The notes: generated by a model from the letters alone, not told the origin. A DNA stretch of 63,554 bases, filler included, from Folioceros fuciformis (GCA_049999805.1; 4 parts of 4 records of this genome joined end to end with filler, not necessarily neighbours in it); one strand, 5' to 3'. Shown: positions 1 to 63,554, counted from the whole stretch's first letter. A program made the numbers and translations.

Positions 1-108
1 CTTGGCTCAAGCACCTCAAGAGAAGGTGTTGGATCGGGGGCTATGGGCATANNNNNNNNNNTGTTGGATCGGGGGCTATGGGCATAAGCTAGGTCCTTAG
101 CTCAAGCA
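1..108 (+). repeat. 60-bp tandem repeat (left part), interrupted by copia-1
   Basis: Unit aagcacctcaagagaaggtgttggatcgggggctatgggcataagctaggtccttggctc; the same unit resumes at 6919. Confidence 0.85.
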
Positions 109-339
109 TAGCATGAACGAGATCGATAGGGTAGGAAAGATGAGTAATGAATGAATTCTTAAAAAATGTATGAGTGTGTGAGGCCTTTATGGCCGTGTCC
201 CGTGAACCTATACGACGGTTGACGGGTAATCGTTCTTTAGGGCACGGTTCGTGCCTGTTCGTATTCTATATGTATATTTAACTAAGGACTACGCTTAGCG
301 CCGGGAAGCGGGATATATTAGGGCAACCTTATTTCGTTA
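109..339 (-). repeat. copia-1 3' LTR (TA...TA ends)
   Basis: Matches 6688-6918 with about 7 substitutions by eye; abuts pyrimidine tract ccccc (PPT on - strand). Confidence 0.92.
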
Positions 340-870
340 CCCCCACTTATTCCACATTCCCACCGTCGTGAACTTGTTTACGCCGCAACCTCTGGCCGTC
401 CTCAGTCTTTCGCATACTTTCCGCCTGCAGAACGGATTGCAGCTATGCTGAGTGTTGGCGGCATTTCTCACTTGGATGGCAGCTTTGTTCCATTGCTCCT
501 GCTGTTGGTAATGGTCGGCATCGCTGCCTGGGAGCTAAAAAGATTTGCCGAGAGGTGTTCGGTTCTAAATCCTCCCACTTCTGATGAGGAGGATTTCTGC
601 AAGCTGTCGCCGTGTCCAAGCCTTGAGATGATTCTTGATGCTGCTGATTGTGATCCAGAGGGTAACCTGGTCTTTAGGTATGCTCCGTTTTGGAGAAGTC
701 CTGAGGCGGAGGTGAAAATGGCAGGATTATAGTTGTCTTGCTTGCACACACACAGGAGTAAAGCAAGGTAGCAATTCTCTTGTGCGTATCAATCTCTCCC
801 CCACTGTCTATGACGAGGCTAACCCTCTGAGTGGGCATGTGCGTGCTTGTGCTGTGCAGGTGTGCGAGAG

Positions 871-3800
871 TCAAGAACTTGGTTGAGTGTCGAGCCCCAG
901 ACCCTTGCAGTGAGCAGTGTGTCTGTCCTTTGGGAGTGACTTAGTGAGTAGGTCTGCCACGTTTTGCTCTGTGGGTACGTAGACTAGGTCAATTTCTCCG
1001 GAGGCTACTGTCTGCCTAATATAGTGCTGTTTGACGGCTATGTGCCTGGTCCGAGAGTGGTGCACTGGATTTCTAGACAGGGCTATGGCTCACTGGTTGT
1101 CGCAGTAGACAGTTGTGGCTCCGGGTTGAGGAAAACCCACAGACGCCATGAACAGGCGGTTGTAGACTGTTTCTTGAGCGACTGCAGTTGCGGCCGTATA
1201 TTCTATCTCGGTGCTAGAGAGTGCGACCACAGTCTGCTTCTTCGACGTCCTGCTGACTGCTCCTCCAGAGAGGATTGTACAATTGGCAGTGATTGACTGT
1301 CTAGAGTCTTCATCACTTGCCCAATCAGAGTCAGAGTAGCGGATGAGTAGTGGAAACTTTCCTTGTTACTCGTATTTGAGTCCAAGATGCTGCGTTCCTT
1401 TTAAATAGCATAGGACTCTCTTAATCCCTGTCCAGTGTGCAATGCCAGGGTCAGCAAGAAATCTTGAGAAGACTCATGCAGCCGGAGCTACATCAGGTCT
1501 TGTCCACCCACTGATCCAGATAAGGCATCCTGTTAGCATATTGTAGGGTTTCTTTCCCATTTCCAACTTCTCAGCTTCTGTCTTTGGGCTTTGGTCTGTG
1601 GAGAACTTCTCTCCCACAGCCATGGGAGTGATTGCTAGCTTATTGTCTGTCATAATAAATCTTTCTAACATTTGCCTTACGTAGTGTGCTTGGTGACAGA
1701 ATATGCTGCTCTTGTCTGGACTGATGACTATCTGTATGCCTAGGAAGAAAGTGAGTTGTCCTAAAACTGTCATGGAAAATTCAGCAGTGAGAATGGACTT
1801 CACTTTCTTTATGATGTCAGGGGAATTGGCAAATATCAGGGCATCATCAACGTACAGTGCTAAGATAGCAAACATCTGCCCTTGCCTCAGGATGTAGACG
1901 TTTGTGTCAGCATCACTCTGACTGAACCCAGACTTGACCAAGTAAGCATGAATCTTCTGGTACCATATCCTTGGCGCTTGTTTTAAGCCGTACAGGCTCT
2001 TCCTTAACTTGCATACCTTATGTGGTTCAGTCTTACTGACATATCCCTCAGGCTGGGTGATATACATTTCCTCGTCTATTTCACCATGCAGGAAAGCGGT
2101 CTTGACGTCCATTTGGTGAATATCCAACTTGCATTCAGCAGCCAAGGCAAAGAGCATCCTTACAAAGGAGGCTCGTACAACAGGTGAGAACGTCTCATGA
2201 AAGTCCAGTCCCTCGACCTGCTTGTATCCATGAACGACGTATCTTGCCTTATATCTGGCCACTGACCCATCAGGATTCAACTTTTTCTTAAACACCCATT
2301 TGCCTGTGAGTGGTTTGCGTCCTAGAGGCAGGTCTACCAGCTCCCAAGTCTGATTATCAATAAGAGACTGGTATTCAGAGTCTATGCCAACCTTCCAGAG
2401 CTTGCCTTCTGGGGAGGTCAGTGCTTCCTTCAGGGTAGCAGGTTCTCCGAGGTCCTGAGCTGCTATCAGGGCGCGTGCAACGTAGTTATGAGGTATGCGA
2501 AAGTCATAAGTTGCGGGAGCATCTGAGATGGCTGCAAGGTTTGCGTGCTGTCTTTGATACTCTTCATCCAATTCGTAGCTCAGTGGTTTGTATGTCCACT
2601 GACTTGGATCTGTGGTATGACTCCTAGCAGATCTCCTCAGTTCTTGTGGTGCCTGAACTACTTCCTCAGCGACCTCTGAAGAGAGTTGCTCCACATTCTC
2701 CTCAACTTCAGGTGGAGGAGAAGGTGGGGGACTTTCGTTAGTCACATTGTCATGATCCTCATGCTGAGGCTCGTCAACCTGGTCACTTGTCTTCGAGGTT
2801 GAGTCATCTGCAGTGAGGTCAGGTTCATCTTCTGGAAAGGCATCGGCAGGCTGTTCAGCGGCGGTTGGTACTTGCTGAGAGGTAACCAAATGTTCATCAT
2901 GTGTTGAGGATGCATCTTGTTCATCAGTTGTGAGGCGTTCCAGGCCAGGTACATCTCTGCCCTTTTCTGAGGCTTGTAGAAGGAACTGCTCATCAAAGAT
3001 AACATTTCTTGCATGCAGGAAACGACGGTGCAGGGGGTCATAAAGCTTGTAGCCTTTAATGCCCTCTGTATAGCCGATGAACAGGTGTTTGGTTGCCTTA
3101 AGTCCATCTTGCGTCTGACTTCATCAGGTGTATGAGCATAGGCTGGACAGCCCCAGATCCGCAAGTGGTCCACCCGAGGCTTGACGCCAGTCCACCGCTC
3201 AAAAGGTGTAGCATTGGCAAAAGCACGAGTGGGTAGCCTGTTTTGAATGTAGACAGCTGTGGCAACAGCTTCTGCCCAGAAGCACTGGGGAAGTCGGGCA
3301 AGATGCAGCATAGACTTAGCAGCAACCTGTGTGACCTTGTTTTTGTTCTCAGGCAAAGGATTTTGCTCATGCTCATAGGGAACGGTGAGTTGCCGAAGAA
3401 TACCCTCCCGTGAGCAAAACTCCATGAATTCTCCTGAGGTAAACTCACCTCCATTGTCACTTCTCAAGCATTTCAATTTCTGACCTGTAAAGCGTTGAGC
3501 ATACGAGAGGTACAGAAGAAAGCAAGAGAAGGCTTCACTTTTGTGCTTGAGAAAGTAAGTGACTGTAAACCGACTCCAGTCATCAATGAGATGCATAAAA
3601 TAGAGAGCACCACTAAGGGACCGTGTGGACATGGGACCACAGAGGTCAGTGTGCACAGTTTGGAGTAGGTGAGTGGCCCTCGTCGCATCTTGACTGGGAT
3701 GAGGAGCCTTATGGTCCTTCCCTTGTATGCAGGCTTCACAAAAAATGGAGTTCTCAGACTTGAAGTGAAGCGGAGTCCGATACAAGGATGAAGCAGGCAG

Positions 3801-5151
3801 GGTCCAGAGACGTTGGATGTGTACATGTCCCAGGCGGCAGTGCCACAGTTGCGTCTCATTGGGAGAACTGGTGGCTGTAGCATGAGCAGCTGGTGGCCTC
3901 AGCTGGACTCTTCAAGTTGAGCTGGTATAGGTCATTCTTGAGAGTACATGTAACCAATAACTGGTGTGGTGCAGCAGCCTTCCGCAGAGCAAGACCATCA
4001 GGTGTCATCTCCAAGGTAACAAGTGGAGGAGACAGGCGTCTTTATGAGACTAGATTTTTAGCCATCTGTGGGACAAAGATGACATCTAACAGAGTGATGG
4101 TCTTGCCTTGTGCAGGGTGAAGGACGCCTGTGCCAGTGCCCTCAATGCATAGCCCACTGTCATCACCTAAAAGTACAAAGTGTCCCTTAGGAGAAGATGT
4201 GAAAGTGGTAAAGGCTGTGCGAGTGTTACAGACATGCGTGGTGGCACCTGAGTCTAGATACCAGGCATGCCTGTCTTGAGAAGAGGAGACCATACACACT
4301 GTGAGGATGGCCCCTGTCTTTTTCTTGGAGGATACGTGAGCAGATGGAGGGGCTTCTCGCTTAGGTTCACCATTCTGCTTCTTGCGGCATTCAGATTCTA
4401 AATGCCCTGGTATTCTACACCATGTGCAAAGGCCTCTCTTAGCAGTACTGGGCTTGGAGGCTGACCATGCAGGGCGAGGAGAGCCTGGTTTGTAAGGTGG
4501 GCGGTTGCCACCTTGAGCACTCCGTCCTCGTCCTCGGGAAACGAACATGGCTCGTGCAGGGTTACTGGAGGAGGAGCCTCGACCACGAGTGTGAGTAGCC
4601 TCCTCGTTGAGTAGAGCACCAATGATATCTGAGAGTGTGATTGGTGATGGTGTGCCAGCAGCCACTGCTGCTTGAGCTGTCTGTATGTGTTGATTTTGAG
4701 TGCTCACGAAGCTGTTGTATTTTTCTGGTAGTGACATAAGGAGGGCCACTGCAGCTTGGAGTTCATCAACAGCAGTGCCAGCAATTACTCGGCAGAGTGA
4801 GTCCCAGATTGCCTTCGAACTGTCTGCCTCCCGGGCATGAGACATAATGCTTAAATCCAAAGCAGAGTGGATCACGTTTTGGGCGCGAAGATCCTTGAGT
4901 TTCCAGGCATGCTGGTCTGCTCGGCTTGCAGCAGTTGCACGTGTAGTAGGTGTTGCTGGAATTGGAGTTGCTCCAGTAACGAACTCCCAAAGTTCGAGCT
5001 CTTGAAGAATAATACGTACTCGAATCATCCAGATATCGAAATGTTGGCCACTAAATCTATCTTTGTCTTTAAAGTCATACTTAAAATTGTTGACTATGAC
5101 GTTTGCAGGAGGATTAGTGGTACCCATGACAGTATACGGACTGAATTGCAT
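871..5151 (-). pseudogene. copia-1 gag-pol (gag with CCHC knuckle, protease, integrase, RT, RNase H) with frameshifts and stops
   Basis: CTWCRIPGHLESEC; WYLDSGATTH; HTDLCGP..RSDNGGEF; YKARYV..QMDVKTAFL..LYVDD; RTRHIAVK..ADLLTK across ORFs 4042-5151, 2742-3785, 1474-2889, 871-1065. Confidence 0.93.
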
Positions 5152-5540
5152 TTGACTTAGATCAAACAGTTGATCACAATAGAGTGAAGAAGAATGACTA
5201 GAGGCAGGTGAATTATGTGAGGACCTTGGTGTGGAGACCGAATTATCAGAAGAGGGAGACTGAGAGAAAATAACACCAGACGCTAGCGTGCCAGGAGTGC
5301 TGACTGAACTTGGTGCAGGATCTGGAAGGGTGTACTCGTCTGAGTAGTCAAAAGGATTTTCTGGAAGGACAGGTGCCTGTTCGAACCCAGAGATTGGTGA
5401 CTCTTCAGATATCCCCTCAAATCCAGAAGTTGGTAGCGTTTCAGGTACTTCTTCAGATCTGACCCTCTCTGGGGACAGGTCCAGATCTTGAGCTTGAAGG
5501 TGAGGCTTCAGAGCTCGATCTTGGGTGTGACGTTCCGGGT

Positions 5541-6200
5541 CTAGCAGGAATCCGGCGCTGTGGCTTCCCTGCAGGGCTTGGATCCCAAGGTTCCAACATA
5601 TTCAACCACCATCTTCCTTGATTTCTCCTCAAGTGTCATGTGTGTCAAGAATGCGGCCACTTTTGAGATGACGTCGTCCTTGGATCTTCCTACAGGTAAA
5701 ATGCAAGGAAGCTCTGAGGAGAAGTTTGGCACGGTTTGATGGAGGTTGATAAATACTATTCTTTCTGGCTCAGTTTCCAATGACTGTGAGCTCCGCTGCT
5801 TGATCACTCCTTCCAAGTGCGCAACCTTTGTGAACAACGCATTCAGATCATGAGACAGATGTTTGGATCTGCAATTGATGTTGTCGACTTTGTTGCGGAG
5901 GCGCTCCTCCTGAACCTCACGCATCCGCCGAAAATCGCACAGTGTTGCGTGCGTGTGACGGCGCTCCTCAGCAAGCAAATTGTGGACAGTCTTCAACGCC
6001 GGCTCTGTCTGACCAGCCGTGGTTCCAGGTGCGCTCGCAGATGGACGCAGGTGTGCACTTCTTCCACAAGTATTGCAAGAACTCACAGCTTGGTAGGTGC
6101 AGGGTGACGGACGTCCGCTACACTGGCTCTTTGTGGATTGAAGGTGCGCCTTGAGCGGCCATTGCAAGGCATTGCTTAGAATAGCAGTCCAATCATTCAC
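5541..6200 (-). CDS. Extra ORF between PBS and gag of copia-1 (Cys-rich plus predicted coiled coil), function unknown
   Basis: 219-codon open frame (GTG start) in sense orientation; heptad-like segment LRNKVDNINCRSKHLSHDLNALFTKVAHLEGVI. Confidence 0.45.
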   Translation of the reverse strand: MNDWTAILSNALQWPLKAHLQSTKSQCSGRPSPCTYQAVSSCNTCGRSAHLRPSASAPGTTAGQTEPALKTVHNLLAEERRHTHATLCDFRRMREVQEERLRNKVDNINCRSKHLSHDLNALFTKVAHLEGVIKQRSSQSLETEPERIVFINLHQTVPNFSSELPCILPVGRSKDDVISKVAAFLTHMTLEEKSRKMVVEYVGTLGSKPCREATAPDSC

Positions 6201-6675
6201 CTATCTTGTGCAGGCCTATGGACTGACTCCTGTGTGCAGGGATACCCGGTTATCATCACCTGTTTCCTAGTGTACATGAGAATGCTAGAAGATCTGGTGT
6301 TCCTACACAAGCTTGTTTCCTATAGTGGATTGAGTCTTACACACATATTGAACTAGTTGCAGACCATGCTAGAAGTGTACTGGGCTGATCATACTAAGCA
6401 GGACAGAGACCGAGGTGACGATCTAGCAATTTGCAGACGCAGGTTCAACAGGGTGGCTCAATGTTCCTTGGCGCCAGGTACGCAAATGCTACGCGTAGTA
6501 GTGATTGACGACCTCCGCCAAGAAGGCTTCCGCCATCACGCCAAACCGGGTGAGTGAGAGTCTGAGTGCATGAATTGCAGCTCGAAAAATTTTCATGTGT
6601 CAGAGTCCTAATGCAGGACTCGGATTTACAGATCTCACACACACTAGGAGGCGACATGGCGGAGTCCATTGACGG

Positions 6676-6687
6676 GCTCTGATACCA
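6676..6687 (-). promoter_or_regulatory. Primer binding site (tRNA-iMet) of copia-1
   Basis: gctctgatacca is the reverse complement of TGGTATCAGAGC, directly adjacent to the LTR. Confidence 0.93.
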
Positions 6688-6918
6688 TAGCGTGAACGGG
6701 ATCAATAGGGTAGGAAAGATGAGTAATGAATGAATTCTTAAAAAATGTGTGAGTGTGTGAGGCCTTTATGGCCGTGTCCCGTGAACCTATACGACGGTTG
6801 ACGGGTAATCGTTCTTTAGGGCACGGTTCGTGCCTGTTCGTATTCTATATGTATATTTAACTACGGACTATGCTTAGCGCCAGGAAGCGGGATATATTAG
6901 GGCAACCTTATTTCGTTA
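6688..6918 (-). repeat. copia-1 5' LTR (TA...TA ends)
   Basis: Direct repeat of 109-339, bounded by PBS and TSD. Confidence 0.92.
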
Positions 6919-7019
6919 AAGCACCTCAAGAGAAGGTGTTGGATCGGGGGCTATGGGCATAAGCTAGGTCCTTGGCTCAAGCACCTCAAGAGAAGGTGTT
7001 GGATCGGGGGCTATGGGCA
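6919..7019 (+). repeat. 60-bp tandem repeat (right part)
   Basis: Period of exactly 60 (aagcacc at 6919 and 6979). Confidence 0.88.
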
Positions 7020-7699
7020 AAATGAAAACCCTATACATTCAGTAGCTTGGGTCTGCGAACCCTAAAAAGGGAATATGCTATAAAGATCGAAATGTAGACA
7101 AGAGAGCCCAAACACAAAGTTCTTGAAATCTATACGTGTATGTTTTGCTATGTCTCCTTCGGTGTAGAGACCGCTTTGGTAGGTTTGCAAAGGGGAAATG
7201 AAAAAAGTTGGCATCAAAAGGGAATATTTGTGAAGATACACTGTGAAAAACCAATATAATACCTGGAGTGGGAGAGTATCCCCTTTGGCATGCCATACAC
7301 AAGACGAGTCTCAAACATAACACACTTATGCTAGCAAACTTAGGAGTGCGTGCGACATGGCCACACTGTGACAAGCTTTGCTCCATTGTCAAGTTTCTTC
7401 AAGGGTTGCATCTCCCCCTCGCCTCTTCGTAGAAAAGTACCACAAAGCAATAAGACAAAGGAGATATAAAAGAAACAAGAGGGCGCCAATGGCGAGCACC
7501 ATACATGGCAATCTTGGCTAAGTTGTAAAATGCCCTAGCTAAGTTGTAAAATGCCCAGTTTTCTCTGTTGTCACGAGACAAAAACATTTATGGTACGTAT
7601 TGATGAGAGGTGCAAGAATGAGCGTTAGCCATATGTTTCCTTTTCAATAGTTTGAATAGGAATGGAGTTCGGCCAATCACTTAGGGTTTAGGGCTTACA

Positions 7700-8015
7700 C
7701 TTTCTTTCTCAGTTTGGTCATCCAACCAAACAAGACATTCTTATGGCATGCTAAACCAGCCCATTTTCTTTCTCTAGTTTGGTCATCCAACCAAACATGA
7801 CATTGTTATGGCATGCCAACCAGCCCATTTTCTTTCTCTAGTTAGGTCATCCAACCAAACAAGACATTGGTATGGCATGCCAAACTTGCTACTTTCTCTT
7901 TCCACACATTATACTTATTTCTTCCTAGGTATCTACCAGAATATTCTCCCTTGTTGCTGATATTCACATTAAAGTTTGGTCATCCAACCAAACAAGACAT
8001 CGCACTAAACCAGCC
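7700..8015. repeat. ~62-bp degenerate tandem repeat (3 copies plus a partial)
   Basis: Core tttggtcatccaaccaaacaagacatt..tatggcatgc recurs at ~7713, 7778, 7842 and 7975. Confidence 0.8.
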
Positions 8016-8024
8016 ACATAAAGT

Positions 8025-8742
8025 AGGAACTTAGGGTCTAATGAAAGATTTAGGTCTGGATTTTGGATCGGTAATAATTTTCAATTTAGGATTTAGATTT
8101 CATAGCAATTTTCAATTCGGATGGAGACCTGAGAGGTGAGGCAAGGGCATGAGGCGTAGGGTCTCAGCCCTCGCGAAGGGCAAGGCTGAGGCGTGGATTG
8201 AGGGCCTTAGTTATAGAGTAAGGGCACCTAAGCCGCAAGGCCTCAGCCCTCACGCAGTCATGCGGAACCTCAGCCCCCACCACGCGTAAGGTGATGAAGG
8301 GCTGCACCCTTGCCCTCTGGTTTGTCTATAGCCTCGACATTACACTTTGGTTTGGTAATGTCCTCTTCAGCAAGGAGGGGCTTATTCATCCTCGCCCCAA
8401 AGCGAACATAAGTTAAGTGTGTATTTTTCCAAAGGTAGAGTGAGATGGTTTGTTTGCTTTGCCATGCCATATATTGCACCAAACCGCCCACACAAAGCAA
8501 GAACTTAGGGTTTCATGAAAGATTTAGGTCTGGATTTCATATTGGTAATAATTTTCAATCCAGGATTTGGGTTCGATAGTAATTTTCAATTTTGGATTGA
8601 GACATGAGAGGAGAGGCAAGGGCATGAGGCATGGGGCCTTAGCCCTCACATGGGGCAAGGCCGTGAGGCAAAGAGTGAGGGCTTGAGTCGCGGAGTGAGG
8701 GCAACTAAGCTGCGAGGCCTCAGCCCTTCACACAGTCATGTC
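8025..8742. repeat. Diverged ~245-bp direct duplication (8025-8270 / 8499-8742)
   Basis: Both copies start gaacttaggg..atgaaagatttaggtctggattt and end cctcagccc..cac.cagtcatg. Confidence 0.75.
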
Positions 8743-10754
8743 AGATGTTGATGCCAAAAAGTTTCGACTCTTAGCACTTTTCGAACCAAATTTTTGGAGT
8801 GATACTTGTTGGTCCATGATAGTCCTATTTCCAAAAATCATTAGAGAGGTATGGCACGACAACTGGACAAGAGTAGCCCTATGGACCAGGTCTATTGTGA
8901 CACCGGTCTAATCCTATAGCCGAGCCCAGAGCAAAACTCCGGTAAAAGTGAAGACTGGCAAACACCTTATTTGGCAATCCGCCGAACTTTAGTGGAGGAG
9001 GATTTAGCAGACCATGAGTTCGAGTTAGACAAAGAGTCCAACCTAAACACTACTCCAACAATAGCTTTGAGAACACGGGATTTGCTAATAGCGAATCCGG
9101 TAGTCTAGAAGCCTCCCGATAGTCAACACCAATGTTGGGCTCTAGGTAGGTGGCAGTGTGCAGTGGCAGCCCAGAAGGAGGGATGCCAGTGGGTAGTCTT
9201 CACTGATGTGGATGAGTGCATCTTCCTCAGCACCTACATGATGTTGATAGAATCAGCCAAGGCCGGAGCCTCCACTTGCAAGTATAGTAGGTTCAAGAAA
9301 CAGCCTAAGAACAAGTGTAGCAAACAAGTATCGTCAGGATGATGGCGATGAGTGCAAAGGTGAGCAGAAGAGGGCTCTGCAATAGCATAGCTCAGCGGCC
9401 AAGAAGCACCACCATCAAGGAGCTTGATGCGGAAGAAGAGGAGCGGAAGGAGGGTGCAAGGTGTGTCAACGTGGGCATAAAAGAGGCGTCCATCTTGATG
9501 AGGTTGATCCACGACATCACCATGAGGTAGAAGCGCCTATACTTGTCAGTTGACACTAGCTAAGCGGCGGCCCCATGAGCAATCGGGGAGATTTGTTTCG
9601 ATTGCCACAATTTGAGGTCATTAGGGCTTAAGAGCCATCCCAATGATGGGGTGATTGTAAGCTACGATTGCCGAATGGTGGCTCCCAAGCACCACAAATC
9701 TTTGGTCATAGCAAATTCTTTCAAGGTGAGCCCAACATGAGGTCTGAACTCCACGAGCAAGGATCAATCTCATGTGGGACAACCTCTAGAACCACGGCCA
9801 ACTGTAGGACAACGAGTGGAAGGGCCTGCTGGACTGGATGTAGAAGCTGCAGACTGAGAACAAGGAGTTTCGGGTTAAGACGGTGGAGCTCAAAAATCCA
9901 AATGTCGACACCAAAGTTGGGCTCCTCCAGACACAAGTGGAAGCGGTCACCACATTGCACCTACGTGAACAGACAATAGCCACCTCGACAGCTTTGGAAG
10001 AGCACCGAAGGTATGTAGGGGTTGCTACAGCTCAACACGCCGACCAGCCCGAAGCTAGGTGGTGACCCAAGTATCAGACACTAGGTCTACAAGCTGTTTA
10101 AGACCCACTCTTGCAATGGAAGCTGGGCCTCGAACCTTGCTTTTGATCGAGAGCGCTCCCGCTCTAGATTGATGCATTCCCGCTCTCATTGCTTCCATCT
10201 CGAGTGTCCTTTCTTGCAGAGGACCTCTAGCTTCGCGTGTACCAGCCCCCTTCACTCCGGCCTACTCCAACTAATGTTCGATCCAAGCTAGAAGCGACCA
10301 AGATCAACAATGCTTGTGGGAGGTGCTCGGCATATCCCTCGGTCATAGCTACAATGACTCCGGACAACGGACGCCCCATCATGGGTACCAGACCCTCCCC
10401 TGCCCCCTCCATCTTTGCCACTACTGTCCCGCTCTCCATACTACCCCTTCTTCCCTCCATCGCGCTTCCTTGCCCAACATAGATGTTAGATAAGATATAC
10501 ATATATAGGTGATATACATATATTGTATAAAACATTAACCTATAGATTAGGTCAAGTAGACTGTAGTCGTTTAGGTTAATGGAGGTGACCTTTAGCCAAG
10601 CGTTACCTAGAATGGTATTAAGACTTTTTTGGTTGTTGACATTCGTTGTTCAATTATCTACTACCAAGAGATTAAGCAAGTATTCTCGCTTCCACTCGAC
10701 AATTTACATGGTATCAAAGCATGGTGCTCTGTTTCCTATCTACAGACTCTAAGG

Positions 10755-11390
10755 ATGCCGAGGCAGGGTGGCGGTAGGGGGGGTCAACGTGGTGCACTCC
10801 CAAGAAATAGAAGGAGGGAGTTCCACCCACGAAGACAGACAGCAAGCGTCCCTATTGACACTTTGCTGGATCTCTACGAGCACGACTACCCTGTACTCTG
10901 GCTGAGACGTTTTGTGGCACAGCGTAGCAACCCCCCTGGACCGGCTCACGTCCTCAACAGTAATCTTGAGACTGATCGCCTGTATAAGGAGCGCTGTTGC
11001 AAGAGAGGACAGAATCCAGAATTGTTTTACAGCAATAGGACTGGAGTACCCTCACCTTGCCTTAGACCCCCTGTGCCACATCAACACGCAAACAGCATCA
11101 ACAAAAACTCTCCACCATTGAGTAGTAGTAATAGTGCGCAACGCACATTTGTTACCTTGGCTCGTGTGGAGAAGGTGCTCACGTTGGCTTTAGCCAACCA
11201 GGAATCTGTGAGGAACAGGGTAGACAGCCTGAATCGCAACGTAGAATTGGCCATATCAGAATGCAAACATGAGATCAAGCAGGATTTGAATTTCGTGACT
11301 TATTCTCTGCAAATGATGAACCTTAGATTGCAAAAACTTGAAGCTGGCTGCAGTTCTGCTGCTGTTGGGTCCCAGGCTGAAGAATCCTGA
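10755..11390 (+). CDS. Extra ORF upstream of gag in copia-2 (RGG/basic N-terminus, coiled-coil C-terminus)
   Basis: Uninterrupted 211-aa ATG ORF starting 34 nt after the PBS: MPRQGGGRGGQRG... LARVEKVLTLALANQESVRNRVDSLNRNVELAISECKHEIKQDL. Confidence 0.6.
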   Translation: MPRQGGGRGGQRGALPRNRRREFHPRRQTASVPIDTLLDLYEHDYPVLWLRRFVAQRSNPPGPAHVLNSNLETDRLYKERCCKRGQNPELFYSNRTGVPSPCLRPPVPHQHANSINKNSPPLSSSNSAQRTFVTLARVEKVLTLALANQESVRNRVDSLNRNVELAISECKHEIKQDLNFVTYSLQMMNLRLQKLEAGCSSAAVGSQAEES

Positions 11391-11818
11391 GAATTTGCGC
11401 TGCTGTCGAGCGGAGCGTCTTGGCGCAGGAGCAACTCAGACCAGGATCTGAAGAGGCACGATGTGAAACGCGCCTCCTCACCGACTGTGCTTGCTTGTTT
11501 CTTGATTTGTCCACCTGTAGGTGTCTGTTCATCTGACAAAGATGTGGCGGTTAGCTTGAACCCTAATTTTTTATTTTAGTTTCTTGAAACGACATGTTTT
11601 TAGGGTTATGCCTATAAGCACAACAGTTTACTAGTGTCTGAAAAGAAGTTGAGGAGTTTAACATCAGGAGGGCATAATTTCTTACTATCCCTTGCCTCTT
11701 GTTAAACCCTCCAACCTCCTCTCCTACACTACACTAATCAGATCTTCAGATTATTGCATGAAATAGGACAATGCAGGGCAGGATCAGGTCAGGATTCTTC
11801 TCTGCAAGGTAGTCACAT

Positions 11819-14800
11819 ATGTCCTTTAGTGATTTTGACATTGACGACTATTTTTCCTGGTTGTATTCCCCTTCATCTATGATGGCTGCCCCAAGCCCTG
11901 CAAGTCCTACATTAACTTTTACTTCTGAGTTAAAAGAGAAGGATCGTTTCAAGGGAAGTGGTTACCTTTTATGGAGAGTGCGCATGAAAGCCATCATGTC
12001 GGCTCGTGGCTTCTGGCCAGTCCTAGATGGCACGTTCAAGAAACCTGATCCGACCACAGACCCTAAGAACCACGCCAAGTGGCTACATCACAATAGAATT
12101 GCCATGGCTATCCTCATCAATGGCTTGGATGCAGATCTTGTGCCTGATATTGAGTTCTTGGACACAGCAGAGGCCAGATGGCATCAGTTGGAAACCACTT
12201 ATCACTCAACTAACATGATGTCCCTATCTGCTGTAAGAATGGAATTTTACGCCTTGAAAATGAAGGAGGGAGAGAAGATTGCTGTCAATACCAGCAAGTT
12301 CCGACATCTGCGTGCCCAGATCACGTCGCTGACTGGAAATAAGATGCCGGAAGTCGAAGCTGTATCCCAGCTCCTTATTAGTCTCCCACCCTCATATCAG
12401 AATTTCGTCACAACCCAGAATGGCCCTGTTAAGCCTGCTGTTGCTGGATCTGTCGCTACTGCTGCCCCCACTGTTGAGGACATCAGTGGCGCTCTCTACC
12501 AGGAAGAACAGGCGCGCACTCTCTCTGGTCATGTTCCTAAGAACAAGGCAGAGCGAGTGTTAGCTGTGAATTCTCGTTTTCTCAAAGGAAAGGGGAAATT
12601 CAAAGGGGAAAGTAACCAGGCTGGACCTGGAGGCTTTTTTGGGTGGACTGGTCCATCCAGCAGTTCAGCTAAGAGACCAGGATTGTGCAACTGGTGTGGC
12701 ACCCCTGGCCACTGGGCAAGAGAATGCCGAAGAAAGAAGGCAGGTGAGCCACAGCGACAGCCGAAGGCAAACTCTGCTGTCAAGGAAAAGAACTCTGGAG
12801 AAACAAAGGCGCCAGTTAAGATTCTTACTGCGTGCTTGTCCAGTTCCTTAAATGACGATGGCAGCTGGTACTTGGATTCCGGAGCCACGACTCATATCTG
12901 CAAGGACAGGGAGTTGTTTACTACCCTTAACCTTAGTCATGTCAGTGACAAGGTGCTACTCGGAGATGAGCAAAGTACAACCAGTCTCCCATTGATGGCA
13001 GAGGTACTTGCATATTTCGGCTGCAAGACGGTACACACCTTAGTTTGAGTGATGTCTTGTATGTCCCAAGTATGGCTAAAAATCTCATGTCCATGAGCCA
13101 GCTCCTCCGCCTTCGCACCTTGTGTATGCGTGCTGATTCTAACCACTGCTCCTTCTACAGAAAGGCATACCCAGATACATGTGTCTTCAAAGGTATTTTA
13201 GATCACGATCTGTATCGGTTGAATATCAATTGCGGCCCTGTTGTCGTTCCCCAGCCTGTCGCTCACTCAACCACACTGAATACAGTTAGTGAACAACAGG
13301 AGGCAGTGTTATGGCACGCTAGACTAGGTCACGTTAATAGGGCTAAGCTCATTGATATGTTCGTCACCGAATGTCACAAGGAGCCTCTTCCTAAATGCTT
13401 CAAGCATTTACCTGTCTGGGAGTTGTGCATACTGGCCAAACAAAAGGAGTCACCTTTTCTGAATGCCTCTGCACACAGAGCCACAGAAGTGCTGGAATTA
13501 GTGCATGCCGATATATCTAGAAAAATCCACCAGCCCTCCCTTGGAGGCTCTCGCTACTTTTTCACCCTTACAGATGATAACCCTAAACCCTAAACCCTAA
13601 ACCCATGAACCTTTCCAATGCGTGCTAAAAGTGATACCTTTAGCTACTTTCAGGACTGGCTCCTTACTGCTCAGAGGCAAACAGGCAAGTTGATGAAGAT
13701 CCTCAGGACAGACAATGGGACAGAGTTTGTTAACTCATCCTTTGATAATCTTCTCCAGGAGGCTGGGATCTTGCGACATCTCACTGTTCCCTACACGCCC
13801 CAGCAAAATGGCGTGTCAGAACGCAAGAATCAAACGCTACTTAGCATGACCAGAAGCATGTTACTTTGGGCAGGCTTACCTCAAGGCTATTGGGCCAAAG
13901 CCATTGTAGCAGCCACCTACATCCTCAACAGGGTGCTGACAAGCTCAGTTCCACAGAGGACTCCTTTCGAGGTGTACTGGCGCAAGAGGCCCAGCTTGCT
14001 TCATCTCAAGGTTTTTGGCTCCAAGGCTTTTGCCTATATCCCAGTTGAGAAGCGTAAGAAACTTGACCAACGTGCCCAGGCCCTTATTTTTGTGGGCTAT
14101 AGCGAGCAGGCCAAGGCATATAAGCTATACAACCCGGAAACGGCATCTATCGTGCTTGCCAGGAGTGTTACCTTTATTGAACCACAAGCTCCTCCCTCAG
14201 CTGTTGAATCTGTACCTGCGGATCCTGTTTTGGAGACATGGACAGATGTAGCTGCAGAATACCCCTCAGATGACACCGAGTCTGTTGTCCCTGATCCTGA
14301 AGTTTCTCCAGTCCCGCCTGGTCCTGCTATTGCGGATGACGGACCTGCGCTGGATCTACCGGATTTTGCAGCAGAGGGGGAAGGTCAGCCCCAGGATGCT
14401 GTACATGCAGATGAACCTCTGTTACCTGTTTTTGCTGACAATGCTGCCGAAGATCCGGAAGATGAAGAAGAACCGGCTCCTGCTTTACGCCGTTCCACCC
14501 ATTATCGACCCCCACCTGAGGAATGGAATGCACCACGATATCAGTCCATTTTCGCACTCACCTTGCCGTTTGCCCTCCGCTTCCCGATGAGCCAACCACT
14601 TTAACTCAAGCCTTCTCAGGCCCACAGTCCTCACAGTGGAAGGCTGCTGTCAAGGAAGAATATCAGTCTCTTATGAAGAATAAAACATGGCAGCTTTCAG
14701 ACCTCCCATCAGGACGCAAGGCTATTTCCTGCAAATGGGTATTCAAGCTTAAGCTAAACGCCAAGGGTGAGGTAGCACGATACAAGGCTAGGCTAGTAGC

Positions 14801-15060
14801 CCGTGGTTTCACACAGGTTGAGGGTATTGACTATCAAGAAACTTTCTCACCTGTTGTGAGGACCCAGTCGATTCGTATCCTCCTAGCTTATGCCACGGAG
14901 CATGATCTGGACCTCCAGCAGATGGACGTCTGCACGGCCTTCTTGTACGGTGCTCTCAATGAAGAGCTGATATTCTGACGAAGGGCCTACCTAAGAACAA
15001 ACACTATCCCCACATGGAGGGATTAGGCCTACATGACTTCACAGTCCATTTTGATCAGTG
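11819..15060 (+). pseudogene. copia-2 gag-pol (gag, PR, GAG-pre-integrase, IN, partial RT fused to RNase H end)
   Basis: CNWCGTPGHWAREC; WYLDSGATTH; LWHARLGH; RTDNGTEF..QNGVSERKN; YKARLVARGF..QMDVCTAFL, then a jump to ADILTKGL at ~14966. Confidence 0.93.
13579..13604 (+). repeat. Interstitial telomeric tract (CCCTAAA)3 plus partial units, inside integrase
   Basis: aaccctaaaccctaaaccctaaaccc directly after the DD codons of FTLTDD. Confidence 0.85.
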
Positions 15061-15276
15061 ACTTATCTGGCAGAAAAGGGGGGGGGCTCTCGTGGATGCA
15101 GACGGATGTGGCGCACAGTTGTTTTATGGCACGGTACCACTGCCCTCTGGTCCAGCAGGCCTTCTTCCCAGTCTGTCACAGGTAAATGAAGAAGTCCGCA
15201 GGAAAGAAACCCTAGGGCCAGGCTATGTGGATGAAGCTTATTGGAAAAACTAATCACCTAGCAGTGGCTCCTCTCG

Positions 15277-15804
15277 TCAGACCTCTTCCTCTTCAACTTC
15301 CCTGGGCATCACGTCCTTGATCCTTTCAAGCAGTTTCACAGTTTCATCTAGCTGCTGAATGAGGGTTTGCCTCCCAACTTCCCCAACAGCTTCTGAGGGA
15401 AGGTTAGCTCGAGCCTTTCCAGTTCTCACAACTCCGAAGATCAGGCTCACACTCAGCTCAAGATTGAAGGCCCCTATGTGGACTCTTTGCCCCCATCCGG
15501 TCTTGTAATCCCAATCCCAGCCGCGGGCAGCATCCTCTTTCCTTTCCGCGGTTGAGATAGAAGAATCGGGCAAGTCCTTGGACGGGTCCTTCTTAGCGGC
15601 TCCGGCAGACCTTCGCGCTACTTCTCGCTTACTCAGAGTCCCCACACGCTGATAGCACTTCCCACTGCGAGTTCTCTCATGGTGGCTAAGCTGAACAAGT
15701 TTGCAAGCAAGAAGATGACCAGCTCGATTCCTGTCATAGCTGTAGCAAGGGTGAGCGTCATCTTTGAGAAGTGCGCTTTTGATGCGCTCCCCGATCTGTA
15801 CCAC
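15277..15804 (-). CDS. Antisense ORF in the copia-2 3' region, function unknown
   Basis: 175 open codons between pol end and PPT, acidic tail EVEEEEV; no recognised domain; non-ATG start. Confidence 0.35.
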   Translation of the reverse strand: MVQIGERIKSALLKDDAHPCYSYDRNRAGHLLACKLVQLSHHERTRSGKCYQRVGTLSKREVARRSAGAAKKDPSKDLPDSSISTAERKEDAARGWDWDYKTGWGQRVHIGAFNLELSVSLIFGVVRTGKARANLPSEAVGEVGRQTLIQQLDETVKLLERIKDVMPREVEEEEV

Positions 15805-16631
15805 CGGTATACGCTCCTAGTGTAAGCTGGACTTAGCTGGCTTAGGATGGGGCATGCTCGGTGCTCGGGTATAAAGGCGCGTGATGATTCCAGCTGCTGC
15901 CGACTTCTCGTGTTTGGGTGCCCCGTGCAGGGGTTTTCTATTGTTTAAGGACAATCAATGGTTAAGTTTAAGAGGGGGTGTTAGATAAGATATACATATA
16001 TAGGTGATATATATATATTGTATTAAATATTAACCTATAGATTAGGTCAAGTAGACTGTAGTCGTTTAGGTTAATGGAGGTGACCTTTAGCCAAGCATTA
16101 CCTAGAATGGTATTAAGACTTTTTTGGTTGTTGACATTCGTTGTTCAATTTATCTACCAAGAGATTAAGCAAGTATTCTCGCTTCCACTCGACAATTTAC
16201 AATAGATCTGTCGTGCTTCAAGAGGTCTTGCTTTTCAACATCTGAACTTAATCCTAAGCGTCTTTGAACACTCTTATTTATTATATATATATCATGCATT
16301 CATATGTATATGGGGTGGCCAGCCCCTATATGATATACGCGTATATTCTTGTCAGCAGTGCACTTGGATGCCTTCCCTTGAGTGCTTCCTCTCCGTCGTG
16401 CACACCAAGGCTACTGGTCATCCTGCCACTCTTTGGTGGTTTACTACATACGAGATCGACGAAAGGAGTAGCTTATCTCTACTCCTCCTCCCTTTATGTG
16501 AGTTCATTGATCACACTCATAATTCTTGGATGTTTCCTCACTCCCCCCCTTAATCTGCTGACCATCTCTCGTTGGAAAGCCAGATTAACAAACTTTTCAT
16601 CAACATACATATATGCTGAACATACCGCCCT

Positions 16632-17210
16632 TCACAACGTATCAACTGCTACACACATTGGGCAAAACCACTGCCCAGCTGGCACCGCTTCTAGTAGGGG
16701 CTCTAAACAAAAAGTATGCCACCCATCATTGCACCTATCACACAACAACATGCAATGATCACCTCCAGAATCTTCACAACCTATACAAGCAAACCCCTTC
16801 CTTGGCACAAAAACTTGCACATTAATTATCGGATTCAAGTGAGGTAAATGACATGGTGCACAATTTTTCATGTGCTCCAAACAAGTTGTACCATCCTTTC
16901 CCTCCAACTCCATAATTCTATTCAACTTCACACTTCTTACCCTTAATATTATCCTACTCGCACTTGTATCAATTATTGTCATTGTTTTCCTTTGCAAATA
17001 TACATAATCTCCAACTTCAATTTTTTTCACTTTGGGCCTGAAATGTTCACTCCTTGTTTTCCTGTATCTTAACTCATCCCTGTGTTGAGCTATTAACGAA
17101 TTATCCATTGCCATAGACATTATTTTTCTAAACAACTCCGCTCTATGTGAGACTATCTTTAACCACTTATTAGGATTATCCACTATAGCATTCACTTTGT
17201 CTTCTAACAT
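16632..17210 (-). pseudogene. Integrase C-terminal region with PHD finger (PHD at 16653-16787)
   Basis: C4HC3 pattern CIGC..MLLCDRCNDGWHTFCLEPLLEAVPAGQWFCPMC. Confidence 0.92.
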
Positions 17211-18001
17211 CCCAGATAACTATGGTCTACGCCCAAACAACAACATGTATGGTGAAAACTTTCCCAGCAATGCTTGCCTACTCATTCTATAACCCATTGC
17301 AAGAAATGGTAACATCCTATCCCACTCACTCTTGTCCATTACCAAACAATATTTCCTCAAAGCACTCTTACATGTCTGTACCATTCTTTCTGCAAACCAT
17401 CAGCCTCCGGATGATTCCTTGAAGTTACCCTATGATCAATAAGATACTCATTTAAAAATTTGTCAAACTCTCCCATAAATTCAGTACCTTGATCTGTCAA
17501 AACTTCTGCACAAGCTCCAAAAACACTCAACACATGATTAAGAAATGCTTCCTTAATATCATGTGACTTCTTCTCTCTTAAAGGCACCAAAACTATCCAC
17601 TTAGAAAAATGTTCTATCACCAACACATATTTAAAACCTCTACGCATGACTGGCAACTCTCCAGCCAAATCCAAACTCCACCTATAAAACATCCCTCTAA
17701 TAGGTAGCGGATGAAGTTGAGAAGTTTTGCTTGAGAAACTTGCCTTCACCCTATCACAAACCTTACAAGTAGACACCACCTTCTCAACTACATCCATCAT
17801 TCCCTTCCAGTAATAACTATTCATGAGCAAAATTAATGTTCTTTTTGTACCAAAATGTCCTAACTCTACATGAATCTTTCTTGCCAAACCTATTCTTCCT
17901 TCAGGTCTTGGTACCACCCTCATGTTATCTTTAAACAACAACTTTATGTCAACCCACACATGTCTCCTACTTCCCTTTGTCACCCTGTCATTTTCCTTCA
18001 C
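17211..18001 (-). pseudogene. Gypsy integrase zinc-binding and catalytic core
   Basis: HVELGH..CKVC; WSLDLAG; EHFSKW; LTDQGTEF; HPEADG. Confidence 0.92.
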
Positions 18002-18031
18002 CGTTAGCGATTCTTGATTACCACTGTATCA

Positions 18032-19727
18032 TCACTGTGTCATCACTGTCTCCAATGTGTTCTTATCCTCCCACACATCTACTGGCACCGAAGAAACTCC
18101 CAACTCCACCAAATTTACCAAGTATGCACTAGGTGTCCATATGGACACCACCAGATTACAGTCAACCCCAACATTCTTATCAAAATCTTGCCTGGCAACT
18201 GTTGAGTCCTCCGAAGTCCCTAATGGATTCCTTGACAATACATCTGCATTTGCATGTTTCACCCCGCCCTATGCTCAATAGAAAAACTATACTCTTGTAG
18301 AATAAGTGCCCACCTTGCTAACTTTCCCGTCAACTTTTCACTCTTCATCAACCACTTCAAGGGCTGATGATCAGTCACCAACTCAAATTGAGCCCCATAC
18401 AAATAAGGCCTAAACTGTGATACTGCCCATACAGCCGCCAAACATTCCCCATGATACGAGGAATAAATGCTCTTTGCAGAATTGTTACTCCTGCTTGCAT
18501 ATGCTACCACATGTTCTACCCCACTCTCATCATCCTGTGCCAACACTGCCCCCAAACCAAGTTTGCTCCAACCTATATATAACTTAAACTGTCTATCAAA
18601 ATTAGGTCTTGTCAACAAGGGCTTGCTCATCAAAATGTCCTTTATCTCCTTAAATGCTCTCTGTTGATCTTCTCCCCAAACCCACACAGCATCTTTCTTT
18701 AACAACATTGTCATTGGTTTTACCACCACAATATGGTTTGCCACAAAATTGCGATAATAATTCACCAATCCTAAAAAGGAACGCAAAGTTCCCACATCTG
18801 AAGGTGGGTATCATCTTTGCTATTGCTTCAACTTTCACATCAGATGGTGCCGTACCCTTAGGCACTATGAAATGTCCCAAATATGCTATCTTAGAGGACC
18901 CAAACCTGCACTTTTGTGGGTGACACGTCAAACTGACCTCTTTCAATCTTTCCAACACTCACCTAACGTGCTCCTTATGCTCTTCTATAGTGTTACTCAT
19001 CTATGTAACATCTGACGAATGTCAAACCCCTCAATGCTTGATCCATTGCTCTCTGCAAAGCATTAGGAGCATTCTTCAACCCAAATGGAATAACCACCCA
19101 TTCCCACAAACATCTATTACCCCAAAAGGCAGTCTTCTTTTTATTCTCCTCCTCAATTTTAATTTGGTTAAAACCACCCCTCAAATCCAATGTAGAAAAT
19201 ATATTACATTCACCAATTGCATCAAAAATTTCCTCTGGAGTTGGCATTGGATATCTATCCATAGGCGTCACCTCATTAAGCGGCCTATAGTCACCACACA
19301 TCCTCTTTTCAGTCTAATTACCATGCACATCCTTTTTTGGTGGAAGCACCGTAGCTGCTGCATACTCTGGCTCCGAAGGTCTTATCAATCTAGCTTCAAG
19401 TAACTCTTGACGTTTCTTGTCTACAATCTCATTCTCCAATTTACTCAAACGATATGCCCTTCTGAAAACTGGTTCAACAGTTTTAAGCCGAATCTTAAAC
19501 TTAAACGTCTTGTGCCTGCCTAATTCCTTATTGGAAAAAGCAAGTACCTGCCTGGTGGTTTCCAAAATCCTTACAAAATCCTTCCTATCCTCCAAAGTTA
19601 TCTCATCAAAAATATCCCACTGAAAATCCGTACACTCCTGTTTCTCACGGACGTTAAACTCACAGCTTGCGCTAGCCACATTCCCAGTTTTTCCTTCTGC
19701 ATCTATAACCTTTGCCTCATGTCTCAT
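18032..19727 (-). pseudogene. Gypsy RT and RNase H, frameshifted
   Basis: MCGDYRPLN..FSTLDLRGGFNQ..PFGLKNAP..CYID; LRSFLGLVNYYR; LGAVLAQ..VAYASR..TDHQPL; HANADVLSR. Confidence 0.93.
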
Positions 19728-19867
19728 CTATTTGCTCTGCTTACACTCATCACCTAAAACCTCATCATGCTCTCTCATTCTCTTAGTCTCCCCCTAGCCT
19801 GTGGGTCTTTCTCTCTTCTTACTTTACCCAGCTTACTTTCTTCCAACCTTGTGCCTAAAATAACTTT

Positions 19868-20943
19868 CTAGTTTCTCTTCCATTCTCGATTAACATTTAT
19901 ATACATCATAAGCCATCTGATTGTATTCAAATCCATAGCTTGTCCGAGTTTTTTATTCCTTTGCTCAAATGTTATGCCCTCCACTTGAGTAGTATTTGTA
20001 TCAGAACCCATCGCCCTCTCTCTCTCCATGGGAGATGGTACATCCCACACCTTCCTCTTCGTATCAAATATCATCCCAGGCCCTTCCCCTTTAAATGCAC
20101 TGGCACCCTCAAAGCTTACAAACGTCGGCAACGCCCTCCTAAGCTCCCCTTTCTTATTTACACAATAAAAGGGCTGTCTATCATCTGAAGTCACCTGCCT
20201 ACTCACTCGCCCCTCATCTAATATCTGGTCAACTATTAAATTATCATCCCTTCGCCACTAACTCACAAGCATTTGCAACAAATGCCTAGGCATCATGTTA
20301 TTCCAAAAAAACAACAATACCTATGAGCCCTAGATCCAAACTGCACCGCATCCAACTTTATAGGTTCACCCAAATAATACTTGATCTTCTCAAAATCCCG
20401 CCTCAACACTACTCTTCTATCCATTTGCGAATCCATATTCTTAATCAAGAAACCACATTCCTTCTTCTAATGCCTTTGCACCCAATTCAAAATCCTAATT
20501 AGCTCATAAAATAACACCGACCTATAATCCAACAAGCCTTTTCCCTTGCCCGCCATTGAATGCTCTTGACATTCCCAACCAGCTATTATCATATCAACTT
20601 CTTCCTCCATTTGAAATTGTACCAATCCAATAAGCCTAACATCTTGCGGCCACACAGAAAATGCTTGTTTCACAGCTTCAACCTTTAACTGTTCAGGATA
20701 CTTTTTGCATAACTTAAATACTCTAGACTTCGGAATTGCCTGACAAGCTTCATCTGGATCACAATAAATGTAACGTCTGACCACATACCCAGCAGCCAAC
20801 ACAGCCTCCACACCATATGCAATCCCAGCAAACAACTCAACCACAACCAATCCATACTCATACGAACTCAATGTCACAAGTTTATACACACACGGGTTCA
20901 AGTTTACAAACTGCTTTCTTTGTACAAAGCTGAATTTTATCAT
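19868..20943 (-). pseudogene. C5 cytosine DNA methyltransferase domain inside gypsy pol
   Basis: Motif I VVELFAGI; motif IV DMIIAGWECQEHSMAGKGKGL..RSVLF; after a TAG the same frame gives motif VI GFLIKNM and motif VIII LDAVQFGSRAHR..FWNN; motifs IX/X PMERERAMG..RNKKLGQAMD. Confidence 0.9.
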
Positions 20944-21129
20944 CTATCTGAAACTCAGCTTGTCTCTTTTCAAGCTCTCTAAAAATTTCAGCTAATGCTC
21001 TACCAACATTCTCTCATTGCAATTTCTTCCACTCTGTTATGACTATATTCCTTTAAACATAACTTATCCATATGCCTCTCCATCCACAACTTATCATCTT
21101 CATCTTCTTCCTCCTGCTCATCCCAAGAA

Positions 21130-22025
21130 GTCGTCATGTTTACTACACACGCATCTTGCATGTCCTCCTGTAATTACAACTTAAGTGGAATTGTTGCTAT
21201 TCTGATTTCTTCACCTTGTCGCCACCCTAGACGATAGTAAAACTCCTCTGTCCATAAGTCCACTCCTCCTCCATGCAGGAATAAAGCCTATGTCCCTAAA
21301 ATAACATCAAAATTTCCATACTCAAAAATCAAACATTTCATATCAATCGTCGTCTCTTCTTCTATCCCAGGCTTAAAACACAACTGCAATTTCTCTTTAG
21401 TTTCCCCCATCACTGTCTCCAAACCTCCATTGGCCATCCTAATCTTCCATCTTGTCTCCTGTACATCTTCCTTCCTCAATCCCATAGCATATGCCATGCT
21501 ACAATGGGTCAATGTAGGTTGCGCTCCTAAATCTATCAATACCTTTTCAGGCGCAAAACCTTCTATCAAAAATTCACACCCGCCATTGTCCAAAAATGCA
21601 ATTCCTGGTCTAACTTTTGTTCTATCTCCATTATTACGCCTATTACTATTAAGATAGAGTGAAACTATCTTGCTTAACTTCTCATTTGCATTAGGCCACT
21701 CTACTATCACGTCTTGTAAAAGTTCTCGTATTTTTGCCTTGCTCACCCCCACCTTGATGCCCAACTCTAACATACTTCGAATACAACCAATCACATCATT
21801 TTGAGACACCTGCATTCTCTTGTTCACTTGCTGTTCCAACACCTTTACTGCTCTGTCATACATCTTCTCACCAAAATCTTTCATATCAACATCTAATACT
21901 TCAAATGATTGCGGATATTTCCAACATGACACCGTTGATCTTCCTTGGTCCTTATGTTGACCTTCCAGCCTTGTGTTGTATCTTTTCTGAGCAACCTCTA
22001 CTTCCAATGCATCTCCCATGTCCAC
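21130..22025 (-). pseudogene. Gypsy aspartic protease region
   Basis: KVLIDLGAQPTL (D-S/T-G-like), IRMANG, FDVILGT. Confidence 0.8.
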
Positions 22026-22046
22026 TTCACAAACAAATGCATCCAG

Positions 22047-23598
22047 CTAAAACTCCTTGTAAGCTTTCTCCTTCTCACCCAAATCCTTCCTTTTTTCCAT
22101 TGTTCGAACTTCCTCAATTTTAACTCCACCAATCTGTCCACCAGCTGCCTCCAACCTATCATTCTTAGCCTTCAAGTCCGTTATCTGCAACTCCAACGAT
22201 TTGTAAGATTTGCTCATCCGACCTAAACTATCTCCACTGGCTCCTCCAAATTTATTTCCTTCAGCCCTTTGCACATGTCTCACATTCTTAACACCATGTC
22301 CCTTAAAACCAAACTTTGTAGGCTTGAGAGAAGGATACCAAACTTTCTCCAAATGTCCTTTCTTTCCACAATGATTACAACCTACATCCCTCTTAATTGA
22401 ATACTCCATCATCATATGAGAACTACTCCCAAAACGTAAGCACTTATCCCTTTTTCTGTCTCTACATTCATGACAGGTTTCATGTACTTGTTGTCCATTC
22501 TTGACATGTTCGGTTGCTGCTGCCAAGTCGGTCTCCCTTTAGGCAAAAAATTATGTCGGTGAACTGTCGCTGAAAATACATCTCCCTTCCTATCCGCTCC
22601 AACCTTTCTTCCCATGGCCTTAGCAATGCTCTTACTTGCTCATACTTTTCTGCAATTGGAAATACTTGTTCCAGTGTGTATGTTTTACCATACAATGCTG
22701 TCAATTCTCTAAACACATCTTCCTTAATATCCTTATCCAGATTACAAATATACTTAAAACATACTTCCATCTCCTTGTGCATTCCTGTATTTGTTTCCAG
22801 CTAACTAGTACGATTGTAAAACATAAGTGCCGTCTCATCCGGTTTCCTTTTTAAATTTGCCAACTCTTCTATCTTCATGGCATTAACAGATGGAAACCTC
22901 ATCTCCAATCGAATGAAGAATTCCTTCACCGGCTTAGCATGTTTATTGGACACTACCAAATTCTTGAAACTCTTCAAATAAAACTTGTAAGCATCTCCAC
23001 ATAACAAATTCCCTAACAAAGTACATTCATATATGGGATCCAACTCAGCGTCCTCACCTCCACACTCCTGTAACTTAATCATATGAAACATACACATTAA
23101 CTGGCTAATGGATACTGATGACTTGGGATGCCCAGAATACTTCTCACTCTTTGCAGGCAGTACCACTCCCCCTCTACCTTTTCTTTCCATCCCAAAAACC
23201 TTTTCAGTTGACAAGCTTAACATTTGATTGTCCGTTCTTCTCACCAACGTTCTCACATCATTCACTTCCTCCGTTTGTCTTTGCACTTCCATAGGCTCCA
23301 CAATCTGATTTTGTACGTCCATGACAAGTTCTTTGTCTCTAATCAGAAACCCTCTTTCTTTGCACCCACGCCTCCAGTCTTCATCTGACAATTGTAATCT
23401 TTCTTCCCTTGCTTCTACTCCCACAGACGTTTTATGTATTTTGTCAATGTTCCCATTAAGATCTACATTTCCAATTTCTCCCTCTACCTCTTTACCTAAA
23501 ACATTCGCTCTATGCGGATTCCCTCCTTCCTCATCCAGCACACTGCCTGAAATATAGCTCCCCCCCAGACTCTTAGCGTTTGCTCCTTTACTCTTCAT
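22047..23598 (-). pseudogene. Gypsy gag (degenerate, two CCHC-like knuckles)
   Basis: LKRKPDETALMFYNR; CLRFGSSSH and CNHCGKKGH. Confidence 0.7.
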
Positions 23599-25029
23599 CT
23601 TTGACTACTCAACCTTTTTCTTAAATCTTCTATCTGAACTTTTATCCTCCATTACCCTCTTTTCACCTCTCCCAACTTTTACAGAGTCTATCTCACTTCT
23701 TGGCCTAGGCAATACCCCAGCTCGTTTAACACTCACCCGCGTCACTCTAACACTTTTCATCACAAGTCTCTTCATGTTTAAAAGTTAAGCACTAGTTCAA
23801 ATAAAGATTGTCACGCCAAAGTTTGATAACTTTGACAACCAATCAAGTCTCACATTGGTTTATATCCAAACCAGCACAGATACAGTGTAGAATACACTTG
23901 CTCAAAAACTGGACGCCTGGTGGCATTCCACACTAAGTTCACTTCTCCCTCTTTTCTCTCTAAGCACTTCACTAAACCTTTCACATCTGAAAAGTGTCAT
24001 TCAAGCACTATCAAATCATCATAGAATGCCTCAAGTTGACTCCAATTCTTTGGTTTTGAACATCCTATTATGAGGCGTCTCAAAATTTCTTGTCTTCTTT
24101 GTTTTTGTTCTTCCTCCTCCTTTTTGTGACACTCGTGATCCTCCTTTGCAATCTGCTCGTCCAATTCCTTCTTCTCTTCTGCTATCTGCAACTCATTATC
24201 CTTCAGTTCAATCTTCTCACCTTGTTGGGTCCCTCCTGCACAACTTCTTCCACACTCATTTCACAGTATTTAATATTTGTTTTTTTTAAAACTATTTTCA
24301 ACATCCAGCAACGAATTGACGATGGTAATCCCGTTTACCAGTCTTTAACAAAAAAATTTAACAGCCCTCAATCTCACTTCACTACGAACTGCTTTTTTTT
24401 TTTCGCGAAACAATTTTGATTAATTTGGCAAAAGCCTCCCACAACAATACAAAAGGAGAAACCTGCTAATGTATGTACAAACATCAAGCACCAGAAGAGA
24501 GGGGGAGAACTGGCCTTGAGTCCAAGACTCAAGACATGGTGCGCAGAGAGCGCTTCCCTACACTATGATACCCTCGAACTGCCATGCCATTTTTACTCAC
24601 CCTCAAGGTCTCCCATGGACTTTGGGACTCACCGTCTCTAGGGGCACAAATGATTCCATCGCAAGTTTTTCTCAGGTGCTAGAAATCCCGCCATCCTCCA
24701 GTCTTTCCGCTTAAACTGCTTCCGACGGGATTGCTCCCATGCTTCTGCTGCAATCAACAAATGCTCCCATATGCGCCACAACAAAGCTTTCGATGAAGCT
24801 GACTCTTGCCCTCCATAGACCACAACGGACCAGTTGACCCACAGATGGAAAAGGCAAGAAGACCACAGTAAGCCCCACCATTGTGTTTGAAGAAGAGGTT
24901 TGCCTGAGGTTGCATCGAGCCCAAATAAAGCGGATTGTGACGTGATCTTGAGGTTAGCATGTGGAAAAATCAAACATAGCCACCTGCCAACCTCCTCCCA
25001 TATCTCTTGGGCAAAGCTGTAGTGAAAGA

Positions 25030-25322
25030 TGTCAATAGGATCGACTCCAATCTACGTGCAAGTGTAGGAGAGGAGAGGAGAGAAGAGAGGGTGGTATTGG
25101 TGATCACAACCATGAAAACAATACACATCACCATTGTCTTCCTATGGAGGTCCGAGGTCTCCATTTAAGTAGTACATTTAGGGCTACACAACTTCCAGGT
25201 TCAATATGGGATAATCTACACTATCCTAAGTTCACTAATAACTAGAACTAGTCTAGTATGAACCCAACTGGGATAACTAACACCACATGAGTTTAGCTCA
25301 TATAGAGCTCGATAACTCAACA
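25030..25322 (-). repeat. 3' LTR of copia-3
   Basis: TG..CA ends; PPT ctccccct 25323-25330; partial inverted copy at 51298-51422. Confidence 0.85.
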
Positions 25323-25335
25323 CTCCCCCTCGAGC

Positions 25336-26576
25336 TCAACATAGCATCTGTACGCCTAACATAGCTCGGAATTTCTTCAGCTTCTCTGCTCCCATTGGCT
25401 TAGTAAATATATCGGCTATCTGCTCGTCTGTGTTGACATACACAAGATCAATAGCTCCAGATAAAATCCTTTCGCGAAGAAAATGATAATGTATTTCAAT
25501 GTGTTTTGTCCTGGCATGAAACACTGGGTTTCGCGCCAACTGTATGCTGCTAAGATTGTCACAGTAGATAACAACCTTGTCGTTGACCTGCAATCCAAAA
25601 TCTCCGAGTAACTTACAAATCCAAGTCACTTCACACGCTGCCATTGCTGCGCCTCTGTATTCAGCTTCTGTACTAGACAAAGCCATTGTAGGCTGCTTCT
25701 TGCTACTCCATGTAATTGCTGCACTCCCAAGTGAAAAAATGAATCCACTTGTAGATCTACGATCAGTAACACTGCCTGCCCAATCTGCATCTGTGTACCC
25801 ACACAGGTTTATTTCTAAATCTGCAACATAAAAGAGAGCATGATCCATAGTTGCCTTCACATAGCGCAACGTTCGCCTTACTGCATCCAAATGTGGCTTT
25901 CTTGGCGCCTGCATAAACTGACTTTGCAATCCCACTGTATAGTTCAAATCTGGTCGGGATAGAGTGAGATATATCAAGCTACCCACAATCTTCCTGTACA
26001 TTGTTGGATCTTCAAGTGCTTCACCATCATGAGCACTGAGCTTTAGATTTTGATCCAAAGGAATCGAGATTGGCTTGCACTCAACCATACCATACTTAGT
26101 TAGTACATCCGACGCATACTTCCGCTGTGACAGCCAAATGCCTGTGTTGGTTCGTATAATTTCAATGCCCAAAAAGAACCTCAGTTCACCTAGGTCCGCC
26201 ATCTTGAACTCTTGTTGTAGAAGTTCCTTGATCTGCTCCACTTGATCCAACTGATTACCTCCAATGATTAGATCATCCACATAAATGGTCACAAAGACCA
26301 GTCGTTTTGTACTTTTGCACACATACAACGAATGATCCGCATCTGCCATGTTGAATCCGATGTGAATCAGATGCTGAGCAAGACGCTCATGCCAAGCCCT
26401 CGGGGCTTGCTTCAGTCCGTACAACGTTTTTTTCAGCTTGCACACATGATTTGGATGATCCAAATCCTCATAACCTGGTGGCTGGTCCATGTATACTTCT
26501 TCCAGCAATTCTCCATGTAAAAACGCATTCTTCACATCCATATGATGTAGGACCCAACCTTTCGATGCCGCTAGTG
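25336..26576 (-). CDS. copia-3 RT/RNase H (open frame, cut by assembly gap)
   Basis: MDVKNAFL, YGLKQAPR, IYVDD, DADWAG, SSTEAEY, HARTKHI, ADIFTK. Confidence 0.95.
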
Positions 26577-26730
26577 NNNNNNNNNNNNNNNNNNNNNNNN
26601 NNNNNNNNNNNNNNNNNNNNTTAATTAATTAANNNNNNNNNNNNNNNNNNNNNNNNNNNNNNNNNNNNNNNNNNNNCCGATCCAGGTTGCTCGTGCGCTG
26701 AGAGTTAACGCACGACATGGATCGTCGCCA

Positions 26731-26901
26731 GCTCTGATACCATGACATGTTCGCGTGAGCGTAGAGAAGTGATTAGATTAGATTGAGCGTCACGGGACAT
26801 GTCTTGTGGACTTGACTAGGCGACGGTTATTAATTGTAACCATCACCTAATCCTCTAACCTTAACCTGAACTAATAAAAGGTAATTAAATATGACCTGTC
26901 A
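26731..26901 (-). mobile_element. PBS (26731-26742) plus 159-bp 5' LTR (26743-26901) of another LTR element
   Basis: gctctgatacca followed by TGACA...TGTCA inverted termini. Confidence 0.75.
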
Positions 26902-26985
26902 GCCATAAAGGCCTCACACACTCACACATTTTTAAGAATTCATTCATTATTCATCTTTCCTACCCTATTGATCCCGTTCACGCTA
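26902..26985 (+). repeat. Remnant of a copia-1-family LTR
   Basis: Reverse complement of 6688-6771, ending ..cccgttcacgcTA. Confidence 0.88.
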
Positions 26986-27025
26986 ATGAGGTAGGCCACT
27001 GTCCTATGAAGGTAAGTTGGCCTTT

Positions 27026-27305
27026 AAGGGGGAGGTTGTAGGGTTATTAAAGCCCAATGTGTTTAGACTAATGTGTTTAGTCTAAGATTAGTGTCTAGTT
27101 AAGTATCATTAGTTTAGTTTAGCTTAAGCTAATCTGTAGGAAGCTTCTTGTGCAGCTTCCTGTGGGCTTCTTGTGAGGATTCCTAGGGAGCTCTTCTAGA
27201 GGGTATAGATACCCCCTTGAGCTCCCTTATAGTGTGACTCTATTGTGAGGGTGTGACCTCTGATTCTCCTCCTCCTTGCCTCCTCCTCTCCTCTCCTTCA
27301 CCATG
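27026..27305 (+). repeat. Probable PPT plus start of a 3' LTR of an unidentified element
   Basis: aagggggagg followed by TGTAGGG at 27037; right end uncertain. Confidence 0.45.
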
Positions 27306-27669
27306 TAGATCCTAGAGCGTTCCTTCAAACCCGCGGTGCCGCATGCGCCGGAAAAATATTAGTTAGGGTTCTGGGTGGGTCCCTCCACGGTCGTGAAAAC
27401 AACTACCAATTGCGGAAACAGCAACCGCGGTCGTGGAGTGGGAACCAGAGTTGTAGTCCGTGGTAGCTGAGCTAACTGGGGGTAGTAGTAGTTGAGCTGG
27501 TAGGTAGTAGGGACGGTAGTAGGTGAGTCTTGACTTAGGTAAGGGTCAATAGTGATAGAAGTTAGCGTTCCTTGGCACAAATCATTCCCTTGGGAGCGAA
27601 TCATACAACTACAACAACATAGAAGGTGAATGTGGACCTCATGGTGTCTCTGGACACAAGATTTCACTC

Positions 27670-30600
27670 CACACATGCTCACATGGAAAGTGTGACACAT
27701 ATGCCAACCGGCTGGAAGATCGAGTGTGTAGGCGACATCATTGACCCTACCTACAATTTTGAAGGGGCTTGCAAACTGATATGCCAACTTGTGTTTTTGC
27801 TGGAGTAGTGATGGATACCGGTGAGGACGGATGTGAAACCACACTAGCTGGTTGATGGCGTAAGAAATCTCCCGCTTGTGCTTATTGCTTGACTTTTTGG
27901 CGCGGTCTTGAGGTGATAGAAGATTATGTTTTGCTTTGTGCACTTTGTGCCATATGTCTTCAGCAACTTCGGCTGTGCTCCTCCATTTGGTGTCACTAGC
28001 TAGCCACAATCCGGGTGGTGGTGAATTCTCTTCGTATAACAACTTGAAGGGGGATACTCCTGCGACCACATGCTAGGAATTGTTATAGGCGTACTCGAGG
28101 AGACGTAGGAACTCTTCCCGCTTGCCTTGCTTGTCATGCGTGTAGTGTCTCAACATGTCTTCGAGCACTTGTATCTAACGTTCTGTCTGACCATCAGATT
28201 CGGGATGGCATGTGGAGGACAAACTCTGCCGGATGCCCAAAGTTTCGGTGAAAGCCCGCAAAACCCTATTGTGAACTTAGGGTCATGGTCTTGAACAATG
28301 TTCTTAGGGCAGGGCAGCCGTGACGTCTAAAAATATCCTTGGTGAATAGGCTGTCCAACTTTAGAGCTGTGATGTTGGAATTCACCGAAATGAAGTGGGA
28401 GCATTTGGACAACCTGTCCATAACCACCTATATGCTGTCTTTCCTGTGTGTGTACGTGGGAGGGCTGTTACAAAATCCATGGAGATGGATTGAAACCTTT
28501 CCTCTAGTACGTGCAAAGGTAACAATAGTCCTGGAGTTTTCTGATGTTCTGGCTTGAGTTGCTAGCATGATGCACAACTTCTTACCCACTGGATGTAGTC
28601 CTTGCACAGGCCCTCCTAGTGGAAATGGGTTTTCACCCGTTCATAAGTCTTGTCAATGCCCTAGTGTCCACAAATGGGAGAATCATGCAAATCATGTAAG
28701 TTACCTCTTTGGATTTCCTTTAGGTGCTGTGGGATCACAAGTCGGCCCTTTCTATAGACACAAGGGTCCTTAAGCTGGTAAGTCTGCATCAAGGCCGTAG
28801 GTGTACCTCCTATTGTGTCTTGCACTAACCGCTGATAAATTTTCTGCAAGTGTAGATCCCACGGGATGGTTGCTCTAATAGTTCTGATGGTGTCCAACTA
28901 GGAGGACATGAATGTGAGGGCTCTCCTGTTGAGGGCATCAGCTACAGAGTTGGAGGAGCCAGTGACATACTTAATGATAAAATTGAAATCAATTAAGTAC
29001 TCTGACCATCTTCTCTGACGTGCATTCAAGTTGGGCTGGGTAAAGAAATGCTGTAGGGAGTGATGGTTAGTGTGTACTGTGAATTTTTGTCCAAGCAAGT
29101 AGTGTCGCTAGACATTGAGTGCATGAACAATGGCAAGCATCTCCTTGTCATGAACTGGATAATTGACCTGTGCACCTTGAAGCTTGTGTGATTCATATGC
29201 AATCACCCATCCTTCCTGTGATAAGACAGCCCTAAGGGCAAGGTCTGACGCATCTGTGTGCACACTGTAGGTACCCTTGGGATCTGCCGTTGCTAAAACT
29301 AGTCCAGTGCTCAAAGTCTGTGTCAGTTGGATGAAGGCCTGTTGGGCTGTTGCATCCAAGTGCAAAGGCTTGCTAGGAGACAGCTTGAGAGCATCTGTCA
29401 GGGGTAAGGAATCTTACTAAACCCTTGGATGAACCGGCGGTAGAACCCTGTAAGTCCCAGGAATCCCTGGAGTTGGATGATATCCGTGGGTAATGGCCAT
29501 GCTATGACAACCGTGACCTTGCGTGGATCTATGCTAATCCCAGCCTTTGTGACTATGTGTCGTAAGTATTCTACTTTTTTGCGCATGAAGGTGCACTTGC
29601 TCCTCTTGGCTAACATGTGATGTTCCTTCAAAAGCAGCAGGATTGCCCTAACCAACTTGATGTGGTTTCTGGATTTGCAAAGTGGATCAAGATGTCATCA
29701 AGGAACACTTCTACGCCCTGCCCCAACAATGGTATGAGTGATGCAAGACATACTCAGGCCATTGTTGGGGCAGGGCCCCAAACAATAGGGTTGAGCACTG
29801 AAATGTTGCTGGTGCATTGGTGAGGCCCATGGGCATCACCACCATCCACTCATAATGGCCATGGTGGGTCCTGAAAGCTGTTTTGTGCTCATCACCTTCC
29901 TTGACACATATCTGGTAGAAGCCAAAACGTAAATCAATTTTGGTGAACCATGTAGAACAACGTAGCTGGTCAAGAATTTCATCAATTCTAGGCATTTGGT
30001 ACATGTTCTTTGCTGTGGCCTTGTTGAGGCCCCTGTAATCTATACAAGGCCTCCGTCCACCATCAGGCTTGGCAACCAGCAATATTGGAGCTCGATAAGG
30101 TGAGACACATGGATGCACAAAACCCTGGGCTAAGAAGGCATCAACCTGTTTTTTGATTTATGCATTGGACGTCTAGGAGGAAGCTTTGTGGGATCGGCAA
30201 ATAGATCACTAAATTCTATTAGCAGTGACTTCATTTCTTCAGGAAGTGCTTCTTCCTCTTGAGCCTGTTTCTCTGCTCGTGATTCTATTGTGCCTTCTAA
30301 TGGGGTGACCTTTTTCAACTTTGCTATGTATAGAAAGTTGCCGTGGGAAGTTGCTTTATGTAATGCAGAGACAGCAAATAAATGCTTGTCTGGTATGTAG
30401 GTTTCTCCCACTAACTTGTACTACTGGTGGTCCACCCGCAAGTTGACCACATTGTTCAGCTAGTCAATCTGAAGGTGCTGGGAATGGGTAGCTAGCCAGG
30501 GTTTTCCCACTATCACATCGTGGACTAGGCTAGGCATCATAATCACTCTCAATTCTTCAGTGTATCCCCCTGGGAAAGTAAGCTGGACTTCTACCCACCT

Positions 30601-31600
30601 TTGTGAGCTAGTGTCTTTTCTGACTAACGTTGTCACAACTGTGGATAACTGATTGGAATCTTGGATGCGCAAGTCAGCCTTATGAGCTACAGCTTCATAG
30701 ATGTAGTGATGACTAGCCCCATTGTCCAGAAGGGCTGTGATATTGATGCCCTCTAGCTGTACCTTGAATTTGAGGGGAACGTGATGCAGATTGTAGGCAG
30801 TCAACACACAACAACCATTGCAGGCCTTAGGGTTACCTGGCGGGTGGACTTCTTCTACGTCCTTGATGATGACTGAATGATTGTTGCGGGTGTTGGGTGT
30901 GCTGCCGGTGTTGCTACTCCGTGTGGTGTTGCCCGTCTCCTTCAACCATGCAATGAACTCCTTGCGATGTAGACAGTTGCGAGAACCATGGTCAGTGCCT
31001 GTGTAGGTGAAGCACATTTTCTTGTCATTGTGTTCCTCGTTCTCCTCTACTGATAGGATTCTGAACACAAGCTTCTTGTTCACCACGATGGCAGTCTTCC
31101 CAAACTTCTGCTTCTGACCCGTGGCTGTCCCCAAGTGTTTATACTTGTTCAGGCCATAGTTCATGGCAGCTCGGATCGCCTCTACCAAAGTCCCAGGATT
31201 TGTTTGGTTGACATCTGCCCGTAACTCAAATCGGAGTCTGTCAATGAACTTCTCTACCTTTTGCTCTTCGTCCAGTCTCGGCATATCTAGGGTAAGTTGG
31301 AGAAACTTGTGGCAGTATTCTTGCACATCGCCCTACTAATAAATCTTCCGGAACTAATGATACAATTCCTTTCTGTGATTGATAGGGAGGAACTGTTCCA
31401 GGAAGATTTGACAAAACACTTGCCATGAATACACTGGGGATTCCATTCCAAGGTCTACTTGTTTCTCTTGCTGTCGCCACCGGCGAAATGCATACCCGTC
31501 CAATGACATTACACAAAACTGGATCTTGTGGAGATCATCCTTCTCACTCGTAGCAAGGTACTTGTCCATCTAGTCAAGCCAGTCGTACACCCTTTGTGCC
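27670..31600 (-). mobile_element. Decayed Ty3/gypsy gag-pol (chromovirus-like)
   Basis: [68 protein letters not shown]-like ASPFKIVGRVNDVAYTLDLP..HTFHVS. Confidence 0.88.
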
Positions 31601-31604
31601 TCCT

Positions 31605-31772
31605 TGGCTTGGCTTGGTCGTCGAACGTCTTGATTTTTGGCTTGGCTTGGTTGTCCGAATGTCTTGATTTTTCGCTGGAGTTCTAATGTGGGTACCCGTC
31701 TAGTTTGTGGGTACCCCTCTAGCTTGGCTTGGTTGTCGAACGTCTTGATTTTTGATAGCCAAGCTAGAGGGA
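31605..31772. repeat. Short direct/inverted repeat cluster
   Basis: gcttggtt/cgtcgaacgtcttgatttt x3; cctctagcttggct (31717) is inverted as agccaagctagagg (31757). Confidence 0.6.
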
Positions 31773-32028
31773 CACAACAACCAGATTTTGATATTTAAAA
31801 ATCAGACTGACTTATCGTGATTTTTAGTTATTGACGGACTTCATGTGTATGTATTTCTTCTGGGTGGCAGCTAAACTGCAAGATTAAGTTGGTAATGAAG
31901 AACTATGCTTGTTGCTGGTCACCCGGAATTTGGGAAGGCGTATGGCAGTAAGGTGAGGAGAGGACGCGGCGGATTCAGCCGTCTAGCAGGGGTTCATGCG
32001 GCAAGAAGCACGAGGGATCTATGGTCCC

Positions 32029-33155
32029 ATGGCAACGGAGCAGGCGCTGGAGCTCATGCTGTGCTTCGCGGAGCGCACGGGAATTACCTCCGGCGCCCTT
32101 GCGCGGCGCTACCTGTGGACGGACGCGTTCGCGGTGTGCAATTTCTTGGCGCTGCAGCGTCAGGATCTGGCAACACGGCTGGTTGCGCAGGTGCACTCCA
32201 CTCTGAGATTCTTCCGGCCAGGGGACCATCCGTTGCGGCGAGGCCGGCTGAGCGGGCTGGACGAGGAGGAGGGAGAGGCACACCCGACCCGCGGAGGGCT
32301 GCGCATCGGGAAGCTGCTGCCGGAACGCGAGCGCGACGCCGCCCCCACCCTCGCCTGGAGTGGGAGCAGGATGGCCAGTACTTCCACTACCTCACCAAGT
32401 GGATGCACGCCCTGGACAAGCTCACCCGCGCCACGGGCGACCCGCGCTACACCGCTTGGGCGCGCGAGCTCATGGAGACCACGCACCGCGCCTTCCTCTA
32501 CTCCGTCCCCGGCCGCGGCCGCGGCCGCCGCATGTACTGGAAGATGAGCGTCGACTTCTCCCGCCCCTTGGTGTCTTCCCAGGGCGCTCACGACCCGCTC
32601 GACGGATTCGTCACCTGCATCCAACTGGAGGACACTGCCGAAGCCCTGGGCCTCGACCCCGGGGGCGACGCCCATGGAATGGAAGTCGCCGCGCGCCGCG
32701 ACTTCCATTCCATGCTATGCCACGACGCCATGGCCACCACCGACATGCTCGGCATCGGCGGCCTTCTTGCCGACATCTCCCGTCTCCACCAGCTCCGGCG
32801 GGAGCTCCCTCTGCGGGACGCCATCTCCCGCTCGGCCGTGGCAAGCGTGAAGCTGGTGGCGGAGCGCGGCCGGGATCTGGACTCTTCGGCCTCCCGCCGC
32901 CTCGCGTTCCGGGAGCTCGGGCTCGCCATCGGCATGGCTGCCGGGCAGGTCATGCAGGATCCTCCACCGGAATTCCGACACCTCATCCAAGGACGCTACG
33001 CCTCTCTCGGCCACAAGATTCAATCCTTCTGGCTCTGCCCCGACAACCGGAGCGACGACACCTACCTGGAGCACGAGGACATCAACGACGTGATGCTCGC
33101 CACCAGCCTCGCCCCGGACGGCTTCTTGCGCCTCGTCCCCTTACGCGAACTGTAG
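32029..33155 (+). CDS. Intronless prokaryote-type conserved hypothetical protein; 1-nt frameshift at 32342-32346
   Basis: RRYLWTDAFAVCNF, GLRIGK.LPER, EWEQDGQYFHYLTKWMHAL, MYWKMSVDFSRPLV.SQGAHDPLDG, RLAFRELGLAIG, EHEDINDVMLATSL, recalled as a bacterial/archaeal/fungal family; very GC-rich; halves in two frames. Confidence 0.8.
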
Positions 33156-33471
33156 TCATACACGACAACAGAATACGATGGATGAAACGTTCCCGTCACT
33201 TGTACAGGTGAGCAGCCCGGGAACTCATGTGTCTCGTTCGTTCGTGTCTGCTCATGACGCTGACGATGCCACTCACTGTCTTTTCGGACAGGCCAACAGC
33301 ACGAAAACGGCACACAGCAGCGACGAAAGTTCTCGCCCCCTTCGCTCCACTTCGCCACGTACCCACGAATGCATTGCTGGTCGTCCGGTCGTCACGAGCC
33401 GCTGCTTCTATTGGGCCTTCCTCCTGCTTTGTAGGTTTCGCACGCCGGGTTCTAGAACCATGCCCGGAGCG

Positions 33472-33477
33472 TATAAA
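33472..33477 (+). promoter_or_regulatory. Putative TATA box of the GST gene
   Basis: TATAAA ~155 nt upstream of the ATG in a GC-rich context. Confidence 0.5.
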
Positions 33478-33626
33478 GCATAGGGCATCCCGCCGTTAGT
33501 GCATCAGCATCTGTTTTCGATTCTTCCTCCCGCCACCTACTGCTCTTGCCGTCGTCCTTGGCTTTGCAAGACACTCGTTATCAGTCCCCTTTCATCGGCG
33601 CGCGTCCCTCAGCTACCAGCAGCACC

Positions 33627-34404
33627 ATGACGATCAAGGTTCACGGCTTTCCTCTGTCCACCGCTACCGCCACAGTGCTGGTTACTCTGTGGGAGAAGGA
33701 GGCAGATTTCGAGCTTGTCGCGGTGGATATGATTCATGGCGCTCACAAACAGCCGGAGCATCTGGCTCACCAGCCTTTCGGGCAAATCCCGTACCTTGAA
33801 GATGGAGACTACGAGATTTTTGGTGAGCAGAGTACTAGTGCTGTCGCGAGGAAACCTGTGCTTTGGGAAGCTTGGGGTTGGAATGTGGTTGCTTACTTTC
33901 TTATCTTGCGTCGCTGCCGTGTGGCTGGCAGAGTCCCGGGCTGTTGCCAAGTATGTAGCGGACAAGTTTGCAGGGCAGGGGACGGAGCTGTATCCCAAGG
34001 ATCTCAAGTTGAGGGGGAAGGTTGACCAGTGGATCGAAGTGGAGGCTCACAATTACAGCAAGCCTGCCATCGCGATCGCGTTGGAGAAGTATTACGCTCC
34101 CTTTTTCCACAAGAGGCCTGGAAACGAAGCTGTAGTGCAGGAGAATCTGAAGAAGCTGGAGGAGGTGTTGGACATCTACGAGGCTCATCTCGCCAAGCAC
34201 AAGTACATTGCCGGGGACGACTTCTCCTTGGCTGATGTCACACACATCGTTCCTACCAACCACGTCCTGCGCGCCGTCCCGGATGTTGCCGAGCTCTACA
34301 AGGCCAGGCCCCATGTGCAGGCCTGGTGGGAAAACGTGACGTCCCGGCCCGCCTGGGAGAAGTATGTGGAGCTAGCCTCTCCTTACTTCCCCAAGCACCA
34401 GTAG
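33627..34404 (+). CDS. GSTF: Phi-class glutathione S-transferase (exons 33627-33822 and 33932-34404; 222 aa)
   Basis: LSTAT, HKQPEHLAHQPFGQIP, F|ESRA across a GT-AG intron, LDIYEAHL..YIAGDDFSLAD, RPAW. Confidence 0.93.
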
Positions 34405-35554
34405 AGTACTTGCTGGATTGGTCCATTGGCGAATATGTGAAACTAGGGCTTTTAAGGTCTGGTTAGTCGCCCCCTTTGTACCTAATACACAGCCCATCGT
34501 GCGGGCCTTTCCCAAGTTCTGGCGGTTTTCAGACGTGATGCAGATGCTTTTGTCTCGTGCGGGATGCATCGTTTATGTGACGAACTCGTTGTTCTCTGCA
34601 CCGTGAACTACGTACCATGTGGAGCATCTCCTCAATTTAGCACTTAACCCCCGTGCATTGTATGTCGGGGGCAGAGTATGACAACAGATCAGCTGACCGT
34701 GTTTTGCGGCCAAAGGGAAGCTGCTTTGCTGTGCCGAGACTGCAGGGTGTCTTGTCGGTCTCATTTTCAAGACTCATACCAGCGGTTATATCGCCATGGG
34801 AGGAAGTATGGTTAACTAGAGGGGGAAGCAAACCTTGGAAATGCTATAACCGCCACTTTCTTCTTCCCTGTCCAGGTTTTCCCGCCCCGCATGTTTCTCT
34901 CCCTTCTCCTTCTTCTTCTCCCTCCCATCTTGGCGACGACATCATCGCACTGTTTCTCGCACCGACCAAATGCCACTCCTCTTCTGGTTGCCAATTTCGT
35001 TCGCAAGGCTCCTGAACGCCCTCGCGCAGCTACCACCTCAGCGACTCCGGCGTTTGGAGCCGATTTTGGCCGGGCTCGATGGTGCTGTGATGTGCCGAGA
35101 GGTGCCGACTTGTGCTGGCTGCCGCAGTTGGGGGCGAATGGACTGGGTAGGAAAGGTCTCCGCAGTACGTATGCTAACTTAGTTGAGAGCTGCGGAGGTT
35201 GCGCCTTGGGAGGGCACCGAAATGTGGAGAATTCGGAGGTGGTAGCAATGTCCGAGTGATGGAGATGGGTTCCAGGCTTAGGGTTTGGGCCTAGCACGCA
35301 CATGAGCTGGCTCTGTACCAGGGCTGGTTGCCAAATTGAGAGGCATGTGGAAATCCATTGAGTGGGGGCAACTGGTGGTTTGTCGCTCCAAGGGAGCCTG
35401 TGTGCTGTTGATATGGACTCACTGGATACCCCAGGCCCAAGCTGCTCCAGCTCCTCCTTGAGCTGGAACGCTTAGAATTCCGTAAGGCAAGGCGCAGGTG
35501 CGATGGTTATTCCTCCCATTCCGCGCTAGGCACGATACAGGTGGTCTCAGCGGA

Positions 35555-38500
35555 ATGGACGAGGGGTTTAGAGTAACTGGAGTGGATAGCACCTCCATCC
35601 TGTTCGAGAAAGCGATTCCTGTCAGGGTGACCAAGTCAGGATGCGAGGACAAGCACATGGATCTGAATATCAGATTTATCATGGGCTTGAGCACGCACCA
35701 CAGGACAACCAAGGTATCTAGCTTGCCGCGCCTTGCCCAGCCATCTACTGCCGTGGATGGGAAGGCGTGCTTTTGCGACTGTCAGCAGCAAAGTGCATGT
35801 GCTTTATCCCCTGCCGTATGGCATTTGCAGGTGCTTCAGGTGCAGATTACGAATGAACAGGACCCTTTCTTTCTCTACTCCATGGAGGTGAACGAAGATG
35901 ACTTTCAATGCTTGAAAGTGGATCAGTGCATTCTTGTGGATTTCTCTACTTTCCCTCACAAGTTCATTGAGTTGCTAGAGCATTGTATTGACGCTGGGAC
36001 GCATGAACCACCTCGGTGAGCTTCTGAAGTCTATGCTTCTGGGGCCCTCTGACTTCTGCTACCTCCTCTCACTGCAACGCACATACTTCATTGCCTGCTC
36101 ACACGGCCAAGATGCTTGGGCTGTAACAGGTTTCTTGCCGTCTTACATGTTCGGGCAGGAGACTCCAATTTCAGTGTGGTTGAGACAAACCAGTTCAAAC
36201 ACCTCAGCCATTTATCCCTCTGTTTCCGACAAGGAAATGATTCCACCATTAAAAGCTACCTCGCTGGGCGTCTTGCTGATTACAAGGTGATCTGATGGAC
36301 CTACCCTGTCGTTGTCAGCTTGTACTTATCCTCAAAGCTTGCAGCCATGAAGTTTTGGGACGTGTATTTGGACGGAACAGGCAACCAATACAGACTTGCA
36401 GGAGAAGCTCAAGAGGACTCTTCAATCTCTGGAGAGGTCTCTTGGAGAAGTTAGCATTTTGACCAGGTATTATTCCTTGTCCTCTTTCCGCCCTACAAAT
36501 CATTTGTCCAGGGGAGGTTGAGGAGTACAGTATTTTCTTTGTTGCGCGATGCTGTTCAACCTCGAGCCAAAGAAATACACTAGGTTCGATCTAGGTTAAG
36601 GCCATTCAATTGAACGTGAATGAACTCTCCTGTGAAGGAAGCAACAAATCATTCGACATCCGTCCTAGCTCCACTCATTAGAAGTTCTTACCATGCAGCC
36701 AACTTGGTGAAATGCGGGAGAGCAGCTCAGGGAGCCTTAGTGAGCTCAAATCACAGTTAACACTAGAGCTTGCACATGCTAAGGAGAAGGTTCGCCTATT
36801 CTCACACTAAATTATAACGGTCAAAAATAAGACACACAAAGCACTGGAAACGTTTTGGTCATGTTAGGTGTCTCACCTGGCAGGTGTTTCTCATTGGTTG
36901 CTTGTTTTTGGACCCTGAAGAGTTCCATGTGGCAATTCATGAATTTCATGCAACTTGGATACAGGCAATGCTTGACGCAAATGAGTTGAAGGAAAGAATG
37001 GAAAGGGAGCGAGATAGGTTGGAGGCGAAGCTGCGGAAACAATGCGAATGCCAACAAGAGAGAGTAGTAGAGCTAGAAAAACAGGTCTAGTATGTCCCAT
37101 TTAAAATTCTACTATCTTCCTGATCTCGCGGAATTTATCTGAAGCGCTTTCTGGCGTCTTCTGAAACCATGGGCCGTCATGCAGAATAGGTCAATATTGG
37201 ATAGCAAACATACTTTGGAGACAAGATACACGGAGCTGAGAACAAAGTTTGACATTGTGGAAAGAGAGCTTGAGGGGAGGCAACAGGTACATTTCCATGC
37301 GTTTTTTAGCTAGGGATTAGAGAGCTATGTTGCACCTTTCGTTTGCTTGCTACAGTTATCAATAAGGGGCGGTTCATGTGCCTGGGTGTAGGAATGTGTG
37401 CAATTGCGAACAGAGAATAGGACTTTGTCCAGTGAGAAGAACGAAGCTGACAAGATGCTAAACAGGCATTTGCTACGGCTAACTGCTCTGGAGCAAGAAG
37501 TAGGTTGCAGGTCCTCTAACTATGGTTATGGAGTCACTACAGAGTATCAAACAAATATCCTTGCCATGGTGAACAATCAGCAGTATTTGATGACACCTTT
37601 TGATTTGGCACTCTCTGCAGATCCAAGAGAAAAACCAAAAGATTTGCTGCCTGACAACGCAGCTTGAGGCTCAAGCAGCCCAACGGTGCGCTTGCCTCTT
37701 GATCTGCAGCCTACAACCCAGATTTCGTGGGGGGATTTGCGAAGTTGCTCTTCTCATATCTAGGCCCGTTTAACTTGCAGGGAAGAGGTTGAAGGATCAC
37801 TGAAGGAGTGGAACTGTGCAGCTGATCGAGCTGAGCAAAAAGCACTAGCTAGTGCCGCTGAGGTTGAAAGATGCCAACAGTGCATCGAGAAGCTTAAGGT
37901 GAGATTGGAGTGTCAATCAGCCGGGAATGCTATCCATATTGTCACAGTGGGCATCAACGGTGAGAAAGCCCTACGATTCGCCTTTGTGCAGGCTGATCTT
38001 CGTGCAGCGAAGGCAAAAGTTAAACTTCAAGGGCAGATGGCAAGCCAGCAAGATTGCCTACTCAGTGAACGTCAGGCATCTATGGACAAGAGTGCTGCGG
38101 AAATAAACAGCTTGCGACAGGAAATATCCCAGCTTAAGTCGGAGCTTAATAATGCGAAGGAGAAGGTGAGTACCTTTGGCACTTGCGGCTGAGCTCCAGT
38201 AGGCTCCAGAGGCTGAGTACTCTGCTTCATATGTCAGGATCAAACTCAGCATGTGGATTTATCATTTGTAGGGAGATGAGGCTCAAGAAAAGTACGATGA
38301 GGCACAGGAGGCAATAAAGTCCAACCAGCAAATGATACAGTATGTTTCCTCGTGTGCATTTTATTTCGTGATCGTACCCATGATACTGTCCTAATTGTAA
38401 ACGTTACACCGTGTGATATTCGTCATTTGCGCAGGTGGTTAAATCAACAACTCACAGACCTTCAGCTAGGAAAACCGGGATCTGGTGGCACTTGCTCATC

Positions 38501-39386
38501 GCGATACTTGTACCGGCCAACATCATACTCTACAGCAAGAGGTCCTGGAACGTGCCTGTCATCAGCAGGCACATTGGGTGGATCTCCATCACCTGTTACT
38601 GGGTATAAGAGCCTGTTTCCTGGTACTGCCTCCTACATGTCATCAGTAAGTATGAAGACTGCTGGTGTTGGGCTGAGCCCAGGACTTTCTTCTACCCTCT
38701 CGGCTGTGAACTCAAAGCTTCCCTGTGCTGCTGCAAGGGCGAGGGGTTCAGCAATGCCTTCCGGGTCGGGGATCACCAAAGTGCAGTATAAGCCATATGC
38801 AGCTGGAGCTTGCCCTAAGTCGGGTTCCATACCAGCCTTAGGATCCACAGGAACAGCTGCTGCCACAACGAACTCCCTTACGAGCTCAACTTATGGCTTT
38901 TGGCCAAACGGATCAAGTTCCTGGCTTTCAAGACAGCAGCAGGATGCAGGTTTGTCATCCACCTTGGCACAAGGCCAAACATCACCTTCACGGTGCCAAG
39001 CAGCATCATTAGCAGATGCTGCAATGGGTACTGAGGGATACAAAACCTCGCCACCTCGCTGCCACGCTTCTTCAATCACTGCTTCCAGAGTATCCCCTCC
39101 TAGGTGTCCAGCATCTGGTGGTCTAAGATCGTCACCAAGCTGCCGTGGTCAAACATCTGAGGACTTCAAATCTCCACCACGGTGTCAGGCATCTGGGGTA
39201 TACAAGTCGTCGATGGCTGACACTCGGTTGTCGGGAGGTTACAAGTCCGGTGTCTTTGCTTCAGGTAGTGGGAAAAGCGGGGTCACCACTTGCAGCAGAG
39301 CCGGATGTGCAGATGGTGAGTGCAATGTTTATCATTGTTATACCTCGTCAAACTCAGCAAATCGAAAACTCCTGCTGTCCTGTTGA
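35555..39386 (+). CDS. SAS6: Centriole cartwheel protein SAS-6, multi-exon
   Basis: Head domain DPFFLY..EDDFQCLKVDQCILVDFSTFP..VVETNQFKHLSHLSL; GT-AG exons 35555-35713, 35831-36015, 36130 onward; coiled-coil exons; long S/G-rich last exon. Confidence 0.9.
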
Positions 39387-39956
39387 GACCATTTTTGTAT
39401 GCCATGTCTTTGATGCCATGCCATGTCAGACGACCAATCTAACCATGTGTTCGGCTGGAATTATTTGCAGTTGATGTGATACCGGAAGGCTGGTTGCACC
39501 CTGCACAAGGTTAATGCGGGAGCAATTTCTAAGTGTTGTTCATGGTGATGATGTTGGTGTATTACTGGTGGTTCCTGTGGGGAAGGAGGTATTGGGTGAA
39601 CGGGATACGAGTTTAGAGGGCTGCTCAGTGTTTCGTTCGTTGGTGATTACTTTTCTGTGTTCCACAATTTCTGTAAAATAAAGGTTCTACGTCCAAGTGG
39701 CTGGGCAAACAGCACCTGTTGTGTCACGGGACTCGTGGTTTAGATGTTGCCGTCCACCCTAGCGTGCTTGTGGCTGCTGAGGTGAGCGTGGTCTGTGATC
39801 CATTTTATTTAAGATGCAAGAAAACATCTCCAGGGACCTACTAGCGAGGATCCCACTAGCCGTCCAGGTTGTCAGACGGTCATGGAATGTCAGGCATGCT
39901 GTTAAAGAATACTCTGTACTAGATGAGAGCAGTCGACTCCCATTTCCAGCGTCCTT

Positions 39957-41834
39957 TCAAGGAGAATGGACTTTCCAAGTACTGCGAGGACTTGAGTACG
40001 CTTGCATCTCTGATGAGTCATGTGCAACAAGGCTCTTCAGTTCCGAGCAACTATCGTTTTCATCTTCCACTTCAAAACTTTCGCCGTTCTTGTTCTGGAT
40101 GGTCCCGTAGCGCACTCTGTCCCTATCCTTAGGGTATGTCCAGAACAGGAAGGTGTACATGATGCAGCAGAGCCCATAGCCAAAGAAGAAACATGTGAAG
40201 AGAGCTTTCCCAAGAGCTACAGCATTGCTCCGATCTTGCGAAACACCTCCAATGGTCCCTTTGGGCGAGGATTCGTATCCGAACGCCCTTTCAGCCAGCA
40301 GACCCACAAGCTGTGTGGCAAAGGATGCAAATAAAGACTCGAAAAACCTGTCCAGAGCGTACACAGTGGTTCTCCCGCTCTCCTCCACAACCTCTGAACA
40401 AATGGGGCTGTGACAGGCAACACACAGTTGAAGGTGAGCCCTGCACTAAAGCACAAGACACAGCACAGGGCACAGATTTGCACAAGTGATGGACATTCAC
40501 CCGTTCGTAGAAGGAGCCATGCCCGATACCAGAAGGCCCATGAGGACCAGCCAACCTCCATGCTCCAGTGCAGTGGATGGATTTCGGGGCAACATGAGGA
40601 ATAGAATTGCTGCCAACGGCAACGCTAAGGCAGATTTAACTTGGGCCAGGAAAATCCTTCCAGAGTCTGGGAAGTGCTTAGCCAGAAAGTCCGCTATCTG
40701 CCCTCCCACCAATGCTCCGATAGCACGTGCAAAGGAGTCGACTGTGAGAATAATGGCTGTGACGCGATGAGAAAATCCCACGAGTTCTAACCACATAGGA
40801 CAGAACGCCATGGCAGCACCTGGAGTGGTTCCAGGAACCCCTTGTGCCACAATCACCTGGAAGCTCCGTGTTTGCACGATCTTCTTTGCAGTCAAACCAA
40901 ATGCTTTGAGTTGCAGCCACACCTGACCCTTCTTCCCATCCCCCAGCCTGCAGAACGGCACACCAGCATATGAGGCGGCTGCAGCTACATCCAATTAATT
41001 CCACACAAGGAGCCCTTATGGAGCTACTTCCTCACCTTTTGGCTGCCGGGCGAGGGTCGATGACAAGCATGTACACCATAAAGGAGACAGCAGCACTGAC
41101 GAGAGCCACCAGGAAGAATGCTATCCGCCAGCCCTGAACTCCGAGCACCGTAGTGCCAGCAAGCAGAACAGCCAGAGAGCCGCCAGACATGACCCCAGCC
41201 GTGTACGCCACATAGGTCCAGCTGAAGGCAGACCCTCGATCGCTCACGTCAGTCAGGTCCGCCACGGTGGAGAGTATGGCGGGGAAGGCCAACGCCAGGC
41301 CCACTCCACACACCGACCGGGTGAGCGCAAGCTGTTCGTTTGCAACATGACAACATCAAGACAATCAAGCGTCTTGAGCCACATCTCCACAACCCTCACC
41401 CCGAGGGCACAAGCAAGACGTAGAACATGAGCATCAAGCAGGCCGCAAACCTGAAGATACGTCTGTGAACAACCAGCAGCAAGAGTGGAGGCTGCCCAAA
41501 TTAGCACACCTGCAGCAATGGTGTTGGGCCGATTATAGTGCATAGCCACATAGGCGCTGACAGGATAGCATAGCGTCTCCACCAGCCTCCTCACCGTCGT
41601 GAGCGTGCCCAGGGCCGTGGGCGAAACCCCGAGCTGTATGCCCACCTCCCTGTACACCGCGGGCAGCAGCACGCTGTCCGCCCCATCCAGCACAACTGCA
41701 ACGTTCACCAGAACCAGAGTCAGCAGCCCCGACTTCGGCATCTCCATAGCCGCGCTCCCAACTCCTTGCTCCTTCACCGCATCCCGCCTGCTCCTTCTCA
41801 CAGCCGAGGCGCCTTGCTGTCGGCCTCCAAGCAT
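39957..41834 (-). CDS. Spinster-like MFS transporter, copy A (multi-exon)
   Basis: LVLVNVAVVLDGADSVLLPAVYREVG, GWRIAF, SFQVIVAQGVPG, GRIFLAQ, YALDRFFES, TYPKDRDR. Confidence 0.88.
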
Positions 41835-42191
41835 GTGTGTGTATCCAACAGAAAGACAGTCTCAGGCTCCGTCAGGAATGTTTGTCAAGAGTGATCCCCA
41901 CTCGCCCAATAATTTGTGCCACGTCTAGAGGTGTGGCACTTGGCAGGCAGGTACAAAGGTAGGCAGGTGTCTCTGTACATCTGTAGTACGAATTGCGGGA
42001 TCTTGTGGAGAGCGCTGACCAGACCACGAAGTGAAAACTCATGCCTGCTCGAGGACACCGATTTCTCCTCAGGCTCAACGAGTTGTTGCTCCTCAAAATC
42101 TCGCTAACCTAGCTTAAGGGATGTTTAGCATCTAGTTACAAGAATCCTATTGGAATAAGACGTTGATAACATCTTTCAGCCACGGGAGGAG

Positions 42192-44046
42192 TCACTGGGA
42201 GGCTCGTGATCTCACATGGCTAAGCATGTGAGTCGCCTCGAGCGCGGCCTCTGGAGCATCGACGTTCAGCTCCTCCTCTACATCATCGTCGTCTTGCTGG
42301 CCGACATGCTTGTACTCTGCCTGGCTTAGTCCAGAGGAATGCGGTTCCTCCACATCAGCTTCTGCCAATTCCACTTGCAGCTCCACTTGGGAGACCTCCC
42401 AGCGTATCCTGTCGCGGTCTCTGGGGTAGGTCCAGTAAAGCAGGGTGTAGACTAGAGATGAGACGGTGTAGGGAAGTCCGAAGCAGGAAAAGAGAGCTTT
42501 GGCGAGAGATTCGGCGTTCTGGGGGTCGGCTTCCTTGGATGCGCCCATCCGGTAGCCGAAGACTTTGGAAGCCAGCAAGCCCACTGACGGGGTTGCAAAG
42601 GAAGCCAGCAGAGACTCAAAGAAACGGTCCAAGGCGTACACAGTGACTCCGGACTCGGAGTGGACGATCTCCGCGTACATTGGGCTGCATACCACGGCAC
42701 CAGCAGAAGCAGGAGCACAGCACAGGGCCAAGCGTTGCGTGAGCGTTGTCAACATGGGGAAGACAAGATGCTGATCATGATGACGGCAGACGGCACACAG
42801 AAAGTGAAGAGTGATGGGAAATCGTGTAACACACCTGTTGGTGGCAGAGTTCAGGGAGGAGGTGATGAAGCCGAGCATGCAGAGCGTGACCCCATATTGC
42901 CACATGGCGGAGGGGTCAGGTTGGAGGCCCAGCAACAGGACTGCGGACACGAACACAGCCGACACCGTGCACACTTGCGCCGTCAGGATTCGTCCGGCGT
43001 TGGGGAGGAGAAGCGCGATGGAGTCCGCAGCCAGACCAATCAAAACAGTCCCCACTGCACGAGACGAGGTGAAGAGAGTCTGGAGATACGCCGTCTGGCC
43101 GTGAGAGAAGCCCGCGAGCTCGAGCCACATGGGAAAGAAAGCAGCCGCATACAAGGGAAAGCTCCCTGGGACGCCCACGGCCGCGAGCACCTGAAAGCTG
43201 GGAACGCTGACCACCTTCCGGGCATCAGCCACAAATTGTGCGAGCTGTGCCCTGAGGGGCCGTGCCGGGTCGTGGATGACTTTGCTTGCCCTGCAGGAGA
43301 AGCAGTGGCGATGGGGGGTTGAGGCTGAGGCATGTAGGAAATTCCTTCACAAGGGCAGGGCAGGGCAGGCCAGGGCAAGGGCGAAGGTGGAGTACCCACA
43401 GAGAGAAGTCGGTGGAAGGCGAGACACAGAGGGAAAAGTCAGCCGACAGATCTGCTCTTCTAGTATCCTCAAGAAACGCGTACACCAGGAGCGCTACGAG
43501 CTCGCTCAAGATCGCGACGCAGAGGAAGACGAGTCGCCAGCCCTGGAGCCCCAGGACGGTGCTCCCTGCGAACAAGATGGCCAACACCCCGCCCAGCATG
43601 TGGCCCATGGTGCCGGTCACGTGAAGCAGACCGAATCCCAGCCCCCGGTGCGTGGCGTCCGTGGAGTCGGCAACCATGGACAGGATGGCGGGAGCAACCA
43701 ACGCGATGCCTACTCCGCTCATGGCCCTGGTGAAGGCCACCTGCACGAAACTCTGGGCCGCTCCCACCCCGGCGGTGCCCAGCGCCCACACCGTCATCCC
43801 CAGGGCAATCACGGTGGCCCGGTTGTAGGAGGTTGCCAGCACTGCGCTCAGAGGGTAGCACAAGGTCTGCACTATGTTCCTGGCCAGGGTGAGCGACCCC
43901 AGTCCCGCTGGCGAGATGAGCATTTCCTTGCCGATCTCCCGGTACACGGCGGGCAGCAACGCCGCATCCGCGCCCTCCATGATGTACGCCAGGTTCAGCA
44001 GCACCAGATTCACTTGCTTCTGCTTCTTCCAACCTCGCCGCCCCAT
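42192..44046 (-). CDS. Spinster-like MFS transporter, copy B (multi-exon)
   Basis: LLNLAYIMEGADAALLPAVYREIG, GWRLVF, SFQVLAAVGVPGSFP, GRILTAQ, YALDRFFES, TYPRDRDR; first in-frame ATG at 44046. Confidence 0.88.
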
Positions 44047-44854
44047 TCCAAGGAAAAGAAATGAGAGGTGACGCCACCACCTCGCTTCCGCTGCACCGCT
44101 ACCGCTACCGCTACTGCTGCCGGCATTCACAATCGCGCTCGCGCACTTCACCAACTGCGATTGCTCTCTACCTTCACGCCAACCTCCAGCCTCCCATCCC
44201 GCTGCTTCCGATTCGTCGCTGTCGCTCAATGGCTACGGCGCACATACCGGCACAGGAATCGGCACAGGAATGCGCACAGGCACCGGCACATTCACAGGCA
44301 GAGGCACACATTTCCGGGCGCGCAAATCTCCAAGCATTTGAAGGTTGTATCTCTTAGAAGGTTGCATCTCTTAGAAGGTTGCATCTCTTCGCTGTCCCTT
44401 CGCCGTCCCTTCACCTTGCATCGCTTTGCCTAAAATAATGCATACCAGTCACGAGAATCCGGAGAACGTGCCCAGAGACAGCTTTCCCAGCCGTGCTGCA
44501 TCTGCGTACAGTACAGTCTGGTCTCGGCCCGGCCCCCAAGCTCAGAGATGGCTTACCACGGAATGTTTCTGTACACACAATGAGCGTGCGCCAAGAGCAC
44601 GTGCCTTTCAGAAGTAGGCTTCAAGTTTCAACCCCTGTCGGCCCCATACGCTACAGTGCTATACGCAATTCGCATACGCTACGAGCCTACGCCCCACACA
44701 CCTTGCAGTACATACGTAGGAACCTCCAACCCTATATGTGTACATACATGCGACTACATACCTTTACAGCAGTGTACAGTACCATGTTCGCAGAAACCCG
44801 CGTTGGGGCAACTTAGTGATGCAGAGTCGATTAACACAAGACCTTTTTCTGTTA

Positions 44855-47250
44855 TCAGCCTTTAAGATCCTCGGCAATCGCCAACAAGCTACAGATATCG
44901 GAGCTCGGGTAATGTTGGAGAAGCTTCAGATTCGACGTGAAGTCCCCGGCCAACAACCGATCCCTCACGGAGATTAGCATCGCACAGCACACCCGCAGTA
45001 AAATTTCCTGCAACACGACCCTCATCCATCAGCTCCACTACAGAGACGAGACTCCACGCCGATTACCTTCTCCAACACCGTCGCAATGTTCACCACTTTC
45101 CGTGAAGACCTCGACTCCTTACCATGGGTCCGTCGGGGTTGCTCAACAGCGAGTCCCACAGCCGCAACGAGTCCGGAAAACTAAATTCCTGTGTCAGTAG
45201 GAGTGTTATCCACCTGAACGCATAAAATTGTGGATTGACCTGACCAAATGAAAACCTCGTTAGTCACGCCGGCCGCTGGAATTCGAGTAACCATGAGAAT
45301 CCCTGAGAGCAACTGAGTAACCCTCCACGGCCACATACCTTGGTTGTCACTTCCAGATGGCGCCAAAGCTCTTCGTCATGCCGTCTGAGTAGGGACGTTA
45401 ACTGGGCAATGGTAGATCGGATGCCCACAGCACTATTATCCAGCTGCTGACAGAAATGATCTCGAAAGTCACTCAGCAACTCTACAAAGCAGAAGAACGC
45501 ATCCGCCTCCGCATGAGCCTGGATAGCAACAACAGCAGGAAGTGAAATCAACCAGCCGGCTATGTGCTTCCCTAAAAGAAACCAAGACACCGTGGACACC
45601 AAGAACCTGACGCTAGCCATGGACAAAAAGACTGCATGCCATCAAACAGCCTTACAGAATTGCTCTCGTCTGGATCTGTCCTGAACACGTAGAACAAAGG
45701 TGCCAGCACTTCATTCATGCCTTGCACGTAGCGTATTCCAGGGTTCAGCTTGGCAAAGATAAAGAGTGTTCGCTTCAGGCATTCCTGTGGAAATTGGCAA
45801 GTAGCAAGACTTAGGGTGTGGCGCAGAGAGACAGAACGTAGTAACCACACAGACTACCTACACAGCCATGTATATGTAGTCTTCGCTGCGACATACCACA
45901 TCGAGCGGCGAATGCAAGACAAGACAGTCATTCATGAACTGACGAACCTGGTTTTCCAGGGCAGCAGGAGAATCTCCGCAAAAAAAATGCATATCGGGAT
46001 GTGTGCGCTTCACATCCCGATCTATCTGATCAGACAGCTCTGTATCCTGCCAGGAGAAAGTGTTTGACGTAAATGGATTAAACAATTTCCACTCAAAGAC
46101 CAGCCCCGAGCTGGTGGGCAAGAGTACTCAACCTGAAAATACCGATGCCACACGCTAGTTTGTCCAAGGCTCAATGGGTGGTCATCATGGGTTATGTCTT
46201 GTCGTTGCAGAGACCCTTTGATGTCCTCGTCCCCTGAGGCTGCTTCCAATTCAGCCTTCCTCCTGGTCAGCTCGGACTGCAAATCACAGGCGAGGGAAAG
46301 TACGAGAGTCTTGCCTCTGGGCAAAGGTTTCTTCGGCACACTCGTCAAATCAATGGACCACCCACGGAACTGGACACTTACAGGATTTACGAGCAACTCT
46401 TCTCTAAAGACCGCATACTCTGCTCGCTTTCTAGCAAGCTCGGTTTTCCACTCGTCACGAGACTTGGGCAAATATCCAAGGAGAACCTACGGCAGATGAC
46501 ACCGTCAGGTCGGACAACTCGTAAAACGACCCAGAACAACACGTCTACGAAAGGGAGGCTCACAGACATCTACAGATTCTTCTGCCTGAGAAGGCACTGC
46601 TGCAGTACGGCCAAGATTCAGGTCACAGAGACGCTCACCTTCCACGTTGTGGCCCTTAGGTCTCCAACATCGGGGATGCCTTGAGAGGCCAGACGCTGCA
46701 ACTCACCTAATTGTATTCTCTTCTTCGAAAGCTGCTCGGCGAAGGGACAACGAAAGAGAGGTCCATTAGCAACAAGACCACGTTCCAAGATGCACCGCCG
46801 AAAGAGACAAGTGACTACCTCAGCAGCAAACAGCCCGACCCGGGCATCGAACGAGCTCGTTCTCTGAGGAGCCTCCGTCCCAGGAAACGACGGCGCACTG
46901 GAAGAATTGGAGTCTGCACCCGCTGGTGGCGCAGTCGCGGTCGACACAGCACCGACCTTTTGCGCAGCACTGACATTTTCCACCTGGTACACCTCCTTCT
47001 CAAAATCAGTCCCAAAATCGTCACTAATCACGTTCGGCTTGTAGGCCCTCTTCACTCCGCTGTCCCACAGCGAAACGTCCGCCTTCGCCTTCCCTTCCTC
47101 CTCCCACTGCGGCTTCGATCTGGTCCTGTCCTTACTCGCATTCTCGGGGTTGTACCTGCTCCTGGCAACCGAAGTGGGCGTGGAGGCCCAGGCTGAGCTG
47201 TTGAGCCAATCCGGTACAGGCTTAGCGTTCCCAGATCGTGCGGCCATCAT
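44855..47250 (-). CDS. TBC-domain Rab GTPase-activating protein (TBC1D13-like), multi-exon
   Basis: QIDRDVKRT (Arg finger), YVQGMNE (Gln finger), EADAFFCF, PQFYAFRWITLLLTQEF, LLAGDFTSNLKLLQHYP then stop at 44855. Confidence 0.92.
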
Positions 47251-48927
47251 CTTCGGCCGATACCAGCACTCTAACCTCAATCTCTAACCGAACAGCCGTC
47301 ACAATTGCACGCCAAAAGCGCCGCCATTTTCCTCCTACACCGGCCTCCCACCATCTCAGATCCGATGCCCCAGCTTCCAGCCACCTCACCTTCCAGTCCC
47401 AACCCTAGCAAACCCTGGCTCCCTCCCCTCCCCCGCATCCCAGCCCGCTCAATNNNNNNNNNNNNNNNNNNNNNNNNNNNNNNNNNNNNNNNNNNNNNNN
47501 NNNNNNNNNNNNNNNNNNNNNNNNNNNNNNNNNNNNNNNNNNNNNNNNNNNNNACTCCCTCTGCTCCACATTTGCCAGGGCCCGGACCGAGCCCAAGTCC
47601 GCCCGCAACGACAGCGCTGGAAGGCCAGGAAATTCGGGGGACGACTATGGCTGCGTGGCGGGCGGCGGTAGGCGGGCTAGCGCGATCAAGGATCCGCCTT
47701 CCGGCAACTTTGGTGTGCTTCGTTGTTCCCGCGCGAGCCCATGCCGCGCGGCGCGAGCTGGAGGCTGTTTCTCGTTCTTGGCTCCAGAGGTTACTGGAAT
47801 TGTGGACGCATGCGCGGCTTTACCTACGACTCACCTCGTAACCCTGCGCCTTGCCACCTGGGCACACTCACGCCCGCCAAACATGCGGACCCGCCATTCT
47901 TTATTACGTAGGAGGGCCCATACCCGAGTAAAATATTACCCGTTTGTTCCTCAACGGGTAGGGTAGACAAACTGCGGTCCTGTAGGCGGGGAGCTGGGCC
48001 ACCATTTGCGGCTCGCTCCCTGTCCACCCTTCACGACACGGCTATCCGCTTGCTCCGCAAGGGCTGAGGGCTGTCGGCCTAAGCACCCTGGGATCTTCTG
48101 ACTAATTTCCAGGACACTTAGCCACCGGCTTTCAAAATGGAGAGACTCGCCGCATTCTGGCTGATCACACTGCGTACTTCCCGTTGTCTTCCGAGGGCCG
48201 TAAGAAGACCTGGTGCGGTAAAGAGGGGCAGGCAGGCAGTCGCACTCACGGCTTCTCGGTATAGGAGTGCTGGATGATGCAGAGTAGGTCCACTGCCTGG
48301 TGGATATGTATGCAAAATATGGTGACCGGAAGATGCACGCGAGGTTTTTCGCAGTTAGGCGCAGAGTATGCGGTTGCATGGAATGCCATGCCCTGGTTGT
48401 TGCGTATGCAAAGCAAGCACGCGGCCAAGAGCGTCTTGTTGTTTATGGATTGATGGAGTAGGAGGGGCTGATTTCAAGTGACCATGTTAATTTTGCTTGC
48501 CTACTCAAGGCCTATGGAAGCACTGTTGCCTTGCGAAAGGGCAAGCGGCTGCACTCACAGATTGTTGACAGAAGACTGCTGGATGAGGGAGTTTTACCTT
48601 CTGAAGGCCCGTGCAAGCTCTGGCGCGTTACAGCAGAGCAAAGGCTCTCTGGGAAGCAGCTCCTACTAGCAGTTGCAGGTCTGGGGCTTGTGTAATAACC
48701 AGGGCCTGCAATGGTAGCCTGCACAAGCAAAGGACGGATGACACTTAAACAGCCAGCCACTATGGACAATCTCCACCGGGGGTGCCAACATGTCAAGTGG
48801 CATTCCCTTTTATCTTCTAAGACATGCCTTCAAGGACCGGATTTTCCAGTATCTTTGGCCGAGCACACTCCCATACACACAGCATGCCAGAGTGGTATGT
48901 TACAACCTGGTAAAGAGTCCCTGGTTC

Positions 48928-49066
48928 GGGGTAAGAATGTCTCGGTTTCAGGATAAGAGTGTCTCTGTATCAGGGTGAGAGTGCCTCTGTTTCAACGTGT
49001 TTTTCTTTCAAGGTAAGAGTGTCTCTGTCTCAAGGTAAAAGTGTCTCTCTCAAGGTAAGAGTGTCT
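48928..49066. repeat. Degenerate ~21-bp tandem repeat
   Basis: ggtaagagtgtctctgtctca variants, about 6 copies. Confidence 0.7.
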
Positions 49067-49459
49067 TTTTTTGTACCAGCGGAGCGTCTTGCAATGCTGT
49101 CGCTTGACTGTGCGTGCCAAGGAAAGGGAAGACATGCTTATTAACAAGCTCGGGGGTATGGTTTCTCGATTAGTGTGGGCCATCTCTGATGGTAACCAGA
49201 TATGAACAGTACGCTGGCGCGGTGAGTGCCACTGTGCTCCGTCGAAGGCTTGAAAAGTGAGACACTGCCGTAGGGGATAGAGGGAACTGTGAGCATCGAT
49301 CGAACTTCCATTTCTACTAGTTCTCAGAAAGGCTTCGGGCACACCCAGCATCTCCACGTCAAGCAGCTCACATTCTCTCCGATCTACTGAACGTGATACA
49401 AAAGTGGGAAAAATGAAGGTAAAAGACGTGGATTAATGTCGGAAAGAAAAAGGGAGTTC

Positions 49460-51197
49460 TCACTCCCTCTCGTTTTGGGGCGAGATCTCAATTTTCCTAC
49501 TCTTTGTTTTGGATTTGGCAGCTCGGATTTCACACCTTTTCTTGAACACCTCGTCGGTGCAGCTGAGGAAGTATCCAAGGCTGTCAAAATCGCACCCCAT
49601 GGCGTACTCGTATCTTGGTTGTGTACGAGTTGATAGGCTGTAGCTCATGTACTGGGGAAAATAAACCAATTCCTTGACGTCCTTTTTCATCACTGTGAAT
49701 AGATAGTCCACCTTTGGCTTGATGCACCGCTCCAAACTGAAACCATAGATACATGGGTACAGGGCGATCATCCTGTCACCCGACGAAGAAGCAGAACCAC
49801 TGAATGACAAGATTGCAAAGAACATCACCAGGTGGCTAGAGGACAGAAAGGAAATGACAACGCACCTTGCAAAGTCGTCCTTAGAAATTCCGAGGCTTCG
49901 AAAATATTCTGTCTTCACACGGAGATTGTCGTCTATGCTGTAACTGAAGACTGCCGCCCACTTAAAGACCCGACTAAGTTGTGCGGGTTCCAACTGTAGC
50001 TCAGTTTTGAAAAATTCAGTAGTGTGCATTATCTTGCCTTCCAAGCTCAGGCTAAACAGNNNNNNNNNNNNNNNNNNNNNNNNNNNNNNNNNNNNNNNNN
50101 NNNNNNNNNNNNNNNNNNNNNNNNNNNNNNNNNNNNNNNNNNNNNNNNNNNNNNNNNNNGGCCAAAGCCTTGCATAAATTCCATAATCTCATCAATCTTG
50201 TTCATGGGAATACCTGCAAGACATGGATGCCTTGAATAGGCCTTGATAATGTCCTCAGGCTGCGGGAAACGGAGAAAAACAAAGAGACATCCTGTGAGCT
50301 CCAAAGCCTATCCTTTTTCCTTCAACCAATCTACATCAACAGCTGATAGGTCCAGAACAAGGTACCCATGCTCAGTTACTACATCTTCATTTTTCACAGC
50401 TTCATGATAGATTTTCACAAACCTGAAGGCCAAGGTCGAGGAGCTTACGAGTCAGGGGAAGAACCTTACGGTTCATGCTAAAGGTCAAAATCCGCGGACC
50501 ACGGAAGATAACTTTCGCGAGCTGCTTCTGAGAGAATCCCAGCTGTTGAAAATATTCAACCTGTATCAACGCAAAACAAAGAGTCTCAGGCACCCCTCCA
50601 CATCTCAGTTCAAAGGATAGTCATCCACACAGCATCTTTCCGGCTAGACCTCACTAGGAAGATAAGAGCGGGCAATGTCCACGCTTCCTGCACCTCGCAA
50701 ACGTCTCAAAACATATGTCCTGCTCGACATAGAACGACTGCTTTACAGGTGGTGCCATTCACCAGCGAATGGTCACACACTCCCCACAGCTAACTGAACC
50801 ATTCAGCCTCCACATTCTGCCCACGGAAAACAAGAGCTGACCAAACCAAGGGACGAACCACCACACCAGAAGGTGACGAAACGACCAACCTTCGGCCGCA
50901 GGGTCGTGCTCACGCTGCTGCTACACAAATATACGTTCTCAACTAAACACTTCGCAGCCTGGGCTTTACTCAACCCTACTTCATCGGTCAGGAAACTGGC
51001 AACTTCCTTGAACTTCGCCAACGATGTCCGAAAAACCGCGGATCGCACAGAAGACCCTGAATACGATTGAAGCTTGGCGAGGTCAGCTTCACTCAGTCCC
51101 CATTCCCTCAAAATCTGCAACCTTGTCTGCGCATTCGCACTAAGCATGAACTTCGAGTCCACCATGTCGAACTCCAGCTGCTCCATACTATTTTCCA
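49460..51197 (-). CDS. mTERF family protein (5' end and middle lost in gaps)
   Basis: mTERF repeats: SVSTTLRPKV, PRILTFSMNRKV, YSIDDNLRVK, FSLERCIKPKVDYL, FPQYMSYSLSTRTQPR. Confidence 0.88.
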
Positions 51198-51297
51198 NNN
51201 NNNNNNNNNNNNNNNNNNNNNNNNNNNNNNNNNNNNNNNNNTTAATTAATTAANNNNNNNNNNNNNNNNNNNNNNNNNNNNNNNNNNNNNNNNNNNN

Positions 51298-51422
51298 CGG
51301 ACCTCCATAGTAAGACAGTGGTGATGTGTATTGTTTTCATGGTTATGATCACCAATACCACCCTCTCTTCTCTCCTCTCCTCTCCTACACTTGCACGTAC
51401 ATTGGAGTCGATCCTATTGACA
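51298..51422 (+). repeat. Partial copia-3-family LTR
   Basis: Reverse complement of 25030-25154, ending ..ttgaCA. Confidence 0.85.
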
Positions 51423-51711
51423 CAGATCTCAGAGGTTAGAGTCATTGTAGTGACTGGAGTGAGTTTGTGGGCACCGAGAGAGGTGCAGCTGACCGCCGGA
51501 CAGCGAGGCCTGTCCTACGCCTGATCGGAGCTGGAGGGGAGCCCTCGGATCCATCATCGAGTTGATCAAGTCCGACCCTCCATCCACAGCACCAAGGAAC
51601 CCCATCGCTCCTTCGTGGGAACGAAACCCAATGTCTCAACGACAGTGGGATAAGTGTGGCCACTAAAGGTGGAACCCGTCGGCAATCAGTGCCCGGGGTT
51701 TTGCCTCCACA
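51423..51711 (+). repeat. 3' part of an Athila-like LTR
   Basis: Matches 62464-62753; ends gcctccaCA with no PBS after it. Confidence 0.85.
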
Positions 51712-52629
51712 TCGCTCATCACAAGGAACTGGCAGCATTGGCAAGGCGCAGGTATCTTGGGCCACATGATGACGACTGTGAGGCCCTAGAGATAGTGCCC
51801 CAACCAATAGACTTTCCAGAGGACAGCAGTATGGACCTGGAAAGCTCGCAATGGGAACCTGAGGAGTTGCTATGGGATAGGAAGAGCACGCAACAAGGGG
51901 TACCTACTCCCGTAGGGAACCTACCTACAAGAGGAGGGGAAGGAATGGTAGGTACCCTACCTATGGAGGGAACATTCCCACCCTACGTAGGGAAGGAGCC
52001 TCAAGTTGAGGAACAAGGGGAACCCTCCCCTACCAAACTTGTAGGTGGTGGTGAAGGGATAGCCTAAGAGATTCACACAGAGGAAGGTACGGTGGAAGCT
52101 CGTGGATCCAAAAGAAGCCGAATCCCAACAATGGAGGGGGTCCCAGTGGCTCAGCCTTCAGACTTTACCTCCCTTCAAGAGCCATCCTAGCCATACCTTT
52201 TTGAAAAAGGGGGTCAATGAATCTTCTATGGCGGCACCGACAGTCCTAATCCTCATCAGCGTGCACTGCCTTAGCAACTATTGGTAGGTCTTAGCCTCTT
52301 GGTAGGTGTGCGTAGTTAAAGCTAGCCATGGCTAGTGGTAGGTAGGAAGCCATCTGCCATCCTATATAAGTAGAACGAAGAACTTGAGCCAGGCCCCCGT
52401 TCTTTGATTGTAAGCATTTTGTGGCGAATAGAGAACCAATTTTCATTAGCCTGCGTAGACATCCCGGCGGAAGGGGGAGCTGTGAGTACCCTTTCTGTTG
52501 CCAATCGCAAAGGTTCTTTAGGGTTTAGGGTTTTGGGAGTGCTTCACATAGGGAAACGGGGAATTGGATCGTGCGGGAGGTGTTGTGAGGAGACCCGTGG
52601 GGAAAGGTGCTGGGTGTAGGTAGTTGGAA

Positions 52630-52995
52630 GTTGGTAAGGGGAGGTACTGAGGCCCTTCCAAGTGAAGGAATGGTGCCTTCCTACTAACTGGACGTGTTGA
52701 AGGTACGCGAGAGGTTGAATGTCGTAGGCAAACTTGTTGGTTGTTGGGCGTAGAGGAGACGAGCAGCTAGATTGTGGGTAGAGGAAGGTGTTGTAGGGAG
52801 CCTTGTGAGGGAAAGGTGTTGAGTGTAGGAACGTAGAAATTGGTAGGGGAGGTATTGGGGCCCTTCCAAGCGAAGAAATGGTGCCTACCTACTGACGGGA
52901 CGTGTTGTTGGATTGGTAGGAACGTGATTGGAAGGTAGAAATCGGTAGGGGAGGTACTGGGGCCCTTCCAAGTGAAGGAATGGTGCCTACCTATT
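52630..52995. repeat. Three copies of a ~55-bp unit in retroelement internal DNA
   Basis: ggtaggggaggtactggggcccttccaagtgaaggaatggtgcctaccta at ~52633, 52841 and 52944. Confidence 0.75.
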
Positions 52996-53129
52996 GATCG
53001 GACGTGTGGCCATATTGGTAGGTATGTGGTTGGGAGAGTTGACTAGTGTAGGGGAGCGATAGATGTAGCTGACCAGGCTCAGAGGGGAGCGATTCCGGGG
53101 AAGCCTACAACGACCGTGGGATTGATGTG

Positions 53130-53975
53130 GCCACGATACATGTGAGCGGGTTTTAGGTAGGGATACCATACCTGCTTGCCCACAATTCGCGCTCCTAGTG
53201 CCCTGGAATCCCACACCAATTTCATGAACCAGATCTTTTACCTTGCCTTGGCTTGGATGCTCCAACACCAGATGAGTTCTTTGCTTTCCCTTGTGGTTCA
53301 TTCTTGTTTGTGTACAAGACTCTGTCAGATTTTGTCCGTCCAATTGTGTGCGAGCTTCAACTTTGTTCTTCTTGAAAAAGTGCACCCACTACATCTGTGA
53401 ATGAGATGTCGAGCACTTGTCCTAAAGCAACGGCTTGCTGAGCAGCACAAAGGGTTGCACCATAGCTGGAAACAAAAGGCTGGTAGCTTTGTGGAAGACT
53501 GGTCAACAGTTGTGCAACGGCATCTACTTCGGGCATAGGTGATCCAAGTGAGGTCAGTTGTGATCTCGAATGCCTGAACTTTGCCACAAAAGTTGCAACC
53601 TTCTCCTTGTCTTTCATCTGTACTGAGAAAAATTCTTTTCTCACTGTACAAAGTGTAATTATGTTCCTCACGTCATAAGTCTGCGACAGCTGGTTCCAGA
53701 TGTCTTCTACCTCAAGTAGGTAAGCTACGTCCAGAACAAGTACCTCATCTAACCCACTGATGAGCAAGGCACATGCAACATTATTTGCATTTCCCTAACT
53801 GTCCTTGTCATCCTGTGTGGTGTAAGGTGGAGGCTTTGGAATTTGCCCAGTAACAACACCCCACACATGTCTGGCTTCCAAGGTAGCACGCATACGAACA
53901 CTCCAGATGGGGTATTTAGTGCCATTAAATATGTCACGCTCCTTGAACTCGATTGTGTACACAGGTTGGTAAACA
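53130..53975 (-). pseudogene. Copia gag fragment related to copia-1/2
   Basis: FKERDIFNGTKYPIWSVRMRATL; QMKDKEKVA..MPEVDAVAQLLTSLPQSY..DVVGALFQEE. Confidence 0.8.
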
Positions 53976-54829
53976 TGGGCTTGTGAGCCCTGGATAGGTG
54001 GGTTGGTTAACGAAGCGGGAGGAGGATTCAGAGGGGGAGGTGGAGGATTAGGTGGGGGTACTGAGGTGGAGGTGGGTAGCCCCCCAGACCACCTACCCCT
54101 CCATAACCACTGCCCAATCCAGTGTACTAGTTGCTGCCTCCGAAGCCTCCGTAAAGGCCGGCAAAAGGATTCGGGATGACTCCTCCACCATTTACAGGGG
54201 CATGAGATGATGCTCCACCTCTACCTAGAGTGGAGGTTCCCGCCAAAGGAGTAGTGGTGGCAGGAGTTGCAGCGGCCCTCCCTTGAGTGGCTGAACCTCC
54301 TGCCAGAGGACTGATGCCACTCCTGGTCTGAGCTGAAATCCATGTGTCGGCAACGCCCGTAGTAGAGGCACCGGAGCCACTTCCATCGGATGGGGCATCG
54401 CCTTCTATGTCACCTTCACCAGCTCCGAAGAGGATCCTAGAGCTCATGGCGCGCAGTCAGCGGCAGGCGAAGGTCGATGGAATGGCTGAAGGCGATTTGC
54501 TATTGGCCATCTGCAGCGAGCAAAACGTCGCGGGTAGGAGTGAAGAGTCACAGGCCACCTGAAATCTAACGTCCTCCACGTTTGCCTATAGGCGGTTATG
54601 GGTATGTACTGCTTCACCTCCTCACTTGCATGCTGCTTCAGAAAAAGTTCCACGATATCCTCAGGTCAGAAGGTGTGAGAATTCAAATGCGCCTCTTCAC
54701 ATCTCTCATTTCTGCACTTTGATGTCCGAGTACAATGACTGGAAGATCCCATAGCCGACAAGAAGGCTCTGGAGAAGAGATGAGGGCCAGGCCGATTCAC
54801 GATCAAAATTGTGGTACTGTATCCTAAGA

Positions 54830-56230
54830 TTAAGTCCTGGGTGTAGGCACTCCAAAGGTGAAATATACCCCTGCTTCCAAATATTGGTCTAGCTGCTCCT
54901 TCACTACCATGGAGTATTTTGGGTTCAAATGGTACTGTTTGACTCGGATGGGAATGCTCCCTTCCCTCAAATCAATCCGGTGCACGCCCAATTTCTCAAG
55001 GATCCCATTCATGTCATTGATTTTAAAGGCGAAGATATCAAGATACTTTGTCAGCAAGCTCCGGAAGGCTTCCTTCTTCACAGGGCTCAAGTATTTGGAG
55101 ATCTTCACTACCTTCCCTAGTGCTAACTCCAACTTCTCTACACCATGAGGATCCACGTAGGTCCCCTCAGGACTGCTTCCTTGGCTCACTCCTACCCCCT
55201 CATCTGGATGAGCAAATCCCGCCTCAGTATCCACGTGAAAGCAAGAGTCATTTTCCATCATCTCCTTACTTCCAAAATTCCACCCTGTGTACCCTTGGTT
55301 AATCTCTGATATACTCCCTTCTTGACTGCCTAAGGTGTACCCATCCGTAGGGGGATGAGTTTCCTCCCCATGTGGAGTTTTCTTCCAAGAGACATACGAA
55401 GCTCCCCTAACTTGCCCCTCATGGTCCTTGAAACGAATAGCTTGTCACCCAAAGTCAAAGACACAAGCTGTCTCGTAGAGCTAGGGTCTTCCAATCAATA
55501 CCTTGTATCCCAACTCTAAAACAGGTTTGATCACCAAATAGTCAAGCTGGTAGGGAATCCCTCCAATAATAGCAGGTACCTACTTCAAAACTCCCAAGGG
55601 TCGCCTCTACATTTGGTCTGCCATGCGCAAGTAAACTTGGGATGGGTGGAAGGTTGTGAATCCAAGCCACTTCGCCGTTTCTTCCGTCATCAAGTTGACC
55701 CATGACCCAGTGTCAAGCATAACCCCATGTACTAAGCATCCGGCAATCTCTATTTCAACCTCAGGAGCCCCTAAGTCAGCTGTTTGTACTACATTCACCT
55801 TTGCTACAATGGCCTCATGTGAAAGCGTTGCCGTGAGTATGTTACAAATGACCTCCTTCACAATCTTCCTGGACTTCATACTAGCTGCCAACAATTGCCT
55901 TAAGTTGATCACGAATTCGGTATTTAGTAAGGTCCTTACAGCTGTGGCAACTTGCTCCCGATGTTTCCTTGAGATTAAGCATTTCCAGCTCTCACCTCAG
56001 AGGAATGTTTGTGTATCCCATCTTCCTTCTCCTTCTCAACTACCTCAATAGGTAGGGAGGGATCCTTTTTCCCCACATAGTTTCTAAGTCTCCGTAACTC
56101 ACCTTCCAACATGTCTGCAACCTCCCTACCAATGTTAGGAGGGAAGGTAAGGGGCCCTTCCTCCTGTACACCCGTTCTGACATCTTCCATCATCTCGCTT
56201 AGTTGTGGAGTGGTGTGAACCTCCAAAGTT
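54830..56230 (-). pseudogene. Gypsy (Athila-like) protease and RT N-terminus fragment
   Basis: VMLDTGSWVNLM..LRMADQ; HRIDLREGSIPIRVKQYHLNP..VKEQLDQYLEAG. Confidence 0.78.
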
Positions 56231-56600
56231 TGGGGTAGTGGTTTGTTTTGGTTGAAAAAGGGTTAAAAGTGGTATGGTTTGGTCTTTTTTTTCTACTTCT
56301 TCTCCCTAATTTTTCTTTATTTTCTGGCCATTTTTCTCTTTGTGCTAATTAGGTTAATTGACCAGGAAATAGTTGGTTTGGTTATAAGAGTGGGTATAGG
56401 TTTGGTACCAGACATGGGAAAGTTTAGGTCCGATAGACCAGAGGATCGGGAAAGTTTGAGTCTAGGTTTGCTGATTTGGTTTATTATTAATTAAAGATAT
56501 CTAGTATTAAATGATTTAAATAATAATGAAATAATGGTTGAACATAGGAATGAGAATATGTGGGGTATGTCAGTGTCAAGGGTCAGGGTATGATGTCAAG

Positions 56601-57482
56601 TGTGGAGGCAAAACCCCGGGCACTAATTGCCAATGGGTTCCACCTTTAGTGGCCACACTTATCCCACTGTCGTTGAGACATTGGGTTTCGTTCCCATGAA
56701 GGAGCGATAAGGTTCCTTGCTGCTGTGGATGGAGGGTCGGACTTGATCAACTCGATGATGGATTCGAGGGCTCCCCTCCAGCTCCGATCAGGCGTAGAAC
56801 AGGCCTCGCTGTCCAGCGGTCAGCTACACCTCTCTCGGTGCCCACAAACTCACTCCGGTCACTACAACGACTCTAACCTCTCAGATCTGCGACTTCCCTC
56901 ACACACTTCACTCACTCTCTCACTCCAGCACCAACACCAGCAACTAACAATGACACCACTACCTTCTACACTTCCCTACTGACTCCTCCTACCCGGCAAG
57001 AGTCACTAGACTAACCCCAAACAAAAGGAAGAAGGGAACACACTTCCCTCTTGGATATCTCCCCCTTACAACCTTACCAGACGCCATTAAACATGGCCGG
57101 CCTACAACACTTGACCAAGCAAGGAACAAGAGTGGACAGGTTGAGAGAAAGACACATCCTTTACAATCAAGAGCTAGGGGCAAGCCCCTACACCCTGGTC
57201 ATTACACCTTGTGATCCTACCAGACACTATACAACCGGCAACACGCTGCCCGCGATCCTACCAGACACTGTACAGCCGGCAACACGCTGCCTGCGATCCT
57301 ACCAGATACTGTATAGCCGGCAACACACGGCTTGCGATCCTACCAGACGTTGCACAGCCGGCAACACACTGCAGGTCCTAAACCAAGCAGGGACAGACCA
57401 CAAGAGCTCATGAAGAGAGGACCTCCAAGAGCTCACAAAGAGATAGACTGACTCCCAAAGTGAATGACTCCCTCCTCCTACA
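56601..57482 (-). repeat. Athila-like LTR copy with internal ~39-bp tandem repeat
   Basis: Reverse complement of 61903-62753; starts TGTGGAGG; right boundary approximate. Confidence 0.8.
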
Positions 57483-57738
57483 GGCTCACCTGATCTTAGA
57501 GGAGCCTATCTCTCTCTCTCTGACTTCACCTCTCTCTAACTTGAGAAATATTATTTTAATAGCCTAGCCGGCTGTCACCAGCCACTTATTTAGACTTCTA
57601 GCACAACCTGCCACCAATGAGCTCCTGGCCCTGCCACCACAAGGATCTACCACCTCTTAGACTATCCTGAGACTTCAGAGGATGTCTGATCTTCAAAGAT
57701 CTGCGGACGCCGCCTCTTCCTTGCTGGATGGTCGCCCG

Positions 57739-58340
57739 CTAAGTCTTCCCCTGCAACTGTTCACCCTTGGTGGCTAAGCCAGCCTCTAGGGGAGGAGCAT
57801 GAGCAATGGGAAGGATAGAGAAGAGGTGGGAAGGAGTGGGATCAGCAGCTGGATGAATCAGCAGAAGGAGATGGATCAGCAGAAGGAGATGGATCAGCAG
57901 CAGATGGAGATGGATCAGCAGCAGATGGACCACTGGTCTTGTAGGGACTGTCCGATTGACACCACTACATCGTGCATCCCTAGCCTTATGTCCCAATTCC
58001 TTGCAAACTTGGCAGAAGGGAACATATCCCATCTGTCATCAAGGCTCAATACAATCACCTGCATAATGTCCGAGTACCCCACAATTATAGCAACATCTTG
58101 CTGGCACCGTGAGAGGTCGTTGTGATGAATATGGTCTCCACGGCCCTGGCAAACTTAGCTGGTTCCCATACCTCATGGCAGGAGGTGCAGCTGGTTGGTA
58201 GGTATGTCACATCGACTGCGACGGTCTCCAACCTGTCACATCTTGAACTTGGTAGGTCTCGTCTACGTACCAATAATCCCCAAGTACATAGGATTCCACT
58301 TGGTTCACAGCATGTCTTGGAGCCCGTGTGTGCACTCACG
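57739..58340 (-). mobile_element. Zinc-knuckle fragment (LINE ORF1-like or gag) with 18-bp repeats at 57840-57930
   Basis: CQVCKELGHKARDARC; gatggatcagcagaagga repeats. Confidence 0.4.
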
Positions 58341-58355
58341 ATGTGTCTGCCTTGA

Positions 58356-59575
58356 CTAATGAAAAATTGAGCAATATACTTGCTGCCTACTTGGTGATGG
58401 AGATCGGCCTGGAGTGTGGCTTTTGAGGGATTTAATCTCCAACTCCATGAGTCGCTTAGTTAATGTGTCAATTTGCTCCAACATACTACTATCTTTTGAC
58501 GCCTTCGCTAAATGACTTTGTCGTGCTCCCTTGTCCTTCACATCTCGCTCAAACTCCTCCCTCCTCCTATGGGCCTTAGCCAAATCTCGCTTCAACCTAT
58601 GGTTGTAGGCCTTTTTGGACTCACTTGCCGATGTCGTCTCTGTGTTTGAATCACTCCCACTTCCCTTCTCAATGGGGCTAGAATCCTCTGATGAGCTCGA
58701 ATCATCTGAAGATGAGGAGTCCACTCCTCATGAATGTTTCTTCTTCTTTCCCTTTTTTGACTTCTCGTCCTTGACGCTCCCTAGTTCAGTCGACTCCCAT
58801 TTCTCCGCCAGCTTCATTGCTCCCTCCAATGTCTTAGTGCCCCATCGACAAAACTTGTTCATCTCCTTTGAAAGTCCACTAACAAACCAGTCAAGGGCTT
58901 GCTCCTATGAGTAGCTTGGAGTAGGTAGGGTGCTCGTGTGAATTGGCGGACACTTGGGTACTCAATCCAAGTACCCATAGAAACGCTCCACATAGTTGTA
59001 CAAATTCTCTCGCCGCTTCCTTCTCAAAGTTCGTAACGTGACCAAGGTATGATTCGCATAGCTTAGACCCCTGAATCTGTCCAAGAACGTAGCTCGAAGT
59101 GAATCCCAATCAGGAGATCCTGCAGCTCCATAAGTCCGGCTATACCACTGTTGAGTGTGCCCTTGAAATAAGCCTGGAAATATGCGTAACTGGTCTGCAA
59201 CAGTACCTTCCAAGTTGGCATGGGAAACGTGCTTGAAGGTGCGAATGAATGCCTCTGCATCTGCATCCCGCTTCTTGTCCCCAAACTTTACATACTGTTG
59301 TCGTGTATGAGGTTGTGGCAGCCCACCAGCCAAAGGACTCACCCCTCCCCCACTCATAGTAGAGTTTTCTTGAGGTGAGGTATGAATGGGGAGCACAACC
59401 TAAACAACCACAACTTCCTGCGTCGATGAAGTTCCGGCAAACCTCCCAGTGAGATGGGAAAAGTTCAACAGAGATGAGCCGTCAATGTTTCCCACAACCT
59501 CCCCACGCTCTCCACGTTCACCTTCCTCCAAAAGAGAGGGCACCACTCGCCCTCCTCGAGTAAATCGAGTTGGTG
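58356..59575 (-). pseudogene. Athila-like gag fragment
   Basis: QYVKFGDKKRDADAEAFIRTF..FPGLFQGHTQQWY..WDSLRATFLDRF..RENLYNYVERF; paralogous to 63316-63554. Confidence 0.78.
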
Positions 59576-61802
59576 AAGCTATAACTCCTTTCACTGCCTC
59601 CCAATGCTTCCTGCAAGGGTTTGACATAAACCTGCTAACCACTCCCACTGCAAAGGCAATGTCAAGACATGTAGCAATCATTGCATACATCAAACTCCCT
59701 ACAGCTGATGAGTATGGAACCTTCTCCATTTCAGCTTTGTCCTCCGCAGAGCTTGGGCAATCCTTGCTTGACAGTTTCACATATGGAGGCAACGGAGTAC
59801 TTAATACCTTCCCCTTCTCCATATTGAAACGTTGAAGCACCTTGTTAATGTATTCAGTCTAAGACAAGTACAGCAAACGCTTCTGTCTATCTCGACGAAT
59901 ACGCATGCCAAGAATATGGCTTGCCTCTCCCAAGTCTGTCATGTCAAAGCGACCATTCAACTTTGACTTCAACGCTGAAATCTCATCACTGTTAGTCCCA
60001 GCAAATAGCATATCATCCACCTAGAGGACCAGAATGAGCAAGCTTCCATCCTTAGCTTGCTTCGTATAGAGGCAATGATCCTCATCGCTACGCTTGTAGC
60101 CTTGAGAAAGCATGAATGAGTGGAACTTGAAATACCACTCCCTGGGTGCCTGCTTCAAACCATAAAGGCTCTTCTTTAACCTGCACACCAGATTCTCTTT
60201 GCGCTTCTCAATGAAACCCTCTGGTTGTTGCATGAATACCTCTTCCTGGAGATCACCATGCAAAAATGCCGACTTCACATCCATTTGGACAAGTTCCATG
60301 TCAAGCCTTGCAACCAGACCAAGAACACATCGCAAGGTGGTCATTTTGACAACCGGTGAGAAAATCTCATCAAAGTCAATACCTTGCTGTTGCTTAAAAC
60401 CCTTCGCAACCAATCGTGCCTTGTACTTGGGTTTGCCATAATGGGGTATGTCCTTCATCTTATACACTCATTTGCAGGGCAAAGCCTTTTTGCCCTTAGG
60501 TAACTGAACCAATTCGCAAGTTTGGTTCATGTGGAGGGAATCCATCTGCGACTGCATTGCCTTCTCCCACTTATCCTTGTCAGTCACTGACATGGCCTCT
60601 TGGTAACAAGAGGGCTCCCCACAACCCGTCAGCATGACATAATCAAGAGATGCAACATACCTGTCAGGAGGACGTGAAATCCTTCCTGACCTGCGAAGTA
60701 CTGGCGCCTCGACGGGAGCTGGTTGCACTCTCTCCTCTTGTACAAGTGGAGGAACTTGTTCTTGCACATCACGACGTTCAATTTGCGCAGGACGGTCAAA
60801 TCCGTCTTCTTGGAAGACCACCCGTCGCACCTCCACAGTTGGAGTAGGTTTCTTGTGCATCTTGGTCTCATTGAAGAAAACGTCATTGCTGCGAACCATC
60901 CTCTTGGTTGCTGGATCCCATAGGTATCCCATCTCACCAGATTCACCATAGCCAAGAAGAATACATTTCTTGGACTTGGGTGCCAACTTGTCCCGAAACT
61001 CCTTCGGAACATGGTAGTATGCCTCACAGCCAAATACTCGTAGATGCTTGTATGACGGCTTCTTTCCAGACCACATCTCCTCTGGAACCTGTTCATCTAC
61101 AGCCCTATTAGGAGATTTGTTAATAAGATGCACCGCAGTAACCACTGCTTCTACCCAAAATCCATTAGGCAATCCAGAGTTTGACAACAAACTACGCATC
61201 CTCTCCTGGATGGTCCTGTTCATTTATTCAGCCACACCATTTTGGGAAGGAGTATACGGGGCAGTCAATTCTCTCCTGATTCCCTTGGAATCACAGAAAG
61301 ATTGAAAAGCCTTCGAAACATACTCTCCCCCATTGTCTGTCCTTAGACATTTCAGCCGCAGGCCAGACTGATTCTCCACAAGGGTGACAAACTTCTGAAA
61401 CACTATTAGAACATCATCCTTTTTCCTCAAAGGATAAACCCACACCTTGCGTGAGAAATCATCTATGAAAGTGACAAAATAGGATGCACCGCCTAACGAT
61501 ACAGTGGGCATAGGTCCACAAACGTCACTGTGAACCAATTCAAGAGGTTTACTTTTGTGCTTACCTCTTGCTCCATGCGGTGACTTCGTCTGTTTCCCAT
61601 ATAGACAATGCTCACATACGGAGAAATCGGAGAAGTCAAAAGCAGGGACGTAACCAAAATAAGATAGTATCTTCATTCCTTTTTGAGACATATGTCCTAA
61701 CCGACTATGCCACAAGGAAACACTTGGCTGTTCCGTTACACAAATCACATGATCCTTGATAGTGGTTACCTGAAGTGAGTACAAAGTGCCACACTTCGAT
61801 CC
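59576..61802 (-). mobile_element. Copia (Tnt1/Tork-like) pol fragment: pre-integrase, IN, RT with stops
   Basis: LWHSRLGH, HSDVCGP, RTDNGGEY, YKARLVAKGF, QMDVKSAFL, PYSSAVGSLMY. Confidence 0.92.
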
Positions 61803-61902
61803 NNNNNNNNNNNNNNNNNNNNNNNNNNNNNNNNNNNNNNNNNNNNTTAATTAATTAANNNNNNNNNNNNNNNNNNNNNNNNNNNNNNNNNNNNNNNNNN
61901 NN

Positions 61903-63554
61903 TCTTGTGGTTTGTCCCTGCTTGGTTTAGGACTTGCAGTGTGTTGCCGGCTGTGCAACGTCTGGTAGGATCGCAAGCCGTGTTGCCGGTTGTATAGTGT
62001 CTGGTAGGATCACAAGGTGTAATGACCAGGGTGTAGGGGCTTGCCCCTAGCTCTTGATTGTAAAGGGTGTGTCTTTCTCTCAACCTGTCCACTCTTGTTC
62101 CTTGCTTGGTCAAGTGCTGTAGGCCGGCCATGTCTCATGGCGTCTGGTAAGGTTGTGGGGAGGAGATATCCACGAGGGGAGTGTGTTCCCTTCTTCCTTT
62201 TGTTTGGGGTTAGTCTAGTGACTCTTGCCGGGTAGGAGGAGTCAGTAGGNNNNNNNNNNNNNNNNNNNNNNNNNNNNNNNNNNNNNNNNNNNNNNNNNNN
62301 NNNNNNNNNNNNNNNNNNNNNNNNNNNNNNNNNNNNNNNNNNNNNNNNNGGGTAGGAGGAGTCCGTAGGGAAGTGTAGAAGGTAGTGGTGTCGTTGCTGG
62401 TTGCTCGTAGTTGTTGGTGTTGGTGCTGGAGTAAGAGAGTGAGTGAAGTGAGTGAGGGAAGTCACAGATCTGAGAGGTTAGGGTCGTTGTAGTGACAAGA
62501 GTGAGTTTGTGGGCACCGAGAGAGGTGCAGCTGACCGCCGGACAGCGAGGCCTGTCCTACGCCTGATCGGAGCTGGAGGGGAGCCCTCGAATCCATCATC
62601 GAGTTGATCAAGTCCGACCCTCCATCTACAGCAGCAAGGAACCCCATCGCTCCTTCGTGGGAACGAAACCCAATGTCTCAACGACAGTGGGATAAGTGTG
62701 GCCACTAAAGGTGGAACCTGTCGGCAATCAGTGCCCGGGGTTTTGCCTCCACATTTTTGGCGCCGTTGCCGGGGAGCGGCTTGGGAGTTTCTTTTGCTGA
62801 CCGGATGGAGAGCCTAAGTTGTCCTGTAGATGTCTGGTGGAAGAGGTGATCGCAGAATTGGTAGAGGAAGAGCAGTTGTAACGCCTTCACCAAGGGATCT
62901 GCGTGCAACAAGGAGGAATTTGCTGAGAGGAGAGAGTAGCTTGACCCCTAAGGCTAGCACCCTTGTGGAGGAGGAGCTGCCTTGGTCAAGTGGAGAGCAC
63001 GAATCTGAAGGGTTGATTGGTGGAGCGCGTGACATCCAGGAGGTTGGTATTACAACTGGTTGCAGGAAGGAGTCTTACAGCCAACAAGTGGGTCGTGTTG
63101 AGAGGGAGTCCGTGTTACAGTCGAGTGTTGTGCAGTCAACTCTAGGTGATACTTCAGTTGTGGTATCATTGCTGGATAGCTTGCAGTCACTTGTTGGTGG
63201 TCAGTCAGTCCCCTTGCCGGCCATTGTTCCATTGTCAGCCCCCGTAGTGGTTTCAGTAGGGGCTGTACTTCCTACGTCAAGTATCAGCCCAGTGGGTGGA
63301 GGAGTTGCTGCAAGGATGGCTGCTCCTATTCACAGTCGTCAGCAATACGTGAAGTTTGGAGACAAGAGAAGAGGGGAGGATGCTGAATCCTTCCTAAGGA
63401 CATTCGAGCATGTGTCTCGTGCCAACATGGAGGACACTACAGCTGATCGTTTGAGGATCTTTCCAGGTTTGCTGAGAGGACAAGCTCAGCAGTGGTACAG
63501 CCGGACGTATGGAGTGACACCACCAGTGGATTGGGACAGCCTGAAGGACGATTT
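61903..63554 (+). mobile_element. 5' end of an Athila-like gypsy element: LTR (to 62753), tRNA-Asp PBS (62758-62775), start of gag
   Basis: ..gcctccaCA tttt TGGCGCCGTTGCCGGGGA; gag QQYVKFGDKRRGEDAESFLRTFEH at window end. Confidence 0.88.

Follow-up and report, generated by a model that had tools for sequence, protein, structure and literature searches.

The closest described counterpart of the element analysed here is KnitGypsy-Dnmt3 of Klebsormidium nitens (PMC5890265). As described there, it is a Gypsy-type element of a streptophyte host with a Dnmt3-related cytosine DNA methyltransferase (DNMT) in its coding region. Its DNMT is reported to be intronless, and its repeats have the arrangement of DIRS elements (Fig. 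4 legend of that paper). Cytosine DNMTs were also captured by SymbioDIRS-Dnmt3 and SymbioLINE-DNMT of Symbiodinium, which belong to the DIRS and LINE classes and to another host lineage (PMC5890265). According to the same source, the SymbioDIRS DNMT domains methylated CG in yeast, and methylation of the cDNA after reverse transcription was proposed. A writer and a reader are joined in one unit in the EpiLTRs of Cymbomonas and Euglena, LTR retrotransposons described as combining a DAM adenine methylase and a DNMT4-related DNMT with a chromodomain (Fernandez-Moreno et al. 2026, 10.64898/2026.05.21.726589). In chromoviruses, a chromodomain serves as integration tether (as cited in PMC6673714).

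The window (the whole stretch of DNA analysed, 63,554 nucleotides with filler) holds on its minus strand, at about 16207–24450, what is almost certainly a Ty3/gypsy-type LTR retroelement belonging to a family of this kind. On the published description, it resembles KnitGypsy-Dnmt3 in type, in its apparently Dnmt3-related DNMT and in the streptophyte association of its family; a feature of that element, a DNMT inside the gag-pol coding region common to the family copies, was found here as well. Since Gypsy-DNMT3 elements of streptophytes are already published (PMC5890265), the window element is a further member. It differs from KnitGypsy-Dnmt3 in that its relatives of the same layout have plain direct LTRs; it also carries a PHD finger, a term with 0 mentions in the main text of PMC5890265. 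Its Gypsy class sets it apart from the Symbiodinium elements. Like the EpiLTRs it unites a writer and a reader, here Dnmt3-like DNMT and PHD finger with no DAM, and like the chromoviruses it places a histone-reading module at the integrase C-terminus, a PHD finger with a putative targeting role instead of a chromodomain. We explain the locus as a dead, LTR-less gypsy copy from a family with inherited DNMT and PHD finger, acting by the mechanism proposed below; to this reading as a whole we assign a probability of about 0.75.

Domain organization of the window element

Pfam scanning of ten stop-to-stop ORFs, together with colinearity with intact relatives, gave the order gag, protease (PR), Dnmt3-like C5-methyltransferase, reverse transcriptase (RT), RNase H (RH), integrase (IN) and PHD finger. 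The gypsy-type pol order PR-RT-RNaseH-IN is thus present, with the DNMT between PR and RT (Pfam; colinearity with L001 and P0002). DNA_methylase (PF00145), RVT_1, rve and PHD were all matched in the window ORFs. Five of the ten ORFs had no Pfam match (two gag-like ORFs, PR, the DNMT C-terminal half and the RT N-terminus), and PR and the DNMT C-terminal half were recognized by homology only. Pfam, colinear relatives and trees agree with the sequence-only reading that a gypsy-type element encodes a C5-methyltransferase and a PHD finger, and every domain that it named was found on the minus strand in the order given. Its span of 16632–22025 encloses real domains and is too short; by composition and homology, the element covers roughly 16207–24450.

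The 5′ leader or upstream gag region (23605–24450) is delimited solely by the end of strand-skewed composition (plus-strand GC skew about −0.35 to −0.57 up to ~24400, fading by 24600), with no recognizable 5′ LTR. The gag-like region (22047–23604) has no Pfam match and is identified by L004 ORFa, whose residues 235–342 align with 22932–22624 (30% identity, E 1e-4). Translation of the ORF at 22047–22538 revealed a decayed zinc knuckle, C-X2-C-X4-H-X4-W; the relatives P0022 and P0023 carry PF00098. The aspartic protease (21210–21695) is also placed by homology, with no Pfam match: residues 654–823 of L001 ORF1 align with 21695–21210 at 30% identity, and these and residues 693–852 of L004 ORFa both gave 30–31% identity (E about 1e-17 to 1e-18). 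The homologous L001 segment itself matched Asp_protease_2 at E 2e-4, under Pfam's cut-off. The active site reads D-L-G in the window versus D-[ST]-G in the relatives.

The DNMT domain (19910–20907; PF00145 and homology) contains one frameshift and two stops. It is followed by a linker read at 19677–19909, where relatives hold an in-frame stop and CAR-YYN. The frames are different in the window, where the only stop before the RT frame is a TAG at 19728–19730 outside any CAR-YYN context. RT (18812–19676) was matched by RVT_1 on 18993–19313 (E 2.3e-13) and is 46–55% identical to L001 ORF2 and P0002; its motif is Y-I-D-E followed by a stop, versus Y-I-D-D in relatives. RNase H (18262–18834) was matched by RT_RNaseH on 18259–18810 (E 1.9e-35), with 59–61% identity to P0002, L001 and L004. 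The H2C2 zinc finger and catalytic core of integrase (17393–18268) were matched on 17357–18028 by Integrase_H2C2 (E 3.3e-13) and rve (E 2.5e-10), and are 46% identical to residues 486–785 of L001 ORF2. The C-terminal region of integrase (16653–17396; 49% identity to L001 ORF2 785–1034) ends in the PHD finger (PF00628). No chromodomain was matched by Pfam in the window ORFs, the PHD finger occupying its place.

A stop codon and a 3′ untranslated tail (16207–16652) close the element and are cut by a copia insertion with LTRs at 10484–10708 and 15979–16201 and a 5-bp target duplication (10479–10483 and 16202–16206); loose ends of sister contigs fall at 16209. Further transposable element (TE) fragments lie beyond 24600, and the window copy sits among nested TEs. 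One host gene matches its angiosperm, fern and liverwort orthologues about equally well, at 49–54% identity, and the description of the genome as land-plant-like is only partly supported.

The window copy is a dead pseudogene. It has accumulated seven frame changes and eleven internal in-frame stops, which makes it impossible that one polyprotein, as first envisaged, is produced from it. No LTR pair of its own was found (local alignment of its two ends, score 26 versus a shuffle maximum of 32). We judge the copy truncated or interrupted, and its full structure is therefore inferred from relatives, of which L038 has 344-nt repeats (91% identity) and L006 307-nt repeats (94%), with TG..CA-like ends.

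The methyltransferase belongs to the element family

A copy without LTRs, among nested TEs (copia at 10484–16201, fragments beyond 24600) and with DNMT and RT in different frames, might owe its DNMT to a single event, whether insertion of a nested sequence, capture of part of a host gene or chimeric assembly, in a family without methyltransferase. No repeats or termini were found around the DNMT segment, and no LTR or other boundary lies between the domains, whose junctions are colinear with those of intact relatives. The order PR-DNMT-RT stands in open frames of L001, L003, L004, P0002, P0007, P0022 and P0099. From PR through PHD, the window follows L001 ORF1 and ORF2 colinearly; it is likewise colinear with P0002, a single ORF of 1217 aa encoding DNMT-RT-RH-IN. 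L001 ORF1 (1369 aa; Asp_protease_2 and DNA_methylase) and ORF2 (1047 aa; RVT_1, RT_RNaseH, Integrase_H2C2, rve and PHD) share one frame, with one TAG between them. L001 and similar loci are environmental (metagenome) relatives, many of them decayed; of 17 that were examined, 6 contain no long ORF.

The same organism also supplied contigs of sister copies. Three runs of one sample yielded about 1,700–2,100 contig pieces with ≥80% identity, which together reach every one of the element's 30 bins. Some of them, at about 85% identity, span the linker into the DNMT (19762–20059), joining the two, and none of the 15 listed contig joints removes the whole DNMT. The sequence-only reading had named sister copies lacking the DNMT, termini of its own and a missing PF00145 hit as evidence against it; diverged sister copies carry DNMT sequence, no termini were seen around the segment, and PF00145 was matched.

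Phylogenies of both DNMT and RT-RH part the same two architectures. In the DNMT tree, a quick tree in which the parting branch is not starred, eight window-type rows lie on one side (SH-aLRT 91). In the RT-RH tree, 37 rows of the other architecture lie on one side of a starred branch (96); one chosen outgroup row fell within the window type, and the rooting relies on one long-branched row. An origin of the DNMT segment in one copy is already contradicted by the open-frame relatives, the sister contigs and the concordant trees, and we regard it as extremely improbable. From these comparisons, the DNMT is part of the element family and not a nested insertion.

These data show that the family is large and streptophyte-associated, with a Dnmt3-like DNMT inherited in the coding region and an integrase that ends C-terminally in a PHD finger. 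A family-profile search found 25 relatives, including proteins of Closterium sp. NIES-53 and Mesostigma viride, and the DNMT query returned 782 clusters at E≤0.001 (348 at E≤1e-10); no match in these searches bore the name of K. nitens. The initial suggestion that the combination is rare was accordingly overstated: DNMT and PHD tail occur together in 41 of 174 family sequences by domain mapping, and the 2026 preprint (10.64898/2026.05.21.726589) refers to 'Gypsy-DNMT3' of streptophytes as already known. The citation of de Mendoza 2018 was apt, PMC5890265 covering both the Klebsormidium Gypsy and the dinoflagellate DNMT retrotransposons.

Two architectures and a conserved stop codon

Domain mapping distinguished two layouts, PR-DNMT-RT-RH-IN-PHD, to which the window belongs, and RT-RH-DNMT-IN-PHD. 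Intact elements of the window type show the arrangement LTR, ORF1 encoding gag-PR-DNMT, a stop with CAR-YYN, ORF2 encoding RT-RNaseH-IN-PHD, and LTR. The one locus of the second layout is truncated by the end of its contig. Writer and reader do not, as had been thought, share one plain ORF: ORF1 of these relatives ends at the DNMT, and RT-RH-IN-PHD comes after an in-frame stop, so that the two would be on one chain only in a readthrough product.

In 32 loci the C-terminus of the DNMT was present along with the N-terminus of RT, and in 26 of these the two share one frame. A stop (17 TAG, 6 TAA) followed by CAR-YYN occurs in 23 of these 26, with the full CARYYA in five; three lack the signal, and P0002, P0007, P0022 and P0099 pass from DNMT to RT without any stop. 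An in-frame stop with C at +4 in a CAR-YY context is likewise described for plant viruses, where stop-CARYYA is the consensus plant readthrough signal (PMC5397192), and for gag-pol readthrough of some retroelements (PMC2194720). Two differences emerge: in most cases the predicted signal is CAACCC (17 loci) and not a strict CARYYA, and the upstream product does not finish with Gag or PR alone but with a DNMT. The conserved stop and CAR-YYN suggest programmed readthrough, and expression by this route is somewhat more probable than not.

The DNMT domain

PF00145 matched 20467–20943 (E 4.8e-8, 33.2 bits, cut-off 22). The domain is 44% and 34% identical to P0002 and 41% and 44% identical to L001 ORF1; its C-terminal half is placed by homology only, residues 1119–1251 of L001 ORF1 aligning with 20308–19910 (44%). 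The family profile hit DNMT3A/3B best among solved structures (E 2.6e-16), then DRM (2.3e-9) and M.HaeIII (2.6e-6); DNMT3A/3B/3C are the nearest solved chains (E about 1e-16), and DRM and bacterial enzymes rank below them. By these nearest chains, the domain appears to be of Dnmt3 type. Motifs I, VIII, IX and X were recognizable in the window, as proposed, while IV reads W-E-C-Q (cysteine kept) and VI reads K-N-M versus E-N-V in relatives, the glutamate being lost (alignment to relatives and DNMT3A). These two changes, the stops at 20467–20469 and 20258–20260 and the frameshift near 20308–20320 are incompatible with catalytic competence of this copy.

In the family at large, 156 of 173 proteins retain the catalytic cysteine and 141 have E-N-[VTAS] in motif VI. 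At motif IV, 91 read W-E-C-Q or F-E-C-Q and 56 read W/F-P-C-Q, so that in half of the family the canonical P-C dipeptide is without its proline. Between L001 and L003, dN/dS is 0.12 in the DNMT and 0.036 in the IN-C/PHD tail, rough values because dS is saturated (>1); purifying selection on the DNMT is also reported for KnitGypsy-Dnmt3 (Ka/Ks < 0.2; PMC5890265).

Constraint alone would also fit a domain that is not a DNA methylator. DNMT2 acts on tRNA, and a DNMT made with Gag and packaged with RNA may methylate genomic RNA or primer tRNA, or serve as a non-catalytic SAM- or nucleic-acid-binding module. The glutamate replacing the motif IV proline and the ORF1 shared with gag in the window architecture are consistent with this, as is the K. 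nitens Gypsy domain, with which no detectable methylation was obtained in yeast, a result that its authors call inconclusive (PMC5890265); RNA methylation is raised in the same paper for the LINE-borne DNMT. Against it, the closest solved relatives are the DNA enzymes DNMT3A/B, DNMT2 matching the family profile only at E 0.016–0.23, the catalytic cysteine and motif VI are widely kept, and the DNMT of the other architecture adjoins integrase and not gag. We consider such a role unlikely.

The PHD finger

PF00628 matched 16632–17219 (E 5.4e-8, 33.2 bits, cut-off 24); within this match the finger occupies 16653–16787, with all eight C4-H-C3 ligands present in the translation. Eighty-seven solved PHD chains match at E≤0.01. 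The nearest are those of KMT2C, ATXR5, KDM5A/B PHD1, BAZ2A/B, CHD4 and PHF21A, with KMT2C and ATXR5 best (E about 1e-15 to 1e-14). Most of these fingers read unmethylated H3K4. The statement of the sequence-only reading that PHD-tailed integrases occur in the Selgy clade was neither supported nor refuted by Neumann 2019, whose main text has 'PHD' 0 times (PMC6317226).

Writer and reader could be unrelated accessories, the DNMT being a separate gain on an old PHD-tailed integrase, with no functional coupling. They stand at opposite ends and in different primary translation products of the window architecture, domain mapping detected no PHD finger in the DNMT-RT-RH-IN proteins P0022 (Closterium) and P0099, and many TEs commonly carry PHD fingers as accessory domains (PMC6673714, PMC8557442). 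However, both domains are constrained in L001 and L003, and they occur together in both architectures (the 41 of 174 sequences, and 14 of 21 long loci). We regard independence of the two as rather unlikely.

Proposed mechanism

In the mechanism that we favour, most ribosomes would stop after the DNMT, so that the methyltransferase would be made in Gag-like amounts, and a minority would read through to give the full chain, whose parts PR would free inside the particle. The DNMT would then methylate the new reverse-transcribed cDNA or the DNA of the insertion site. The PHD finger would tether integrase to nucleosomes with an H3 tail lacking K4 methylation and steer insertions off active promoters, as likened to the chromodomain of chromoviruses. 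DNA methylation by the family DNMT is putative, and we hold it at a little less than even odds; PHD-guided targeting, proposed by analogy, is about equally tentative.

A more speculative joint reading, which we consider improbable, sees a streptophyte-wide gypsy lineage with a private epigenetic kit in two layouts. In the window layout, the Dnmt3-like writer would be made with Gag upstream of the leaky stop and hence packed into the particle at high dose, where it would methylate nascent cDNA before integration, and an H3K4me0-type PHD finger would put the marked copy in silent chromatin. The sense strand of the family is C-poor (GC skew 0.11–0.43), which would be the footprint of this process: if the joint reading is true, the C-poor strand represents either fewer targets for the element's own enzyme or a history of strand-specific deamination.

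Domain content of the gypsy element

The minus-strand Ty3/gypsy element of the window was analyzed by a Pfam scan of its ten stop-to-stop ORFs. DNA_methylase (PF00145) was matched at 20467-20943 with an E-value of 4.8e-8 (33.2 bits for a cut-off of 22), together with RVT_1 at 18993-19313, RT_RNaseH at 18259-18810 (E 1.9e-35), Integrase_H2C2 and rve at 17357-18028, and a PHD finger at 16632-17219 (E 5.4e-8), all on the minus strand. The scan was blank for five of the ten ORFs, namely two gag-like ones, the PR, the C-terminal half of the DNMT and the N-terminus of the RT; the last three were placed by homology to intact relatives. Homology located the PR at 21695-21210, the DNMT at 20859-20320 and 20308-19910, and the RT, RH, IN and IN-C/PHD tail from 19676 to 16653, again on the minus strand. 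Because the Pfam matches and the homology-placed segments together account for PR, DNMT, RT, RH, IN and IN-C/PHD, the domain set named in an earlier sequence-only reading is confirmed, including a methyltransferase segment recognized by PF00145. That reading had confined the element to 16632-22025; the element is the same one, but it reaches further, from about 16.2 to 24.5 kb.

The window copy is an interrupted pseudogene

The idea that one polyprotein is made from this copy does not survive the seven frame changes found between PR and PHD with L001, an intact metagenome relative, as reference, nor the 11 in-frame stops (7 TAG and 4 TGA) within the homologous segments. The active site of the PR reads D-L-G, the Y-I-D-E of the RT is directly followed by a stop codon, and motif VI of the DNMT is K-N-M versus E-N-V in the relatives. 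Repeat searches on the element revealed no LTR pair, no other direct repeat and no inverted terminal repeat. Likewise, blastn at word size 9 gave nothing above shuffled sequences, nor did Smith-Waterman alignment of the two ends and of the sequence beyond the copia insertion, the best local alignment of the two ends scoring 26 for a shuffle maximum of 32. This insertion is a Ty1/copia element on the plus strand (10484-16201) lodged in the DNMT element at its 3′ end. Its LTRs of about 225 nt (10484-10708 and 15979-16201) are 97-98% identical, and it is bordered by a perfect 5-bp target duplication (element plus duplication 10479-16206). It lies around 430 nt beyond the PHD stop codon in the downstream direction, at the place taken by the 3′ LTR in relatives. 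The window copy is an old, broken and interrupted pseudogene.

The DNMT is an inherited part of the family

The DNMT piece of the window was used as query in a word-indexed search, which returned three long proteins. P0002 consists of one ORF of 1217 aa for DNMT-RT-RH-IN and aligns colinearly with the window (34-59% identity); P0004, a Mesostigma viride model, encodes PR-DNMT; and P0003 contains RT-RH-DNMT-IN-PHD. A profile search matched 25 proteins, one of them annotated as 'unnamed protein product' in Closterium sp. NIES-53 and containing a zinc knuckle, DNMT, RT, RH and IN. An exhaustive phmmer search gave 782 representative clusters at E<=0.001, of which 348 remained at E<=1e-10. The nearest DNMT cluster in the Atlas search was labelled only 'Streptophyta'; phage clusters came next and were treated as generic DNMT likeness.

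Sister copies were sought in four sequencing runs (X1 to X4). Three DNA runs contain the element. They come from a single coded sample, from which the assembly was probably made, and their contig pieces of >=80% identity (1,727-2,083) covered all 30 bins of the element. Pieces of around 85% identity spanned the passage from the linker to the DNMT (X2 record 13) and from the RT to the linker (X2 record 12, X3 record 19), and among the 15 joints listed (there were 60 further joints) none removed the whole DNMT. Run X4, guessed to be RNA, contributed 15 pieces. Each of them overlapped the stretch only in part; six of the 30 bins were covered, none of them in the DNMT.

Trees of the DNMT and of RT-RH were built from the window and from those proteins or loci, 44 of 72, in which both domains are near full length. 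In both, the window groups with P0002 and with the metagenome loci L001 and L003. Sequences of the window's type fell on one side of a branch in the DNMT tree, a quick tree (SH-aLRT 91), and those with the order RT-RH-DNMT-IN-PHD on one side in the RT-RH tree (support 96, starred). One intended outgroup of the latter, a second RT fragment from the locus L038, fell within the window's own type. The possibility that the DNMT segment arose by nesting or as a chimera was rejected, because the DNMT is found family-wide in relatives, sister contigs join the linker to it and the DNMT and RT-RH trees agree. The DNMT therefore lies inside the gypsy unit, as the sequence-only reading had supposed.

Two side observations were made on the sister copies. 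Contig depth at 16104-16711 was two- to threefold that of the element interior, and joints at which the sequence 'goes back' occurred at 16363-16524; this suggests that the 3′ tail includes a piece that is either repeated in tandem or dispersed on its own. Over 15800-24900, run X3, which shares its sample with X1 and X2, carried G>A in all contigs at many plus-strand positions where X1 and X2 showed none, with 510 G>A places in X3 versus 244 in each of X1 and X2. The excess looks like the product of a base-converted library or of a different set of copies.

Two architectures

Domains were mapped with phmmer in 173 proteins from the databases and in the piece of the window, 174 sequences of the family in all. 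The order RT-RH-DNMT-IN-PHD fits 72 of them, with all five domains in 27 of these, while the window's order, (PR-)DNMT-RT-RH-IN, fits 18; in 84 the DNMT was the only domain shown. The PHD tail of the window is homologous to that of the other architecture (33% identity to P0003; 49% to L001). An IN-C/PHD tail was present in 14 of the 21 metagenome loci of at least 6 kb, 13 of the 14 having the window's order. In the locus L031, a 2153-aa open frame (5883-12341) lies downstream of an intact RT-RH-DNMT-IN-PHD ORF and runs to the contig end; a Pfam scan of this frame gave no match.

The plus strand at about 16.2-24.5 kb is C-rich and G-poor (GC skew -0.35 to -0.57). The sense strand of the element is composed of A 0.32, G 0.29, T 0.27 and C 0.12, and its GC skew is +0.43 over the copy at 16207-24450. 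Values of +0.11 to +0.25 were obtained for 11 relatives with the window's architecture, +0.28 for one of the other, and -0.03 and -0.05 for two other retroelements in the window. A C-poor sense strand is a trait of the DNMT-gypsy family, exaggerated in the window copy.

A conserved stop codon between DNMT and RT

L001 contains two long ORFs. ORF1 (976-5082, 1369 aa) matches DNA_methylase with an E-value of 1.8e-13, Asp_protease_2 being just under the cut-off, and ORF2 (5086-8226, 1047 aa) matches RVT_1, RT_RNaseH, Integrase_H2C2, rve and PHD in Pfam. The two ORFs share one frame with a single TAG between them, and the same holds for L003 and L004. The sequence-only reading was right that the DNMT is integral to the gypsy family, but its writer and reader on one polyprotein are found in L001 on two ORFs separated by this TAG. 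The C-terminus of the DNMT and the N-terminus of the RT were both found in 32 loci, in the same frame in 26, and in 23 of these 26 a stop (17 TAG, 6 TAA) is followed by CAR-YYN. The hexamer after the stop is CAACCC in 17 loci, CAGTTA in two, CAATCA in two, CAACCA in one and CAACCT in one; the same-frame loci that depart from the pattern are L016, L033 and L036. Four database proteins run from DNMT to RT with no intervening stop. The consensus readthrough signal is stop-CARYYA, in which the C at +4 is the most important position (PMC5397192). From this likeness we infer that the stop-CAR-YYN between DNMT and RT acts as a programmed readthrough signal. When a relic of such a stop was sought in the window, only a TAG at 19728-19730 was found, lacking the CAR-YYN context.

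Direct LTRs with TG..CA-like ends delimit two relatives: those of L038 are 344 nt long and 91% identical, for an element of about 9.1 kb, and those of L006 are at least 307 nt long and 94% identical. L038 also has, just upstream of the complete element, a second fragment of RT/RH (5247-7179) that belongs to the window's type, and a 115-nt repeat on both sides of the 3′ LTR (16605-17173).

The DNMT3-like domain and the PHD finger

For a profile of the family's DNMT domain, the top matches were DNMT3A/3B/3C (E 2.6e-16 and following), ahead of DRM (2.3e-9) and, after it, M.HaeIII and M.HhaI (around 1e-6 to 1e-5); DNMT2 reached only 0.016-0.23. Motif IV reads G-W-E-C-Q in 83 and G-W-P-C-Q in 52 of the 173 family proteins, the rest forming smaller groups, and was unmatched in 17, mostly truncated ones. 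Overall, Glu replaces the canonical Pro (W/F-E-C-Q) in 91 of the 173, in both architectures, and W/F-P-C-Q is found in 56. Motif VI is E-N-[VTAS] in 141 of the 173. Between L001 and L003, dN/dS was 0.12 for the DNMT and 0.11 for the PR; it was 0.03-0.04 for RT, RH and IN and, in the PHD tail, 0.036. These values are rough because dS is saturated. The fingers nearest to the window PHD are those of KMT2C, ATXR5, KMT2D, KDM5 (PHD1), BAZ2A/B, WSTF, CHD4, PHF21A, DPF3, UHRF1 and AIRE. Most of these fingers read the H3 tail devoid of K4 methylation.

Proposed mode of action

The domain content, order and membership of the family, its constraint, the conserved stop with its context and the LTRs of relatives are established by these comparisons; for the working of such an element we propose the following scheme. 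The leaky stop would set the dose of the DNMT, gag-PR-DNMT being abundant and the full chain rare, and the PR would free the parts of the chain. The DNMT may then methylate the cDNA or the target site, as has been proposed for DIRS elements (PMC5890265), and the PHD, by analogy with chromoviruses, may tether the integrase to H3K4-unmethylated chromatin. Two observations count against this scheme: the motif IV proline is absent in half of the family, and the DNMT domain of the Klebsormidium nitens Gypsy element gave no methylation in yeast (PMC5890265). The authors of that assay considered it inconclusive, since human DNMT3B failed there too (PMC5890265). An RNA-directed or non-catalytic role of the DNMT is a live alternative.

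Relation to described elements

KnitGypsy-Dnmt3 of K. nitens, described in 2018, is likewise a Gypsy element with a Dnmt3-related DNMT in its Pol ORF (PMC5890265), and it is the case behind the Klebsormidium citation of the sequence-only reading, which is correct. A 2026 preprint names 'streptophytes (Gypsy-DNMT3)' as known and describes LTR elements that pair methyltransferases with chromodomains (10.64898/2026.05.21.726589). From the 2018 report and the streptophyte Gypsy-DNMT3 elements it follows that the window element is a dead member of a kind already described, and not a new kind. PHD fingers are known accessories of transposable elements (PMC6673714, PMC8557442); our literature search found no text on a PHD tail and a Dnmt3 domain in one Gypsy element, which the figures or supplements of PMC5890265 may show. 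Nor did it find in print the two alternative DNMT positions (Fig. 4c or the supplements of PMC5890265 may show some), a gag-PR-DNMT ORF with a leaky stop (Fig. 4c or Supplementary Figs 13-14 of the same paper may show it) or the E-C form of motif IV (its supplements may show some). The words 'PHD' and 'methyltransferase' do not occur in the main text of the plant LTR element survey of Neumann 2019 (PMC6317226).

The window copy itself represents ordinary decay and adds little alone because it is dead; its family is well suited to the study of an open question. Since hosts fight transposons chiefly by cytosine methylation, it is paradoxical that some transposons bring a methyltransferase of their own. 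To our knowledge, this paradox has since 2018 concerned mainly Symbiodinium and one charophyte. The window leads to a large and diverse family, with its 782 clusters and named members in Closterium and Mesostigma, which offers naturally intact members, two layouts, a likely readthrough switch for DNMT dose and an integrase PHD tail. These are natural constructs for asking what DNMTs borne by transposable elements methylate, for comparing the two forms of motif IV, P-C and E-C, and for asking whether the PHD steers integration. By its MFS gene the host is a streptophyte, land plant or charophyte alga, that is not close to angiosperms, ferns or liverworts; Rfam and tRNA scans of the window gave no hit by which to identify it. 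If the host is a land plant, the range of the family would reach past algae.

Other features of the window

The window is mostly nested retroelements. A second Ty3/gypsy element on the minus strand (27359-31332) has no DNMT; its PR (Asp_protease_2, RVP_2) lies at 30460-31332, and its RT/RH is only 32-39% identical to the DNMT family. A copia-type element with RVT_2 and gag domains (1474-5601) is placed between 233-nt repeats (107-339 and 6686-6918), a further copia-type RVT_2 is found at 25336-26628, and copia-type repeats of 292 nt, at 51421 and 62463, lie 11 kb from each other. The window also contains copia gag domains of plant type. Two minus-strand features are likely host genes: an mTERF-domain ORF at 49460-50188, which runs into an N run, and an MFS transporter exon at 43225-44232, which is 49-54% identical to angiosperm, fern and liverwort orthologues alike.
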